From: Clostridia bacterium
GTDB lineage: Bacteria; Bacillota; Clostridia; Christensenellales; CAG-138
Assembly: GCA_017416425.1 (NCBI GenBank)
Contig: JAFQCL010000001.1
Span: 14,291-78,290, forward strand
DNA length: 64,000 nucleotides
Reading direction: 5' to 3'
Position 1 is the first letter of the stretch, and each line of letters opens with the position of its first letter. Below the pieces are notes generated by a model that saw only the letters and a list, made by a program, of their open reading frames with translations, made no database searches and had not been told where the DNA came from. Positions 1 through 64,000 of this stretch are shown piece after piece. The translations under genes were made by a program, and so were the position numbers.

Positions 1-42
1 AACAGTTAAGATATCCAAAATTTTAAGGAGAACACTTTTACC

Positions 43-945
43 ATGAAAAAATTTCTTGCTGTGATATTTTCACTGCTTTTAGTATTTACGGCGTTTATGG
101 CTACCGGCTGTATTTGCGGCATGTGCGGCCAGGATGACGGGACAAAGGTCGCTATACTTCTTCCCGAAACAAACGATGCTGTTTCCGAGGAGCTTATAAA
201 CGACACTACACTTGCCATACAGAGCATGAGCACCCTCTATGCTATAGAATACATAGTGCGCACATCAAGTGATGCTGCCTCTCAAAATGCCGTTTTGGAT
301 CAGGTCATAGCCTGGAATGCCGATGCTATCGTGCTTTATCCGATAGACGCCGAAAATGAGGAGACCATCGAGTTTTCCAAAGCCGCGGTGGAAAAAGGCT
401 GCGCGCTCTTGCTCGTTGAAAAAGAACTTGAAGGCGTTACCCCAAATTGCATGGTAAGACTTGATAGCGCATATACTGATACGGATACCGCCATTGATGA
501 GTTCGTATCGGCATATGCCGAGGAAAATAGGTTTACCGAAAGCCGCTTAAGCATCAGCGCCGAGGCTGGAGATATAACGGCAGCAAACCGCGAGGAAGCA
601 AAGGCGGCCACCATAGCGTATCTTGAAGCAAATGGCAGCGATTCCTCCGTAAATGTGCTGGTATGTGAAAATGACGACATTGCGCTGGGCGTTCTGGACG
701 CATTTTCTGAGCATAAAGGCAAGGAGCCGGGCGTAAAGCTCCTTATATCCAAGGGAGGCGCTACACATCTGCTTACGCTTGAAAACGATCAGAAATTTGA
801 TGTGGCAAGCGTAACATATGGCGAATATGCCCTTCTTGGCGCGGTGCAGCTTGCCTGCCACTATGCCCTTAAGGATTCCTCGTTCGGACTGGGCACGACC
901 CTTGAGGTCGATGAAATGGGTATTACCGTAATACTTGGAAGATAA
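43..945 (+). CDS. Lipoprotein with periplasmic-binding-protein type I (sugar-binding-like) fold
   Basis: ATG after AGGAG. Signal peptide with lipobox (FMATGC). Alternating beta-alpha pattern (KVAILLPE, ADAIVLYP, ALLLVE, VLVCENDDIALG) typical of RbsB/LacI-type binding domains. No cognate permease or ATPase in the window. Confidence 0.6.
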   Translation: MKKFLAVIFSLLLVFTAFMATGCICGMCGQDDGTKVAILLPETNDAVSEELINDTTLAIQSMSTLYAIEYIVRTSSDAASQNAVLDQVIAWNADAIVLYPIDAENEETIEFSKAAVEKGCALLLVEKELEGVTPNCMVRLDSAYTDTDTAIDEFVSAYAEENRFTESRLSISAEAGDITAANREEAKAATIAYLEANGSDSSVNVLVCENDDIALGVLDAFSEHKGKEPGVKLLISKGGATHLLTLENDQKFDVASVTYGEYALLGAVQLACHYALKDSSFGLGTTLEVDEMGITVILGR

Positions 946-964
946 CTAAAGGAGCCTTTTTGTA

Positions 965-1609
965 ATGAATGATCTTTGCCGCTACATAGACCATACGCTG
1001 CTTAAGCCTGATGCAGTCACCATTGATATAGAGAGGATATGCATGGAGGCTATGCGGCATAAGTTTAAAAGTGTATGTGTAAATTCAGTGTGGGCTGGCT
1101 ATGCCGGGAATCTGCTTCAGCATACGGACGTAGAGCTTTGTTGTGTTGTGGGCTTCCCCTTTGGTGCATCGGCAGGCTCCGTTAAAGCTTTTGAGGCGTC
1201 ATATTGTGTCATTATGGGGGCTACCGAAATAGACATGGTCATGGATATAGGCGCTGCACTTGAAGGCAGATGGGATGATGTTGTTTTGGATATCAAAAAT
1301 GTAGTGCGCGCGGTAAAGGACAAGGCCAAGGTAAAGGTTATAATAGAAACAGGTCTTTTAAATAACGAACAAAAGCGCACCGCCTGCAAATGCGTAATGG
1401 ACGCGGGCGCTCACTTTGTAAAAACTTCGACCGGCTTTATAAAGGGCGGCGCTACTGCCGAGGATATTGAGCTTATAAAGAGCGTAGTGGGCACAGAGCT
1501 TGGCATAAAAGCCTCAGGCGGCATACGCACAAGAAAGGACGCTCTTACCATGATATCTATGGGAGCCACCAGGATAGGCACCAGCAGCGCTATGAGTATT
1601 ATTTTATAG
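965..1609 (+). CDS. deoC: Deoxyribose-phosphate aldolase
   Basis: 214 aa. Motifs IDHTLLKP, VGFPFGA, Schiff-base lysine context FVKTSTGF, and KASGGIRT. Confidence 0.9.
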   Translation: MNDLCRYIDHTLLKPDAVTIDIERICMEAMRHKFKSVCVNSVWAGYAGNLLQHTDVELCCVVGFPFGASAGSVKAFEASYCVIMGATEIDMVMDIGAALEGRWDDVVLDIKNVVRAVKDKAKVKVIIETGLLNNEQKRTACKCVMDAGAHFVKTSTGFIKGGATAEDIELIKSVVGTELGIKASGGIRTRKDALTMISMGATRIGTSSAMSIIL

Positions 1610-2190
1610 CCGAGGAAGGCTGTTTGTTGCTGAAAATTCTTTCATATTTAGGCTCTATTTTGGTGTTATCACTAAAATTGATACCTGAATTAAGGCTATT
1701 AATTAGAAGTTATGTATTTGATCAAAATAAGATGGCGGTGCTCCTTAAAAATGAAACCGCTTTTTAGATTTACAAGAAAAATCTGCTTACTAAAGTAAGG
1801 GTCAGTATTATTTCGTATTCCTTGTAATGCATTAAAATTGAAAAACAGACGAGTAAATTTAAATTGGTTTTTGGAATTCTTTTATCATAAAACGGATGGT
1901 ATTCTGAATTCGACTGTAGTATAATATGGCCGTAGAGCGCTGATAAAAGCATCCTTTTTAAGGCGTAGCAATTGGAAAGGGTGTTTTTATAACAATCTTC
2001 TTTCACTGTAAGGGTTTATGATAGGCTGCTTAGTCCTTTTGCGCCGTTATTCAGCCGATATTTCAAAGTTTGAAGGTTTTAATGGAGTCATACATCGAAA
2101 GCCCGCCGGGTTATGCTGCTGTGCGAATCGATTTATCGGTGGAATTTTCTCTAAAAATTGAAAAAACTTATTTTAAAGGAGCTATATATT

Positions 2191-2487
2191 ATGATCATCA
2201 ATAAGAGTGTAACCAATGAAACTCTCACCCTCTTTGTCGAGGGCAGGCTGGATACCACCACTGCACCTGAATTAGAAGCAGCCCTTAGCGCCTCTCTTTC
2301 AGGAATAAATGCGCTTGTCATTGACCTGGCTAAGCTTGAATACATCTCTTCTGCAGGACTGCGTGTGATTCTAAAGGCGCAGAAGCTAATGAACATGCTG
2401 GGTACTATGAAGCTTATCAACGTAAACGAAAGCATCATGGAGGTTTTTGAGATCACCGGCTTTGTCGATATTTTGACCATTGAATAA
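2191..2487 (+). CDS. STAS-domain anti-sigma-factor antagonist (SpoIIAA/RsbV-like)
   Basis: 98 aa. ATG at 2191 lies 9 nt after AAGGAG; the tracked ORF starts earlier at a TTG. The motif LEYISSAGLRVIL contains the phosphorylatable Ser context (ISSAGL) typical of STAS antagonists. Confidence 0.85.
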   Translation: MIINKSVTNETLTLFVEGRLDTTTAPELEAALSASLSGINALVIDLAKLEYISSAGLRVILKAQKLMNMLGTMKLINVNESIMEVFEITGFVDILTIE

Positions 2488-2504
2488 GCAAAAGGAGGTT
2501 TAAC

Positions 2505-3110
2505 ATGAAATCCAATATATGCCAAATAGAAAAAGGCGAAGCGAACCTTCGCGCTATCTTGAAAGAGACCGATAAGGTAGCCGTTTATAATGAGCTCAAG
2601 CCCAAATCGGCTCTTCGTCTTCGTCTTCTCTCTGAAGAGCTTTTGGGAATGCTTTCCGGGCTTTTTAAAAACTTTGAAGGTCTATTCTGGATTGAAACCG
2701 AAGGTTTAAGGTATGAGCTGCATGTTTCCTTGAAAGCAGATAAAATGAGCTCCGAACTTCGCGATGACCTTGTTGCTGTATCAAAAAACAAGAAAAATGC
2801 TGCCGCTGTTGGCATTACGGGCAAGATACGTTCTATCGTAGACAGCATGATACTATATACCGATGATTATGACCAGTATGCTGCAAGCTATGACTATTTT
2901 GATTACTATGTAGAGCCCCATTTGGTGATGGATCGCGGTTACTCCTATGCCTGGTCGCTTGAGCGGTATAGGACACAGGTAAACGAAAAGGAAAACACCG
3001 AAGCGTGGGATGAACTTGAAAAATCCATTATTGCGAACCTTGCAGATGACGTGCTTGTAGGAGTAAAAGGAAAGCAGGTCGATATCGTCATCAAAAAAAC
3101 ATTTTCATGA
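2505..3110 (+). CDS. Hypothetical protein in the partner-switching operon (no recognisable domain)
   Basis: Strong RBS (AAAGGAGG) 6 nt upstream and 17 nt after the STAS stop. 201 aa, acidic/aromatic-rich middle (DDYDQYAASYDYFDYY). No GHKL N/G boxes visible. Confidence 0.6.
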   Translation: MKSNICQIEKGEANLRAILKETDKVAVYNELKPKSALRLRLLSEELLGMLSGLFKNFEGLFWIETEGLRYELHVSLKADKMSSELRDDLVAVSKNKKNAAAVGITGKIRSIVDSMILYTDDYDQYAASYDYFDYYVEPHLVMDRGYSYAWSLERYRTQVNEKENTEAWDELEKSIIANLADDVLVGVKGKQVDIVIKKTFS

Positions 3111-3378
3111 TAGAAAAAAGAATTAGACCAAGGTAAACAGACCAATTACATCACCTTGGATGGGGCGGGGTGCCGCTACTGTCCTAAGACTTATAAATAT
3201 GTCTAAAATGGCATTTAGGCAAGTCGATGTTTGGGTCTGATCTGATGAGGGGCGTTCTTTTGCAATGCAATGGCCTAAGGGGATAAATACCGGCAAATAT
3301 GGGCGGGAGTTTTAACTGGCGTTATGCGCTTTGCAATATTTCCACCTTTAAAAATAATATAAAAGGTATCTATGTAAT

Positions 3379-6198
3379 ATGACCATATTCAGGTTGATAG
3401 CGGCAGCTCTGCTTCCGGTTCTTTTTGCTATTTTCTTTTACATATTGGAAAAGAAAACAAAGTTTGCGAAATTTCCGTACTTTGTAAAACAGATTATTAT
3501 CGGTATTGTTTTCGGCGGTATAGCTGTTTTGGCCACCGAATTTGGCATAGCGGTGGAAGATGCGGTGCTTAATGTCCGCAACGCTGCGCCTCTCACAGCA
3601 GGTTTGCTCTTTGGGGGTCCCGCGGGTATTATTGCCGGACTCATCGGCGGCATTCACCGCTGGTTTTGCGTACTTTGGGGCTCTGCGGGTACCTATACAC
3701 GGATTGCCTGCTCCCTCGCTACCGTTTTTGCCGGATTTTTCGGTGCAGCATGCCGAAAGTTGATGTTTGACAACAAAAAAACATCCTGGTTTTACGGATT
3801 TGCACTCGGTGTCACTACCGAGGTGCTCCATATGCTGCTTTTGTTTTTGACAAATATGAACGATATCGACACCGCGTTTACCTATGTTGCAAAGTGTGCA
3901 ATGCCAATGATAATCGCAAACTCATTGTCGGTCATGCTGTCCTTGCTCCTTGTTTCTTTGATTGGAAAAGAGAAGCTAAGAAAACCGCGTGAAAAGAAGC
4001 AGATTGCGCAGATATTTCAGTTTTTGCTTTTGATCTGCGTGATTGTGGCTTTTTTTGTGACAAGCGGATTCACATATTCTTTACAAACAAAAATTTCTGT
4101 TGCCGATGCGGATCAGCTTTTAAGGCTAAATCTTGAGGATGTAAAGGCTGATATTACAGACGCGTCCGATGCGAACCTTCTTGATCTTACAAGGCGTATA
4201 GCGGATGATATCAGCATTTTGAGCGCCTCAGCGGAACTTTCCGCACTTGCAAAGAAATATAATGTTTCGGAGATAAACATAGTTGGTCAAAACGGTATTA
4301 TTCAATCAAGCAGCCGCTATGATTTTATCGGCTTTGATATGAACAGCGGCGAACAATCCAAAGAGTTTCTTGTACTTTTAAATGGAGCCACCGAATTTGT
4401 TCAGGAATATCAACCTATTTCATTTAGCTCCGAATTATCCATGAAATATGCCGGAGTATCTATCCAGGGAGGAGGATTTGTTCAAGTAGGTTATAACTCA
4501 TCCCGCTTCCAGAAGGACATTGCGGATCATGTAAAGCTCGCGGCTCGGAACAGGCATATCGGAACGGACGGATTTGTTATGATATGTGATGAGCAGTTTA
4601 ATGTTGTAAGCTCGCCCTATGAGGAACATATCGGAACGCCCCTTCAATTCGAAACCGATAACACGCTGGAGGAGATGCTTGAGCTTGAGGGGCAGCGATT
4701 TGAAGCCAAGGGAAGGATGGAATACGATGCCTACTGTATGTTCATACGCGCAGAGGGGTACTTTATAATTGCGTCCATACCGATAGAGGAGGCAATGTTT
4801 TCCCGAAATATAGCGGTTTATGTGCTGGCGTTCATGGAGATACTTGTCTTTGCATCGCTCTTTATCTGTGTTTACTTCCTCATAAAGAACCTTGTGGTAG
4901 ACAACATTCATAAGGTAAACGCATCCCTGGCAAAGATTACCGATGGTGATCTTAATATAACGGTCAATGTGCGAGGAAATGAAGAATTCGCTTCTCTCTC
5001 GGATGATATCAACTCTACCGTTAAGACGCTTAAGCATTATATAGCTGAAGCGGCAGCGAGGATAGATAAGGAACTGGAGTTTGCCAAAGCTATTCAACAC
5101 TCGGCTCTACCCTCTGTATTTCCACCATATCCAAGCCGCAGAGACTTTAGTATCTATGCTTCAATGTACACAGCAAAGGAAGTCGGCGGAGACTTCTATG
5201 ATTTCTACCTGCTGAACGATCATACGCTGATATTCCTGATAGCTGATGTCTCAGGCAAGGGTATTCCCGCCGCTATGTTTATGATGACGGCAAAAACCAT
5301 AATAAAAAGCCTCGCTGAAAGCGGTATGGAAATTGATGAGGTATTTTCACAGGCAAATACAAAGCTTTGCCATAACAATGAAGCCGGTATGTTCGTAACT
5401 GCGTGGATGGGTTCACTTGACCTCCAAACCGGTATATTATCATATGTAAATGCGGGGCATAATCCTCCGCTTATCCGTAAGGCGGGCGGCAATTTTGAAT
5501 ATTTAAAGACTCGTCCCAATTTTGTGCTTGCCGGTATGGATGGCGCAAGGTATCGTAAGCATGAATTGCGGCTTGACCCTGATGATACTATCTACCTTTA
5601 TACCGATGGTGTCACGGAAGCCACTAACACCGATACACAGCTTTATGGTGAAGAACGCTTACTGAAGCTTCTTTGCAATTCACAAAGCAATGACCCAAAA
5701 TACCTCTGCATGCTTGTAAAAGACGATGTTGACCTGTTTGTCGGCTCGGCACCGCAGTTTGATGATATCACAATGCTTTCTGTAAAGCTGGATCACATAC
5801 AGACACATGATAGTATTATTACCTATCCAAAAGCTGAATCGTTGCAGATAGTTACAGATTTTCTGGGTAATAAGCTAAAGGAATGGGATATTTCGCTTAA
5901 ATCTGCAAACAGAGTTCATATAGCTTTAGATGAGATATATTCCAACATCATTCACTACAGTGGGGCAACAAGGGCGGAAGTCACTTGTATTCGCTTGGAA
6001 GGTTTAATCAAGCTTATCTTCAAGGACAACGGCACGCCGTATGATCCTACCGCCTTGGAAGACCCTGACATTACCCTTTCCGCCGAGGAGAGGGAGTTTG
6101 GGGGATTGGGTATATTCATGGTGCGTAAATCAGCAAGGGATATGAATTATACCTACGTTGACGGTCTTAACTGCTTAGCGCTTACATTTGAGGTATAA
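3379..6198 (+). CDS. Membrane sensor: LytS-type 5TM receptor, extracytoplasmic domain, HAMP, PP2C (SpoIIE-family) phosphatase and RsbW-like GHKL kinase domain
   Basis: 939 aa. 5TMR-LYT-like signature NVRNAAPLTAGLLFGGPAGIIAGLIGG. Two further TM helices flank aa 232-476. HAMP lies at about aa 503-556. PP2C motifs are EVGGDFYDF, IADVSGKGIPAA, YTDGVTEA and DDITML. The C-terminal 125 aa carry ALDEIYSNIIHY and FGGLGIFMVRK, like HATPase_c_2 anti-sigma kinases. Confidence 0.85.
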   Translation: MTIFRLIAAALLPVLFAIFFYILEKKTKFAKFPYFVKQIIIGIVFGGIAVLATEFGIAVEDAVLNVRNAAPLTAGLLFGGPAGIIAGLIGGIHRWFCVLWGSAGTYTRIACSLATVFAGFFGAACRKLMFDNKKTSWFYGFALGVTTEVLHMLLLFLTNMNDIDTAFTYVAKCAMPMIIANSLSVMLSLLLVSLIGKEKLRKPREKKQIAQIFQFLLLICVIVAFFVTSGFTYSLQTKISVADADQLLRLNLEDVKADITDASDANLLDLTRRIADDISILSASAELSALAKKYNVSEINIVGQNGIIQSSSRYDFIGFDMNSGEQSKEFLVLLNGATEFVQEYQPISFSSELSMKYAGVSIQGGGFVQVGYNSSRFQKDIADHVKLAARNRHIGTDGFVMICDEQFNVVSSPYEEHIGTPLQFETDNTLEEMLELEGQRFEAKGRMEYDAYCMFIRAEGYFIIASIPIEEAMFSRNIAVYVLAFMEILVFASLFICVYFLIKNLVVDNIHKVNASLAKITDGDLNITVNVRGNEEFASLSDDINSTVKTLKHYIAEAAARIDKELEFAKAIQHSALPSVFPPYPSRRDFSIYASMYTAKEVGGDFYDFYLLNDHTLIFLIADVSGKGIPAAMFMMTAKTIIKSLAESGMEIDEVFSQANTKLCHNNEAGMFVTAWMGSLDLQTGILSYVNAGHNPPLIRKAGGNFEYLKTRPNFVLAGMDGARYRKHELRLDPDDTIYLYTDGVTEATNTDTQLYGEERLLKLLCNSQSNDPKYLCMLVKDDVDLFVGSAPQFDDITMLSVKLDHIQTHDSIITYPKAESLQIVTDFLGNKLKEWDISLKSANRVHIALDEIYSNIIHYSGATRAEVTCIRLEGLIKLIFKDNGTPYDPTALEDPDITLSAEEREFGGLGIFMVRKSARDMNYTYVDGLNCLALTFEV

Positions 6199-6312
6199 AA
6201 GGAGATAATAAGTTTGGTGTTATAAAACTCTGTGGTAGAAAGGCGGTATTGATTATAAAACAACTTAAAAGAGTATTTGAGGCCACATAAGCCGTTATTT
6301 AATTCAAAGCGA

Positions 6313-6351
6313 AACGCTCGAAAAGGTGTCAGACCTATGCGGGCGTTTTTT
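6313..6351 (+). terminator. Putative rho-independent terminator downstream of the sensor-phosphatase gene
   Basis: aacgctcg (6313-6320) pairs with cgggcgtt (6340-6347), followed by T6. The loop is long (about 19 nt). Confidence 0.45.
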
Positions 6352-6462
6352 CGCATATTGAAGATATTTGACGAAGGAGACGTCCTAAAAGTACAAATCA
6401 GCCTTTATGGGAAGGTAAAAACACTAAGAGTATACTACGGCAGGATGTGTTCGATAAAAAAA

Positions 6463-6897
6463 CTATATGCAATGATAAATCATATTAACCTCGTGGCAGT
6501 TGTCCTCATCAACAACATCCGTTTCCAAAAAACCGATTTTTTCATATAATTTCTTTGCATTATCATTGCCCCATAGATATGTTGTCGTCAAAACGGACAT
6601 ATGGTACTTTTTTTTCATATAGGAAATGAACTCAAGCAGAGCTTTTGTTCCATATTTTTGGTTTTGGTATCTAAAGTCTATTGCATAATTCCAAAGGAAA
6701 TATTGCCCAATGTCGAATTGTCTTACCATAACAAAACCTATAAGCAAATCATCCTGATATATATCAAAAGCTAAAACGCTTGATTTTAAGCAAGCGGACT
6801 CAATACGCTCTTTCGACAATAACTGATTAACCTGTTCAGGAAAAACAGATACCTTCATGGACTTGGATTTTACAAAACGCATAAATGCCACCTTCAC
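6463..6897 (-). CDS. GNAT-family N-acetyltransferase
   Basis: 144 aa. Acetyl-CoA-binding-like segment RYQNQKYGTKALLEFI and C-terminal KLYEKIGFLETD, typical of GNAT motif A/B. The exact start Met is uncertain. Confidence 0.7.
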   Translation of the reverse strand: MKVAFMRFVKSKSMKVSVFPEQVNQLLSKERIESACLKSSVLAFDIYQDDLLIGFVMVRQFDIGQYFLWNYAIDFRYQNQKYGTKALLEFISYMKKKYHMSVLTTTYLWGNDNAKKLYEKIGFLETDVVDEDNCHEVNMIYHCI

Positions 6898-7840
6898 AAA
6901 TGCTCATTATATAATCAATGGTATCATAAAACAGCAGCTTTAAATGATATATAGCCGTGGCGATACGATATAAGAACCTGCATGCGATAGAACCTTGTTA
7001 TTAACTGCGTTCATAATAATATCCATTGCCGTAGGCATATATCACCCGCCGGAGGTGGATATCATTGTAAAGAACCAACTGGATTTCAATTTAAATTAGT
7101 AACTTATGTTAAATAGTAAAGGTGTTTTTGTTGAATTGTCAGATTAGAGCGGAAGCATATTTAAATAAAATTTATAAAAGGGTATTGCCCAACAATGGTT
7201 TTTCATCCAAAGCTCTTATTACAACGCTCCTTATAAGAGAGATGTGAGATTTGTTTCAAAAGGATGATCTGGCTGACGCTTAATAATTTTAACGCTCTTT
7301 AAATAACGAAAGTTATATTGGTGATATAGCGTTTGAAACTTGTCAAAGCTTAAAACATGTGTGGCTGAGACAGGCGGTGAACGGGACGAAAATAAAATTT
7401 AGCCTGCATTTAATAATAATGAGGTTTGAATAGCTTCTTTGCTTGCTTAGCATTGTGCATTTTTAAAAATAATCCATTGAGCTATAGGCCAATAGCTCCT
7501 TCCCATTCGCTGTAAGGCAGACGCCTACCGCAGATTTTGAGCACATCTCTTGCGCGGCCAATGTTATATGTCCCAAGTTAAAGTGAATGTAATGAAATAA
7601 GTAAGCGCATCTATGAAGCATACTGTTTTACGGATACCGCTATATATAAAAGTTTTCGGGTAAATACTTGGCTGGTTGAGCTAAAAGAAGGAGTCATGTT
7701 CAATCGTATTTGCTATTCTGCGCTGTTTTGCAGTAGAACTTGATCGATAAAATGAAAATACTCCCATATTAAAGGGATGTATGGGTAAAACCTTAAGCAT
7801 CAGGAGAGACGATCGCATGTCATATGAAGGCATAAAACCT

Positions 7841-7894
7841 GCAAAATAAAATAAAAGCTTTCCTATAGGACGCACAGTTCCCAAAGAAAGCTTT
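7841..7894 (-). terminator. Putative terminator of the pot operon
   Basis: aaagctttc (7854-7862) pairs with gaaagcttt (7886-7894). On the minus strand it is followed by a T-rich run (complement of 7841-7853). The 23-nt loop lowers confidence. Confidence 0.4.
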
Positions 7895-7917
7895 AAATTG
7901 ATCGTTTAGCTGCAATA

Positions 7918-9000
7918 TCAGCTCTGTTGTGAGTTTAATACCTCATTCCAAATACGGTCGTAGATCTTGTTTTTATCACCAAGCGATGAGAAGAAATACA
8001 GCTCATACTGGGTGATATCCGGATATGCTATGGGATCGCTTCCGGAGCCTGCGGATTCCTCGTCCAGTGTCTCCATTACCTCGCGAGCCTCGGTTGAGGG
8101 GGAGGAATAACCGATATAATAGGCATTTTTCGCGGCTATGTCGGGACGGCAGAGGAAGTTTATGAAAGCCTCGGCGCCTTCCTTATTCGGACAGTTTTTG
8201 GGTATGCAGAGTGCATCAACGAATATGTTGGAGCCCTCCTTTGGAATAACATAAGCAAGATCCTCGTTTTCGCTTATGCAAAATACGGCATCGCCCTGCC
8301 ATGCAAGTGCAAGCGCTGCTTCACCGGCTATCATCTTGCCCTTATAATCGTCTACCATATAACCAAGCACCAGATCGCTCTGCTCGATCAGCGCCTGCTT
8401 TGCTTCCTCAAGCTCAGCCTCATCTACAGAATTCAGGTCATATCCCAGCATCATGAGCGTAATGCCGATGCTGTCGCGCGCGCTATTGAGCATGAATATG
8501 GAGCTGTCATACTGCTCGTCAAACAGCGCTGTCCAGCTTGTGGGAGGCTCCGATACCATGGTGGTATTATAAAGAATACCCATGGTTCCCCACATATAAG
8601 GGATGGAATACTTATTTTCCGGGTCATATGAGAGGTTTTTATACTCATCATCAATGTATGAATAGTTGGGAACATTCTCAAAATTGATCTCAGCAAGCAA
8701 ATCTTCGCTGATCATACGCTCTATCATGTAGTCCGAAGGGAACAGTACATCGTACTTTCCACCGCCGTTTACGATATCGGTATACATCTGTTCGTTTGTT
8801 TCAAAGAGGGAGTCTATAACGGTATAACCCGTTTCTTCTTCAAACTGGTTGATGACGGTTTCATCGATATAGTCGCCCCAGTTGTAGATGCGGACGACCT
8901 TTTCATCGGGAAGCGAACAGCCGGTAAGCGCAAACAGCATAGCGGCAATGAGGATGAAGCTCCATCCTACTTTTAACAGAGATTTCCAAGTTGTTTTCAT
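7918..9000 (-). CDS. potD: Spermidine/putrescine ABC transporter substrate-binding lipoprotein
   Basis: 360 aa. Lipobox LTGC. PotD-like sequence (RIYNWGDYID, YDVLFPSDYM, IPYMWGTMGI). Last gene of a potABCD-ordered operon. Confidence 0.9.
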   Translation of the reverse strand: MKTTWKSLLKVGWSFILIAAMLFALTGCSLPDEKVVRIYNWGDYIDETVINQFEEETGYTVIDSLFETNEQMYTDIVNGGGKYDVLFPSDYMIERMISEDLLAEINFENVPNYSYIDDEYKNLSYDPENKYSIPYMWGTMGILYNTTMVSEPPTSWTALFDEQYDSSIFMLNSARDSIGITLMMLGYDLNSVDEAELEEAKQALIEQSDLVLGYMVDDYKGKMIAGEAALALAWQGDAVFCISENEDLAYVIPKEGSNIFVDALCIPKNCPNKEGAEAFINFLCRPDIAAKNAYYIGYSSPSTEAREVMETLDEESAGSGSDPIAYPDITQYELYFFSSLGDKNKIYDRIWNEVLNSQQS

Positions 9001-9833
9001 GATACTTGTTTCCTTTCAGACTTAAGTTTCTTTTTTATATCCGCGCGCTGACGAATAGAAGGCAGCACGTTGATACCCAGCATGATTATGAATACGATTA
9101 TGTACACGATTGTGGAGAGCGCGTTTACTTCGGGACTTATACCACGCTTTGTCATCATCGTGTATATCTCTATGGGCAGCGTTTTTACGCCATTGCCCGT
9201 GGTGAAAAAGCTTATTATGAAATCGTCCATAGAAAGCGTGAAAGCCATTAGAAATCCTGATATTATGCCGGGAAGTATGTCCGGTATGAATATGCGCACT
9301 ATGGCCATTTTGGGAGTTGCTCCAAGATCGAGCGCCGCCTCATACTTGCTATGGTCAAATTGGCGTATCTTTGGCATTACAGATAGAATCACATAGGGGA
9401 TACAGAATGTGATGTGGCCGATAAGGAGCGTGAGAAAGCCCCTATCGATGCCAATTATTGCAAAAAGCAGCATGAGCGATATACCCATAACTATCTCCGC
9501 GTTCAGCATCGGGATGTAAGATACATTTAGGATAATCCCGGAAATACGCTTTTTCATTCCGGAAAGACCTATGGCCGCTATGGTACCTATTATGGTCGAT
9601 ATTACAGCTGCCGCAAGGGCAAGTAAAAGCGTCGTCCCAAGGGAGGAAAGTATCTTATCGTTGCTGATAAGCTCCCTATACCAGTCAAGCGTAAACCCTT
9701 CCCAAGTCCAGGCGCCCATAGCTCTTGAGCTGTTGAAAGAGTTTATCATCATAATGATTATGGGAAGCTGCAAAAAGGCGACTATGAGCCCAAGGTAGAG
9801 CTTTGAATACCATTTGGTTCTGTGCGTCCTCAT
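8997..9833 (-). CDS. potC: Spermidine/putrescine ABC transporter permease
   Basis: 278 aa, six TM segments. EAA-loop-like EAALDLGATPKMAIVRIFIP. 4-nt overlaps with both neighbours. Confidence 0.9.
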   Translation of the reverse strand: MRTHRTKWYSKLYLGLIVAFLQLPIIIMMINSFNSSRAMGAWTWEGFTLDWYRELISNDKILSSLGTTLLLALAAAVISTIIGTIAAIGLSGMKKRISGIILNVSYIPMLNAEIVMGISLMLLFAIIGIDRGFLTLLIGHITFCIPYVILSVMPKIRQFDHSKYEAALDLGATPKMAIVRIFIPDILPGIISGFLMAFTLSMDDFIISFFTTGNGVKTLPIEIYTMMTKRGISPEVNALSTIVYIIVFIIMLGINVLPSIRQRADIKKKLKSERKQVS

Positions 9834-10714
9834 AGTGTCAGACCCCTTCCGTTCACTTCGGCTCTGTCCGTCTTATTTATGGCAAACATGAAAGCCAGTA
9901 CTATAGCCATTACGATAAGACTGACTGTTGAACCAAAGTTCCAGTCGCCCGCCATACCAAACTGACTTTCAATGATATTGCCTATAAGGGGAACCTTATT
10001 TCCGCCAAGGCGCTGGGAGATCACAAACGTGGTGACGCTCGGCACGAACACCATGGCAACTCCGGAGATTATGCCGGGTACGGAATAGGGAAGCGTTATC
10101 TTGAAAAAGCGCCTGACGGGCGAAGCTCCAAGATCGGCGGCGGCTTCAAGCAGCGAGTTATCAAGCTTTAAAAGTACATTCTGTATAGGCATTATCATAA
10201 ACGGCAAAAAGTTATAGATGGTACCGAGTACGACAACACCCTCTGTGTACATGAACTGCTGCTTTTCAAAGCCAAGCGATACAAGCAGCGAATTTATAAT
10301 GCCGTTTCCCTCAAGAAGGGACGCCCAGGAATATATGCGGAGCATAAAATTTATCCACATGGGCATAAGGATGAGCATCATCACTATATTAGTCCATTTT
10401 GCGGTGCTTCTTGCAAGTATGTAAGCTACCGGATAGCCCAGAGCTATACATACAACGGTGGTTATGGTCGCTATCTTAGCGCTTCTAAGCAGCGGGTTTA
10501 GATATATGGGATCGGCAAAGCGCTTGAAGTTTTCAAAGGATACGCTCATGCTGCCATCCGGATTTTCGACCGTTATTCCATACCAGCCTATAAGCAAAAG
10601 GGGCACCAAAACAAAGCATACAAGCCATATTATAAGGGGCAATGTCATTACGCTGCCGCTTTTTTTACCCACTTTGATGCGGGTATCGTCAGCGGGTTTA
10701 CGCTTTAGCTCCAT
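9830..10714 (-). CDS. potB: Spermidine/putrescine ABC transporter permease
   Basis: 294 aa. EAA loop EAAADLGASPVRRFFKITLP. Overlaps the potA stop. Confidence 0.9.
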   Translation of the reverse strand: MELKRKPADDTRIKVGKKSGSVMTLPLIIWLVCFVLVPLLLIGWYGITVENPDGSMSVSFENFKRFADPIYLNPLLRSAKIATITTVVCIALGYPVAYILARSTAKWTNIVMMLILMPMWINFMLRIYSWASLLEGNGIINSLLVSLGFEKQQFMYTEGVVVLGTIYNFLPFMIMPIQNVLLKLDNSLLEAAADLGASPVRRFFKITLPYSVPGIISGVAMVFVPSVTTFVISQRLGGNKVPLIGNIIESQFGMAGDWNFGSTVSLIVMAIVLAFMFAINKTDRAEVNGRGLTL

Positions 10715-11841
10715 CAGTCATCACCTCCTGCGTTTTCACGATAAAGGTTTTGAAGCTGCGCGCGCTTCGCGCCTATTATGGTGTCTGAGGACGTGCTTAT
10801 CTCCATGACCTGTATGTTCTCGGGAAGTACATCTATAGAGACCTTGGTGCCGGGTTCAAAATACCTTGTAGAATGGGAGAGTATAAGCTCATCGCCGCAT
10901 ACCACGCGCATCTCGTAATGAACGCCTTTAAACAGGCTTGAGGCTATCTCACCAACGGGTCTGCCTTCTCTCGGCTCGGTAAGCTCTATGTCCTCGGGGC
11001 GGAGCACTATATCAACCTCACGGCCATTGCCAAAGCCCGCATCTATACAGGGGAACTCACAGCCAAGGAACCTTACCAGATAGTCCTTTATCATTACAGC
11101 TCTCATTATGTTGCTTTCGCCTATAAAGTCGGCTACAAAAGCGTTTGTGGGCTCATTATAGATGGCCTCGGGGGTGCCTATCTGCTGTATCACGCCCTCA
11201 TTCATTACGGCGATCGTGTCGGACATGGTGAGCGCTTCTTCCTGATCGTGCGTGACATATAGGAAGGTGATGCCGCTTTCCACCTGTATGCGCTTCAGCT
11301 CATATTGCATCTCCTTGCGGAGCTTAAGATCCAAAGCGCCAAGAGGTTCATCGAGCAAAAGCACATCGGGCTTATTTATAAGCGCTCTTGCCACGGCTAC
11401 ACGCTGCTGCTGCCCGCCTGAAAGCGTGTCTATTGTGCGTTTTCCATAGCCCACCAGATTTACAAGTTCAAGCATCTGCTGAACCTGTTTTGATATATCT
11501 GATTTATCCCATTTTTTTATGGTGGGTCCAAAGGCTATATTCTGCTCGACCGTCATATTGGGGAAGAGGGCATAGCGCTGAAATACTGTATTTATGTTGC
11601 GCTTATATGAGGGAACATCGTTTATTCGTTTCCCAAGATAAAATACATCGCCGCGCGTAGGGGTCTCAAAACCGCCGACTATACGAAGGGTGGTGGTCTT
11701 TCCACAGCCCGAGGGGCCAAGCAGCGTGAGGAATTCGTTCCTGTTAATATAAAGGTTGATGTTGTTAAGCACGGGTCTGTCCGCATGAGCATCGTTAAAC
11801 TGCTTGAATATGTTAACGAGCTCTATTATATGTTCACCCAT
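10714..11841 (-). CDS. potA: Spermidine/putrescine ABC transporter ATPase
   Basis: Walker A GPSGCGKTT, signature LSGGQQQRVAVARAL, Walker B LLLDEP, and a C-terminal TOBE-like domain. ATG at 11841 follows GGAGGG; the tracked ORF begins 21 nt upstream. Confidence 0.9.
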   Translation of the reverse strand: MGEHIIELVNIFKQFNDAHADRPVLNNINLYINRNEFLTLLGPSGCGKTTTLRIVGGFETPTRGDVFYLGKRINDVPSYKRNINTVFQRYALFPNMTVEQNIAFGPTIKKWDKSDISKQVQQMLELVNLVGYGKRTIDTLSGGQQQRVAVARALINKPDVLLLDEPLGALDLKLRKEMQYELKRIQVESGITFLYVTHDQEEALTMSDTIAVMNEGVIQQIGTPEAIYNEPTNAFVADFIGESNIMRAVMIKDYLVRFLGCEFPCIDAGFGNGREVDIVLRPEDIELTEPREGRPVGEIASSLFKGVHYEMRVVCGDELILSHSTRYFEPGTKVSIDVLPENIQVMEISTSSDTIIGAKRAQLQNLYRENAGGDD

Positions 11842-11902
11842 AATTCCCTCCATGCATGGCAATAATTATGTTATAAGCCGGTCTCAGCTAAAGCTTCGGC
11901 CT

Positions 11903-12445
11903 TTAAAATGATGGTGGTGTAGATACCCAAAGCACTGTGGCAGTGCTTTTTCCGCTGTTCACTATGAAGTGCTCCTTGTCGGCGCGAAAATAAAACGCAT
12001 CGCCCTTTTTCATACGCCATTTTCTAAGGCCCAGATGAAGGCTGATACTGCCGCTCAGCACATAGCCGAACTCCTCGGCATTGTGCGGCTGCTCACAGTC
12101 GGTAGCGGCGCCGGCGGGAAGCTCTAAAAGTATGGGCTCCATATCGTGCGCCTGCGCTGTTGCGACAAGCCAGGTTATGCTGCCTCCGTTTTGAAGCTTT
12201 TTATCGAACATGTCGTCGTGTTTAAATACAGGGGACTGCTCCTCCCCGGCAGCAAAAAATTCGGAAAAGCTTATGCCAAGCGCGTCAAGTATATCGCCAA
12301 GCGTTTCAAGGCTGGGCGCTGCCTGATCTGACTCAAGCTGCGAAATAAAGCCTTTGGACAGGTCGCACCTGTCCGCGAGCTCCTTCTGTGTGAGTCCATG
12401 CAGCATGCGCAGAGCACGTATTTTTTCGCCAACGGCAATGTTCAT
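11903..12445 (-). CDS. XRE-family HTH plus cupin-domain transcriptional regulator (PuuR-like)
   Basis: HTH segment GEKIRALRMLHGLTQKELADRCDLSKGFISQLE. C-terminal cupin (EEFGYVLSGSISLHLG...GDAFYF). Start at ATG 12445 with an AGAGG RBS. Sits immediately upstream of potA. Confidence 0.85.
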   Translation of the reverse strand: MNIAVGEKIRALRMLHGLTQKELADRCDLSKGFISQLESDQAAPSLETLGDILDALGISFSEFFAAGEEQSPVFKHDDMFDKKLQNGGSITWLVATAQAHDMEPILLELPAGAATDCEQPHNAEEFGYVLSGSISLHLGLRKWRMKKGDAFYFRADKEHFIVNSGKSTATVLWVSTPPSF

Positions 12446-12817
12446 CGATATACCTCTTTCCCTCCCGGCTCTCAGGCTTTGTACCATCAAACTTTTGGGT
12501 TGATTTTGCTGATTTGGATTGTACCAGATGATGCGCTATACGTCAATAGCATTGCTCGTGTATTTTATCATCTTTTTAATATATTTTTACAATTACGCCC
12601 CTTAACCTGCTTTTTATGCTACCTTGATTTCACTATCCTTCCTGATTTTTTTATTATCAGCCCGTTTATGTTACGAAAGCGCCCAAAGGAGCGCTATTCA
12701 TTATAATGTGCTCGGCGTTTAGCAGTGCTAAATTTAAAAAGCAGCTTTTACGAATTTGAACTTTTATATGTCATATCCAACTTGTCGAAGAAAAAATAAA
12801 AATATCATATTTTAGTG

Positions 12818-12846
12818 TTGACAGTGCGAGGTCTAAGGTTTATCAT
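12818..12846 (+). promoter_or_regulatory. Putative sigma-A promoter for the polysaccharide deacetylase gene
   Basis: TTGACA (12818-12823), 17-nt spacer, TATCAT (12841-12846). Confidence 0.45.
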
Positions 12847-12921
12847 TAAAGGCGAAAGAAAGGGGGTTCCGTCGAAGCATGGCGGAGCTTGTTATATACT
12901 TGTTATATAAAAGGTGGCAAA

Positions 12922-13815
12922 ATGTACAAAAGATTTTTAATGTTTATTTCGCTTGTATTTGCTGTTTGTTTCATTGCCGGTTGTACGCCGGCAGCGATCA
13001 TTTCACCCGGAAATGCCCAAGCAACACCAATTTTTATAGAGGTGCCAACATCTTTGCCTACAAAAGAACCTGATACACCTGCTCCCACTGTCCATGCTAC
13101 GCCTGTTTTAATATCCCCTGTTCCCACAGAGGTTATATCGTTTTCGCCTACCCCTGAGATAATGGTCACGCCCGAATTGACAGCTACGCCCGGAAGCGAT
13201 ACGGATCAAAATACAAAAAAGCGGATAGCGCTTACGTTTGACGATGGTCCTGCAAGGGGCTCTACCGATCGCATATTGGACACGCTTGAGCTTTATGGTC
13301 AGAAGGCTACATTTTTTGTGATAGGCGAGAGGGTCGATATGTATCCTGAGCAGGTTATGCGCGCGTATTCGCTCGGCTGTGAGATTGGAAACCATACTTA
13401 TACGCATCCCCTTTTGCCAAATCTTACCGATGATGAGATAATGGAAGAAATAAATTCCACATTTGATTCGCTGTTAAGGCTTGGCATTGAGAGCAATCTA
13501 TACCGTCCTCCGGGAGGGCGTATGGATGAGGATAATAGGATACTGCGGCTCATAGGCCGTCCATGTATACTTTGGTCTGTGGACACAAGGGACTGGGAAT
13601 CTCGTGATAAGGATGCTGTAATAGAAGCGGTTCTAAGCAATGTAAGGGATGGCGATATAGTGCTTATGCACGACCTTTATGCTTCGACTGCGGATGCCGT
13701 TGAGTATCTCATCCCCGAGCTTTTAAACCGAGGCTTTGAGCTTGTAACCATATCCGAGCTTTACGGCACAAAGGGTATCGATCTGGACACTTCAATTTAC
13801 AGGCACGCAAGATAA
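12922..13815 (+). CDS. Polysaccharide deacetylase (NodB homology, CE4) lipoprotein
   Basis: Signal peptide with lipobox IAGC, then a Pro/Thr-rich linker. NodB motifs LTFDDGP, HTYTHP, LYRPPGG and VLMHD. ATG 12922 after AAGGTGG. Confidence 0.85.
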   Translation: MYKRFLMFISLVFAVCFIAGCTPAAIISPGNAQATPIFIEVPTSLPTKEPDTPAPTVHATPVLISPVPTEVISFSPTPEIMVTPELTATPGSDTDQNTKKRIALTFDDGPARGSTDRILDTLELYGQKATFFVIGERVDMYPEQVMRAYSLGCEIGNHTYTHPLLPNLTDDEIMEEINSTFDSLLRLGIESNLYRPPGGRMDEDNRILRLIGRPCILWSVDTRDWESRDKDAVIEAVLSNVRDGDIVLMHDLYASTADAVEYLIPELLNRGFELVTISELYGTKGIDLDTSIYRHAR

Positions 13816-13839
13816 ACTGTAATGAGCATAGTGACAGCG

Positions 13840-13870
13840 GCGCTGAACTTAAACATTCGGCGCTTTTTTC
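13840..13870 (+). terminator. Rho-independent terminator
   Basis: gcgctgaa (13840-13847) pairs with ttcggcgc (13856-13863) with one G-U pair, followed by T6. Confidence 0.6.
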
Positions 13871-13979
13871 TTTGGGTGGTTGTATGAGGAAGAATTATAA
13901 GCTATAATTATAATAAGAAATAACTACATGTATATTCAACACTTCTAAAAGCTGTTTGAATTTAGGAAGGAAGGTTTAA

Positions 13980-15506
13980 TTGAGAGCTCTTATAAAAACT
14001 GTACTGCCTGAAAAGCTCGCGGAGGCGCTGAAATCAGTTGTGCCGGTCACAGCCGTTATATTTGTGCTATGCTTTTTGATAGCGCCTGTTCCAAATAGCG
14101 TAATGCTGGCTTTTATAGTAGGCGCTGCGCTTTTGATACTGGGCATGGGGCTTTTCTCGCTTGGCGCGGACATAGCCATGTCAAAGATAGGCGAGCATGT
14201 GGGCTCCACCGTTTCACGCTCGAGAAGGCTATGGTTTGTTATAGCGATAAGTCTTCTTGTGGGCATTTTGATAACCGTATCCGAGCCTGATCTTCGCGTG
14301 CTTGCTCAGCAGGTGCCAAATATACCAAATGCCGTAATAATATGGTCGGTGGCGGTTGGCGTGGGTATATTTTTGGTGCTGGCCATGCTTAGGATATTTT
14401 TTAAAATACCGCTCCGATTTCTGCTGCTCGGTCTTTATGTGCTTGTATTTATATTTGCGGCGTTTGTACCATCAGAGTTTTTATCAACGGCCTTTGATTC
14501 GGGCGGAGTGACCACGGGACCTATGACGGTGCCATTCATAATGGCGCTTGGCGTTGGCGTATCCTCGGTGCGAAGCGACAGCGAGGCGGGAGATGACAGC
14601 TTTGGTCTTGTTGCGCTGTGCTCGGTAGGTCCTATAATCGCCGTAATGGTGCTGGGGCTTATATTTAACGCGAGCGGCGGCGAATACACCCCCCATGCCG
14701 TGCCCGAGGCTTCGGATTCCGTGGAACTTTGGCATCTATTTTTAAACGCTTTTCCCACATATCTAAAGGAGGTTGCGGAGGCGCTGCTTCCCATAGTCGC
14801 GTTTTTCGGACTGTTTCAAATACCAAAGTCAAGGCTTGGAAAGCATGAGCTTATAAGGATATGCATCGGTCTTATCTATACATATCTGGGTCTTGTGCTC
14901 TTCCTTACCGGCGCTAATGTCGGCTTCATGCCTATAGGTAACTTCCTTGGCGATGTTATAGGCGGACTTGACTATAAATGGATAGTTATCCCGATAGGCA
15001 TGCTTTTGGGCTACTTCATAGTCGCCGCGGAGCCTGCGGTACATGTTTTAAACAAGCAGGTAGCCGAGATGACCGAGGGCGCCATACCGTCCAAGGCAAT
15101 GAGCCTTAGCCTCTCAATAGGCGTAGCGATATCGGTGGGGCTTGCCATGCTTCGCGTTCTGTGCGGCATACCGATCATGTATATGCTCATTCCCGGCTAT
15201 GCTCTGGCGTTTATTTTGAGCTTCTTTGTTCCCTCCGTGTTTACCGCTATAGCTTTTGACTCTGGCGGGGTGGCTTCGGGCCCTATGACCGCCACATTCC
15301 TTTTGCCGCTTGCTATGGGGCTTTGTACCTCCATTGGCGGAAACGTGTCTTCGGATGCATTTGGAGTGGTGGCAATGGTCGCAATGACGCCTCTTATCAC
15401 CATACAGATATTGGGTCTTTACTATAGACTTAAAACGGCACAGGCTAAAAAGAGCATGCCTTCTGTTGAGATCGAGGAAATCATTTACTTTGGAGGTGCT
15501 GAATAA
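13980..15506 (+). CDS. DUF1538-family polytopic membrane protein (internally duplicated)
   Basis: 508 aa, at least 10 TM segments. Two homologous halves, each carrying AFDSGGV(T/A)(T/S)GPMT. TTG start after GGAAGGAAGG. Confidence 0.8.
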   Translation: MRALIKTVLPEKLAEALKSVVPVTAVIFVLCFLIAPVPNSVMLAFIVGAALLILGMGLFSLGADIAMSKIGEHVGSTVSRSRRLWFVIAISLLVGILITVSEPDLRVLAQQVPNIPNAVIIWSVAVGVGIFLVLAMLRIFFKIPLRFLLLGLYVLVFIFAAFVPSEFLSTAFDSGGVTTGPMTVPFIMALGVGVSSVRSDSEAGDDSFGLVALCSVGPIIAVMVLGLIFNASGGEYTPHAVPEASDSVELWHLFLNAFPTYLKEVAEALLPIVAFFGLFQIPKSRLGKHELIRICIGLIYTYLGLVLFLTGANVGFMPIGNFLGDVIGGLDYKWIVIPIGMLLGYFIVAAEPAVHVLNKQVAEMTEGAIPSKAMSLSLSIGVAISVGLAMLRVLCGIPIMYMLIPGYALAFILSFFVPSVFTAIAFDSGGVASGPMTATFLLPLAMGLCTSIGGNVSSDAFGVVAMVAMTPLITIQILGLYYRLKTAQAKKSMPSVEIEEIIYFGGAE

Positions 15507-16198
15507 TGGATGGCTACAGCTTTATAATAGCCGTTATAAGGCGCGAGGAAGACGAACTTTATACAAAATTTTTCAAGAAAAACGGTGCATCCATAGTGTT
15601 CAGCACGCTTTGTGAGGGCGCTGCACGCGAAAAGACGCTCGATATGCTGGGGCTTGAGCGCAAGGAGAAGCTTTTGCTTTGCTGCCTTGTTCCGACGAGT
15701 AAGAGAAGCTTCATATTAAAGCACCTGAGAACCGAACTTAGGATAGACGCTCCAAACAGCGGCATAGCGCTGTTTATGGATCTTGAGAGCATAGGCGGCA
15801 TATCGGCGCTGCGCTTCCTTTGCAACAATGAAATAAAGGGAAAGGATGAAATTATTAAGATGAGCGACAATAAATATTCTCTTATAGTAGCCATTGCCGA
15901 GAAGGGACACACCGGTGATATCATGGATGCCGCGAGAAAGGGCGGCGCAAGAGGCGGCACGATAATAAGGGCTAAGGGCACCCAGACTGCAGGTACAAAA
16001 AAATTCTTTGGCGTGTCGCTTGCGGATGAAAAGGAGCTTATATATATCGTTACGGCTACTTCTCAGCGTGACGCCATAATGAGCTCCATAATGAAGGATG
16101 CAGGTATCAATTCCCCGGCGCATACGGTGACCTTCTCGCTGCCTGTTTCGGCGGTCGCGGGTATCACCATAGCGGATGATGAGGACGAGGCTGAATGA
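15506..16198 (+). CDS. Tandem P-II-like (GlnB-fold) signalling protein
   Basis: 230 aa. Start overlaps the upstream stop (TAATG). Two roughly 100-aa halves (SFIIAVIRRE... and YSLIVAIAEKGHTGDIMDAARKGGARGGTIIRAKGT...) resemble P-II family proteins, which commonly neighbour DUF1538 genes. Confidence 0.6.
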   Translation: MDGYSFIIAVIRREEDELYTKFFKKNGASIVFSTLCEGAAREKTLDMLGLERKEKLLLCCLVPTSKRSFILKHLRTELRIDAPNSGIALFMDLESIGGISALRFLCNNEIKGKDEIIKMSDNKYSLIVAIAEKGHTGDIMDAARKGGARGGTIIRAKGTQTAGTKKFFGVSLADEKELIYIVTATSQRDAIMSSIMKDAGINSPAHTVTFSLPVSAVAGITIADDEDEAE

Positions 16199-16262
16199 AA
16201 TTGATATGGGGCTTTTGGCTTATGTTTCAAAAAAAGCCCCTCCCTGTTTTTTATAAATGCTA

Positions 16263-16291
16263 TTGACTAAAGTTAAAAAACTGCATATAAT
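16263..16291 (+). promoter_or_regulatory. Sigma-A promoter of the metG leader
   Basis: TTGACT (16263-16268), 17-nt spacer, consensus TATAAT (16286-16291). Confidence 0.65.
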
Positions 16292-16299
16292 AACCCTAA

Positions 16300-16541
16300 G
16301 TCTATATTTTACTGTGAAAAAGTGAGTATGCAGAGCGCAGCGCTTAAAAGAGAGCCGGATCAGGTGAAAGCCGGCAGCGTGTGCCATGCGGAATATGGCT
16401 TTGGAGTGACCCCGGGCGAACGCGTTGCCTTAGGTCGGGGCGTGTGCGCACGTTATAGCGCAGACTTATGAGAAAAAGGCATGTCCTTTTTGAAGTAGGG
16501 TGGTACCGCGTTTATAAACGCCCCTATGCGGGCGTTTTTTT
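16300..16541 (+). promoter_or_regulatory. T-box riboswitch leader (probable Met specifier) with terminator
   Basis: AGAGA box (aaaagagag, ~16346-16354) and distal GGTGAAAG. Conserved T-box sequence gtagggtggtaccgcg (16495-16510). Terminator aacgccc/gggcgtt plus T7 (16517-16541). Candidate AUG specifier at 16386-16388. Upstream of metG. Confidence 0.85.
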
Positions 16542-16582
16542 GTTATAACGCTGAACCTGTCAGAAAATTATGGAGGAGCAAC

Positions 16583-18556
16583 ATGGAAGAAAAAAAGAAA
16601 TTTTATATCACAACGCCGCTTTATTATACCAGCGGAAAACTGCATATCGGACATTCGTATACCACGGTAACTGCGGATGCCATAGCCCGCTATAAGCGCA
16701 TGAAGGGGTATGATGTATACTTCCTCACCGGATCCGATGAACATGGACAGAAGGTCGAGCGCAAGGCGGCTGAGAGAGGAATAACGCCAAAGCAGTTTGC
16801 CGATGAAAAGGTGGATGAATTTAAGGCGCTTTGGAAGCTTTTAAATATATCCTATGATGGCTTTGTAAGAACTACGGATGATTATCATGTTGAGGCGGTA
16901 AAGAAGATATTTAGGCGCCTCTACGATCAGGGCGACATATATAAGGCCAAGTACGCAGGTCATTATTGCGTGCCCTGCGAGACTTTTTTTACAAAGCATC
17001 AGCTCATAAACGGCGACTGCTGCCCCGATTGCGGCAGAAAGACCGAGCTTGTGGAGGAGGAGAGCTACTTCTTTAAAGCCAGCAAGTACGCGCCAAGGCT
17101 CATCGAGCATATAAGGAATAACCCCGAGTTCATACAGCCGGCTTCAAGAGCCAATGAGATGCTGAACAACTTCCTTCTGCCCGGTCTTGAGGATATATGC
17201 GTATCACGTACATCGTTTAAATGGGGCATACCCGTGGATTTTGATGAGAAGCATGTGATATATGTGTGGATAGACGCGCTTTCAAACTACATCACAAAGC
17301 TTGGCTACCTTTCGGAGGATGAAAGTTTGTTTAACAGGTATTGGCCTGCCGATATACATATAGTCGGCAAGGAGATAGTGAGATTCCACACCATAACATG
17401 GCCTATCATGCTCATGGCGCTGGGGCTTCCGCTTCCAAAGCAGGTATTTGGCCATGGCTGGCTCGTGCTTGAGGGCGGCAAAATGTCAAAATCAAAGGGC
17501 AATGTGGTTGATCCCGTAAGGCTCATTGAACGCTACGGCGTGGATGCCATACGCTACTTCCTTTTAAGGGAGGTTCCCTTTGGTTCGGACGGCGTATTTT
17601 CCAATGAGGCGCTTATCGGCCGCATAAATACCGACCTTGCGAACGATCTTGGCAATCTGCTTTCACGTACCGTGACCATGATAGAGAAATATTTTGACGG
17701 AAAAATTCCCGAGCATACCGTTTCGGCTTCGGAGGATGAGGGGCTTTTTGCGCTTGCGGCATCGCTTCCGGGACTTGTAGACGAATCCATGGACGCGCTT
17801 CGCATACCCGAGGCCTTGCAGCATATTTGGAAGCTCATCGGCGCGTGCAACAAGTATATCGATGTGACCGCTCCATGGGTGCTTGCAAAATCTCCGGAAG
17901 ATAGGCCAAGGCTTGGCACTGTGCTTTATAACCTTGCGGAGTGCCTTAGAATAGCGGCCACGCAGCTTACGCCATTTTTGCCCGAAACGGCAGAGTGCAT
18001 ATTTAAGCAGCTTGGCGTTTCAGATGAGAGCTTAAAGTCGCTTTACGATGTAAAATTCGGAGACCTTCCTGTGGGCGGCATGGTTTTCCGCAAGGAAGCC
18101 CTCTTCCCGAGGATAGATATGAAGAAGGAGCTTTCGGAGCTTTCTGCGCTTATGCCCAAAGAGGCGGATAAAAACGCCGAAGCGAAGGAAAAAGCTGATG
18201 AGGAATTAAAGCTTCCCGAGATACAGCCCCCGATAGATTATGAGGACTTTATGAAGCTCGATCTTAGACTTGCAAAGGTGATAGACTGCACTTTTGTCAA
18301 AAAATCAAATCATCTGCTCAATTTAACGCTTGAGGTCGGAAACGAGACAAGGACTGTTTTATCGGGAATAAAGGATTTTTATGAGCCGGCCGATCTCATA
18401 GGGAAAACGGTGGTTTTAGTCGCAAACCTAAAGCCGAGAAAAATGTGCGGCATAGAGAGCCAGGGCATGGTGCTTTGCGCCTCCACTCCGGGCGATAAGG
18501 AGCTTTCCGCGCTTACGGTGCTTTCCGAAATGCCAAGCGGTATAAAGGTGAGATAA
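16583..18556 (+). CDS. metG: Methionine--tRNA ligase
   Basis: HIGH motif (KLHIGHSYT), KMSKS motif, CPxC zinc knuckles (CVPCE, CPDCG), and a C-terminal tRNA-binding (Trbp111-like) domain. ATG 16583 chosen because the tracked start (16526) lies inside the T-box terminator. Confidence 0.95.
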   Translation: MEEKKKFYITTPLYYTSGKLHIGHSYTTVTADAIARYKRMKGYDVYFLTGSDEHGQKVERKAAERGITPKQFADEKVDEFKALWKLLNISYDGFVRTTDDYHVEAVKKIFRRLYDQGDIYKAKYAGHYCVPCETFFTKHQLINGDCCPDCGRKTELVEEESYFFKASKYAPRLIEHIRNNPEFIQPASRANEMLNNFLLPGLEDICVSRTSFKWGIPVDFDEKHVIYVWIDALSNYITKLGYLSEDESLFNRYWPADIHIVGKEIVRFHTITWPIMLMALGLPLPKQVFGHGWLVLEGGKMSKSKGNVVDPVRLIERYGVDAIRYFLLREVPFGSDGVFSNEALIGRINTDLANDLGNLLSRTVTMIEKYFDGKIPEHTVSASEDEGLFALAASLPGLVDESMDALRIPEALQHIWKLIGACNKYIDVTAPWVLAKSPEDRPRLGTVLYNLAECLRIAATQLTPFLPETAECIFKQLGVSDESLKSLYDVKFGDLPVGGMVFRKEALFPRIDMKKELSELSALMPKEADKNAEAKEKADEELKLPEIQPPIDYEDFMKLDLRLAKVIDCTFVKKSNHLLNLTLEVGNETRTVLSGIKDFYEPADLIGKTVVLVANLKPRKMCGIESQGMVLCASTPGDKELSALTVLSEMPSGIKVR

Positions 18557-18563
18557 AAAATTC

Positions 18564-18590
18564 AGGGCGAGATGATATATCTTGCCCTTT
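18564..18590 (+). terminator. Putative terminator after metG
   Basis: 10-bp stem agggcgagat/atcttgccct with one G-U pair, but only a T3 tail. Confidence 0.4.
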
Positions 18591-18758
18591 AATACGCTTA
18601 TTTTAGCTGAAAAACAAATATATATGTAAAAAATGGAGAAAGCTATTTACAAGAAGGCCGAGTAGTGGTACAATTCATAGTGAAAAGATAGGAATTGATG
18701 ACGCTATTAAAGCCTTATGACTTTCGCGTACTAATTCCAAAAGAAAGGGGTCATATAC

Positions 18759-19202
18759 ATGAAGCTTTCTACAAAGGCCAGATATGGTCTTAAAGCTATG
18801 GTCGATATCGCGATGCAGGATGAGACCGGCGATCATGTGAGTGTGGCCACGCTTGCCCGCTCGCAGGGTATAAGCGAGTCGTATCTTGAGCAGATAATTG
18901 GGAAGCTTAAAAAAGCAGGGCTTATAATGTCTGCAAGGGGCGCTCAGGGTGGCTATCGGCTTAGCTTTGAGCCGGAGGAGATAAGCGTTTACAGCATTTT
19001 AAATGCCGTGGAGGATACCAATCTTGTCGATTGCGTGAGTGTGGATGAACAGGCCGTGTGTAAAAATGCCTGCACCTGCTCGGTAAGACCTCTTTGGCTC
19101 AAGCTGCAAAGCAGGATAAACGCTGTGCTTTTGGAAACGACCCTTAAGGATATGGCTGAGGATTATAAATTCCAGATGGAGCGATCAAAGCTTGAAAGTT
19201 AA
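18759..19202 (+). CDS. Rrf2-family transcriptional regulator (IscR/CymR-like)
   Basis: N-terminal [18 protein letters not shown] winged helix. Cys cluster (DCVSV...CKNACTC) suggests Fe-S ligation. Sits upstream of nifS-nifU. Confidence 0.85.
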
Positions 19203-19294
19203 TTTTTAAATCGTGTTTTGCGCCCTTTAAAGCCTTACGGCGTCAATCCCACAAGAAAGGAGACTTTCGCATAGCGAAAGTTACGGTAATAACG

Positions 19295-20458
19295 ATGACT
19301 AAAAGAATCTATATGGACAATGCGGCGACCACCGCTCTTAGCGGCGAGGTATTAAACGCCATGATGCCTGTGATGACCGAATGCTTTGGCAATGCTTCAA
19401 GCATACACGCATATGGCCGTGAGGCGGCGGCTTATGTTGAAAAAGCCCGCGCTCAGGTCGCTGCGGCGATTGGCGCTGCGCCCTCTGAGATAGTGTTTAC
19501 AGGCAGCGGCACCGAGGCTGATAATCTTGCGATACACGGCTATGCTTTAAGAAATAAAAAGCGGGGCAACCACATTATAACTACCACAGTAGAACACCAT
19601 GCTGTGCTTCATACCTGCGAGGCGCTTGAAAAGCAGGGCTATGAGGTAACGTATCTTCCTGTGGATGAATACGGCCTTGTGACAAAGGAGCAGGTGGAAG
19701 CTGCCATTAAGGAAAATACGATACTTGTGAGCATAATGTTTGCCAACAATGAGGTGGGCTCCATAATGCCCATAGAGGAGATAGGAAAGCTCTGCCGTGA
19801 GCGCAAAATAGCGTTCCATACCGATGCGGTGCAGGCTGTATGTCATGTGCCGATCGATGTAAACGCCATGAATATTGACATGCTGTCCATATCGGCGCAT
19901 AAAATACATGGTCCAAAGGGTGTGGGAGCGCTCTATGTGAGAAAGGGCATACTTATAGAGCCATTGATAGTAGGCGGAGCGCAGGAAAAGCGCAAAAGAG
20001 CGGGCACCGAGAATGTAGCGGGCATAGTCGGTCTTGGTGCGGCTATAGAGATAGGCGTAAGGGAAATGCCAAATGCTATGGCGAAGGTAAAGGCGCTTCG
20101 TGACAGGCTGATAGACGGCATACTGAGCGCGATACCCGAGGTGAAGCTCAATGGACACAGGGAAAACAGACTTCCCGGAAACGTTAACGTGAGCATACGC
20201 TATATTGAGGGCGAGGCCATTCTTCTGATGCTCGATATAAACGGCATTGCAGCTTCAAGCGGCTCGGCATGTACCTCCGGCTCGCTTGACCCCTCTCATG
20301 TGCTGCTTTCAATGGGTATTCCCCACGAAATAGCGCATGGTTCGCTGAGGCTCTCGCTTAGCGATTATAATACCGATGAGGATGTGGATTATGTGCTTTC
20401 AAAGCTTCCCGAGGTAGTAGCAAAGCTTAGGAAGATGTCCCCGCTTTATAATGGTTGA
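19295..20458 (+). CDS. nifS: Cysteine desulfurase (NifS/IscS type)
   Basis: PLP-lysine motif [12 protein letters not shown] and catalytic Cys loop SSGSACTSG. 387 aa. Confidence 0.9.
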
Positions 20459-20488
20459 TTATAGTGAATAATTTTGGAGGATAAAACT

Positions 20489-20929
20489 ATGTATACTGAA
20501 AAGGTAATGGATCATTTTTCCAATCCGCGCAATATGGGCGAGCTTGATGATGCAAATGGAGTAGGCATGGTCGGAAACGCCAAGTGCGGCGATATAATGA
20601 AGATATTCCTAAAAGTAAGCGATGACGGAATAATCGAGGATATAAGTTTTAAAACTTTTGGATGCGGCGCGGCTGTCGCAACATCATCAATGGCAACCGA
20701 GCTTATAAAGGGCAAGCATATCGAAGAGGCGCTTAAGCTTTCAAACGCCGCCGTGGTAGAGGCATTAGAAGGTCTGCCGCCTGCCAAGCTTCATTGCTCC
20801 GTACTTGCAGAGGAAGCCGTACATGCCGCTATAAAGGATTACTATGAGCGCATGGGTATGCATGAAAAGGCTGAAGAGATAGCCGAAAATGAGCATTTTG
20901 AAGAGCATGAGGCGCCAAGGGAGCATTGA
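20489..20929 (+). CDS. nifU: Fe-S cluster assembly scaffold (NifU N-terminal/IscU-like)
   Basis: Three conserved Cys (GNAKCGD, FGCGAAVA, KLHCSVLA). ATG 20489; the tracked ORF starts at an upstream TTG. Confidence 0.9.
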   Translation: MYTEKVMDHFSNPRNMGELDDANGVGMVGNAKCGDIMKIFLKVSDDGIIEDISFKTFGCGAAVATSSMATELIKGKHIEEALKLSNAAVVEALEGLPPAKLHCSVLAEEAVHAAIKDYYERMGMHEKAEEIAENEHFEEHEAPREH

Positions 20930-20933
20930 TCTT

Positions 20934-21434
20934 ATGAAAAAACGTATAATTTTCTTTACACTTATGCTTACTTTTATAATGCTGTTTGCTTTTTCCTGCG
21001 GTGAGGCGCAGAATGATAACGCCGACCTCATTGGAAGCTGCACTTTAAAGGTAGACTGCATTACGATACTATCCAACATGGAAAAATTGAACCCGGATAA
21101 GGTCGAGCTCATACCCGAGGATGGCATTATAGTCGAGCTTGAGGACGTGGACATATATGAGGGAGACACCGTTTATTCCGTATTCGCAAGGGAGATGAAG
21201 GCTAAAGGCATAGCGCAGAGCTCCACCGACCTTGGCGAGGGAATGTGCTACATATCCAGCGTTTCCGGCATAGCGGAGTTTGACTGCACCGAAATGGGCG
21301 GCTGGATGTATCTTGTAAATGGAGAATCATCGCTGCTTTCCGTTAACCAGCAAGAGGTTTTAGACGGAGATACGATCGAAATACGCTACTCCTGCAACTG
21401 GGGAGAGGATATCGGTATCGTATTTGGAGAATAA
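20934..21434 (+). CDS. DUF4430-like secreted lipoprotein
   Basis: Signal peptide with lipobox FSCG. C-terminal GGWMYLVNGE...DGDTIEIRY resembles the DUF4430 (transcobalamin-like) signature. Starts 5 nt after the nifU stop. Confidence 0.65.
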   Translation: MKKRIIFFTLMLTFIMLFAFSCGEAQNDNADLIGSCTLKVDCITILSNMEKLNPDKVELIPEDGIIVELEDVDIYEGDTVYSVFAREMKAKGIAQSSTDLGEGMCYISSVSGIAEFDCTEMGGWMYLVNGESSLLSVNQQEVLDGDTIEIRYSCNWGEDIGIVFGE

Positions 21435-21537
21435 GACATAAATGAAGAAGGGTATTTTAGCGCCGTAAGTCCGCCGGTAAAGCAGGCTTGCGACGAGGCA
21501 TTCGCAGATATGCCATAAAATAATATAATAAGAGTAA

Positions 21538-21580
21538 AACAGCCTTGAGATCAAGTAAATCAAGGTTGTTTTATGTTTTA
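21538..21580 (+). terminator. Rho-independent terminator
   Basis: 11-bp stem aacagccttga/tcaaggttgtt followed by a T-rich tail. Confidence 0.55.
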
Positions 21581-22191
21581 TTTTGCTATTTTAAAAAATC
21601 TGTTTTTCATCAGAGGCTTAGTCGGAGGCCCAGGGCGTAATAGCTCTTTTATTATAATAAAAATTAGGTATATTTTAAAATCTTCATACATGGTTTTAGC
21701 TGTATGCTTATGATTCACGATAGTTTCAATTGAGCATTATTAAGTTATCCGGAACCTTTGTGGAATTTGGGAATCTACTTATATCGCGATCAAACAATCT
21801 ACCGATTTATCTGTACCACACAAGGGCTCTTGGGTGACTGTGACACCGGTACAGTACAAAAATCTTCGTACGACTTGGCATACAAAGAATTAACTGTTTT
21901 ACGAACACTTTCTATACTAAATGGGAATAATTTTTCAAAAAGCGCCCTATAAAAATAAGAGCGCTTAAAAGTGCTGACTGTTATCATTTTTAATCAGCCG
22001 GTTTTTACTGCACCTAACTCATCGCTATCAGCTTTTCAAGAGCGGAAGAGAAATCTCGTTTTTAATTTTTACTTAATCGCCTCTCCCCCGGCAATATGTA
22101 AAGGTGATTTATGGAAATATCCGCTCTTTTTCTAAACACTGCTCTGGAAATATTCCGTTCCAGATGATATTGTTTAACTTATGCGCAATTA

Positions 22192-23898
22192 TTATTTATC
22201 GTTACCTGCTTTTTCCTCCTGATGCATTAAAGCGGCATACCGCAATAGCTCTTTGCGGGATGTTACTCCAAGCTTGCTATAGATATTTTTGTTGTGGTAT
22301 TTGAGCGTATTTTCCTTAATGCACAATATCTCTAAAATATCCTTTGCGCCCTCACCTGAGATATATAGGTTAAAAATATTGCGCTCGGTTGGCGTTAGGG
22401 TGAAAAGGTTGTTTAAGAATTGCTTATAAAGTTCAGGATCGACCTCATGCTTTCTCAAATAAGCAAGACGAGAGATCTCAAGCTGCGCTTTTTCATATTC
22501 ATCCTGTGTCTTTGTAAGCTCATTCTGTATACGCAGGCTGTGCTGTTCTTTTTGGCGTATTTCCTCTTCGTGTTCGCGGTCTTTTGCAGCAAGGAATTCA
22601 AACAGGTCGTTGATCTCAAGATATGGGGCCGCTTTAAGCTCCTCATGAGGCGTATTTTTAATAGATTGAAGCGCATCGGTAACCGGGCGCAGATAACGTC
22701 GGCTGATAAATACCGAAGTAAGCAGGCTAACGATTAAAAGCGCTATCACGATGTATATAAGATAAGAAACATCTCCCTTGATAGCCTGATCTAAAAGCTC
22801 CTGTGGCATAAGTATAGCTACCGACCACTTTTCCTCCTCGTAGGGCGATCCATCCGGATATAAACGAATATATTTACTTTTCCCGCCGTACGATCCCGCT
22901 TCCGAGGAGAAACGCTCAAAATCGTCCTTATTTCCGATGCGGGATAGATTCTCGCTCAAGCGGTTGCCGGTGAGATAGTAGTTACCTGCTATTATACCAT
23001 CTGAGGTGCACAGCTCCTCGTCACATGCGGGCGCCATGACGGTGAAAATATTATCGTAAGTACCTCCTTCGGGTGAAAACAGCGATTTAAACATGCGGTC
23101 ACTGACTTCAATGCCGAATATACCAAATACCGTTCCGCTTTCACTTCGCAGTGGTACACAAAGAAGAAATCCTGCTTCGCTGTTGCCTTTTAATGTTACT
23201 CGCCCCGACCAGTAATACAGGCGGGAAAGCGGCAATTCAGGATTTTCCCGAGCTGATTCAATGACTTTAGTGAAGAATTCCTGACCTGAAATATCATATT
23301 CCATATGCCATTGACCTAGCAGCATAATCCCATTATCGCGGGCAAGTTTTGCAGGACCGCGCAGATAATGGAGCTTTACGCCGACGACATCTGTTGAGGT
23401 AGGCTGTGTTTTTTTTATGAATACACCGGCTTTAGCGGTATCGGCGTTTTCAGCATCGGGTGCTATTGTGGCGTCCAGCATTATGAATACGCCTCCGCAA
23501 TAACGACCATTTATGGTGTTTATGAGGGTTGACATATGCTCGGAAAGCAAAGGCTCCAGAATTTCAGGATGGCTGGCCAGATCATCGGCTTGAATTTGGT
23601 TTACAGAAAAGAATGCGTCACAACGTTTTGCAATATCTTCCGCAATATTGATTCCGCTTAGAGAAATATGACCGAAATCATTGGCGATCGTCTGTGAAAT
23701 ATTTGCAAGTTCGGTATTCATATGATTTTGTATAGTCTCCTCACCCTTGCCGGTAATGCCGAAGAGAGTAAGAAGCAGAGTAAAACAAAGAATCAATAGA
23801 ACGGAAAGGGACAGGAAAAAGAGGAGCAATCTGCGATGCAAAGTTGTTCCTTTTATATTTCGCTCTTTTTTCCATAAGGTAAGCGCCTGTTTCAGCAT
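22192..23898 (-). CDS. Membrane-anchored LuxR-family transcriptional regulator with a large extracytoplasmic sensor domain
   Basis: 568 aa. TM1 at aa ~23-47, ~330-aa external domain, TM2 at aa ~377-399, coiled coil at ~435-480. C-terminal LuxR/GerE HTH (TPTERNIFNLYISG...TLKYHNKNIYSKLGVTSRKELL). Confidence 0.8.
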   Translation of the reverse strand: MLKQALTLWKKERNIKGTTLHRRLLLFFLSLSVLLILCFTLLLTLFGITGKGEETIQNHMNTELANISQTIANDFGHISLSGINIAEDIAKRCDAFFSVNQIQADDLASHPEILEPLLSEHMSTLINTINGRYCGGVFIMLDATIAPDAENADTAKAGVFIKKTQPTSTDVVGVKLHYLRGPAKLARDNGIMLLGQWHMEYDISGQEFFTKVIESARENPELPLSRLYYWSGRVTLKGNSEAGFLLCVPLRSESGTVFGIFGIEVSDRMFKSLFSPEGGTYDNIFTVMAPACDEELCTSDGIIAGNYYLTGNRLSENLSRIGNKDDFERFSSEAGSYGGKSKYIRLYPDGSPYEEEKWSVAILMPQELLDQAIKGDVSYLIYIVIALLIVSLLTSVFISRRYLRPVTDALQSIKNTPHEELKAAPYLEINDLFEFLAAKDREHEEEIRQKEQHSLRIQNELTKTQDEYEKAQLEISRLAYLRKHEVDPELYKQFLNNLFTLTPTERNIFNLYISGEGAKDILEILCIKENTLKYHNKNIYSKLGVTSRKELLRYAALMHQEEKAGNDK

Positions 23899-23935
23899 GT
23901 GACCTTATTCCTTCTTTCAAAAATATACCTTGTCT

Positions 23936-25288
23936 TTAATTTATAAAATCGTTTAGCGCGCTTTCAGGGGAAATAGGTTTTCCGGCAAGATAGTTATTGC
24001 GTTCCAAAGTCAAAAGCGCTTTGAAATCACTTTCATAGGCATTGCTATCGGCATCTAGCTGGGCGTAATTGGGAGCGGTAAAAAAGCTGTAGCTTTCATA
24101 CATGGAAAGGACTGCGGTAAGCATTTCCATGATTCGAGTATCCTCAAGCTCTACAAGATGGATAATCATATCCTCTTCAAATGCCTGCTTGGTTACAGGA
24201 AGATAGCCTGTTTTTTCAATAAATTTCATGTTTTGCTCGGATGCGGTGAGCCATTTGATAAATACACAGGCTGCATATTCTTTCTTTTCATCCGACTTTG
24301 CTACCATCAAGCCTCCTCCGCGCTGTAAAGCCGTCTTTGTGCCATTTTCAAACACGGGATACGGCAAAATGTTATAGTCCACAGTCTCTAACGTGCCGTC
24401 CGCATAGGTTATGGTATCGCCGTAGAACAGAATACCTGCGGACGAGCCTGTTGAACAAACCAAATCGCCGGTCTTTGAAAGGTCGGAAGAGTAACCATTG
24501 TAGATTGCGATGCCGCCCTCTACTGCAGGGGTATAAACTGTTTCAAAAATATGCTTGAACTCATCTCCTTTAAGGGAAAGGGTTTCTCCTTCAAATATAC
24601 TTGCGCCAAGCTGTACCATGCCTACCTCGGCAAAATTAAACCAGGAATCGGCAGAATAGAATTGCTTGCCATCGTTTGGCGTATCGGGAGTTTGCGCGTC
24701 TGTCCAATCATAATACATTTTAGAAAGTTCAGATATTCCTTCAAAGGTGGAAAGCAGCTCTGCGTTTGCACCGGTAGCATCGGCAAAACGGTCAAACAGC
24801 GTCTGGTTCAGATATAAAACCTCAGTAGACTTGGCAATCGGGAAAACATATAGCCCGCTGTCCGACAGCCTGCCCTCGTCAAGAAAAGCGTCTACATACT
24901 CCTGCAGTTCAGCCTCGGTAAAGTAATCGTTGAAATTGGCAAGCAGTCCTTTTTCATAGAACTGTATAGCCACTTTGGGATAACCTGTAAATATGTCCGG
25001 CATATCAGGCGCACCCGGGTCGCCATTTGCTATCATATCAAGGCTCTTGTTTAATTCAGAGCTGGACGAAATCGCCGTCACATCGATGACAATGCCTTGC
25101 TCTTTTCCTACTGTGCTATTGAATTGATCGATAAGAACGTCCATGGTCTCCTGCATGTCGCCTCCGTAGTTATGCCACATAGTCAGTGTGACAGGATCCC
25201 TTGGGTCAAGAGGGGAACTGTTTGCACAGCCGGAAAATACACCGAGCAGAAATAGCAGTGTTATGATGAGTGCGAATAATTTTTTCAT
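23936..25288 (-). CDS. ABC-type extracellular solute-binding lipoprotein (family 1, sugar-type), orphan
   Basis: ATG 25288 after GGGAGGAAA. MKKLFALIITLLFLLGVFSGC lipobox. About 450 aa, SBP_bac_1-like. No permease or ATPase adjacent. The tracked ORF has a spurious 94-aa N-terminal extension. Confidence 0.8.
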   Translation of the reverse strand: MKKLFALIITLLFLLGVFSGCANSSPLDPRDPVTLTMWHNYGGDMQETMDVLIDQFNSTVGKEQGIVIDVTAISSSSELNKSLDMIANGDPGAPDMPDIFTGYPKVAIQFYEKGLLANFNDYFTEAELQEYVDAFLDEGRLSDSGLYVFPIAKSTEVLYLNQTLFDRFADATGANAELLSTFEGISELSKMYYDWTDAQTPDTPNDGKQFYSADSWFNFAEVGMVQLGASIFEGETLSLKGDEFKHIFETVYTPAVEGGIAIYNGYSSDLSKTGDLVCSTGSSAGILFYGDTITYADGTLETVDYNILPYPVFENGTKTALQRGGGLMVAKSDEKKEYAACVFIKWLTASEQNMKFIEKTGYLPVTKQAFEEDMIIHLVELEDTRIMEMLTAVLSMYESYSFFTAPNYAQLDADSNAYESDFKALLTLERNNYLAGKPISPESALNDFIN

Positions 25289-25674
25289 ATTTTTCCTCCC
25301 TGAGCATTGCATCCCACCTGTTTTCCCACACCAAAAGCAAAAAAAACGATTAATATTAAAAGTTTTTTCGATTTTCCCACCCTTTTGGCGGTGGCGTGTG
25401 GGGACAAAAGCGGAAATATCGCTTAAATTGAACTCGTAAGCAGGCTCCAAGAGCGGTATAAGGCCTGCCCATTGTGGATGAAAAACGATAGTGGGGTACC
25501 GCAGCATGTTTAGAAATTGTATTGCAAGCATGTGTTTCTGCCCGGACGCGCCAACGACCGCATAAACCACCCTACTATTTTATTATATCATACTATGTTT
25601 ATTGAAGCAATAGTAGATGCTGTCAGCCACCAAAGAACCGCGATTTATAGTATGGAACGGAAGGAGGTACTATT

Positions 25675-26046
25675 TTGGAGAAGAAATTATGTGAAACTGC
25701 AAGTTATAGGATCATATCGGATAAAGAAGGTAATCGCTTTCGTTTCTTTTGCGGCATATCGGGTATTGCGGTGTATACAAGCAACCCTGTTCGTGCTGAA
25801 ATCACCGAGGATGAACTTAGGATGGCTTGGGAGCTTGAGGGTAAGAAACATTTTAATCTGTGTCACAAATGTGAACGCTGGGCAAGCGACATGATGTATA
25901 ATGCGGACGTTTGTGAATGTATAGATTGTGCGCCGTGGGAAAACGAACCTAAATATTGTCACAAATGTGGCAGTGCGCTTTCCACACCCGATATCTTTTG
26001 CCGAAAATGCGGTGCACGCCTTCGATACGGGGAGGTGTGGACATGA
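25675..26046 (+). CDS. Cys-rich soluble protein with a C-terminal zinc ribbon
   Basis: TTG start 7 nt after AAGGAGG. 123 aa, 11 Cys including CHKCERW, CECIDC and CHKCGSAL...CRKCGARL. Stop overlaps the next start (ATGA). Confidence 0.65.
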   Translation: MEKKLCETASYRIISDKEGNRFRFFCGISGIAVYTSNPVRAEITEDELRMAWELEGKKHFNLCHKCERWASDMMYNADVCECIDCAPWENEPKYCHKCGSALSTPDIFCRKCGARLRYGEVWT

Positions 26047-26336
26047 CAGCGGAAAAACTTCAGCTTATAAGACTTGAAAGCATGAAGCAATACGGTTTCG
26101 GATTACAGGCCATGAAAACGATCAAGGTCTGCGGCGCATGCAAAGCTGCGATCTCGGCAGATCAACGTATTTGCAGCGAGTGCGGTCATAAGCTCCCGAA
26201 TAAGACCCTGTATCAGATTTATAAGGCAAGGCACAGAGTCTGTCCCATATGTGAGACTATTGTTCCCGACAGCTGCGAATATTGTCCGCAGTGTGGGAAA
26301 AAGCTTTTGAAACACAAAAGAAACAGTAATATTTAA
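26043..26336 (+). CDS. Double zinc-ribbon protein
   Basis: 97 aa. ATG 26043 after GGAGGTG. CGACK...CSECGHKL and CPICE...CPQCGKKL. Translationally coupled to the upstream gene. Confidence 0.7.
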   Translation: MTAEKLQLIRLESMKQYGFGLQAMKTIKVCGACKAAISADQRICSECGHKLPNKTLYQIYKARHRVCPICETIVPDSCEYCPQCGKKLLKHKRNSNI

Positions 26337-26358
26337 AAACAAAAACGGAGGTTTGTCC

Positions 26359-27225
26359 ATGAGCTTTTTAGAAAGAACGATAAGACGGGCTGTAAGCAAG
26401 GGCGTTAGCAACGCGGTAGGAAACGCGGTGCAGAAGGCTGTAGAGCCAAAGGCAACGGAGCTTGCAAACCAGGCTGCCCAGCACATCGACAACGCAGCGC
26501 AGAGTGTTGCAAGAAGCACAGCACAGCAAAACACGGCCGCGACAAGCGAACTTAGAGGCGCTTTTTCCAATCTTGAGCGCTCGATGCAGGACTACGCTAC
26601 CGAAAGGGCTAAAAATATCAAGATATGCCCGAGCTGCGGTGAGGCTACAGGTGCGGAAAAGAAGTTTTGCCCATCCTGCGGAACAAAGCTGCCTGAGCAA
26701 ACGGTGGCTCAGGGCGCTGTTTGCACAAATTGCGGCAAGCAAAATTCTATCGGTACAAAATTCTGTTCCGACTGCGGAGCAAAGCTGCCCGCGGCTATCG
26801 CTGAGGAACAGGCGCAGGCAGAGCGCAATGCCGCTGTAATGGCTGAGTGGGATAAATACCTTCCGCAATATCCAAAGTGGAATTGTGGAGGATCGGAGTT
26901 TAATATCGAAGAATATGATCCCGGATGTTTTGAGTTCCGCGCATTTTTTAACGGAAACAGCCAGGCGGCACGCAGAGCCGTAGATGCATACAGACAAATT
27001 CTCTTGCAAAACGGATTTAGACAAGCAGGCGAATATCCGTGTATTGAACACTTATATAAGATGGAGAACGGTGTTTGCTATCATGTAGATACAGGAATGT
27101 GCTTTGAAGGTTCTTCCGATAGCCCATCTATTTCGTTTGACACCCGTGAGCCTCGCGGTGGCTTCAACTACGTAAAGCCCGCGCCCAGAAAGAAAACAAG
27201 TTTTAAAGACCTTCTTGGTTTGTAA
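26359..27225 (+). CDS. Double zinc-ribbon protein with an Ala/Gln-rich N-terminus and an alpha/beta C-terminal domain
   Basis: ATG 26359 after GGAGG. CPSCG...CPSCGTKLP and CTNCG...CSDCGAKLP. No TM segment. Confidence 0.75.
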   Translation: MSFLERTIRRAVSKGVSNAVGNAVQKAVEPKATELANQAAQHIDNAAQSVARSTAQQNTAATSELRGAFSNLERSMQDYATERAKNIKICPSCGEATGAEKKFCPSCGTKLPEQTVAQGAVCTNCGKQNSIGTKFCSDCGAKLPAAIAEEQAQAERNAAVMAEWDKYLPQYPKWNCGGSEFNIEEYDPGCFEFRAFFNGNSQAARRAVDAYRQILLQNGFRQAGEYPCIEHLYKMENGVCYHVDTGMCFEGSSDSPSISFDTREPRGGFNYVKPAPRKKTSFKDLLGL

Positions 27226-27243
27226 TTTCAAGGAGAAACCGCT

Positions 27244-27741
27244 ATGAAAAAATTATTTGCGCTTTTGCTTGCTTTGATAATGGTATTCTCCTTTGCCGCT
27301 TGCGGAAACAGTGATAATCCCGATCCTTCGGGCAGCGACAATCCCGGCGTTTCGCAGACGGATGATAGCGGCAAGGAAAATGATAACGGTAGCGAAACTA
27401 ACGGCAGTTCGCAAGATACCGACAGTAGCCAAAAGCCTTATGAGGATGAAACCGGAAAAGAAGCATGGCCGGAAACGGATTTGACAGCGCTTGTTCCCAC
27501 ACCTGCACAGGGTAATGTTCTGCGGAGCAGTCTGAGCGATACTTTTTCAACGATAGAGGTGTCGTGGACATACGATGAAGCACTTGCTTACGTTCAGCAG
27601 CTGAAAGATGCGGGTTTTGGTGATGATATTGTTGAAAAGTTTGAACAGCAGAAAGTAATTAAGAGAACGCATAACGGCGTGGAGATTTATCTTGTATATA
27701 TGGATGATACTTTAACAATGATTACGCTCACGAAAGAATAA
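27244..27741 (+). CDS. Lipoprotein, island family (shared signal/linker)
   Basis: MKKLFALLLALIMVFSFAACGNSDNPDPSGSDNPGVSQTDD. AAGGAG RBS. 165 aa. Confidence 0.8.
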   Translation: MKKLFALLLALIMVFSFAACGNSDNPDPSGSDNPGVSQTDDSGKENDNGSETNGSSQDTDSSQKPYEDETGKEAWPETDLTALVPTPAQGNVLRSSLSDTFSTIEVSWTYDEALAYVQQLKDAGFGDDIVEKFEQQKVIKRTHNGVEIYLVYMDDTLTMITLTKE

Positions 27742-27825
27742 CTCACCCCACACCACGTGCGGTCTGCCTAAGTGCCGACCGCGCCCGTGTGTGCAAATTC
27801 AGAAAAGCGAAATGAGGACAACACT

Positions 27826-28383
27826 ATGAAAAAACTGTTAGCGATCCTACTTGCAGCCATAATGCTGCTCTCACTTGCGGCTTGCGGCAATACCGATAAC
27901 CCCGATCCTTCGGGAACGGACGATCCCGGCGTTTCACAGACCCATGATCAGGGCGCTTTTGAACCGTCGAACACGCCAAATCCACCGAGCAACAACACTT
28001 CTCTTGAAGCCCCATGGTTTGGTTGGAGCGAGGATGATATCAAACCCGATACCGGCTTTGCAGGCATTGAAGCTATGGACAATGCAGGTTGGTTTATTTC
28101 TTTGACAGAACCTCTCACCGAAGATACCTATAAAGCATGGTATGCAAAATTGGTATCAAAGATCGAGAATTTTGCGGACAATAGCGAATATATCATTCAG
28201 AATGTGACGGATTTGGATGCAAGCCTGAACGAGGCGATAAATACATTTAATGCCGGTGGTGGAGCTCTTTACATTATGTTTGAATATAAAGTAGGCGATA
28301 TGACGATTGGCGTTACGACCGGTGTTACAAATTTTGAAGATACCGAAGATGTGCTTTACTTTTATTTGAGAGAAATTGAATAA
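27826..28383 (+). CDS. Lipoprotein, island family (shared signal/linker)
   Basis: ATG 27826. MKKLLAILLAAIMLLSLAACGNTDNPDPSGTDDPGVSQTHD. The tracked ORF starts 54 nt earlier. Confidence 0.8.
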   Translation: MKKLLAILLAAIMLLSLAACGNTDNPDPSGTDDPGVSQTHDQGAFEPSNTPNPPSNNTSLEAPWFGWSEDDIKPDTGFAGIEAMDNAGWFISLTEPLTEDTYKAWYAKLVSKIENFADNSEYIIQNVTDLDASLNEAINTFNAGGGALYIMFEYKVGDMTIGVTTGVTNFEDTEDVLYFYLREIE

Positions 28384-28462
28384 CAAACCCATACCATCAG
28401 AGAGGGTGGCAACCACCGCCAAACTCACATGCGCTTTAAATCAATGAAAGGATTATCGGACT

Positions 28463-29803
28463 ATGAAACGACTATTCAGTATTTTTCTTTCTTTGCTTCT
28501 ACTGTTGTCCATTTTTTCGATAACAGCATTTGCGGCAGAGGAAAACGATATATCAAAATTTGAACTCCCTACACCCAAAGCTCCCAACCACTTCGTATTC
28601 ACCGACGGCGATGCAAAAGAAGGACATCATGATGATTTGAGGATGATCATGGTCGCCGATCCCGAAGTAGCGCTGCTTGCGGCAGAGTACAACCGCGACA
28701 GCGAAGCATTCCGTGAAAAATACGGGCTCTATTACTTTGAGATCGCCATGCAGTACGACGTATCGCTGGACAATGAGGAAAACTGGCAGCACAACGAGGA
28801 GTGGGATACCCAATATTACAACGACGGCATAGGACAAGGTTATCCTTATACAATCATCCGTTCGGAGATGATGGAGGATTTTGAGTTCTTCTGGCTGACC
28901 TATTATGAAGGATCCGATTCTAACACCTTTGTTCCCTACAAGCCCGCTATCCTTACCGAGAAGTTCGTGGGTGACGGCTACGAGAGTGACGTCTACTCCT
29001 TCGACGTGGAAAATCACAGCCTTTACATCCGTTGCCGCTACTATATGGAGTGGGAAACCTTTGATGCCGAAAAAAACGAGATCGGCTCCAAACAGAGCAA
29101 GTTCTCCGACTGGTCGGAAAGTGCAATTTTCGGTAAGAACACCACACAGATCGTTCCCGAAGAACCTACCACATATGAAGCACCCATTATCTCTGATTTG
29201 AAGATCGTTCTTTCTGAAGGCGATGAAAACAGCCATCTGGAATACGTACAGACCACACCCGAATCGGTTTGGCTGGCAAACGTGTATTACTATATGAAGG
29301 ATGAAGGTCAGTTCGATGGTCTTGAAACCCAGGTCAGCATTGACGGCGGCGAGTGGATAGAGTTTGACACGGCAGATGCGGGCGGCGACTGGTGCTTATG
29401 GAATGGCAGCAGAAGCGCATTCAATTTCGATGTTCCCATTGAAGAAAACAGTAACGTTAAGCTCCGCATCCGCTTCACCGGCACTCACGGCCCTTCCGAA
29501 TGGTCGAACGTGCTTGAATTGGGCGGCGGCGGCACACAGGAGATCCCCGGCCAAACGGATGAGCCTACGGACGAAAAGCCGCCCGTGGATGAACCGAATG
29601 AGGACAAATGCTCCCTCTGCGGCTTTTGTCCTGTACCTCTCGGACTGTGCATCTTCATTTGGATCGCTATTGCGCTAGCGGTCATTCTGATTGTTGTTAT
29701 CATCATCGTGATAGCAACCAAAAAGAAGAAATGCCCGAGCTGCAAGACCAAATACGGTAAAAAGGACAAATGCTGCCCAAGTTGCGGTCAGCGACTGAAA
29801 TAA
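28463..29803 (+). CDS. Type I membrane protein: signal peptide, ~370-aa ectodomain, TM helix, cytosolic zinc ribbon
   Basis: Signal peptide ending AFA-AE. TM segment LCIFIWIAIALAVILIVVIIIVIA. Tail KKKKCPSCKTKYGKKDKCCPSCGQRLK. Confidence 0.8.
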   Translation: MKRLFSIFLSLLLLLSIFSITAFAAEENDISKFELPTPKAPNHFVFTDGDAKEGHHDDLRMIMVADPEVALLAAEYNRDSEAFREKYGLYYFEIAMQYDVSLDNEENWQHNEEWDTQYYNDGIGQGYPYTIIRSEMMEDFEFFWLTYYEGSDSNTFVPYKPAILTEKFVGDGYESDVYSFDVENHSLYIRCRYYMEWETFDAEKNEIGSKQSKFSDWSESAIFGKNTTQIVPEEPTTYEAPIISDLKIVLSEGDENSHLEYVQTTPESVWLANVYYYMKDEGQFDGLETQVSIDGGEWIEFDTADAGGDWCLWNGSRSAFNFDVPIEENSNVKLRIRFTGTHGPSEWSNVLELGGGGTQEIPGQTDEPTDEKPPVDEPNEDKCSLCGFCPVPLGLCIFIWIAIALAVILIVVIIIVIATKKKKCPSCKTKYGKKDKCCPSCGQRLK

Positions 29804-29823
29804 CGAAGAAGGAGGAAATTACA

Positions 29824-30442
29824 ATGAAAAAAATTATTTGCTCTTTTATTGGCTATGATGCTGGTATTCAGCCTTGCCGCTTGCGGCAATAGAGACAAAC
29901 CCGATCCTTCGGGCGTAGAGGAACCCCAAGCTTCGCAGCAGCCTCAAACGGATACCCCTGAGCCCGATATTTCCAATGATGCTGGTCAGTAACCGGGCGA
30001 TGAGATGACAATTTCACAGTTCCTTGATGTCTACGGTCTAAGCGAGGATGACCTTAAGCCGGAAAACTTCAAGGAGTTTGGAGAGTTTAATCTGATGGGC
30101 AAGGCAGGCGGAATGTCAAGCATGGGAACTATCGAGGTCAAGGTCGATAAGGAGCAGACCACAGAGGAAGACATGATTGCATGGTATGGCGAGCTGTTCG
30201 GCAAATTGGCAAGCCTATCCGACACAGGCAAGTTATATGAGGATATGCAGGGCGGCATCGAACTTGCAGACGCAGAGGCCGCGATCGACGCAGCGAACAC
30301 CATCACGAGTTTGCCGGCATTTGAATGCTTTTACCCATATCCATTGCCTGATGGCAGAGGTTTTATTCAGCTTAGCGCAAGCTATGTCCCGGAGAGCGGA
30401 GCTTATACCGTGCTTATCTGGGTTGCGGGCTTTATAAGGTAA
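29824..30442 (+). pseudogene. Disrupted paralog of the 27826 lipoprotein (A7 frameshift plus in-frame TAA)
   Basis: ATG 29824 is followed by A7, whereas the intact paralog at 27244 has A6. This puts the lipoprotein signal KKLFALLLAMMLVFSLAACGNRDKPDPSG in the +1 frame. That frame hits TAA at 29990-29992 and then continues as the tracked ORF 30005..30442, which is homologous to the mature part of the 27826 product. Confidence 0.6.
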
Positions 30443-30552
30443 CGACCCTGTCTGCATTAAAGCGGGCATTGAGCCTAATCCCAATTTTACGGTGTAAGCT
30501 TTCAGAGATTACGGCTCAAAAGCACCTGAAAATAAATATTTAGGAGGATAAC

Positions 30553-31569
30553 ATGATGAAAAAAATTATTGTGGTTTTGATAGCGGTAATGATGATTCTT
30601 GCCCTTCCCGCTTGCGGAAGCCTTGAAAAAGTATTGGGAAGCTTACTGCCTCCGCCCTCTGATGACCCGGGAGTGCATTCCGGTCCGGGTAATGAGGATG
30701 AGACGGGAGGAAAAAAGAGTACCCCGGAAGAACGAGAGCAGGCTCTGGCGAATTTGGACAATTATTGGGATAAACTGCGCCTTGAATGGGAATGGGATCA
30801 GGAGGATGCAGAGGGCTATGTCTGGACGATAACCATAGATGAGGTTGCTGTGATCGATATGGTTGGACTTGCAACCGTAACATATGATCTTGACCTGTCA
30901 TGCTCCCATGTGGGACCTACTATGAACGGCGTATACTGCGGAGAATTGGGTATGGAGTATGAAGCGGATCTTAGCGGAGCGATGGCGCTTGCCACCCTTG
31001 CGGGAGGTACGGCCTCATATGATGCGGACGGTTGGTTTGTAAATGATCAGTTTGTGATGAGACTGGTAGAGTATGATGATTTGGTCGAGCACCAGTTTGA
31101 TGCATCCATAACCGCAGGCGCATATCCAGACCTCAGCGCTGAAGAGCAGGAATTCGCCCAAGCTTTTCTTGAGGGACTTCTTGGGGATGTAGGCTCTGGA
31201 GATGAGGATTTTGAGCTTGCAGCTTCTCCTGCATACACATGGTACGATTGGGACACCCATATGACAGCCGGTGATATGTCCGGTTATGTCCAGATGAATG
31301 GGATAGTCGGAGGCGTTGCCAGCGCTTCAGGAGGAGTGGATTCCAGCGGAACTCATAGTCAGGGCGATGCGTACGCCAGTATATTTGGGATGACCTTCAC
31401 CGAGAGATATGATGAGACTATTACAAATCCTTTCCCATACGCTCTTAGAGTTTATGAAACGGGTCAAGTGGTATTTGAGCTCTATTCCTCTACCGGAGGT
31501 CCCATTACGGTGAAATTTTACGGCACTATCGACAGAGTTCCCGTTGAGGATACTCAGATCGTCCCCTAA
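30553..31569 (+). CDS. Lipoprotein, unknown function
   Basis: AGGAGG RBS. MMKKIIVVLIAVMMILALPACG. 338 aa. Confidence 0.8.
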   Translation: MMKKIIVVLIAVMMILALPACGSLEKVLGSLLPPPSDDPGVHSGPGNEDETGGKKSTPEEREQALANLDNYWDKLRLEWEWDQEDAEGYVWTITIDEVAVIDMVGLATVTYDLDLSCSHVGPTMNGVYCGELGMEYEADLSGAMALATLAGGTASYDADGWFVNDQFVMRLVEYDDLVEHQFDASITAGAYPDLSAEEQEFAQAFLEGLLGDVGSGDEDFELAASPAYTWYDWDTHMTAGDMSGYVQMNGIVGGVASASGGVDSSGTHSQGDAYASIFGMTFTERYDETITNPFPYALRVYETGQVVFELYSSTGGPITVKFYGTIDRVPVEDTQIVP

Positions 31570-31649
31570 AGCACAACCTTACTACAGCGCTTATATAAAA
31601 AAGACGCTTTAAAACTGGTTGATTAATAATTTAATAAGGAGAACAAAAA

Positions 31650-32606
31650 ATGAAAAAGATATTAGCTTTATTACTTGTAGCAATGATGTTATTTGCATTT
31701 GCCGCTTGCAGCGATATTGAGAACCCCAAAACCTCACAGCAGCCTGATCAGTCTGCTGATCCTGACAAGACCGCAGCTCCCAATACCGGAAATGAGGCGT
31801 CAAACGGCTTGCCCTCCGGAGACAGCTATGCTGAAGCTTATACCTTCTATTCCGGATTGGTAGATAAGCTTGGCTCCACCATTTCCAATATAGTGGATAA
31901 CAACAACGCACGCCTTGAGGAAGAACAGCCCGATACATATTTTGATGATCCCAGCTACATGATCATCATATATATGCCGTTTTTATCTATAGATATGGCC
32001 TTTACCTCAAGTGTCAGCGAAACGGTTGACCCTGCAAGCATAGTGATGGCTTACTCCTTTATGGGCATTGAGGACGCGGAATTTACCATCACATCTCCGG
32101 GCAATTACAAGATCAGCTACACCTCGGAGGACTGGGAAACCGGTGAAGCGGAAAGCGTAGAGGAGCTAATGCGCTATGATAACGGCTCTATCCGCTATGA
32201 ACAGCGTATAAACGGCGAGTTGGACGAGTATTATGAGTTTGTTGCGCTTGGCCAAGACCGTTATGCGCTTCAAAGCAAGACCAATCGTGCGATCGTGACA
32301 TATAAGGATGGCAAGATCACCGAGGTACTTCATAGCTGGACTAAGTACGAGGAGGACTGGGAAACCGGTGAACTCACCGAATGGTCGGTTTGGTATGATC
32401 CGGAGGCAGACTCCATATGGGGCAAGAGCGGCATAGATGAAAGCTGGGTACTGGAGCTTGAAAGTGAAGGGGCACTGGAGCGTATATACGAGCTAAAGGA
32501 TGGCGTTTTGACCATTTCAGGTCAGACAAGCAATACCGATTGGGAGACCGGAGTGACTACTTTTGAACCCATGGAACCTGTCATTATAGCTCCGCGTGAA
32601 GAATAA
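31650..32606 (+). CDS. Lipoprotein with repeated DWETG motif
   Basis: AAGGAG RBS. MKKILALLLVAMMLFAFAACS. Three DWETG(E/V) motifs. Confidence 0.8.
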   Translation: MKKILALLLVAMMLFAFAACSDIENPKTSQQPDQSADPDKTAAPNTGNEASNGLPSGDSYAEAYTFYSGLVDKLGSTISNIVDNNNARLEEEQPDTYFDDPSYMIIIYMPFLSIDMAFTSSVSETVDPASIVMAYSFMGIEDAEFTITSPGNYKISYTSEDWETGEAESVEELMRYDNGSIRYEQRINGELDEYYEFVALGQDRYALQSKTNRAIVTYKDGKITEVLHSWTKYEEDWETGELTEWSVWYDPEADSIWGKSGIDESWVLELESEGALERIYELKDGVLTISGQTSNTDWETGVTTFEPMEPVIIAPREE

Positions 32607-32741
32607 GCTCAAAAGGCAGCAAGTATTGTAAAAAGAAGCGGATTTGGCCTGAAGGAGTTACAATATCCGCTTCGCTCATAGCCTGCTTCACGGCATAGCC
32701 GTGTGCATAATAAAAATATAAAATATTTGGAGGAAAATGAA

Positions 32742-33164
32742 ATGAAAAAATTTTTAGCCCTGGCACTGGTTCTTATTACCCTTATGACGATATTTGCTTT
32801 TACCGCCTGCGGTAATGCGAATCAAAGAGCGCTCATTGGCACATGGCAGATAGTGGATGAAGAGACTGCCACTGAATATGGTATAGGACTGGAATTTACT
32901 TCCGATGGAAAACTTCGCTATGGCCTTACTGAAGACGTTCTCGCGGGAATAAGCGGCGAAGAAGATGCAGGGAATGAATTTAGCGATGTGATGGAAGGTC
33001 TTGACGCTTTGATGTCCATTGATTATAAGGTCATAAGCGATACCGAGATGGAAATCACCGTCAGCGCGATGTTCGGCCTTGCAAAGGAAACTACTACAGT
33101 ATCTTACTCCCTTGAGGGTGATACCTTGACTTTTGACGGTGCGGTCTATACTCGTGTTAAATGA
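32742..33164 (+). CDS. Small lipoprotein, lipocalin-like (DUF5640-like)
   Basis: ATG 32742 after GGAGGAAAA. Lipobox FTACG. LIGTWQ...LEFTSDGKL...GDTLTFDGAVYTR pattern. Confidence 0.75.
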   Translation: MKKFLALALVLITLMTIFAFTACGNANQRALIGTWQIVDEETATEYGIGLEFTSDGKLRYGLTEDVLAGISGEEDAGNEFSDVMEGLDALMSIDYKVISDTEMEITVSAMFGLAKETTTVSYSLEGDTLTFDGAVYTRVK

Positions 33165-33231
33165 TCGGACTAAGCGGCTTAATTGTCGTTAATGCCAAAG
33201 CGTAAGTACAAAAAGGGAGGATTGATATAAG

Positions 33232-33927
33232 ATGAAGCGAATATTTACGTTACTGCTTGCATTTATTATGCTGGTTTCGCTTTCCGCATGCGGCAATATC
33301 ATGATTTTTCTTCAAAATCCTGAAGTAAGCGGCTCGTTTGAAACTGCTCCAAACGAAAGTATTTCAGAAACTGATAATTACAGTAAAGAAACCGCAAACG
33401 GGATACTTAATACGCCTGAAGCATCTTTGCCGGAGTTGCAGTCTCCCTCTTTGGATCCAACGGATCATATTGAGGATCCTCAACAAACGCCAACCGATGA
33501 ACCTGATACGCTTTGGGATAAACTCTTGGGCTGTTGGTCATCGACAGATGGAGAAAGGTTTGTTTATTTCCTCTATAGTGGTGGGGAACCCGCGTTTTTA
33601 AGTGGGCTCTGGGGGAATCCGATCCCTTATAGACGCGATGCGGGAACGCTTTCCTCCCCTGTTGATTTTGGCGGCGGCTTTTATACCATTTCGCTTACAT
33701 ATCCGCCGGTCTCAGAGGACGCGGCGGATGCGCAGGAACTTGAGCCGCTTCTTTACACACTGGCAATTGATATTTCCGAAATTGAAAACGGCAAAATCCG
33801 TGTTGAAGCGCCGGAAGATATATGGCGTGATTACACTTATGCTGGCGCTGATTACGACACGGCCTATGAGAATTCAGTTTGGGTAAATTACGCCTCATTT
33901 GACGAGATGCGTCTATTATGGTACTAA
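33232..33927 (+). CDS. Lipoprotein, unknown function
   Basis: AGGGAGG RBS. MKRIFTLLLAFIMLVSLSACG. 231 aa. Confidence 0.75.
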   Translation: MKRIFTLLLAFIMLVSLSACGNIMIFLQNPEVSGSFETAPNESISETDNYSKETANGILNTPEASLPELQSPSLDPTDHIEDPQQTPTDEPDTLWDKLLGCWSSTDGERFVYFLYSGGEPAFLSGLWGNPIPYRRDAGTLSSPVDFGGGFYTISLTYPPVSEDAADAQELEPLLYTLAIDISEIENGKIRVEAPEDIWRDYTYAGADYDTAYENSVWVNYASFDEMRLLWY

Positions 33928-34286
33928 ATGGATGGTAGTGGCTGAATGAAGAGGAAGGCAGAATAATTACGTTCACCCAAGACGAGAGTGAGCTTCTCTT
34001 TAGTGAAAGCATGCTTGACTCAGGCGGCGGGCGAGGTTTTGGAAGATTTGACAAGGCATTGTCCTTTAGCGATGAGACTCCCGTTATCTTCGTTGTTTAT
34101 TATCCTGCTATCGACGAAAGCGAACCAAAAGGGCCGCTTCCTCAAACAACAATACGTGTCTATGTTGATATTAACGATCTTTATACAAAAAAAGATTTGC
34201 AATCATGCTTGGTAAAGATGGCGAATGGATCAGGTACCATTTTGTTAATTAGGAGTGAGTAAAAACTCAAGGAGTAATGAATCGAT

Positions 34287-34520
34287 TTGAAAAAAGTATT
34301 GATATTTGCGCTTATGGGTATGCCGGTATTTGCCATTGTGGCATTAGGCGGAAACACTGATATACCATTTGCGAGCGATGATCTTGCTGTTTTTCAGAGC
34401 GACGCTTCAAGTACTATCTTAAAAACTGACGAGCCCACGGGCGATACGAAGATCACATGTGTTATGATAAGCGATTTGCAGACTGAAATTGCCGAAGATA
34501 ATGACGAAAATGAGTATTGA
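34287..34520 (+). pseudogene. Probable decayed lipoprotein paralog (TTG start, lipobox Cys replaced by Gly)
   Basis: Encodes MKKVLIFALMGMPVFAIVALGGNTDIPF. The aligned position of the family AACGNTD lipobox reads ALGGNTD (GGC instead of TGC). Truncated at 77 aa. Confidence 0.3.
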
Positions 34521-34840
34521 ATCAATATTGCATCTATCGTAAGCTTGTCCGGGATTAAGTCTGCGTCAGGTATATATGTTCGATATAGCCTAGGAAGCCG
34601 AGCGGTTTATAATGATGGTGAAACATCTATGACAAGCAGGATATCTATTGAAGGCGCTACAGTATATGAACAATGTGACATACACTTGAATGCAACGCTA
34701 TTTAGGTCGAGTCTAACTGTAAAATGGCGGATATTGAATACAATATTTCAGATGATCCTGCGGACTTTATTTGACTTTATAACTAAAATATGGTAAAATA
34801 AAAAACAATAAAAAATAATATAAGATAGTGAGGTGAGATT

Positions 34841-35455
34841 ATGGCAAGATTTTGTACAGAGTGCGGTAACCGAATAGAGGATGGCGTAGCATTCTGCACT
34901 GCGTGCGGAACTAAAGCTCCCATCGATAATGTTGCTGATACCGTGACTGTTCAGGCCGAAGCTACTATTACACAAAAGGTAGAAACACAGCCGGTTCAGA
35001 CGCCACCGCCGGTGCAGGCAGCGCAGCCGGTTCAAACGCCGCCACCGGTGCAGGCAGCACAGCCGGTTCAGACGCCGCCGCCGGTGCAGGCAGCGCAGCC
35101 GGTTCAAACGCCGCCACCGGTGCAGGCAGCACAGCCGGTTCAGGCAGCTGCGCCTATATACCACCAGCAACAGCAGGCTTATCAATCAACTGCGTCCGAA
35201 GAGGATGCAACCCGCAAGGTCGTAGGCACAGGGGCTTATTTTGGACTAATGTTTCTGTTTGGAATTCCGCTGATAGGCCTTATTGCATGCATAATTATGG
35301 CGTTTGCGCCAAAGAATCGTAATATCAAAAACTATGCTCGCGCAATGCTTATCTGGACGATCATAGGGCTTGTGCTGACAGGTGTTTTAGTTGCTCTCTT
35401 TGTAGCGTTTGCAGATAAGTTAGCGGATTATCTAAGTCAGATGATCTATTCATAA
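34841..35455 (+). CDS. N-terminal zinc-ribbon, Pro-rich repeat, TM membrane protein
   Basis: MARFCTECGNRIEDGVAFCTACGTKAP, then four QPVQTPPPVQAA repeats, then 2-3 TM helices. GAGGTGAG RBS. Confidence 0.8.
   Translation: MARFCTECGNRIEDGVAFCTACGTKAPIDNVADTVTVQAEATITQKVETQPVQTPPPVQAAQPVQTPPPVQAAQPVQTPPPVQAAQPVQTPPPVQAAQPVQAAAPIYHQQQQAYQSTASEEDATRKVVGTGAYFGLMFLFGIPLIGLIACIIMAFAPKNRNIKNYARAMLIWTIIGLVLTGVLVALFVAFADKLADYLSQMIYS
34988..35148. repeat. 36-bp in-frame tandem repeat, 4.5 copies
   Basis: Units at 34988, 35024, 35060 and 35096, plus a partial unit at 35132. Units 2 and 4 are identical. Units 1 and 3 differ at one base. Confidence 0.9.
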
Positions 35456-35568
35456 ATGGGCTTTTTTGGCTATTCTTTTAGCCTGATGGGCAGTTGAACA
35501 AAACATGTGCGTGTTTTTAAAACAGCGGTTTTAAAAAGCCGCATAAACAAAAATAGGAGGAAATTATT

Positions 35569-36105
35569 ATGGCATTTTGTGGAAAATGTGGAACTAAAGT
35601 GGAAGAAGGCGTAAAATTCTGCCCCGTCTGTGGTGGGCAGGTGGCGGCCTCCGCTCCTCAGCAGGAGGCAAGAACTGAGCAGGAAGGCTCTGCGGCAAAT
35701 CAAAACGGTTTCTCTGCAAAGGTATCATCGCTTAACAATACCGCTGATACAACGTCTGAGTTTGATGCAAGCGACATCACTCAGAACAAGTCAATGGCAG
35801 TTCTTGCATACTTGGGCCCTCTTTGCTTCATTCCGATGTTTGCGGCAAAGGAGTCAAAATTCGCACGCTTCCATGCTAATCAGGGACTGGTGCTTCTGAT
35901 TGCAGCCGTGGCATTAGGCATCGCATCGGCGATTCTCAATGCGATCATCCTTGCGATTTCGTGGAGACTGTACTTCCTTACAAGCATCATTTCCTGGGTT
36001 GTCTATATTGCCATTGGCATACTCATTATCCTTGGTATAGTAAACGCCGCAAACGGTAAGGCAAAAGAGCTGCCCGTAATCGGAAAGATCAAGATACTGA
36101 AGTAA
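35569..36105 (+). CDS. N-terminal zinc-ribbon plus DUF4870-like membrane protein
   Basis: MAFCGKCGTKVEEGVKFCPVCGGQV. Membrane module LAYLGPLCFIPMFAAKESKFARFHANQGLVLL plus two more TM helices. AGGAGG RBS. Confidence 0.8.
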   Translation: MAFCGKCGTKVEEGVKFCPVCGGQVAASAPQQEARTEQEGSAANQNGFSAKVSSLNNTADTTSEFDASDITQNKSMAVLAYLGPLCFIPMFAAKESKFARFHANQGLVLLIAAVALGIASAILNAIILAISWRLYFLTSIISWVVYIAIGILIILGIVNAANGKAKELPVIGKIKILK

Positions 36106-36126
36106 GCGTATATTAGCCCCAAAAAA

Positions 36127-36163
36127 GGCGGCGGCAGATGAATAACTTGCCTCCGCCTTTTTG
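36127..36163 (+). terminator. Rho-independent terminator closing the island
   Basis: ggcggcggcag/cttgcctccgcc stem (one mismatch) followed by T5. Confidence 0.6.
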
Positions 36164-36309
36164 TTTAATTATAAATTTATTAATTTGACAAACAAATCAG
36201 TTCGTTTTTGCCCAAACGTAAATGTGGTATTTTTCTCGGCCCCGCAGAATGTCAAGCATGTGCAAAGCAGCTGACATATAGCCTTTTAAGTTAAAGTGGT
36301 AGGTTTCTT

Positions 36310-37200
36310 TTAATCGCTATATACCGAAAAATCAGGGGTATACTCAAGGGTCTGGGATGAAAATCTTTGAATAAAAATATTCCTAAAGCCAATATTCAAT
36401 GCATAGCCTACAGCACGCTCATATTCCCGCTTTGTAATGCGCCTGTTTAAAGGCGGGACGGACGCTGCCTCGGCCATGGGAACATATTGGCTCATAAGCG
36501 ATATAAAGGTATCCTTTGGAAGCTCATTTGATATGAAATCAAGCACACGTCTTGCCTCATCTACGCAGTTTGGAAGCAAAAGGTGGCGGATTATAAGCCC
36601 CCTTTTTGCTATGCCGGAATTATCCAAAGAAAGCGTTCCAACCTGACGCCACATTTCAAGCACAGCTTTTGAGGCGTATTCAAAATAGTCCCAGGCGCCG
36701 GAAAAACGGCGTGAAAGCTCCGGTGATACATACTTGAGGTCGGGAAGGTATATGTCTATAAGCCCATTTAAAGCGGTAAGGGTCTTAATGGTTTCATAGC
36801 CGTTTGTATTATAAACGATGGGGATAGTAAACCCATTTTTCTTTGCAAGCTTTATTGCTTTTATTATCGTTTTCACATGCGGTGTTGGTGAAACAAAGTT
36901 TATATTATGCGCACCCGCCTCCATAAGACGCAGCATTTCGCTTGCGAGTTGATTTTCATCAAGGCGTTTTCCGACTATACTGCGGCTTATGCCGCTATTT
37001 TGACAGAATGTACATCTTAAATTGCAATTTGAAAAAAATATGGCGCCGGAGCCTTTTGTTCCGCTTATGGGGGGTTCCTCCCACATATGAAGCGAAGCTC
37101 TTGCAACATAGCAGCCGTCGTCAAGTCCGCATGCGCCAAATTTTGTGCTTCTGTCAATATTACATTTTCTTGGGCAAATACTGCAATTCATAGTTTTCAT
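36310..37200 (-). CDS. Radical SAM protein, PflX-like (putative activating enzyme)
   Basis: CNLRCTFCQN (CxxxCxxC) plus the N-terminal CSICPRKCNIDR...GACG motif characteristic of the COG1313/PflX group. 296 aa. Confidence 0.8.
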   Translation of the reverse strand: MKTMNCSICPRKCNIDRSTKFGACGLDDGCYVARASLHMWEEPPISGTKGSGAIFFSNCNLRCTFCQNSGISRSIVGKRLDENQLASEMLRLMEAGAHNINFVSPTPHVKTIIKAIKLAKKNGFTIPIVYNTNGYETIKTLTALNGLIDIYLPDLKYVSPELSRRFSGAWDYFEYASKAVLEMWRQVGTLSLDNSGIAKRGLIIRHLLLPNCVDEARRVLDFISNELPKDTFISLMSQYVPMAEAASVPPLNRRITKREYERAVGYALNIGFRNIFIQRFSSQTLEYTPDFSVYSD

Positions 37201-37665
37201 ATTATCACCGGTAAGCTTATAATTTACCCGGTATGTTTTTTAAGTAGTATAGCACAAAGATGAGTTAAATGGCCATATATATAGTTTTTTTGAGCTGACT
37301 TTTATTTTTTTGCTTTAATCAGCGCCCCTGCCGCAAATTTAGTAAGAACTGCTCCTTAGACTTTTATCAAATACCGGGCAAAGCATGTAATTTCCATTCC
37401 TTTAGAATTTGAAGTGATTTTATGCTTCTATAAAATTGTGTTAATAGAATCAGGAAGTTAAAAACACAGAAGTAATCCCATGCTGCCAGTTATTCTTTCT
37501 AAAGCCTTACGATTATACGGCTAAAAGGGCATCCTGCCGCAATAAGAAGTTTTATGAGGGCTTGAAAACAAAACCTATGAAAAAGAGAAAAAGCCTTCCT
37601 CAAAAAATGCTGCCCCAAACATACACTTTTTACAGAAAACTTCAAAAACATCCTAATAAACCTGC

Positions 37666-37694
37666 TTGACCGGGAAAAATTTAACTGTTAAAAT
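37666..37694 (+). promoter_or_regulatory. Putative promoter of the aquaporin gene
   Basis: TTGACC (37666-37671), 17-nt spacer ending in TGT (extended -10), TAAAAT (37689-37694). Confidence 0.5.
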
Positions 37695-37915
37695 ATATAT
37701 GTCAACTGCTTGTGCCGGCGGGCAAATGATGCATAAGGCTATTGCCTATTTTTGCAGACTATTAAATATGTCTCATTTATTTGTTTTTGAGGTAAGTTTG
37801 AAAATAAATTTCAAACCGTGTTTTGTGACTTTCAAAGCCTTTCGGCTTCGATTTTGTGCAAGCACAAAACCACTCACAATTCCACAGGAAAGGAGACTTC
37901 CGAGTAGCGGAAGTT

Positions 37916-38605
37916 ATGGTAAAATCTATGAAAGAAAGATTCAAAAAATATGTAGCCGAGTTTATAGGCACGCTAGTGCTGGTGCTGTTTGCCTGCGGAA
38001 CCGCCGTGGTGACCGGCTGCGCAACGGACGATCCTAATGTTTCATATCTGCTTACAGCGCTTGCCTTTGGACTTGTAATAGTAGCTATGGCATACTCCAT
38101 AGGCAATATATCAGGATGCCATATAAATCCCGCTGTTTCGATTGCCATGCTCATAAATAAAAAGCTGAGCGGAAGAGAATTTATAGGCTATATAGTCGCA
38201 CAGGTTTTAGGTGCAATAGCCGGCGCCGCCATATTGGGCTATCTGGCCGGTTGGGACTGCGGCTTTGGCGCAAACGGCCTCTTTGAAGGCGATGTGATTA
38301 AATCGCTTATAATCGAAGTGATACTTACATTCGTATTTGTGCTTGCGGTGCTTGGAGCGACCTCAAAGCTGGAAAACGGCAAGGTCGCTGGTCTTGTTAT
38401 AGGCTTTTCGCTCACACTTGTGCATATATTTGGTATACATTTTACCGGCACCAGTGTAAACCCCGCAAGGAGCTTTGGTCCTGCTTTATTCGCCGGCGGA
38501 GACGCGCTTTCGAATGTATGGGTGTTCATAGTAGCTCCGCTTATCGGCGGGATATTGGCTGCTCTTTGCTTTAGAGCGCTTTCGGGTAAAAAAGAACGCA
38601 ACTAA
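37916..38605 (+). CDS. MIP-family channel (aquaporin/glycerol facilitator)
   Basis: Two NPA boxes (HINPAVS, SVNPARS) and six TM segments. The start is ambiguous between ATG 37916 and 37928; the tracked ORF begins at 37856. Confidence 0.85.
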   Translation: MVKSMKERFKKYVAEFIGTLVLVLFACGTAVVTGCATDDPNVSYLLTALAFGLVIVAMAYSIGNISGCHINPAVSIAMLINKKLSGREFIGYIVAQVLGAIAGAAILGYLAGWDCGFGANGLFEGDVIKSLIIEVILTFVFVLAVLGATSKLENGKVAGLVIGFSLTLVHIFGIHFTGTSVNPARSFGPALFAGGDALSNVWVFIVAPLIGGILAALCFRALSGKKERN

Positions 38606-38610
38606 TAGAT

Positions 38611-38657
38611 AAAAAAGACCTCGGGACTATGCCGGCAGCCCGAGGCCTTTTTCTTTT
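38611..38657. terminator. Bidirectional terminator between the aquaporin and pfk genes
   Basis: cctcggg/cccgagg stem flanked by A6 upstream and T5cT4 downstream. Lies between convergent genes. Confidence 0.6.
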
Positions 38658-38665
38658 GCGTAATA

Positions 38666-39727
38666 TTATCTGAAGTAAAGCGAAGCAGCCTCGTAAAATT
38701 CACGATCGACCTTTTTGCGCTCCATAACGGCTGTATTAAGATCCGCGGCAACTATCTTTGAAGCAACTTGAGCTACCATCATGCCGTATTCACCTTTTAT
38801 CGCAAGCTCGGCTGCTTTTATGCCAAGACGGGTGCCCAGCACGCGGTCAAACGCGCAGGGCGCTCCTCCGCGCTGTATGTGACCCAGCACAACATAACGG
38901 GATTCAAACAGTTTCGCATTTTCGTCAAGGTCATCGGCAGTACGCATCGCATGCTCTATCATTTCGGAAAGATTCTTAGCAAGGTCCTTATTTAAAAGCA
39001 GTTTGTTGCCAAAGGCATCGGTTCCAAGCTGTATGTCCTCCATGCCGGTAAGCTCAAAGCCCTCAGCGACGGCTATTATGGTGTGTCGCTCACCCCTTAT
39101 GTAGCGGCTTTTTACCACCTTCATTATATCGTCAAAGGTCATGGGGAATTCGGGTATGAGTATAAGATGAGCATCTGCGGCAATGCCTGCCTGAAGAGCT
39201 ATCCAGCCGGTGTTGCGCCCCATGCACTCCACGACTATACAGCGTGAGTGCGCTTCCGCAGTGGTTTGGAGCCTGTCCATAGCTTCCATGGCTATATCGG
39301 CAGCAGTATTAAAACCAAACGTATAATCCGTACAGGATAGATCGTTATCGATAGTTTTTGGTACGCCAACTACGTTAACGCCAAGCTTTCTAAGCTCATT
39401 CGCGACCCCAAGCGTGTCGTCTCCGCCGATGGCAATAAGCCCCTCAAGACCCAAAAGCTCCATTACACGCACTACTCTCTCCTGCCCATTTTCAATGGCA
39501 AGCACATTGGTGCGGGACGATCCCAGTATAGTGCCTCCCTTTGTCTGTATGCCCTCAACGTCCCTTAATGAGAGCCAGCGCCCCTTGCAGGTAAGCGCTC
39601 CTCTCCATCCATCGTAAAAGCCATATACCATCATGCCCTCGGACATGCACTTTTCAACCACGCCTCTTATAACGGCGTTGAGGCCGGGGCAGTCACCGCC
39701 ACCGGTAAGTATACCAATTTTTCTCAT
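38666..39727 (-). CDS. pfk: 6-phosphofructokinase, with residue signature of PPi-dependent enzymes
   Basis: MRKIGILTGGGDCPGLNAVIRG. GGDDT (Asp104) and PKTIDND (Lys124). 353 aa. Confidence 0.9.
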   Translation of the reverse strand: MRKIGILTGGGDCPGLNAVIRGVVEKCMSEGMMVYGFYDGWRGALTCKGRWLSLRDVEGIQTKGGTILGSSRTNVLAIENGQERVVRVMELLGLEGLIAIGGDDTLGVANELRKLGVNVVGVPKTIDNDLSCTDYTFGFNTAADIAMEAMDRLQTTAEAHSRCIVVECMGRNTGWIALQAGIAADAHLILIPEFPMTFDDIMKVVKSRYIRGERHTIIAVAEGFELTGMEDIQLGTDAFGNKLLLNKDLAKNLSEMIEHAMRTADDLDENAKLFESRYVVLGHIQRGGAPCAFDRVLGTRLGIKAAELAIKGEYGMMVAQVASKIVAADLNTAVMERKKVDREFYEAASLYFR

Positions 39728-39778
39728 AAAAGTCTCCTTTCAGGTAACAAAAGCGGCAATAAGCCCGCTTAAATCTGT

Positions 39779-40447
39779 TTATATTATATTGCGAAAAATG
39801 AGCGCTTCTTTTATCGCTAAGGATATCTCATCCGAAGGCAGCATTTTGCCTGAATCATCGGTACAATCTATAATGGTTATATCCGCATGTTTTTTAGCGC
39901 ACTCAATGTATTTTTCCCGGGCTTTTTGCTGGATATGCTCAGAGCTTTCGTAGGCATCAGCTTTATCTCCGATATATTCGCGCAGCCCTTTTTGAGATAT
40001 GTTTGCCTTAGCTCTACAAGGGATAACATCAAGCACTATCGTTACATCGGGCTTTGGCAGTGACAGACGATCAAACTCAAGATCCAGAACCCAATCGACA
40101 AGATCGGTATCGCCTTCTCTTATACTCTGATACACCGCGTTAGACCATACATACCGATTTATAACCAGAAAATCGATGCTGCTCATATCGAATGAAGAAA
40201 AAGCATCCCATCTGTCGAGTGCAAACCAAAGAGCCATGCTCTTATTATCGATATCGGTCGCTGTCACGCCTTCCCTGCCTGAAAGAAAACGCCCTATCTG
40301 CTTTCCAAAATAGGCGTCATATCTTGGAAACTCAAGCCCCTCTACGCTATAGCCCAAAGATCTCAGCTCATTTATCAAATTGCTCCATTGTACGGTTTTC
40401 CCGCTGCCATCTATTCCCTCAATGGCTATGATCTTAGTTTTACCCAT
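39779..40447 (-). CDS. Thymidylate-kinase-family (dTMP kinase-like) protein
   Basis: P-loop IAIEGIDGSGKT. NRY...SNAVYQ segment in place of the DRY motif. ATG 40447; the tracked ORF extends 57 nt upstream. Confidence 0.7.
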   Translation of the reverse strand: MGKTKIIAIEGIDGSGKTVQWSNLINELRSLGYSVEGLEFPRYDAYFGKQIGRFLSGREGVTATDIDNKSMALWFALDRWDAFSSFDMSSIDFLVINRYVWSNAVYQSIREGDTDLVDWVLDLEFDRLSLPKPDVTIVLDVIPCRAKANISQKGLREYIGDKADAYESSEHIQQKAREKYIECAKKHADITIIDCTDDSGKMLPSDEISLAIKEALIFRNII

Positions 40448-40599
40448 AAAATCAACCTCATGCGTTAATATTAAATTATAATGCGTCAAAACGCAAAAAG
40501 TCAATAAAAATACAATTAATTTCCAAAAGGCTTAAAATAAAAGCAATAGCCATTGGGGCATACTAGAAGGAGAATGAAAAAGAGAGGTGGTGAGCTTTT

Positions 40600-40758
40600 A
40601 TGAAGGGCTTAGTTTTTGTGGCAGGCGCAGCGGTAGGTATAGCCGCCGCGGCAGCAGCGATAACATCCATGTATCCCGACGTCTCAAGGCGCATGGCGCG
40701 TGATGGGAGGCGTGTGGTTCGCATGGGAAGCAATGTTGTTAGAAGAATGTGGCACTAA
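40600..40758 (+). CDS. Small (52-aa) membrane-anchored basic protein, below the ORF-track cutoff
   Basis: ATG 40600 after AGAGGTGG. MKGLVFVAGAAVGIAAAAAAITSMYPDVSRRMARDGRRVVRMGSNVVRRMWH. Followed by a hairpin at 40788-40821. Confidence 0.4.
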   Translation: MKGLVFVAGAAVGIAAAAAAITSMYPDVSRRMARDGRRVVRMGSNVVRRMWH

Positions 40759-40785
40759 TATCAAGCATAGGATAGCATAGGTAGT

Positions 40786-40821
40786 AAAAAGCTTCCGAAC
40801 AATGATATCTTCGGAAGCTTT
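40786..40821 (-). terminator. Terminator of the 40843..41532 lipoprotein gene (possibly bidirectional)
   Basis: 12-bp perfect stem aaagcttccgaa/ttcggaagcttt. T5 tail on the minus strand. Confidence 0.65.
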
Positions 40822-40842
40822 GGTATGTACTATTCCGCTTTA

Positions 40843-41532
40843 TTACTCGGTTACGCGGGTGAGGTCGCAGGGATAAGCGAACATGGAGCCCACCTCTTCG
40901 GAAGCATTTTCGCCATACCCGTTTACAAAGGTAAGCGTATTGCCTGAAATTTTTATTTCAATATAGCTTTCGCTTTCTGTAAGATATTCAAGCGTTTCGT
41001 CTCCCGCTATCAGGTAGAGCTTATTGCCATCGATGGCATAGGTTAAGCCTTCAAACGTTTTTTCCAGGTCAGCGCACATGCCTTCTATCATTTCATCGGT
41101 AAATATCATGTCTATCATAGAATTCACGAATTCCTCCAAAGGCATTCCGGTTTCGGTCTCAAAAGCGGCTCTGGCATCCTCTTCCACATAGCCTTCTTCG
41201 ATGTATGTATTCAATACATTATCCACCATCGCATTAGTAAGGAAAGTCACCATGGATGTAAATGATTCCCCAGCCGTTTCACGGGCAAGCGTTACCACAA
41301 CAGTCTTTTCCTCGGTAAACTCGAATTCAAAGTCAAATACAAGCTCAAAATCCGCCTCGGTCTCACCGCCTGTGATCGAGTCAATATCCATTTGGGAAAC
41401 AACGGTTTCAGTCATATCAAGCTTTATCGCCCAGCTTCCGATGATCGCCTGCTCATAGTTTACACACCCGCTAAGAAGGACGAGCATAGATGCAAGCAAT
41501 ACGATGCTGATAAGCCTTTTTAAATGTTTCAT
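40843..41532 (-). CDS. Lipoprotein, unknown function
   Basis: MKHLKRLISIVLLASMLVLLSGC lipobox. IIGSWAI and GNTLTF motifs similar to lipocalin-like lipoproteins. Confidence 0.75.
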   Translation of the reverse strand: MKHLKRLISIVLLASMLVLLSGCVNYEQAIIGSWAIKLDMTETVVSQMDIDSITGGETEADFELVFDFEFEFTEEKTVVVTLARETAGESFTSMVTFLTNAMVDNVLNTYIEEGYVEEDARAAFETETGMPLEEFVNSMIDMIFTDEMIEGMCADLEKTFEGLTYAIDGNKLYLIAGDETLEYLTESESYIEIKISGNTLTFVNGYGENASEEVGSMFAYPCDLTRVTE

Positions 41533-41850
41533 CTGTTGATACCTCACAAATAAATTTTAACCAATTTGGTAAATTATATTTAATCATAATTGGTAGGAAA
41601 AAACAAATATATTACAACGATCTGCAATATATTTCACAGATAGGGTGTTTGAACAATAAAACAAGCCTTAAGTGGGTGGTAAAAGCTCTTAAAAACAAAA
41701 CGTCACTCGCTTGGGCTGAAAGAGGCTCGCCTTCAATGGTAAATCTTCAGGCGAAGGCATGAGGTAAAAGCATCGCACCAAAAAACGCATTTTTTAAAAT
41801 AAAGCTTTAATTTTAAATCCAAAGGCCACTAAAAAATCCCATTATAACTT

Positions 41851-43794
41851 CTACTTCTTTTTATCGTTATCGTCAAGCACTTCGTATGGCGCATCGATCT
41901 CATCATAGCTTCGCCTGTTTCTTGAGGCATGAGGCTTTTTAGGGGCATGTCTTATAGGTATAGGCTGAGGCTCAGGCAAAGGTTCGTCTTCGGCAGGCCC
42001 TAGCACTATTGCGTTTGATACATAGCGCTTGAGCGTGAATTCAAACCTGGTTCCAACGCCAACTTCGCTTGACACGCTTATCTTTTCACCAAGACGTTCC
42101 ATTATAAGGCATGCTATGGAAAGTCCAAGACCCGTACCGCCCTCTTTTCTTGATTTATCCACCTTGTAGAAGCGCTCGAATATACGGTGCAGCTCCTTTT
42201 TGGGTATTCCGCAGCCGGTATCCTCAACGCCGATAAAGAACTGCGTGGCATTGCTCTTTATAGAGAGTGTTATAGAACCGCCGCTCTTTGTATAGCGCAT
42301 TGCGTTATCGATAAGTATTATAAGCACCTGCTCTATGCGGTCGGGGTTGGTCATTGCAAACATGTGGTCGTTGAAATTGGAAGAATCCACCTTAAGCTCT
42401 ATTCCCTTCTCCGCCGCCACCATGGTATAGCCATCTGCCACATCATAGAGAAGCTCGCATATATCGGTCTTAAGTATATCGAGATATTCCGTATTGGATT
42501 GAAGCCTGCTGAGCATGAGCATGTCATTTATAAGCCTTGAGAGCCTTATTACCTCATGCAGCATGGTCTTATAGTAGCGCTGCTTTGTCTCTTCATCGGA
42601 TATAAGTCCATCAGCGAGCGGCTCAAGAAGCCCTCGAACGGCTGTGAGCGGGGTACGAAGCTCGTGGGATATATTAGCAACATACTCGCGGCGGGTCTCC
42701 TCCATACGCTCCACATCGGTCATATCCTTAAATAATCCTACGACACCGCTGCATTCACCCACATCCGTGATGACCGCTGTTATGGCTATCCAAAGCGTAC
42801 GGTCGCCTGCAAGCTTATATGTGATGGTCTCTTGCCTTCCTGTATAGTATACTTTGTCGAATACATCCCAAATTTCCCGATCGGATATTAGATCAAACCG
42901 ATCCTTTACGCTAATGGCTCCAAACATATGCTTTATGGCGGGATTATAATGCGTTATATTTCCATCGCCATCAACCGCAACAACTCCATCGGAAAGGCTG
43001 TCAAGTATGAGATTAAGCTGGCTTTTTTCCGTACGAAGCTGATATATAGTTTGTGAGAGCCTGTCGCAGAGGTTGTTTAAGGAGCGGGCAAGCAGCCCCA
43101 CCTCGCCCGAAGATTCGCTTCCTTCCACGCGCACGTCCAGATCGCCGTTTGCCATCTCGCTGGCTACATCCGCCATATTACGCAGCGGTTCTGTAATCCT
43201 GTTTGCCTGCCAGGAGCTTGCAAACAGAAGCAAAACGGCTGAGATCATGGCAAACCAGATTATTGGCATGTTGGTGCGCTCAAGGTATGATGTAACAGTG
43301 GTGGTATCTTTAATTAGAAATATTCCGCCATAAGGAGAGCTGCCGGCGGAAATGTATAAGGGCTTTGCAACGAGTATCGCGTTTATATTATTGAGCTTTA
43401 TGTTTTGAACTGCAATGGTATTTCCGCTAAGTACGAGCAGTATTTCCTCAGAGAGCAGGTTTCTCAGGTGCTCTGTATCTACCGTGTTGAAATTAAATGA
43501 GGCATCGTACATTATAGCGATATCGCCGGAATTGTCAATTATTATGGTGGTAGCGTTTATAGCTTTCACCATGCTTTCCATCATTTTTCTAAAGGCGTCC
43601 CTGGAAATGTTGCCATTTGTGTATTCTACCATAAGCTGGCTTAAAGCATCGGTTTTGGCGCTCATATCTTCAAGCTCAGAGGCCATGTAAGCTCCTCTGC
43701 TGACAAGAAGGGAGCTTGCCAAAATAAGCGATACCGTAAGCAGCATCGCTATCAAAAGCACCACGAAGAAACGCTTGACAAGTACGCTTCGCAT
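41851..43794 (-). CDS. Two-component sensor histidine kinase (TM, HAMP, PAS, HisKA, HATPase)
   Basis: H-box SHELRTPLT, N-box IDNAMRYT, G-boxes EDTGCGI and GGTGLGLSI. Two TM helices. Low-complexity basic C-terminal tail. Confidence 0.9.
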   Translation of the reverse strand: MRSVLVKRFFVVLLIAMLLTVSLILASSLLVSRGAYMASELEDMSAKTDALSQLMVEYTNGNISRDAFRKMMESMVKAINATTIIIDNSGDIAIMYDASFNFNTVDTEHLRNLLSEEILLVLSGNTIAVQNIKLNNINAILVAKPLYISAGSSPYGGIFLIKDTTTVTSYLERTNMPIIWFAMISAVLLLFASSWQANRITEPLRNMADVASEMANGDLDVRVEGSESSGEVGLLARSLNNLCDRLSQTIYQLRTEKSQLNLILDSLSDGVVAVDGDGNITHYNPAIKHMFGAISVKDRFDLISDREIWDVFDKVYYTGRQETITYKLAGDRTLWIAITAVITDVGECSGVVGLFKDMTDVERMEETRREYVANISHELRTPLTAVRGLLEPLADGLISDEETKQRYYKTMLHEVIRLSRLINDMLMLSRLQSNTEYLDILKTDICELLYDVADGYTMVAAEKGIELKVDSSNFNDHMFAMTNPDRIEQVLIILIDNAMRYTKSGGSITLSIKSNATQFFIGVEDTGCGIPKKELHRIFERFYKVDKSRKEGGTGLGLSIACLIMERLGEKISVSSEVGVGTRFEFTLKRYVSNAIVLGPAEDEPLPEPQPIPIRHAPKKPHASRNRRSYDEIDAPYEVLDDNDKKK

Positions 43795-43886
43795 TAAGAA
43801 CTCCTTTTATAGCATATCAAAAAGCGCTTGAATCAAAAGCCCTATCCTGCAAAAAAAGGGGTAGGGCATGGGAGACTTTTTTATTA

Positions 43887-44573
43887 TTATCTTACATCAA
43901 ATTTATAGCCTACGCTATATATGGTCTTTATCTCCCAGTTCCTTGGGCTATCCCCAAGCTTTGCGCGTATGCGCTTTATGTGGGTATCAACGGTGCGTGT
44001 CTCGCCCGCATAGTCATAGCCCCAGACCTTGCTTAAAAGCTCCTCTCTTGTAAATACATGGCCGGGATTTGAGACAAGAAGATGGAGTATTTCTATTTCC
44101 TTGGGAGTACATACGATGGGCTGACCATCGAGCGTTACCATGTAGCTTTCAAGATTTATCACAAGGCCGTCCCTTGAAACAACGCTCGAGTTTTCGGCGC
44201 TTTTTTCGCTGGTTCTTCTAAGGACGGCACGCACCCTTGCGGTGACCTCTTTGGGACTGAAGGGCTTTACGATGTAGTCATCGGCGCCAAGCTCAAGGCC
44301 GAGTATCTTATCTATCTCTTCGCCTCTTGCGGTGAGCATAATTATCGGTATGCGGGAGTTTTTGCGTACCTCGCGGCATACATCTATGCCAGACATTTTA
44401 GGCATCATTATATCCAGCACGCAAAGGGATATATCTCCGCCGGCTATGGCGTCGACTGCGGCTTTGCCATCGTATACATCGGTAGTCTCATAGCCCTCCT
44501 TTTTGAGGTAAAGCCCAAGCGATTCGTGTACGGCAGGTTCATCATCGGCAATCAGAATTTTAATATCGCTCAT
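43887..44573 (-). CDS. OmpR/PhoB-family response regulator
   Basis: Receiver domain (LIADDEP, CVLDIMMP, KPF) plus a winged-helix output domain (RTVDTHIKRIRAKL...GYKF). Confidence 0.9.
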   Translation of the reverse strand: MSDIKILIADDEPAVHESLGLYLKKEGYETTDVYDGKAAVDAIAGGDISLCVLDIMMPKMSGIDVCREVRKNSRIPIIMLTARGEEIDKILGLELGADDYIVKPFSPKEVTARVRAVLRRTSEKSAENSSVVSRDGLVINLESYMVTLDGQPIVCTPKEIEILHLLVSNPGHVFTREELLSKVWGYDYAGETRTVDTHIKRIRAKLGDSPRNWEIKTIYSVGYKFDVR

Positions 44574-44683
44574 CTTAAGTGATCCTCCAAGCGGTCATTT
44601 ATTTGATTAAATTATACCATGAAAAGCGGAAGTTTTTATAAACTTTTTGTGACGTACAGGTCAACATTAACGCATGAATTGCA

Positions 44684-47600
44684 TTAGCCGTCTACCCGCA
44701 CCGCTTCGCCTATTGAGAGAAGGTATACATATCTTGACGATACAGGCGTACCTGTCATGGCAAGGAGCGCGTCCGCATAGAGGGAGAGCTGCTTTTTATG
44801 CGCCATGGCGGCGCTTTTTGCATCGCCTGCTATGTGATCCGTTTTAAAGTCGATAAGCACCCAGCTTCCATCTTCCAAAAAACAGCAGTCTATCATACCC
44901 TGAAGCAAAAATGTGCCTTCATATTCGGTGTCAAGGTAGTCTCTCGCTTTAGCGTTATAGTTGAATTTAAGCTCGCGGCGAACGTCCGTTGAGGCGCACA
45001 TTCTCTTCCAAAGCTCAGAACGGGTAAGGCTGAGCAGGCTTTTTTGCTCCAAAGCATCCGCTTCCTTTTGGGTAAATATCCCCTTTTGGGTGAGACGGGC
45101 TATCTCAAGAGCTATGCTGTCTTCGTCATGTTCCCTGATGCTGAGATTTTGAATAAACCTGTGTATAAGGGTGCCTTTTTCGGCGGCAGAGAAGGGTCTT
45201 TTTTCCTTTATAAAGGCGGGCGCGGCGTCAAAATCGAATAAAGCGCCGCCTGAAAGTTCCGATACGGTGAGCTTTGAGGGGGTTTTTGAAGCGGCAGAAT
45301 GTTCGTAGCTGAATTCGGGCATTGTGTGATGCTCTATAGCTGAAAGCATCGTGTCAAATTCAGTCTGTGAAAGAGCTACACCGCTAAGCTTCGCGCTTTT
45401 TTTTGTATCCGAGCTTGCGGTTATGGGCGAGGCGGAAAAACTCCTTATTGGCATATTAAGCTTCTTTTTCAGCTCATTTGCGCCTGATCCGGCCATTATG
45501 GCGGGCATCAGAAAATCAAGCTGGCAGCGCACCAAGTCCGAGGAAACAGCATCATTTTCCCATAACTCCGCCTTTTTTGCAAGGTTATTTACGGTGCCAA
45601 CTATGTAGAGCCTTTCTATGGCTCGGGTCATCGCCACATAGAGCAGCCTCAGTTCCTCTGATAGCCCCTGCATGCGCTCAAGCCCTTCCGCAGCTATGTA
45701 AAAAAGGCTTTTTTCCTTTGTATTATATAGGGCATCATAGCGGCAAAGACCTATTCCCACATCGGGATGGCAGAGCGCGGAGGCTTTTTCGCCAAATGTT
45801 GGCGCGATGAAGCTTTTTCCGGCATTTAAGAGTATGACAAAAGGAAATTCAAGCCCTTTGCTCTTATGGATGGTCATTACGCGTACTGCATCAATGCCGC
45901 CCATGGGCGCCGCGCCCGCGTATGCGTCCATAGTATCACGAAGCACATCATAATATTCGATAAATGAGTGCAGATCAAGCCTTCTTGATTCAGCGAGAAA
46001 ATGAGCGCTTTCGATAAGGCTGTCTATATTAAGAACACGCTTTTCGCCGCCGGGAAGGGCGCGTACAATACGATAAAAACCGGTTTCATCAAGCAGCTTT
46101 CCCATAAGCTCCTCAACGCTTAAAAGGTTGTGGCTATCGCTTAAGCGGCTCAGCATATCAAGGAAACCGAGTGTTTTTCTTCCAAGTGCGCTATCCTCCC
46201 CGCTCATCTTCAGCGCGGCCTCTATAAAGGGCGCTTTTTTTAGCTTTGTGCGGATTCTTGAAAGCTCTTTGGTATCAAAACCGCCTATTTCGGAATGCAT
46301 CACCGAGATAAGGGGTATATCCTGCCTGCTGTTGTCGATGACTCTAAGCAGATTCATAAGCGTTTGAACCTCTATGGAATCCATGTAGCCGCCTGCCTGA
46401 CCGCAGTACGCGGGTACCCCTTCGAGGGCAAGCGTTCGCACTACCGTCATGGCTGTGCTGTTTGAGCGCACGAGCAAGGCTATATCCTCATATCTGTAAG
46501 GTCTTTTTTGGCCTGTCTTGGGATCCTCAAAAAGCTCGCTTTTCAGCACTCGCCTTATTTGACGCAGCGCAAAGAGCGTCTCCGCTTCATCGCGTGAGAG
46601 ATCAAATTCATCGTCAGGCGTATCTATCTCAAGGTCGATTTCCTCAATATCCTCATGCGCTTCGTCTTCATCATCGCCATGATTATCAAGTATCATGACC
46701 TGCACTTTGCCCATATTTTCAGCGCCGGCACGCCCAAGCTTCAACCTTGCGGCCTCATCGTATTCTATTTCATACAGATCTTTTCGCATTACGTTTTCAA
46801 ATACCAGATTAACGGCATCGATTATCGCGCCGCAGCTTCGAAAGTTTGCGTTAAGGTCTATGGAGATACCGCCCTGTTTTTCCCTGTATTGGTCATATCT
46901 TTTAAGGAAAAGGGAGGGATCGGCCTGCCTGAAGCGGTATATGGACTGCTTAACATCGCCCACAAGAAACAGATTATCTCCGCTTGTTATACGTGAGATG
47001 ATAGCCTCCTGCACACGGTTGGAATCCTGATACTCGTCTATAAATATGTAGCGGATGCGCTGCTTTAAGGAATTTGCTGTATCGTCATCGCTTAAAAGTT
47101 TAAGCGTAAGATGCTCCATATCGTTATAGTCGATTACTCCCGCTCTGTGCTTTTTCTCATCGTACAGCTTATAGAATAAATGTATGTACTCCTTTAGGAA
47201 GAGTACAGCGGGGTAAAGCTTTAGATGGAGCTGCGCTGCAAGGGCAGGTGAAAGCTGAAGCATATCGCCAAGCCGGTTCAGGGATTTTTTAATATTGTCA
47301 CGATGTTTTTTAAGACCCTCGTGTTCATCAAAGGACCAGTAGGTCTTTGTGTTTATAGCTCGGGGCATGCGTGTAAAGGAGATAGCGTCATATCTTTGCG
47401 TCAGATCGGAAAGCGAATCCGCCTCAAGCAGGTTCTTACATATATTAAGATCGGAGGTAAGAAGCTCCCGCACCTCACCAAATCGTTCATATGTAACGTT
47501 TATGAGCCGCTCAAGCTCATAAATGAGCATTGAGGCAAGCCTTTTCGCATATAAAAATATCGCGTTTGAAGCCGGGGAGGAGTTTAGTTCCGATCCTGTC

Positions 47601-48184
47601 ATGGCATAGGAATTAAGCGCCATATCCAGCCAGGCCTCGGGCTCGGGCATAGCGCTCATTGCTGATATTATGGAGTCGGCAGCTGATAAAAAGCGTTTTT
47701 CACCGCCAAGCGCCGATATCGCAAGGTGAGCCTCATCGGGCTTTATGCCGCACAGCATTTCAAGCGCATCGTTTTTTGCTTCTACACGCATAAGCGCGGC
47801 TTCCGCATCAAAGGCGGCCCTAAAGGCGGGGTCAAGTCCAATGGCGCCAAAGTTTTTTCTAAGAAGCCTTGTACAAAATGCGTGTATTGTTGATATGCTT
47901 GCGGCGCTTGTTTTTTGCGCCTGATTTCTAAGATAAAGTTTGAGTGTGCTGCTATCCGTCTCCTCGGCGCACACGCGCAGGCGGCGTTCGATACGCTTTT
48001 TCATCTCCTCCGCGGCAGCCTTTGTAAAGGTAACCACAAGGAAGTCGTCTATATCCGCTCCGCCCGCTATCAGATTTACTATGCGCTCGGTGAGTACGGC
48101 GGTCTTACCCGAGCCTGCCGCAGCTGAAACGAGCAGATTCCCCTTCATGAATATGGCATTTTGTTGCGCAGTGGTCCAGTTCAA
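44684..48184 (-). CDS. addA: AddA-type helicase-nuclease (UvrD/Rep helicase plus C-terminal PD-(D/E)XK nuclease)
   Basis: 1166 aa. WTTAQQNAI...VSAAAGSGKTAVLTERI, FIDEYQDSN, TIHKSKGLEFP, and C-terminal nuclease motif GMIDCCF...LIDFKTD. Confidence 0.85.
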   Translation of the reverse strand: MNWTTAQQNAIFMKGNLLVSAAAGSGKTAVLTERIVNLIAGGADIDDFLVVTFTKAAAEEMKKRIERRLRVCAEETDSSTLKLYLRNQAQKTSAASISTIHAFCTRLLRKNFGAIGLDPAFRAAFDAEAALMRVEAKNDALEMLCGIKPDEAHLAISALGGEKRFLSAADSIISAMSAMPEPEAWLDMALNSYAMTGSELNSSPASNAIFLYAKRLASMLIYELERLINVTYERFGEVRELLTSDLNICKNLLEADSLSDLTQRYDAISFTRMPRAINTKTYWSFDEHEGLKKHRDNIKKSLNRLGDMLQLSPALAAQLHLKLYPAVLFLKEYIHLFYKLYDEKKHRAGVIDYNDMEHLTLKLLSDDDTANSLKQRIRYIFIDEYQDSNRVQEAIISRITSGDNLFLVGDVKQSIYRFRQADPSLFLKRYDQYREKQGGISIDLNANFRSCGAIIDAVNLVFENVMRKDLYEIEYDEAARLKLGRAGAENMGKVQVMILDNHGDDEDEAHEDIEEIDLEIDTPDDEFDLSRDEAETLFALRQIRRVLKSELFEDPKTGQKRPYRYEDIALLVRSNSTAMTVVRTLALEGVPAYCGQAGGYMDSIEVQTLMNLLRVIDNSRQDIPLISVMHSEIGGFDTKELSRIRTKLKKAPFIEAALKMSGEDSALGRKTLGFLDMLSRLSDSHNLLSVEELMGKLLDETGFYRIVRALPGGEKRVLNIDSLIESAHFLAESRRLDLHSFIEYYDVLRDTMDAYAGAAPMGGIDAVRVMTIHKSKGLEFPFVILLNAGKSFIAPTFGEKASALCHPDVGIGLCRYDALYNTKEKSLFYIAAEGLERMQGLSEELRLLYVAMTRAIERLYIVGTVNNLAKKAELWENDAVSSDLVRCQLDFLMPAIMAGSGANELKKKLNMPIRSFSASPITASSDTKKSAKLSGVALSQTEFDTMLSAIEHHTMPEFSYEHSAASKTPSKLTVSELSGGALFDFDAAPAFIKEKRPFSAAEKGTLIHRFIQNLSIREHDEDSIALEIARLTQKGIFTQKEADALEQKSLLSLTRSELWKRMCASTDVRRELKFNYNAKARDYLDTEYEGTFLLQGMIDCCFLEDGSWVLIDFKTDHIAGDAKSAAMAHKKQLSLYADALLAMTGTPVSSRYVYLLSIGEAVRVDG

Positions 48185-48296
48185 TCTAAAACTCCCGAAA
48201 AGTACGTTTCTTTAATTATAGCACGCGTTCTGTTTTAAATCATCACTGAGGTTTGTAAAAAACGGCGCCTGTCATATTAATATATTAAAAAAAGTG

Positions 48297-48325
48297 TTGA
48301 CTTGCGTTTTAAAACATGATAAAGT
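48297..48325 (+). promoter_or_regulatory. Putative promoter for the tRNA-Met pair
   Basis: TTGACT (48297-48302), 17-nt spacer, TAAAGT (48320-48325), about 28 nt before the first tRNA. Confidence 0.5.
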
Positions 48326-48353
48326 ATCCCTTGCAAGAATTAGATTGCGACAT

Positions 48354-48429
<76 letters not shown>

Positions 48430-48434
48430 AAAAT

Positions 48435-48511
48435 GGCGGCGTAACTCAGTTGGCTAGAGTAGTCGGTTCATACCCGGCCTGTCATCCGTTCGAATCGGAT
48501 CGCCGCTACCA
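48435..48511 (+). tRNA. tRNA-Met (anticodon CAT), elongator type; lysidine-modified tRNA-Ile2 not excluded
   Basis: GGCGGCG acceptor stem, GTCGG-TTCATAC-CCGGC anticodon arm, ATCCG-TTCGAAT-CGGAT T arm, encoded CCA. From memory it resembles Bacillus elongator tRNA-Met. Confidence 0.8.
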
Positions 48512-48519
48512 CGAAAAAA

Positions 48520-48554
48520 CACATCTTTGCCCGGTAGGCAAAGATGTGTTTTTT
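48520..48554 (+). terminator. Rho-independent terminator after the tRNAs
   Basis: 12-bp perfect stem cacatctttgcc/ggcaaagatgtg, 5-nt loop, T6. Confidence 0.85.
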
Positions 48555-48804
48555 AAGCTAAGCGCTTCGCAAGCGCAGCGTGAAGCGCGCTGCGCACGAT
48601 AAGATGCGGAATGCTTAACTTCACTTTCTGTAAAGCACAATATTTCACAAAGGTAATATTTAGGCTTCACTGAGATTCATGCTAGTTTCAGTTCTTAAAT
48701 TATATTTTAAGCCGGCATGTGAGCTATCAGGGTTTAGGTGTAGACCTCTTGAAGCGCTCGTGGTTTTGTAATATAATTACTTTGATAGATAAGAATTTTC
48801 AGAG

Positions 48805-49038
48805 GTGATGGGGTTGAAACTATATAGAAAGAAAATAATAGCTCCGATTGTAGTTTCGGTCATTGTAATACTTTATTATGTTTTTTACTTTGGCGTTTTA
48901 ATATTATTGCTTGATGGTATATGGAAATATGTTTTAGGCATTATTCCTATTATATTATCGGTGATAATGGTCAAAGTTTTAATAGAAAGAATCAATGAGA
49001 TAAAGAAAGGTGAAGAAGATGATATTAGTCAATACTGA
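48805..49038 (+). CDS. Small two-TM membrane protein
   Basis: About 75 aa, two hydrophobic helices and an acidic tail. Start ambiguous (GTG 48805, ATG 48808 or TTG 48814). Overlaps the start of the YbjQ gene. Confidence 0.5.
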   Translation: MMGLKLYRKKIIAPIVVSVIVILYYVFYFGVLILLLDGIWKYVLGIIPIILSVIMVKVLIERINEIKKGEEDDISQY

Positions 49039-49336
49039 TTATATCAGCGGCAAAGAATTAGAAACGCTGTCGCTTGTAAAAGGAAGCACAATTCAATCCA
49101 GGCATATTGGAAAAGATATTTCGCAGGCTTTCAAAACCTTAGTAGGCGGAGAGCTAAAAGCGTATAATGAGATGATGAACGAGGCGAGAGCATTGGCTAC
49201 AAAGAGAATGGTTGAGGAAGCCGAAACGATAGGAGCAGATGCTGTTGTAAATATTCGCTACGCTTCCTCTGCTGTTATGCAGGGAGCCGCAGAAGTTATT
49301 GTATACGGTACTGCTGTTAAATTTGTGAATAAGTAA
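49019..49336 (+). CDS. YbjQ/UPF0145-family protein
   Basis: MILVNTDYISGKE...VGGELKAYNEMMNEAR...GADAVVNIRY is typical of the family. 105 aa. Confidence 0.85.
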   Translation: MILVNTDYISGKELETLSLVKGSTIQSRHIGKDISQAFKTLVGGELKAYNEMMNEARALATKRMVEEAETIGADAVVNIRYASSAVMQGAAEVIVYGTAVKFVNK

Positions 49337-49797
49337 GCTATAGGAAATTGAGAGGAAGTTATTTTTAGGCAGCACAGATACCTTTTATGATAATTCAGCT
49401 TCTCAATATGATTAAAGGACAGAAGTGTCGTTTGAAACATGTGTGTGAGATTATGATTGTTAAGAACCTACACGGCATATCTTGATGATGATACTTTCAC
49501 CAAAGCACAATACTGAGCTGCGGCAGTATTGCGGCTTTACTTGCCGCACTGCGTCAAATTTTACTATAATTTAAAGTTCCGGCAAAGGTATGATATCATT
49601 GCAGCAAAGGGTATCGGTATGAAAATGAATTTTTACGCCGCTATTTGTGCCTTTTTCGTGTATAACACAATAATTTTGCCGGCTTGCCGGCTGAAAAGCT
49701 GCTGTTAAAAAGCAGAGCAGGTATTTAAGGCCGGCGGAACGACTATCCTTATTGCGTGGAAAATGGCGTAGAGCAATTTATAGACAATGCGTGAAGC

Positions 49798-49836
49798 GGA
49801 GCATCTTTGGTATATTATTAAAGATGCTCTTTTTTG
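49798..49836 (+). terminator. Strong orphan rho-independent terminator
   Basis: 10-11-bp stem (g)gagcatcttt/aaagatgctc(t), 11-nt loop, T6. No tracked gene ends within 460 nt upstream. Confidence 0.7.
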
Positions 49837-49999
49837 CGTAAAAGCAGGAATATCATCCATTCATTGCTTTGCTTTGGGCATTTGTAAAAAGCGTGTGAAG
49901 ATAAATATTAGCTGTGATTTTTGCCAAACTATATTTAATCATTCAAGTAAATTCGAGAGGAGAAAAGGCTACACTCATGTATAGAAAGGATGGAAAGCG

Positions 50000-51127
50000 A
50001 TGAAAGCGATCGTATATGAAGGCGTAAAGGATGTTCGTGTTGAGGAGGTATTAGATCCAACTATCGAAAAAGATGACGATATCATAGTTAAGGTTACTTC
50101 TACTGCCATCTGTGGTTCGGATCTACACCTGCTTCATGGAAGATTGCCGGCGCTAAAGCCCGGCTTCGTACTCGGTCATGAGGCGATGGGTATTGTAGAG
50201 GAGGCCGGCCAAGGCGTTACCAATGTGAAAAAGGGGGATAGAGTGATCGTACCCTTCCCCGTGGCCTGCGGCCATTGTTTTTTCTGTGAACATGGCCATT
50301 TCAGCCAGTGCGATAATTCAAATCCGAATGGTGAGGCAGGAGGGCTTTTTGGCTATTCAGATGCTTATGGCGGATATGCCGGCGGACAGGCGGAGTATTT
50401 GCGAGTTCCCTATGCAAATGTGGGACCTGTGGTGGTGCCGGAGGAGCTGAGCGATGAACAGGTTCTTTTTCTTACCGATATTCTGCCTACATCCCGCTGG
50501 GGTGTGGATATAGGCAATGTAAAGGCGGGAGATACGGTCGTGGTGCTGGGCTGCGGTCCTGTTGGACTGCTTACCATCAAGTGGTGCATACTTCTTGGAG
50601 CAAGGCGCATCATAGCTGTTGACGGTATAGATTATCGCTTAAAGCACGCCAAAGCTTACGGCGTGGAGACGATCAACATTGAGGATTATGACAATACCGG
50701 ACTAGAGATAAAGGAGCGGACTCATGGCGGAGCGGATGTAGTAATTGATTGCGTGGGTCTGGATGGAAGAATGTCGTTTATGGAAAAGCTGGAAGCGGCC
50801 ATGAAATTACAGGCAGGCTCAAAATCAGCTATAGAGATATCCTCTGAAGCGGTTCGAAAATGCGGCACCATCGCTATGATTGGCGTTTACGGAGGGCGCT
50901 ATAACACATTCCCGATGGGCAATTTTTTCAGCAGAAATATTACGCTGAAAATGGGGCAGTGTCCCGCGCAGGCGTATGTGAGACCCATTTTGGAGCTTAT
51001 TCAAAGAAACGAATTCGATGCTACTGATATCATCACCCATACCCTCAGCCTAAAAGAGGGCAGCTATGGATATTCTATCTTTGATAACAAGGAAGATGGG
51101 TGTATAAAGGTCGTCTTAAAGCCGTAA
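50000..51127 (+). CDS. Zinc-dependent medium-chain dehydrogenase (formaldehyde/alcohol dehydrogenase-like)
   Basis: Catalytic Zn ligands (CGSDLH, GHE), structural Zn cluster CGHCFFCEHGHFSQC, and Rossmann motif VLGCGPVG. Confidence 0.9.
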   Translation: MKAIVYEGVKDVRVEEVLDPTIEKDDDIIVKVTSTAICGSDLHLLHGRLPALKPGFVLGHEAMGIVEEAGQGVTNVKKGDRVIVPFPVACGHCFFCEHGHFSQCDNSNPNGEAGGLFGYSDAYGGYAGGQAEYLRVPYANVGPVVVPEELSDEQVLFLTDILPTSRWGVDIGNVKAGDTVVVLGCGPVGLLTIKWCILLGARRIIAVDGIDYRLKHAKAYGVETINIEDYDNTGLEIKERTHGGADVVIDCVGLDGRMSFMEKLEAAMKLQAGSKSAIEISSEAVRKCGTIAMIGVYGGRYNTFPMGNFFSRNITLKMGQCPAQAYVRPILELIQRNEFDATDIITHTLSLKEGSYGYSIFDNKEDGCIKVVLKP

Positions 51128-51215
51128 AGGAATGTACCCCATATTTTACAACTAAATACCGATTCTAATTCCACAGAAAGGAAGCTTTCGCTATGAGAAA
51201 GTATGGTTTTAAATT

Positions 51216-53204
51216 ATGTCAAACAAACTGAGTATGGAAAAATCACCCTATCTGCTTCAGCATAAGGATAACCCGGTGGACTGGTATCCCTGGAGCGGCG
51301 AGGCATTTAATAAGGCTTTGGCGGAGGATAAGCCCATATTTTTGAGCATAGGCTATTCCACCTGCCACTGGTGTCATGTTATGGCGCACGAATCCTTTGA
51401 GGATCAAAGAATTGCGGAGCTTTTGAAGGAATTTGTGTGCATCAAGGTTGACAGGGAGGAGCGCCCTGATATCGACTCAGTGTATATGAGCGTCTGTCAG
51501 GCGCTTACCGGCTCGGGAGGCTGGCCGCTTACGGTATTTATGACGCCCGAGCAAAAGCCCTTTTTTGCGGGAACCTATTTCCCGAAGAAAAACCGCTACG
51601 GACAGATAGGGCTTACTGAACTCCTTTTAGAGATCACAAAGCTTTGGAATACCCAAAGGGAGGAGCTTTTAAAATCGGGTGATAAAATAGTTTCGTTTAT
51701 ACAAAAAGAACGATCTTCTCCCGACGGCAAGCCCGATAAAGCGCTTTTAAGGCAGGGCTACAGGTTTTTTAAAAACAGCTTTGATGAAAAATGGGGAGGC
51801 TTTGCAAGAGCGCCAAAGTTTCCAACGCCGCATAACCTTATGTTCCTTATGCGCATCTATGAGCTGGAGCGTAAGCCGGAGGCTTTGCAGATGGTCAGAA
51901 CTACATTAGACGCTATGGCATCGGGCGGAATATTCGATCATATCGGAGGCGGTTTTTCCCGCTATTCTACCGATGAAAAATGGCTCGTTCCGCATTTTGA
52001 AAAGATGCTCTATGATAACGCCCTGCTTATGCTTGCCTATTTGGAAGCTTTTCAGCTTACAGGGGAAGAAAGCTATGTCGATACGGTGCGAAAAACGGCT
52101 GATTTTATACTCAGGGAGCTTACGGATAAGGATGGCGGCTTTTATTGCGGACAGGATGCGGACAGCGATGGGGTTGAAGGAAAATATTATGTATTTACCC
52201 CGGATGAAGTCGTGAATGTGCTGGGAGAGGAGAGCGGCCGTGAGTTTTGTGAGATTTACAACATAACAAACGAAGGAAATTTTGAAGGAAAGAGCATACC
52301 AAACCTTATAGGTAAATTAGGCAAGGGCTGGAAGCATAAAGATGCCCGCCTTATAAAGCTTATAGAATATCGAAAGAGAAGAGCCGGCCTTCATCTTGAT
52401 AATAAGATTTTGCTGTCGTGGAACGCCTGGATGATAATGGCTATGGTAAGGGCCGGCAGCATACTAAATGATGGAGTATATCTTGACGCGGCAAAAAAAG
52501 CGCATGGATTCATAAAAACGCATATGACGGATGAGAAAAACAGGCTCTATTTGCGCTTTTGCGATGGTGAAGCGGCGCATAGGGGGCAGCTTGATGATTA
52601 TGCGGTATACGCGCTGTCATTAACAGAGCTTTATAGGGTAACTCAGGATATAGAATACCTGAAGGAAGCCATGCTTCGCACAGAACAGATGATGGAGCTG
52701 TTTGAGGATAAAAAACGCGGAGGCTACTATATCACCTCCCACGATGCCGAATCGCTTATAGCTCGCCCAAAGGAGACTTATGATGGCGCCATTCCTTCGG
52801 GAAACTCGGTCGCCGCGATGGCGCTTGAGAATTTAGCAAGGCTTACGGGCAAACAGCGACTAATTGAAGCGGCAGACAGGCAGCAGAGATTTATTGCAGG
52901 TGAGATAAGCGAATATCCCGGCGGGCACGCTTTTGCGCTCATGGCTATGGCAAATGCGCTCTATCCAAAAAAAGAGCTGCTTTACACGGGAAGCAGTGTT
53001 CCAAATGAGATAATCGATCATATAAGAAGCCATCCCGCGCATGATCTGAGTATTCTTTATAAATCAGCGGAGAATGAGGAGGAGCTGTCAAAGCTTGCGC
53101 CTTTTACTAAAGATTATCCCATATCGGAACATACGGTATGGTATCTGTGTGAAAACGGAGCCTGCCATGCGCCGGTCATGGACTTTAGCGAGCTGGAACT
53201 TTAG
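51216..53204 (+). CDS. Thioredoxin-domain protein, YyaL/DUF255 family, with an (alpha/alpha)6 epimerase-like domain
   Basis: N-terminal [17 protein letters not shown]...STCHWCHVM signature. 662 aa. Confidence 0.9.
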
Positions 53205-53370
53205 CTCAAGGCTTAAAAATTAAACCGCCCTTAGGGGTCAGTGGCCATAAGACAGCTTACAGGCACAGCAGATCAAACTGCTGTGCCTGTTCTTGCATAT
53301 TTGTATGCCTTATGATAGAATCTCCAAAAGACTGATAAGCTTGAATTCTACTATTCCTCGCTTATAGCCA

Positions 53371-54237
53371 ATGGATTTGTTAACGGAAAAAGCCGAGAAA
53401 GAGTGTGTAAAAAAGATGAAAGACAATATAGAAATTAAAAATTTAGTGCCAAAATTTTTGGATTTTTATAATCGCGCTGTTGGGTGTGATGAGGCGGCTC
53501 GTTTTGAATTGTGGGAAAAGCATTATGGATTTGCGGCGGTTCCTCCCGGAGAAGAAGGAGCACTGCTTGCTAAGCAGCAGCTGGAGGCGGCATGGGAAAA
53601 GTATGAGAAGGTTCTTCCCTTTTTGGAGCGATGGTCTCCTGATACTTATAAAATACAACAGTATTTATCAAAAATAAAAAGTGTGTTGGAGTACAGCGAA
53701 TCTGTAGATGTAGTATTGATTTTCTTTGTGGGTGCCTTTGATGGAAACGCCTTTGCTGCTCCATATGGTGAAAACCGAATTGCGATATGTCTGCCGATAG
53801 AAGGCGGTGAAAATCAAATTACCGTTGTACATGAGCTTATTCATCTTGTGCATGGGAAAATGATCGGTTCTGTTATGAGCTTTGAGAAAACTGTGGCATC
53901 TTTGGTATTTCAGGAAGGTTTGGCAACACAGTTGAGTAAGCATCTGGTTCCGGGCTATCAGGATGAGGTCTATGTAGGGCATCAAGAGGGGTGGTTACAA
54001 GAATGCCGCAAAGATGTAAAACAAATTTTGCAAGGAATTAAACCATGCTTGCAAGAGCGTTCCGCGGAAAGAGTATTTCAGTTTACCATGGGAGTAGGAA
54101 CTACCGGAAAGGCACGCGAGGGTTACTTTGCAGGCTGGAAACTGATCGGAGATATGATAGAGGACGGTTGGTCTTTCCCGGATATCGCAAGGATAAGGGA
54201 AGAGGATATGGGTAACGTCCTCATGGAATATATTTAA
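53371..54237 (+). CDS. Putative zinc-dependent peptidase-like protein (HExxH; DUF2268-like)
   Basis: VVHELIHLVHG motif. No signal peptide. The start may be the internal Met (MKDNIEIK). Confidence 0.55.
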   Translation: MDLLTEKAEKECVKKMKDNIEIKNLVPKFLDFYNRAVGCDEAARFELWEKHYGFAAVPPGEEGALLAKQQLEAAWEKYEKVLPFLERWSPDTYKIQQYLSKIKSVLEYSESVDVVLIFFVGAFDGNAFAAPYGENRIAICLPIEGGENQITVVHELIHLVHGKMIGSVMSFEKTVASLVFQEGLATQLSKHLVPGYQDEVYVGHQEGWLQECRKDVKQILQGIKPCLQERSAERVFQFTMGVGTTGKAREGYFAGWKLIGDMIEDGWSFPDIARIREEDMGNVLMEYI

Positions 54238-54384
54238 TCAGTACAGCGACCATATACGATAAAAGCTATTAAATTGCAGAATATAATTTCAGTTTGTCGA
54301 ACAGTAGGGGCGCACTTCTATATAGCTTGGATGTATCGTCTGGCATGCTCTGGTATGCGGTTTTACAGCGCACCAAAGCCTCCA

Positions 54385-54467
54385 CTGTGTAAGGGGGATG
54401 TGCCCCGCAGGGGCGGAGAGGTTGTCGATTCCTCAGTCAGCTGTGCTGACTGCTCCCTTTACACAAG
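54385..54467. repeat. Composite GC-rich palindromic intergenic element
   Basis: Outer arms ctgtgtaaggggga / tccctttacacaag (imperfect). Inner hairpins gcccc-gca-ggggc (54402-54414) and cagtcagc-tgt-gctgactg (54434-54452). Confidence 0.55.
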
Positions 54468-54502
54468 GGCGCCTTTCCGAAACCGACACATATTACAAAA
54501 CC

Positions 54503-54540
54503 GACCTATGATCATAACCATAGGTCAGTTTTACTGTTTT
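54503..54540. terminator. Bidirectional terminator between convergent genes
   Basis: gacctatg/cataggtc stem (54503-54526) with T-rich flanks on both strands. About 55 nt past the aminopeptidase stop. Confidence 0.6.
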
Positions 54541-54579
54541 ATGAAACCCCGGCGAAGGGCGATTTAATTTTTTGCGATG

Positions 54580-55962
54580 TTATGCATTGATCATAAAGGC
54601 GTGATATGCTCTTGCCGCCTCAAAGAGGTCTGCCTTTGAGATTATCTCCCAGGGAGCGTGCATGGAAAGTACCGCAACGCCGCTATCGATGACTTCCATT
54701 CCATATTCGGCGCATATGTAGGCGATGGTACCGCCGCCGCCCTGATCCACCTTGCCAAGCTCTGCCGTTTGGAAGCTGATATCGGCATCGTCCATTATTT
54801 TTCTGATCTTTCCGATGAACTCGGCGTTCGCGTCATTTGAGCCGCCCTTTCCGCGTGAACCGGTATACTTGTTGAAGCATACGCCCTTTCCGAGGAATGC
54901 GGTATTTTTGCGCTCAAACGCGCCTGCATAGATGGGATCAAAGCCTGCGCTTACATCGCATGAAAGCATGCGGCTGTTTGCGAGAGATCTTCTAACAAGA
55001 AGGTCGCTGTAATCGCCGGCCGCGTTTACAAGCTCCGCTACGGCATTTTCAAAGAAGCGGGACTTCATTCCTGTTGCGCCGGCAGAGCCTATCTCCTCCT
55101 TATCGACCAGCATACAGCAGCAGGTGTATTCAGGGGTCTTATCAAGCTTTAGTATGGCGTCCAGCGCGGCAAAAGCGCATACCCTATCGTCATGGCCATA
55201 GCCAAGTATCATGCTGCGGTCAAGTCCGAATTCACGGGTGTTTCCTGCCGGAACGACCTCTATCTCCGCGGAGAGGAAATCCTCCTCCTCAATGCCGTAT
55301 TTTTCAGCGAGTATGCCCATTATGGCTGCCTTTACGGGCTCTTTTTCTTCGCTTGAGAGCGGCTTTGAGCCAACGAGCAGATTAAGATCCTCGCCTTCTA
55401 TAACAACGGATGCCTTTTTTCCCATCTGATCCGCCGAAAGATGTATCAAAAGGTCGGATATGCCAACTACGGGATCGCTCATATCTTCGCCGATAACGAT
55501 ATTGACAGCGCTGCCATCCTTTTTTACGACTACGCCGTGCAGCGAAAGGGGAATGGTGACCCACTGATATTTTTTGATGCCGCCATAATAATGCGTATCA
55601 AGATAAGCAAAACCTCCATCCTCATACAGCGGATTTTGCTTAAGATCCATTCTGGGTGAGTCGATGTGCGCGCCGACGATGTTCATGCCGCTGCTAAGGG
55701 GCTTATTTCCTATATGAAAGAGCATAACAGCTTTGCCCATGCAGTTGAAATAAACCTTATCACCGGCCTGAAGCCTTCTGTTTTCGGCGGAAAAGTCCGT
55801 AAAATCAACATAACCGTTTTCACGAGCGATAATTATTGTATTATCTGTGCATTCACGCTCGGTCTTGCCCTTGTCAAGATACCTGCGGTAGTTTTCACAA
55901 AGCAGCTCAAGCGCCTTTTGCTGCTCATCATTATAGGTGTTCCAGGCGATTCTTCTTTCCAT
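54580..55962 (-). CDS. M18-family aminopeptidase
   Basis: 460 aa. GAHIDSPRMDLKQNP, GHDDRVC, DKEEIGS and SMHAP motifs, typical of M18/aspartyl aminopeptidase-like enzymes. Confidence 0.85.
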   Translation of the reverse strand: MERRIAWNTYNDEQQKALELLCENYRRYLDKGKTERECTDNTIIIARENGYVDFTDFSAENRRLQAGDKVYFNCMGKAVMLFHIGNKPLSSGMNIVGAHIDSPRMDLKQNPLYEDGGFAYLDTHYYGGIKKYQWVTIPLSLHGVVVKKDGSAVNIVIGEDMSDPVVGISDLLIHLSADQMGKKASVVIEGEDLNLLVGSKPLSSEEKEPVKAAIMGILAEKYGIEEEDFLSAEIEVVPAGNTREFGLDRSMILGYGHDDRVCAFAALDAILKLDKTPEYTCCCMLVDKEEIGSAGATGMKSRFFENAVAELVNAAGDYSDLLVRRSLANSRMLSCDVSAGFDPIYAGAFERKNTAFLGKGVCFNKYTGSRGKGGSNDANAEFIGKIRKIMDDADISFQTAELGKVDQGGGGTIAYICAEYGMEVIDSGVAVLSMHAPWEIISKADLFEAARAYHAFMINA

Positions 55963-56120
55963 TTGCTTCCTCCTTACAATAGGTACGTCTTAAGACTTCC
56001 TTTTAAGGCATTTTACCACTTTGCTTTATACATAAGGTGGGTATTGACAAATATATTTGTTTTAAATATAATTTGTCCTGATGATAATGCACGTAAAGCA
56101 TGAAAGAAAGGATTTGTTTT

Positions 56121-56768
56121 ATGAATAAAAAGCTGATTGCGTTTTTTCTTGCGGCTTTTATACTTCTTTTGCCTGCTTGTACCGATCCGGAGCCGGGTGT
56201 AATTGAATCTCCCAATGCGCTTCCAAAAGCTACCACTACTCCTTTTACCGCCGTTTCACTTATGTATTCCGTCTGGTATAACATGAGCCTTGAGGGTGGA
56301 GACATAAAAAGCTTTGAGTTTGGTCGCGATGACCTTGAGGGCTTTTCCCTTAAAGAGCCCGAGATCATAACCTCAAAGACCGGTGAATATGTGGATGGTG
56401 TTGAGCCTGTTACCGATTTTGATGCAATGGATGAGCTGCTTGGCATAAAGGACGCAAGGACTAAGCTGGTTGACGGCTCTGTAAGGTATGATAAGGACAC
56501 AAACGGTGAACTTGTGACCACTATACTTGTGCAGGTAAGGTATGATGTAAACCTTGAAGAGGTAAAGAGCGAGATGTTTGAATATTTCAAACAAAAGTAT
56601 GACGGAACAGGTACAAAATACGCAATGAGTCTCATCAGGTACAGTCGATATCTTATGCTTTCAATAGGTGGTATAGACGATGAAAATGCCGTATTTAAAG
56701 AGGCCGTAGCGGGTTTTGAAGCAAGATTTGTATATCCTCAGGGTACAGATACGCATATTTTTAAGTGA
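56121..56768 (+). CDS. Lipoprotein, unknown function
   Basis: ATG 56121. MNKKLIAFFLAAFILLLPAC lipobox. The antisense ORF 56003..56635 is judged spurious. Confidence 0.7.
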   Translation: MNKKLIAFFLAAFILLLPACTDPEPGVIESPNALPKATTTPFTAVSLMYSVWYNMSLEGGDIKSFEFGRDDLEGFSLKEPEIITSKTGEYVDGVEPVTDFDAMDELLGIKDARTKLVDGSVRYDKDTNGELVTTILVQVRYDVNLEEVKSEMFEYFKQKYDGTGTKYAMSLIRYSRYLMLSIGGIDDENAVFKEAVAGFEARFVYPQGTDTHIFK

Positions 56769-57075
56769 TAAATAGCTATAAAAGCAGGGGGCAATTATTT
56801 GCCCTCTTTTTCTACCCTTTACCGGTTTGGTAACGGACGATTCATAGCGGCACTTCACATGCCGCCGAGCGTGCTTTATTAAAGCGCATTGCTCTTATGT
56901 ATGAGATATTTATACTGCTATTGACAGTGTCATAAAAAAACTGTATTATATTAATACTTCCGCGCTTTTATAGCCCAAGATGCAGGATATTTTCACCGTC
57001 TGCTTTAAAAGGATATTATGCTGTAAAAGGCAGATGTATCATGCTCTTTAAAAGAAACAAGTATAGAGGTGTGTT

Positions 57076-59787
57076 ATGCAAAAACACTTAGGGTCTATAT
57101 GCTGCCTGATAGCTGTGATGCTTCTGATGGCGCTGTTTTTTGTTGAAGGTGCGGTTTTGGCCGAGCCTTCCTACGGCGCCGCAGAGGATGTGACAGATTT
57201 AGCAGTGATAGAGCTTTCAACAGGGAGCGGTGACTCAAGGGTAAGAGATGACGATCTTGAAAGCAAAAATACCCTTAACACAGGAGAATATGCAAAGGTA
57301 TCATTTGATTTTACCGCAGGTTATTTTTATTTTGAATGGTACTATATCCCAAATGGAGGCTATTTATTAATACAATTGGATGGTGACGATAATGTTATCA
57401 CCTCCGAAAGCTTTACAAGTGAGACCGGTTATTTAAACCACGGTATCGAGCTTTTGGAGGAAACAAGAGGCGTTATTATCGAATCGACAGGGGAAGGCGG
57501 AGCGCTTTCGACAATAAGGCTTTATTCTGCGGGTGAAAAGCCCAAGTCGCTTCAAATATGGAAACCCTCGGCAACAAAGACGGATCTGCTCATATTTTCG
57601 GCTCACCCCGATGATGAGCAATTGTTCTTTGGAACGGTTACACCCTTATATGCGGGCGAGCGCGGCTATTCCGCAGGTATTGTGTATATGTCGCACCAAA
57701 AGCGGCTGCGCCAGAGCGAAGCTATGGCCGGAATGTGGCTTTGCGGGCTTGATACGTATCCCACCTTTGCCGGATTTGTGGATAAATATTCCACGAACTT
57801 AGAGGATGCCATGGGCTTTTGGGGTGAAGAGAAGACGCTTGAATATGTTGTAGAGCAGCTCAGGCGCTATAAGCCGGAGGTGGTCGTCACGCATGACCCG
57901 GAGGGCGAATATGGTCATGGAGCGCACAGGCTTACAGCGGCTACTTTAAGAAAAGCCGTTGAGATAGCAAACGATCCCGAGCAATTTAAAAGCTCCGCCG
58001 ATGAATACGGCGTATGGCAGGTGAAAAAGCTCTATCTGCATATATACGGAGATAATCAGGTCGAATTGCCCTATGATGAGCCGCTTACCGCTTTTGATGG
58101 GAAAACAGCCTTTGAGATGGCCGTTTTGGGCTATGACTGCCATAAATCACAGCATCAGTATTGGTTTTATGTTTCAACCGATAATGAGTATAGTTGTGCG
58201 AAATTTGGCCTTGCTTATTCTACCGTTGGAGAGGACGTGCTTTTAAACGATCTGTTTGAGAACATACCCGAAAGCGCGCTTTCAACATATGTTCCTCCAA
58301 CGCCCGAGCCTACGCCTACCCCGACGCCTACCCCGATCATTACAGAGGCGCCTACGCCGGAGCCGACCCCCACGCCGACTTTGACCGTAGATGTCATACA
58401 AACATTACCACCAGCGGAGGAAAAACCCATTTTGAATTCTAAAAACGCACTGCGCATAGGCGCACTTATAATAGGTGTTATAACAAGTATCGCCCTGTTC
58501 TTTATCGCATTCTTCAGGATCGCGAAAAAATCAAGGGTATTTGCAGCGATAGTATGCCTTATCCCCATGCTGGCGGGAATTTTGGTATTCTTTACCGCAT
58601 GCCAGCCGGGAGGAATTGAGCCTGTGGTCACGCTTGAACCGATAATGACCGAGGAGCCAACGGTTGAGATCACGCTTGCCCCTACCATCGCAGTGACCCC
58701 AACGCTTGAGCCTACTCCCGAGCCCACCCCTACAGAGGAACCCCACCCTTGGGCGGAGTTTTTCATAAACGACTCAAATAGAGATCAGGTTAATGAATAC
58801 GGAGAGATAATCGTAGTGGATGCTGAAAACAATCACTGGGAATATCGAACCGATAAGCTTTCTGTGATAATTTCCAGGGTTGTAGACCCCAAAAAGCCGC
58901 TTGTGTATGTGGTGGCTCATATACGAATGCTCGAGGAGAACGCATTTTACTCCGGCTTCGCAACGGATGAAGAGAATGGCACCTCACGTCTTTGGCCGCA
59001 CAAGTTCTGCCGCAGATACGGCGCTGTTTTGGGTATAACCGGCGATAACCTTATAAATAATGAGGTAGAGCTGAAGGGTATACTTATTCGAAATGGACGT
59101 ATATACTCCAGGGGAGGCGATGACCCCGCCGATACGATGGCCATGATGCCCGATATGACCATGCAGATATTTAAGCCCGGTGAGGTGACAGCGGATGAGC
59201 TGCTTGAGATGGGCGTGCGTGATACTTTCTCATTTGGTCCGACCCTAATAGAGGGTGGCGAGATCAATCCGAACGTTGAAAAGAGCAGGGTAAACCATGT
59301 AAATCCGCGCTGCGGCATTGGAATGGTAGAGCCCGGACATTTTGTTGCCGTAACTGTTGACGGTCGTCAAACGGGCTATAGCCGCGGCCTTTGGATGAAA
59401 GAGTTTGCTGAGCTGATGCTTAACCTTGGCTGCACCGTTGCCTATAATCTGGATGGCGGTGACAGCACACAAATGGTATTTTTGGGCGAATGCTTGAACC
59501 GTCACATTGGACTTATCGGCTATGATACTCAGCGTTATTGGCCCGATGGACTGCTTTGGGGCGTATCGCCTTCTGTTCCCGGCGTTGACGATCCGGTTTA
59601 CTATAATGGAAACAATAATGTGCCGGCTATAACTATGAGCCCCTCGCCTGCGCCGGATCCAACGCCGACCGACAGCGATCCTACGCAGGTTCCTGATCCT
59701 ACACAGTATCCGGATCCCACGCAGGCTCCCGGCCCCACCCCTGATCCGCCCGATCCTACTCAGGCTCCGGCGGATCCCACACCGTAA
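57076..59787 (+). CDS. Large envelope protein: signal peptide, N-terminal module, PIG-L/LmbE-type deacetylase, Pro/Thr linker, two TM helices, phosphodiester glycosidase (DUF2233/NAGPA-like), DPTQ repeats
   Basis: PIG-L motif FSAHPDDEQLFFG plus HDPEGEYGHGAH. Second-half motifs GITGDN, NPRCGIG and AYNLDGGDS resemble phosphodiester glycosidases. Internal lipobox FFTAC at aa 505-509. Confidence 0.8.
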   Translation: MQKHLGSICCLIAVMLLMALFFVEGAVLAEPSYGAAEDVTDLAVIELSTGSGDSRVRDDDLESKNTLNTGEYAKVSFDFTAGYFYFEWYYIPNGGYLLIQLDGDDNVITSESFTSETGYLNHGIELLEETRGVIIESTGEGGALSTIRLYSAGEKPKSLQIWKPSATKTDLLIFSAHPDDEQLFFGTVTPLYAGERGYSAGIVYMSHQKRLRQSEAMAGMWLCGLDTYPTFAGFVDKYSTNLEDAMGFWGEEKTLEYVVEQLRRYKPEVVVTHDPEGEYGHGAHRLTAATLRKAVEIANDPEQFKSSADEYGVWQVKKLYLHIYGDNQVELPYDEPLTAFDGKTAFEMAVLGYDCHKSQHQYWFYVSTDNEYSCAKFGLAYSTVGEDVLLNDLFENIPESALSTYVPPTPEPTPTPTPTPIITEAPTPEPTPTPTLTVDVIQTLPPAEEKPILNSKNALRIGALIIGVITSIALFFIAFFRIAKKSRVFAAIVCLIPMLAGILVFFTACQPGGIEPVVTLEPIMTEEPTVEITLAPTIAVTPTLEPTPEPTPTEEPHPWAEFFINDSNRDQVNEYGEIIVVDAENNHWEYRTDKLSVIISRVVDPKKPLVYVVAHIRMLEENAFYSGFATDEENGTSRLWPHKFCRRYGAVLGITGDNLINNEVELKGILIRNGRIYSRGGDDPADTMAMMPDMTMQIFKPGEVTADELLEMGVRDTFSFGPTLIEGGEINPNVEKSRVNHVNPRCGIGMVEPGHFVAVTVDGRQTGYSRGLWMKEFAELMLNLGCTVAYNLDGGDSTQMVFLGECLNRHIGLIGYDTQRYWPDGLLWGVSPSVPGVDDPVYYNGNNNVPAITMSPSPAPDPTPTDSDPTQVPDPTQYPDPTQAPGPTPDPPDPTQAPADPTP
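59677..59769. repeat. 18-bp in-frame repeat encoding DPTQxP (3 tandem units plus 1)
   Basis: Units at 59677, 59695 and 59713, and again at 59752 (gatcc[tc]ac[gat]cag...). Confidence 0.7.
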
Positions 59788-59966
59788 TAAGACAAACTTT
59801 TAGGACTTATAAACTAATTTTTTGCATTACCGGATATTTGAACGCGGCTTACTGTAAGGGCCCACTAAAACCTATGGGCCTTTAAATAGAATAAAACATG
59901 GTAAGATTTTTTGAAACTAATAAAGTATTACTCCCGGAAGGGTAAATAGTGCTTTTTAAATATACT

Positions 59967-60007
59967 AAAAAACGCCTGTTGAGGATATCTCTCAAAGGCG
60001 CTTTTTT
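59967..60007. terminator. Bidirectional terminator between the envelope gene and tsf
   Basis: cgcct...aggcg outer stem plus ttgagg/tctcaa inner stem. A6 upstream and T6 downstream. Confidence 0.75.
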
Positions 60008-60016
60008 AAAAAATAT

Positions 60017-60676
60017 TTATTTATTAATTTGGCTCATTACTTCATCTGCGAAGTTGTCCTGACGCTTGGTAAGACCTTCACCCATTTCATAGCGTACAAA
60101 ACGGCGAACGCTTATCTTCTCGCCGATCCTTGCGATCGCTTCGTTGATTATCTGCTGGATGGTCTTCTCGGGATCCTTTACAAAGGGCTGCTCAAGCAGG
60201 CAAACCTCTTTGTAATACTTCTCAATACGGCCTTCGACCATCTTCTCAATGATCGCTGCCGGCTTGGGCTTAGGCTCGTTCATAGCCTGAGCGCGAAGTA
60301 TCTCCCTCTCCTTATCAAGCTCAGCCTGGTCAACTTCTTCACGAGCAATGCAAGTGGGCTTTGCAGCCGCAATGTGCATAGCTATATCATGTACGAGGTT
60401 CTTAAAGTCATCGGTCTTTGCGACAAAGTCAGTTTCACAATTGACCTCAATAAGAACGCCTATCTTACCGCCAAGGTGAATATAGGAATCTACGATACCC
60501 TCAGCCGCAATGCGGGAAGCTTTCTTTGCGCCTGCCGCAAGGCTCTTCTCGCGAAGATAATCCATAGCTTTTTCCATATCGCCATCGCACTCTACCATGG
60601 CCTTTTTGCAATCCATCATGCCCGCGCCGCTCATTTCACGCAGTGTCATTACATCTTTAGCTGTAAAAGCTGCCAT
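60017..60676 (-). CDS. tsf: Translation elongation factor Ts (short, ~219-aa form)
   Basis: UBA-like N-terminus [19 protein letters not shown]-type and core [21 protein letters not shown]. Immediately downstream of rpsB. Confidence 0.95.
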
Positions 60677-60706
60677 TGCTTAATCCTCCTGTTATCCTTT
60701 TATCAA

Positions 60707-61453
60707 TTAAAACTCGTCAGCTTCGCCTTCAGAGTCCTCTGCCTGAACTTCCTCAGCATCTGACATCTGCTCACCCTGTCTGCCCGCGATTATAGCATCC
60801 GCCATGGTACCTGCAATAAGCTTGACTGCGCGAATAGCGTCATCGTTGCCGGGGATCACATAATCGACCTCATCGGGATCACAGTTGGTGTCAACTATCG
60901 CTACGATCGGAATATGAAGAGCCTTTGCTTCAAGCACTGCAATGTGCTCCTTCCTCGGGTCTACGATAAAGAGCGCATCGGGAAGCTTCTTCATCTCTCT
61001 GATACCGCCGAGGTTCTTTTCAAGCTTTTCATGCTCCGCGCGAAGGCCGATTACTTCCTTCTTGGGGAGAAGCTCAAAATCACCGTCCTGCTCCATCTTC
61101 TCGATCTGACGAAGCCTTGCGATACGGGTCTGGATAGTCTTAAAGTTTGTAAGCATGCCGCCCAGCCAGCGCTGGTTTACATAATACATGCCGCTGCGCT
61201 TTGCTTCCTGCTCTATGGATTCCTGTGCCTGCTTCTTTGTGCCCACAAAAAGCACAGTGCCGCCGTTTGCGGAGAGCTCCTGAATGAACGCATAAGCCTC
61301 TTCGACCTTTTTTACGGTCTTTTGAAGGTCGATGATGAAGATGCCGGTACGCTCGGTGAAGATATATTCCTTCATCTTGGGGTTCCAGCGGCTTGTGCGG
61401 TGACCGAAATGTACTCCTGCCTCGAGGAGCTGCTTCATTGAAATAACTGACAT
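60707..61453 (-). CDS. rpsB: 30S ribosomal protein S2
   Basis: [22 protein letters not shown]...[10 protein letters not shown]. Acidic C-terminal tail. Confidence 0.95.
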
Positions 61454-61777
61454 ATTATGCCTCCTTGTTTTATTCCACCCTGCACGTCATTTCTCACGAA
61501 AAACCCCTTAAAAAGGGGCAAACATTCCGCAAAATCGGTACAGGTGTGTTTTTACGGTGAATTATATCACGGCTTTTTCTTCCTTGCAAGCGTTTTTTCT
61601 CAATATATTCCGCGTATTTTTGCTTTTTTAAGGGCATTATTTTCTCTGTTGCTTTTTGACGGTTATTATATAATTATCCCCCATAAAGATTCTTGGATGT
61701 GCTATCGGTCAATGGAAACGGCTTTGCAAGGTTATACATTTTTAGCGAAGACGGCTAGGGCAAAAGCCCAATTGGGG

Positions 61778-61797
61778 CTCGGGGGAAAGCCCCCGAG
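61778..61797 (-). terminator. Possible terminator hairpin after spoIVB
   Basis: ctcggggg-aaag-cccccgag, 35 nt past the stop. Lacks an immediate T-run. Confidence 0.35.
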
Positions 61798-61830
61798 TAA
61801 AAATCAATTTGAAATAGGTCTTGTAAAGTC

Positions 61831-63063
61831 TTACGCTGCTTTCATAGCGCCTTGTGTTATTTCGCTGTACATCCACCAGGCGTAAAGACAGTATCCTTTG
61901 GCAGGCTCGTTTATGATAACATGCGTTATAACGCCGATGAGCTTGCCATCTTGGATTATAGGTGATCCGCTCATTCCCTGTACGATGCCGCCCGTAAGTT
62001 CAAGCAGCTCCTTATCCGTTATTTCGACTATCATACTGCGTGGGCTCACTGTATTTTGCCGAAATACCTTAATTATGCGGCAATCATACTCTTGTATGCT
62101 GCCTTCGCTTATACCTGAAAGCAATATTGCATCGCCGGTATGCGCTTCCTCCGGATATCCAAGAGCTATACCGTCTTTATACAGCGGATTTACCCAATTC
62201 GCCGTAAAGCTTCCATAAGTACCGGTATCAGAACACCATTTTATATCTCCCAGCAAATTATCGTTTTTGGAAAATACACCCTGAATTTCTCCCGGTACGC
62301 CTCTTGTACTCCTTGTAATGCCTATTACATCTCCCAGGTTAAGCGTTCCGCCTGCTGCGGATATAGTAACGCCGGTATCGGAATCTTTTATGCCGTGACC
62401 CAAAGATGCAAAAAAGCCTTCCTCTGTGACAAAGCTAAGCGTACCCAATCCCGCAGTATCATCACGTACCCAAATCCCCAGCTTGTATACGCCATCTCGG
62501 ACATCCCTTTCAGGCATTATATCCAGTGTGATCTCATCGCCATTTCTTACTATTCTAAGCTCAACCTTCTGGCTGCCTGAAAAACTGCTAAGATGTGCTG
62601 CATCTCGAAGAGCTTCGCCATTCGCGGCAATTATTATATCGCCTTGAAGAATACCTGCTTCTTTAGCCGGTGAAATGCTTCCGTCATCGGTCTGAACTTC
62701 ACCAAAGCCCACGACCAGAATTCCATCCGTGAGTACATGAAGCCCCACTATACTTCCACCGGGCATCACCTTTACATCCTCCCGCTTTTTAAGCTGTACT
62801 TTTTTGACCGTTAGCTCTTGGAACAGCTTAATATCTAAAACAGCTTCGCCCGTAGCTTCAAACAGGCTTTGATCAAAGCTATGGGATGCAGATACGCTCT
62901 CATCTAAGGCTTTAAGAGCACCATCCTCGCCATCTTCATATATATAAATAGTATCGGGCAGGCTGCGAAGCCATGTCATATCGCTTCCAAGATTATAAAG
63001 GCAGAGCACCGCGCATATAAGCGCTCCAAGAAGCTTCATAAGTCTGACTTTTGTTTTTACCAT
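61831..63063 (-). CDS. spoIVB: SpoIVB peptidase (S55), sporulation signalling protease
   Basis: N-terminal TM, PDZ-like segment (GILQGDIIIAANGE), catalytic Ser context GMSGSPIIQDGKLIGVITHV. 410 aa. Confidence 0.85.
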   Translation of the reverse strand: MVKTKVRLMKLLGALICAVLCLYNLGSDMTWLRSLPDTIYIYEDGEDGALKALDESVSASHSFDQSLFEATGEAVLDIKLFQELTVKKVQLKKREDVKVMPGGSIVGLHVLTDGILVVGFGEVQTDDGSISPAKEAGILQGDIIIAANGEALRDAAHLSSFSGSQKVELRIVRNGDEITLDIMPERDVRDGVYKLGIWVRDDTAGLGTLSFVTEEGFFASLGHGIKDSDTGVTISAAGGTLNLGDVIGITRSTRGVPGEIQGVFSKNDNLLGDIKWCSDTGTYGSFTANWVNPLYKDGIALGYPEEAHTGDAILLSGISEGSIQEYDCRIIKVFRQNTVSPRSMIVEITDKELLELTGGIVQGMSGSPIIQDGKLIGVITHVIINEPAKGYCLYAWWMYSEITQGAMKAA

Positions 63064-63242
63064 AATAACCCCCTAAGGCAGAATTGTCATAATATACCTC
63101 ATTTAAAAATAACAAATCCTACCATTTCATATTTAAAGCGGCAAACGCACATACTTAGTGTGACGTGATATCGCTTTTGCTATCAAATTTTAATTTGCTA
63201 AATTGTGTAACGCAGCTTTAAAATACCGATTTATTATGCCCA

Positions 63243-63270
63243 TTGACAACAAAAAAATGCATGGTAAAAT
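63243..63270 (+). promoter_or_regulatory. Putative promoter of deoB
   Basis: TTGACA (63243-63248), 16-nt spacer ending in TGG (extended -10), TAAAAT (63265-63270). Confidence 0.5.
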
Positions 63271-63311
63271 TTGAAAGTAAGTATAAAGCCTTATTTTGGA
63301 GGATTCTTTTT

Positions 63312-64000
63312 ATGCAAAAAAGGGTCATATTGATAGTTCTTGACAGCGTGGGAATAGGCGAGCTGCCAGATAGCGCTGATTTTAACGACCGGGGATCTCA
63401 TACTCTTGGCAATATATGCGCTGCATTAGGAAACCTTAGACTTGATAATCTCTATTCGCTTGGGCTTTCAAGGATAGAGGGAGCAAAGCTTCCAGCTTAT
63501 AGCGCCCCGATTTTTGGCGCATATGGGCGTGCCATGGAAAAGACGCTTGCCAAAGATACAACAAGCGGACACTGGGAGATGTGTGGATTGATACTTGATA
63601 AACCCTTTTCTGTATTTGAAAAAGGCTTTCCCGCTTCGCTCATATCGGAATTTGAAGCTAAGATAGAAAGAGGCGTGCTTGGAAATGAAGTCGCCTCTGG
63701 AACCGAGATAATCGCAAGGCTTGGCGATGAGCACGTCCGCACAAGAAAACCGATAGTATATACTTCTGCCGACAGCGTATTTCAAATAGCCGCTCACGAG
63801 GACATAATACCGCTTGATGAGCTGTATGAAATGTGCAAAACAGCACGCCTTATGCTGAATAAAGAATATAGGGTGGGGCGTGTTATAGCAAGACCCTTTA
63901 AGGGCGAAAGCGGCAGCTATTTCCGTACCGAAAACAGAAGGGATTATTCCATGGAGCCTCCGTCTCAGACCATACTCGATGCTCTGACGGATAAGGGATA
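63312..64000 (+). CDS. deoB: Phosphopentomutase (partial; runs off the window end)
   Basis: MQKRVILIVLDSVGIGELPDS...DTTSGHWEM...VYTSADSVFQIAAHE is typical of DeoB. Absent from the ORF track because no stop is reached. Confidence 0.9.
   Translation, partial: MQKRVILIVLDSVGIGELPDSADFNDRGSHTLGNICAALGNLRLDNLYSLGLSRIEGAKLPAYSAPIFGAYGRAMEKTLAKDTTSGHWEMCGLILDKPFSVFEKGFPASLISEFEAKIERGVLGNEVASGTEIIARLGDEHVRTRKPIVYTSADSVFQIAAHEDIIPLDELYEMCKTARLMLNKEYRVGRVIARPFKGESGSYFRTENRRDYSMEPPSQTILDALTDKG

Follow-up and report, generated by a model that had tools for sequence, protein, structure and literature searches.

A predicted cassette pairing zinc-ribbon proteins with fast-changing surface lipoproteins in uncultured ruminant-gut Clostridia

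Introduction

In a 64,000-nucleotide stretch of DNA from a Clostridia bacterium (the window), genes for zinc-ribbon proteins alternate with lipoprotein genes along one strand. Do these genes make up one envelope-associated system, as a sequence-only reading of the window had proposed, or have they only come to lie together? We analyzed the products of the block, its control region and its counterparts in related genomes.

Organization of the block

The ORF list of the 64-kb window gives fifteen ORFs between 25675 and 36105, all on the plus strand, and the co-directional block of about 14 genes claimed before is thus real. Intergenic gaps range from -4 to 135 nt, with a sole exception of 320 nt upstream of g14, and a GGAGG-like ribosome-binding site lies ahead of each ORF except the fragment g12. 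The block encodes 6 CxxC...CxxC zinc-ribbon (ZnR) proteins and 7 lipobox proteins; the whole window has 7 CxxC..CxxC ORFs, 6 of them inside the block (Fisher p = 6.6e-4). Pfam ribbon models score above cut-off for five proteins (g01, g02, g03, g14 and g15) and g06 is recognized by its conserved cysteines, while the TM scan separates three topologies: soluble proteins, a signal peptide with TM and cytosolic tail, and an N-terminal ribbon followed by TMs. Both the number of ribbons and their topologies agree with the sequence-only reading. In line with it, Pfam, NCBIfam, PADLOC and PHROGs searches detected no catalytic (enzymatic), transport or DNA-binding domains in the products of the block. 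Two further signals lie towards its 3' end:

34771..34799, plus strand: promoter-like site upstream of g14 and past the sole long gap (TTGACT, 17 nt spacer, TG, TAAAAT)
36122..36162, unstranded: bidirectional intrinsic terminator, serving the block and the convergent radical-SAM gene

The promoter-like site, called by consensus match only, has 10/12 matches and an extended -10. The terminator, which had been said to close the block, is a hairpin of -22.2 kcal/mol (z = -4.47) with a 5' A-run and a 3' U-run, and it was overlooked by a consensus scan because its loop is 9 nt.

Divergent regulator and candidate operator

Upstream, the following features are found:

22192..23898, minus strand: membrane LuxR-family regulator, 568 aa, GerE HTH at the C-terminus, divergent from the block
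23936..25288, minus strand: orphan solute-binding lipoprotein (SBP), 450 aa, SBP_bac_8 E = 5.8e-27
25322..25409, unstranded: candidate operator between the divergent genes, with repeats that stay conserved when six orthologous intergenic regions are aligned

Profile matches and TM scan bear out the divergent membrane LuxR regulator and orphan binding protein that had been described. The regulator matches Pfam GerE at 47.5 bits (cut-off 23.5), and 2 TM segments (24-42 and 380-398; TM scan) bracket an outside domain of ~330 aa. Its orthologs (45-64% identity) keep the same divergent position in the related loci L047, L050, L051 and L052. No permease or ATPase adjoins the SBP, which is also present as a gene call in L040 and probably senses a ligand on behalf of the LuxR protein; the LuxR-SBP pair adjoins g01-g03 in at least 10 loci. 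In the candidate operator, TTTCCCAC(A/C)C is directly repeated (25322 and 25373) with a spacing of 51 nt that recurs in L052, and an inverted half-site GTGTGGGGACAAAA lies at 25396-25409. Exact copies of the repeat number three in the window, two of them intergenic and one on the minus strand within g02 (26291-26300). From their sequence, these repeats may act as an operator.

Zinc-ribbon proteins

The block opens with three soluble ribbon proteins, in none of which the TM scan found a TM segment:

25675..26046, plus strand: g01, 123 aa, C-terminal zinc ribbon and an additional Cys cluster
26043..26336, plus strand: g02, 97 aa, double zinc ribbon, its start overlapping the g01 stop by 4 nt
26359..27225, plus strand: g03, core cytosolic protein, 288 aa, two zinc ribbons with DZR and Zn_Ribbon_1 matches

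The family of g01 (Zn_Ribbon_1 26.6 bits, cut-off 25) is narrow, with 12 clusters, and its orthologs (44-58% identity) hold the equivalent position in L017, L047 and L050-L052; orthologs of g02 (DZR 39.4 bits, cut-off 27.3) come after g01 in related loci at 38-59% identity. Homologs of g03 are widespread (1013 protein clusters; 278 genome loci). In this protein, an amphipathic helix at the N-terminus is followed by a helical hairpin, the two ribbons and an alpha/beta C-terminal domain of ~120 aa. Its hydrophobic moment peaks at residues 1-16, which supports the amphipathic N-terminus, and the eight ribbon cysteines are invariant in an alignment of 35 homologs. Residues ~160-270 are modeled by AF2 with pLDDT above 90, and the model of the C-terminal domain has no match in PDB at E below 0.01.

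The remaining ribbon proteins are membrane-bound:

28463..29803, plus strand: g06, type I membrane protein, 446 aa, with signal peptide, ectodomain, TM and cytosolic zinc ribbon
34841..35455, plus strand: g14, N-terminal zinc ribbon and 2 TM, Zn_Ribbon_1 31.9 bits
35569..36105, plus strand: g15, core membrane protein, N-terminal zinc ribbon and 3-TM DUF4870/HOTT domain (Tic20 superfamily)

In g06, the signal peptide is followed by a beta-rich ectodomain of ~350 aa, an invariant juxtamembrane motif (CxxCGFCxVPxxxC), the TM (~391-409), KKKK and the ribbon, which scores below the Pfam cut-off and whose four Cys are conserved to 90% or more among 40 homologs. The protein is 69-86% identical in 39 species; between the window and L044, g06 (81.5%) is more conserved than IscS (67.6%). 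The ectodomain is probably Fn3-like, as its model resembles tandem FnIII, a weak call because the model is poor (pLDDT 56.8). Relatives of the ectodomain elsewhere bear SLH, dockerin or fn3 domains, and these fusions, together with topology, point to the envelope, as had been proposed.

The Pro/Gln/Val-rich linker of g14 is encoded by 36-nt tandem repeats (34986-35148); g14 has 180 aa in L040, so the repeat number varies. Its orthologs sit before g15 in many loci. The ribbon of g15 matches Zn_Ribbon_1 at 30.1 bits. Its DUF4870 score in the window, 22 bits, is under the cut-off of 25, but DUF4870 is matched by 11/11 orthologs (best E = 1e-8) and TIC20 by 7/11.

Lipoproteins and their decay

Between the ribbon genes lie the following:

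27244..27741, plus strand: g04, lipoprotein, 165 aa, lipobox, weak DUF6591-like C-terminal domain, variable cargo
27826..28383, plus strand: g05, lipoprotein, 185 aa, lipobox, variable cargo
29824..30442, plus strand: g07, lipoprotein pseudogene, frameshift at an A7 run after the ATG, in-frame TAA at 29990-29992
30553..31569, plus strand: g08, lipoprotein, 338 aa, lipobox
31650..32606, plus strand: g09, lipoprotein, 318 aa, lipobox, variable cargo
32742..33164, plus strand: g10, small lipoprotein, 140 aa, weak DUF5640 match
33232..34262, plus strand: g11 and g12, a single lipoprotein gene broken by a frameshift (231 aa and an 83-aa fragment)
34287..34796, plus strand: g13 and the next ORF, degenerate remnants, signal-peptide-like N-terminus without lipobox Cys

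These had been read as genes and remnants of one lipoprotein family. Seven ORFs (g04, g05, g07, g08, g09, g10 and g11) do have the lipobox Cys, and decay is seen in three cases (g07, g11/g12 and g13), but only the signal peptide and linker are common to the proteins, and the single family does not hold. They are interchangeable, fast-changing cargo, partly pseudogenised. The split calls of g07 (45 and 145 aa) are identical in three independent assemblies, and tblastn with g05 covers both pieces in one frame. Similarly, a 352-aa homolog of g11/g12 in L044 aligns with frame 1 of the window over residues 5-236 and with frame 3 over 236-317.

Relatives of g04 (DUF6591 18.3 bits, under cut-off) occur in 4 loci at 35-40% identity, and a cassette lipoprotein of L047 matches DUF6591 at E = 3.3e-10. 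No family match was found for g05, which resembles proteins of other loci in its signal peptide and linker only. For g09, without family or PDB match, relatives of ~30% identity occur in L011, L035 and L037; those of g10 (DUF5640 16.5 bits, cut-off 28.5) reach 51-58% and lie immediately 3' of g06 in L010, L022 and L028. Among the fetched loci g08 has no relatives, and g13 and the next ORF have neither family matches nor homologs in other loci. Throughout the block, no member could be assigned to a characterized function.

Recurrence across genomes

Synteny was followed from two independent seeds, g06 (39 species) and g03 (278 loci, of which 27 have enough downstream and 36 enough upstream sequence). 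All relatives are MAG contigs, in which some binning errors are possible.

The order g03 ... g06 ... g14/g15 recurs across the 39 species of the g06 seed. With the g03 seed, g14 or g15 lies on the same strand in 23/27 loci, g15 is downstream of g03 in 22/27, and a LuxR-family regulator is upstream in 30/36, the other six having no recognizable regulator. The recurrent core is therefore g03, one or more lipoproteins, then g14 and/or g15, under a LuxR-family regulator and between unrelated chromosomal flanks. For g06 the picture is different: it occurs in 8/27 g03-seeded loci and L051 lacks it, so that the core can do without g06, which is best described as a frequent, strongly conserved accessory.

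The subtype of the window (LuxR-SBP, g01-g02-g03 ... g14/g15) is also found in L047, L050, L051 and L052, at 45-74% protein identity and with unrelated flanks. A minimal cassette, g03-lipoprotein-g14-g15, is present in L074, and in L045 a pair made up of g03 and a g06-like gene stands amid housekeeping genes. Between L014 and L043, homology begins at the regulator and ends at g15. Some single MAGs contain two cassettes, and one copy is mobile-element cargo, located between relaxase/MobC and serine-recombinase genes. Almost every species has a different set of genes in the middle of the locus. Between the window and L044, g03 and g15 are 65.7% and 63.5% identical, while lipoproteins are 25-58% identical or absent.

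On these comparisons, the block is apparently one copy of an undescribed cassette in hundreds of uncultured ruminant-gut Clostridia, pairing predicted inner-face zinc-ribbon proteins with fast-changing surface lipoproteins. The observation behind the sequence-only reading is confirmed, and its interpretation as a system is partly supported: ZnR and lipoprotein genes are co-localized in the same order in many species with differing flanks, and not scattered, but only part of the block belongs to the conserved core.

Ribbon proteins are generally abundant near cassette loci, about ten being encoded at L022, and part of the clustering could therefore be a habit of the lineage rather than one machine.

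Discussion

Our preferred explanation, to which we give about an even chance, is that the block represents one copy of an envelope cassette that is conserved among uncultured Oscillospirales of the ruminant gut, is regulated by a LuxR-family protein and encodes the parts of a trans-envelope assembly. An extracellular ligand would be sensed by the SBP and the outside domain of the LuxR protein, whose HTH would then switch on the operon via the TTTCCCAC(A/C)C repeats. Across the membrane, the gene products would assemble with g15 and g14 as the integral core, g03 docked at the inner face by its amphipathic helix and by ribbon-ribbon or ribbon-partner contacts, and the lipoproteins and the g06 ectodomain at the outer face. 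As a counterpoint, the exported proteins bear ordinary Sec/lipoprotein signals, for which a dedicated partner is unnecessary.

Sister loci open a defense-related reading. A 171-aa protein with the N-terminus of g03 occupies the g03 slot in 12 or more orthologous loci and is followed there by an intact UG26 reverse transcriptase (RT_UG26 E = 1.9e-169, YSDD motif), and a cytosolic 5'-nucleotidase is inside the operon in 16 loci. The cassette might then be an envelope-anchored antiphage (or anti-bacteriocin) system, in which lipoproteins and g06 detect or block the agent, the membrane ribbons including Tic20-like g15 are transducer or effector, and the cytosolic slot swaps g03 for a nuclease-fold protein with the UG26 RT. 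UG/Abi RTs are mostly defense genes (PMC9226505), AbiEi adjoins the mobile-element copy, and rapid cargo turnover, pseudogenes included, and several copies per genome would also fit. We nevertheless consider it unlikely. The window encodes neither an RT nor a nuclease or nucleotidase, and PADLOC gives no match in it; the 171-aa protein matches PADLOC RTasCOG2852 full-length but at only 30 bits; and a defense role of UG26 was "inconclusive" in the sole survey (PMC9226505). Moreover, cassettes lie amid housekeeping genes and not in defense islands, IMG/VR, phage and plasmid collections contain no relatives save bare ribbons, and defense systems are not usually controlled by a solute-binding protein.

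Alternatively, there may be no common machine, and a recombination or insertion hot-spot gathers fast-evolving exported-protein genes, with ribbon genes as frequent neighbours because they are very numerous in these genomes. The variable middle, the three pseudogenes and the lipoprotein resemblance limited to signal peptides all fit this, many related MAG contigs end inside or beside g06, and ribbon proteins of unrelated architecture (fam10, fam17 and fam23) also cluster at cassette loci. However, it is orthologous g03 and g15, not arbitrary ribbon genes, that flank the variable part in 22-23/27 loci, gaps are tight, four genes can suffice for a cassette, the regulator is kept while the chromosomal context changes, and purifying selection is clear on the ribbon genes, which makes a mere hot-spot improbable.

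Two roles for the ribbon proteins have less in their favor. Magnetosome organelles need MamF-like HOTT proteins in order to form and to function, and Tic20 of plastids acts in protein import (PMC11628618). By likeness to MamF-like proteins acting for magnetosome membrane proteins, g15 with g14 could place or hold lipoproteins and g06 in the membrane, with g01-g03 as cytosolic chaperones; no partner of the variable exported proteins is as constant as g15, and g15 orthologs match the DUF4870 and TIC20 models. The HOTT family is uncharacterized beyond magnetosomes (PMC11628618), though, and standard cargo signals, a locus without ATPase or other energy source and the sub-threshold score of the window g15 leave this insertion aid a slim chance.

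Finally, g06 resembles single-pass receptors in architecture, and a stand-alone GerE protein of 87-101 aa, which also matches Sigma70_r4 models, is the first operon gene in 15 g06-seeded and 24 g03-seeded loci. LuxR/GerE HTH domains are structurally like sigma region 4, and classical anti-sigma proteins are built from a cytosolic Zn domain at the N-terminus, a TM and an outside domain. Sigma/anti-sigma-type signalling, with tethered ribbons (g06 tail, g14 and g15) and soluble g01-g03 binding or releasing this small HTH factor upon outside sensing, is very improbable all the same, given that the small GerE gene is missing from the window subtype, no sigma factor gene is present, and the ribbons are CxxC knuckles of 20-25 residues, unlike ZAS domains, with no HxxxCxxC in g14 or g15.

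Returning to the trans-envelope assembly, its outer components would be exchanged under selection by external agents, for example phage, bacteriocins or surfaces of host or dietary origin. For these uncultured gut bacteria, the cassette may serve surface adaptation, or protection against phage or bacteriocins.

Composition of the block

Fifteen ORFs lie on the + strand of the window, spaced by -4 to 135 nt apart from one 320-nt gap ahead of g14, and a GGAGG-type ribosome-binding site is present upstream of all of them but the fragment g12:

25675-36105, + strand: block of g01 to g15
g01, g02: soluble ribbon proteins
g03: core cytosolic double-ribbon protein
g04, g05, g07 to g11: lipoproteins
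g06: type I surface protein with a cytosolic ribbon
g12, g13: fragment of the g11 gene and degenerate remnant
g14, g15: membrane ribbon proteins
divergent, upstream of g01: membrane LuxR/GerE regulator and orphan solute-binding lipoprotein (SBP)

The sequence-only reading had counted six zinc-ribbon products in this same-strand block, and the motif scan reproduced them: two CxxC knuckles 10-14 residues apart (CxxC-x(10-14)-CxxC) are found in g01, g06, g14 and g15, and twice each in g02 and g03. A single ORF outside the block carries CxxC..CxxC in the whole 64-kb window (clustering Fisher p = 6.6e-4). The products were scored with the Pfam models Zn_Ribbon_1 (PF13240), DZR (PF12773) and Zn_ribbon_3 (PF13248) at curated cut-offs.

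Pfam scores of the ribbons in the block
g01: 26.6 bits, cut-off 25, above
g02: 39.4 bits, cut-off 27.3, above
g03: 43.7 bits, cut-off 25, above
g14: 31.9 bits, cut-off 25, above
g15: 30.1 bits, cut-off 25, above
g06: 15.6-17.6 bits, cut-off 27, below

Some g06 homologs have precomputed PF13248 or PF12773 matches, the four ribbon Cys of the g06 tail are at least 90% conserved across 40 homologs, and in the alignments of g03, g06 and g15 each ribbon Cys is either invariant or conserved to at least 90%. By motif, conserved Cys and Pfam models, these are putative zinc ribbons.

The three topologies proposed earlier (soluble, type I with the ribbon on the cytosolic tail, N-terminal ribbon plus TM helices) also agree with the TM scan. 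There are no membrane segments in g01-g03; g06 runs from a signal peptide through a TM segment near residues 391-409 and KKKK to the ribbon, while the N-terminal ribbon is followed by two TM helices in g14 and three in g15. The terminator said to close the block is a hairpin of -22.2 kcal/mol (z = -4.5) with an A run and a U run on its sides, and Rfam over 21.5-38 kb returned nothing but a sub-threshold sRNA match on it.

The sequence-only reading had also recognised no catalytic, transport or DNA-binding domain in the block, and none was matched by Pfam, NCBIfam, PHROGs or, for g03, g06, g14 and g15 only, PADLOC-DB 2.0, where the matches were at chance level (LmuB, E = 0.01; PDC-M67B, E = 0.006). 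PDB sequence searches with g01, g08 and g09 gave no match, and PHROG matches of block products are confined to ribbons and signal peptides. A phage or plasmid origin was rejected, with g06 relatives absent from IMG/VR and g03 relatives absent from PLSDB; the single match of g03 in phage records covers the ribbon only.

Elsewhere in the window, a 939-aa fusion unrelated to the block (3379-6198) joins a 5TMR-LYT membrane sensor, a SpoIIE/PP2C phosphatase and a HATPase_c_2 anti-sigma-type kinase.

Conservation of the cassette

The gene neighbourhood was searched from two independent seeds, g06 and then g03. With g06, 39 loci were obtained from species-representative genomes, all of them ruminant-gut MAGs labelled Oscillospiraceae, Acutalibacteraceae, Faecousia, Ruminococcus or "Clostridia". 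By tblastn and family clustering, these loci share a recurring order of divergent GerE regulator, small GerE, g03-family protein, variable exported proteins, g06, lipoprotein(s), and g14 and/or g15; a divergent multi-TM GerE regulator is present in 21, a small GerE protein in 15 and a g03-family protein in 19. With g03, 278 loci were found and the best 80 of 278 were analysed. Downstream sequence of at least 3.5 kb is available for 27 of these, of which 23 have g14 or g15 on the same strand (22 have g15), 13 the same "lipoA" lipoprotein and 8 g06. Upstream, where 36 loci extend for 2.5 kb or more, 30 have a LuxR-family regulator. Ribbon and lipoprotein genes are therefore co-localised in a recurring order from both seeds; scattered homologs that never co-localise had been named as the outcome that would count against the block as a system. 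All carriers are uncultured ruminant-gut bacteria.

The subtype of the window, in which a LuxR protein of ~560 aa and SBP are divergent from g01-g02-g03 ... g14/g15, is also found in L047, L050, L051, L052, L017 and at least seven g03-seeded loci, at 45-74% protein identity and among unrelated flanking genes. Nucleotide homology between L014 and L043 starts at the regulator and stops at g15. Smaller sets exist as well: L074 has a four-gene cassette (g03-lipoprotein-g14-g15) without a regulator, after a 2401-aa sortase-type adhesin, and L045 has a bare pair of g03 and a g06-like gene among housekeeping genes. Some MAGs contain two cassettes on separate contigs. Together, the loci show a conserved regulator-linked cassette, in which a predicted inner-face ribbon protein is combined with ribbon proteins integral to the membrane and with lipoproteins that are exported.

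In L051, a window-type cassette without g06 has relaxase/MobC/AbiEi genes on one side and sigma/TnpW/serine-recombinase genes on the other, and is apparently the cargo of an integrative mobilisable element. The flanks there are Bro-N/AbiEi/relaxase/MobC at 289-4429 and sigma70_r4/HTH_16/TnpW/serine-recombinase at 16056-18861.

Several further features were seen in the related loci. By eye, the C-terminal signal of the L074 adhesin (L074:2723-9928) is of the sortase type, and the protein also has Cna-B-like repeats and a PEPDPK linker. Of the related contigs L001-L039, more than half end in or directly beside g06, perhaps because, in species that occur together, g06 is far better conserved than the sequence around it. 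Further ribbon fusions (L013:13422-14423, L030:4868-5848, L011:4792-5907, L022:3722-4372) include a ribbon with an AIM24 (DUF124)-like domain (by eye), a 4-TM protein whose ribbon is C-terminal and helical proteins carrying 1-3 ribbons, and the ribbon appears to be a common tag on otherwise unrelated proteins.

Variable and decaying lipoproteins

Seven ORFs of the block have a lipobox. The lipoprotein criterion (basic n-region, hydrophobic core and lipobox Cys within ~25 residues) selects g04, g05, g08-g11 and SBP, as well as g07 once its frameshift is corrected; g13 is left out because its lipobox Cys has been lost. The sequence-only reading had taken these products as one lipoprotein family, which did not hold: in all-against-all BLASTP, similarity is confined to residues ~1-60 (signal peptide and Asp/Pro/Gly linker), with two weak exceptions in the mature domains (g05/g07b, 31% over 67 aa; g05/g09, 39 aa), and DNA repeats among the genes cover only the signal-peptide region. 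A likeness between the C-terminal domain of g03 and the DUF6591-like domain of g04 was also rejected (hhalign probability 5.8%).

Directly after its ATG, g07 contains an extra A in an A7 run (29827-29833); the gene also has an in-frame TAA, and the same split is found in three independent assemblies, which looks like decay rather than phase variation. The ORFs g11 and g12 are halves of one gene, encoding 352 aa in L044. Comparison with L044 gives the pace at which the parts change.

Protein identity between the window and L044
IscS: 67.6%
NifU: 84.6%
g06: 81.5%
g03: 65.7%
g15: 63.5%
g11: 46.5%

For the remaining lipoproteins, identity to L044 is 25-58% or a counterpart is missing. Judged by these identities, the predicted ribbon genes evolve at the pace of housekeeping genes. 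The lipoprotein set is swapped between species and partly dead in the strain of the window.

Proteins of the core

The g03 family comprises 1013 clusters at 90% identity, and its eight ribbon Cys are an invariant set. The N-terminus of g03 (MGFLERAIRRGV...) has the top hydrophobic moment of the protein (0.79-0.85 vs 0.26 +/- 0.14 for shuffles), from which we infer probable peripheral membrane binding through an N-terminal helix. Its C-terminal alpha/beta domain of ~120 residues is modelled with pLDDT above 90. Foldseek against PDB gave no match with E below 0.01, the BFVD matches had low TM-scores and were all "double zinc ribbon" proteins too, and the PDB sequence profile matched ribbons only, with the C-terminal domain unmatched. 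The likeness of the g03 helical hairpin to PE25 (E = 0.016) was taken as compositional; no type VII secretion genes were found among ten large ORFs scanned elsewhere in the window.

For g06, 339 representative relatives were collected, some of which have SLH domains, dockerins or fn3 repeats in place of the TM segment and ribbon, which marks the ectodomain as a genuine module of the cell surface. Outside the membrane, next to the TM helix, a Cys-rich juxtamembrane motif, C-x2-C-G-x-C-P-V-(x)-P-L-G-x-C-x-F-I-W (29594-29662, + strand; residues ~378-400), is invariant in 40 homologs and kept in a relative of 32% identity (P0262). The PDB profile search with g06 was empty, its AF2 model is poor (pLDDT 56.8), and the FnIII-like matches of this model are weak (TM-scores about 0.16).

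The linker of g14 is built from 36-nt tandem repeats (34986-35148, + strand) encoding PVQTPPPVQAAQ units. This protein has 204 aa in the window and 180 aa in L040, on an otherwise identical contig, and the repeat number therefore varies between strains.

The membrane part of g15 is close to DUF4870 (PF09685; 22 bits, 3 bits under the cut-off of 25, E = 1.6e-4). All of the orthologs tested (11 of 11) match DUF4870 at E of 0.01 or less (best 1e-8), 7 of the 11 also match TIC20, and the precomputed PF09685 match on a protein identical to g15 is recorded as unmarked. [quoted passage not shown] In g15, the hydrophobic segments are 75-93, 109-127 and 140-158, and a conserved loop, K..SKFARFHANQG, lies between the first and the second. 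Magnetosome HOTT members (MamF-like) are required for organelle formation and function, while members outside magnetotactic bacteria have no known function (PMC11628618). Compared with MamF, MmsF and MmxF (PMC11628618), g15 is likewise a small protein with three predicted membrane helices, with PF09685 in its orthologs, but adds an N-terminal zinc ribbon, lies in a Gram-positive lipoprotein operon and has no magnetosome context. On these matches, g15 is best filed as a putative ribbon-bearing HOTT protein.

The divergent regulator

Both the divergent membrane LuxR regulator and the orphan binding protein reported upstream of the block were found. The regulator (GerE, 47.5 vs 23.5 bits) has 568 aa, and its outside domain of ~330 residues lies between two TM helices; SBP is a lipoprotein (SBP_bac_8, 95.6 bits vs cut-off 27). 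No transporter genes lie beside SBP, which is flanked by DUF4430 and NifU on one side and by the block on the other. Between SBP and g01 lie an inverted GTGGGGA half-site and a pair of exact TTTCCCAC(A/C)C repeats with a spacing of 51 nt; an alignment of six orthologous regions shows repeats and half-site to be conserved, and the 51-nt spacing is also found in L052. From this conservation we infer a candidate LuxR operator. A good promoter-like site precedes g14.

Sister loci with a UG26 reverse transcriptase

A 171-aa protein takes the place of g03 in at least 12 loci. It is g03-like over its first ~55 residues and, along its full length, matches the PADLOC model of the COG2852 protein associated with UG26. 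The gene after it encodes an intact UG26 reverse transcriptase (RT) (RT_UG26 E = 1.9e-169; YSDD), and a cytosolic 5'-nucleotidase gene is inside the operon in 16 loci. The compact form in L043 (6310-12576) consists of small GerE, the 171-aa protein, RT, 5'-nucleotidase, g06, lipoprotein and g15, and the RT-type version is also found in L003, L004, L009, L010, L014, L016, L024-L027 and L036. Among the window products scanned, there was no RVT_1 or PADLOC RT match. The published survey of UG26 (Mestre et al. 2022) found its defence role inconclusive, noted COG2852 in 9 of 35 members as the sole partner and did not report envelope genes (PMC9226505). The envelope context of UG26 is absent from that survey.

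An RT beside a surface protein recalls a diversity-generating retroelement (DGR). This candidate was rejected, since the loci have no template or variable repeats and the RT matches UG26 rather than DGR models; direct repeats of at least 30 nt in L010, L014 and L004 are limited to signal-peptide regions.

The DNA from regulator to RT in L004, L009, L010, L026 and L043 (e.g., L043:5745-8656 vs L010:1-2912) is 95-98.6% identical across differently assigned species. In the same pairs g06 is ~86% identical and the flanks are unrelated, which suggests either that DNA was exchanged or recombined recently or that the binning is at fault. Two short ORFs of RT-type loci were discarded. A conserved "59-aa ORF" in front of small GerE is probably non-coding, its conservation being uninformative because the loci are 96-98% identical overall. 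A second 59-aa ORF, between RT and g06 (L010:2742-2921, L014:4368-4547, L026:9770-9949), is the N-terminal stump (MEKLKKLTILHSNDMHGDF...) of the 5'-nucleotidase, which is deleted in the L010, L014 and L026 genomes and present in other loci.

Comparison with known systems

TcaA of Staphylococcus aureus, related to glycopeptide sensitivity, has an N-terminal zinc ribbon, one TM helix and an extracellular domain. Like this envelope-associated Firmicute protein, g14 and g15 place a cytosolic C4 ribbon at the N-terminus before membrane helices. However, they reach only 12.5-14.7 bits, on the ribbon, against the equivalog cut-off of 550 (NCBIfam NF053815), and they are not TcaA members because they lack a homologous outside domain. 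Ltp-type superinfection exclusion and NisI/SpaI lantibiotic immunity also use Gram-positive surface lipoproteins, here as protection from incoming agents, which are strain-variable and sometimes on mobile elements; these proteins act by themselves or together with ABC transporters, and ribbon proteins have no part in it. The lipoproteins of the block are likewise exposed, variable and sometimes borne by mobile elements, but have no sequence or PHROG similarity to them past the signal peptides. With UG26 systems, the sister loci share the full-length RT_UG26 and the COG2852-like partner, whereas the window has no RT, and the RT of the sister loci lies inside an operon with g06, lipoprotein and g15.

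The composition of the cassette is matched by no described system. For the window, a ZAS anti-sigma factor, a DGR, a known PADLOC system (among g03, g06, g14 and g15) and a UG26 system were each excluded by a tested defining feature. The cassette is therefore new as a gene cassette, on evidence that is comparative and MAG-derived throughout.

Possible working of the cassette

Sensing, activation through the repeats, trans-membrane assembly and outer-part replacement can be combined into one joint explanation. The SBP and LuxR pair would sense a ligand, and the repeats upstream of g01 would mediate activation; g15 and g14 would assemble with g03 inside and with the lipoproteins and g06 outside, and the outer parts would be replaced under external selection. 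Taken as a whole, we consider this explanation evenly balanced between right and wrong.

An envelope-anchored defence platform, to which the RT-type loci, the mobile copy and the turnover of cargo would point, is rather unlikely. Spelled out, the cassette would be an immunity platform of Gram-positive gut bacteria, an equally unlikely picture, with a constant core, swappable surface parts and a docking slot. Its core would be the constant zinc-ribbon Tic20-like membrane protein, alone or joined by the 2-TM ribbon protein; detection or blocking would fall to surface lipoproteins or receptors that can be swapped; and the slot, by way of the shared amphipathic N-terminus, would take either g03 or a nuclease-fold protein with the UG26 RT. 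It is just as doubtful that the loci are a hot-spot of genes without a common function. A Tic20-like assembly aid for the cargo is improbable.

Least probable is anti-sigma-like control of the small GerE factor. ZAS factors are marked by HxxxCxxC within a helical anti-sigma domain of ~90 residues and by a sigma gene that is their cognate. Zinc anti-sigma factors and RsgI-type sensors also have a cytosolic metal-binding N-terminus, a membrane span and an outside sensor, and a small HTH neighbour is present in many sister loci; but the likeness is one of layout only, with no sequence similarity, no ZAS HxxxCxxC motif in the g14 and g15 N-termini (by inspection) and no sigma-factor gene among the island products and immediate flanks.

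The fusion of a short zinc ribbon to membrane helices is one of the most frequent designs among Firmicute proteins that lack an explanation. Here, one orthologous set (g03, g14, g15, lipoprotein and LuxR-type regulator) is tied together in hundreds of species, and the cassette supplies a concrete partner set and a candidate operator. A UG26 RT inside an envelope operon, whose partner has a putatively membrane-seeking N-terminus like that of g03, suggests a new context for this RT group. If true, the immunity platform would be the first function for Firmicute ribbon-TM proteins, for non-magnetosome HOTT proteins and for UG26.
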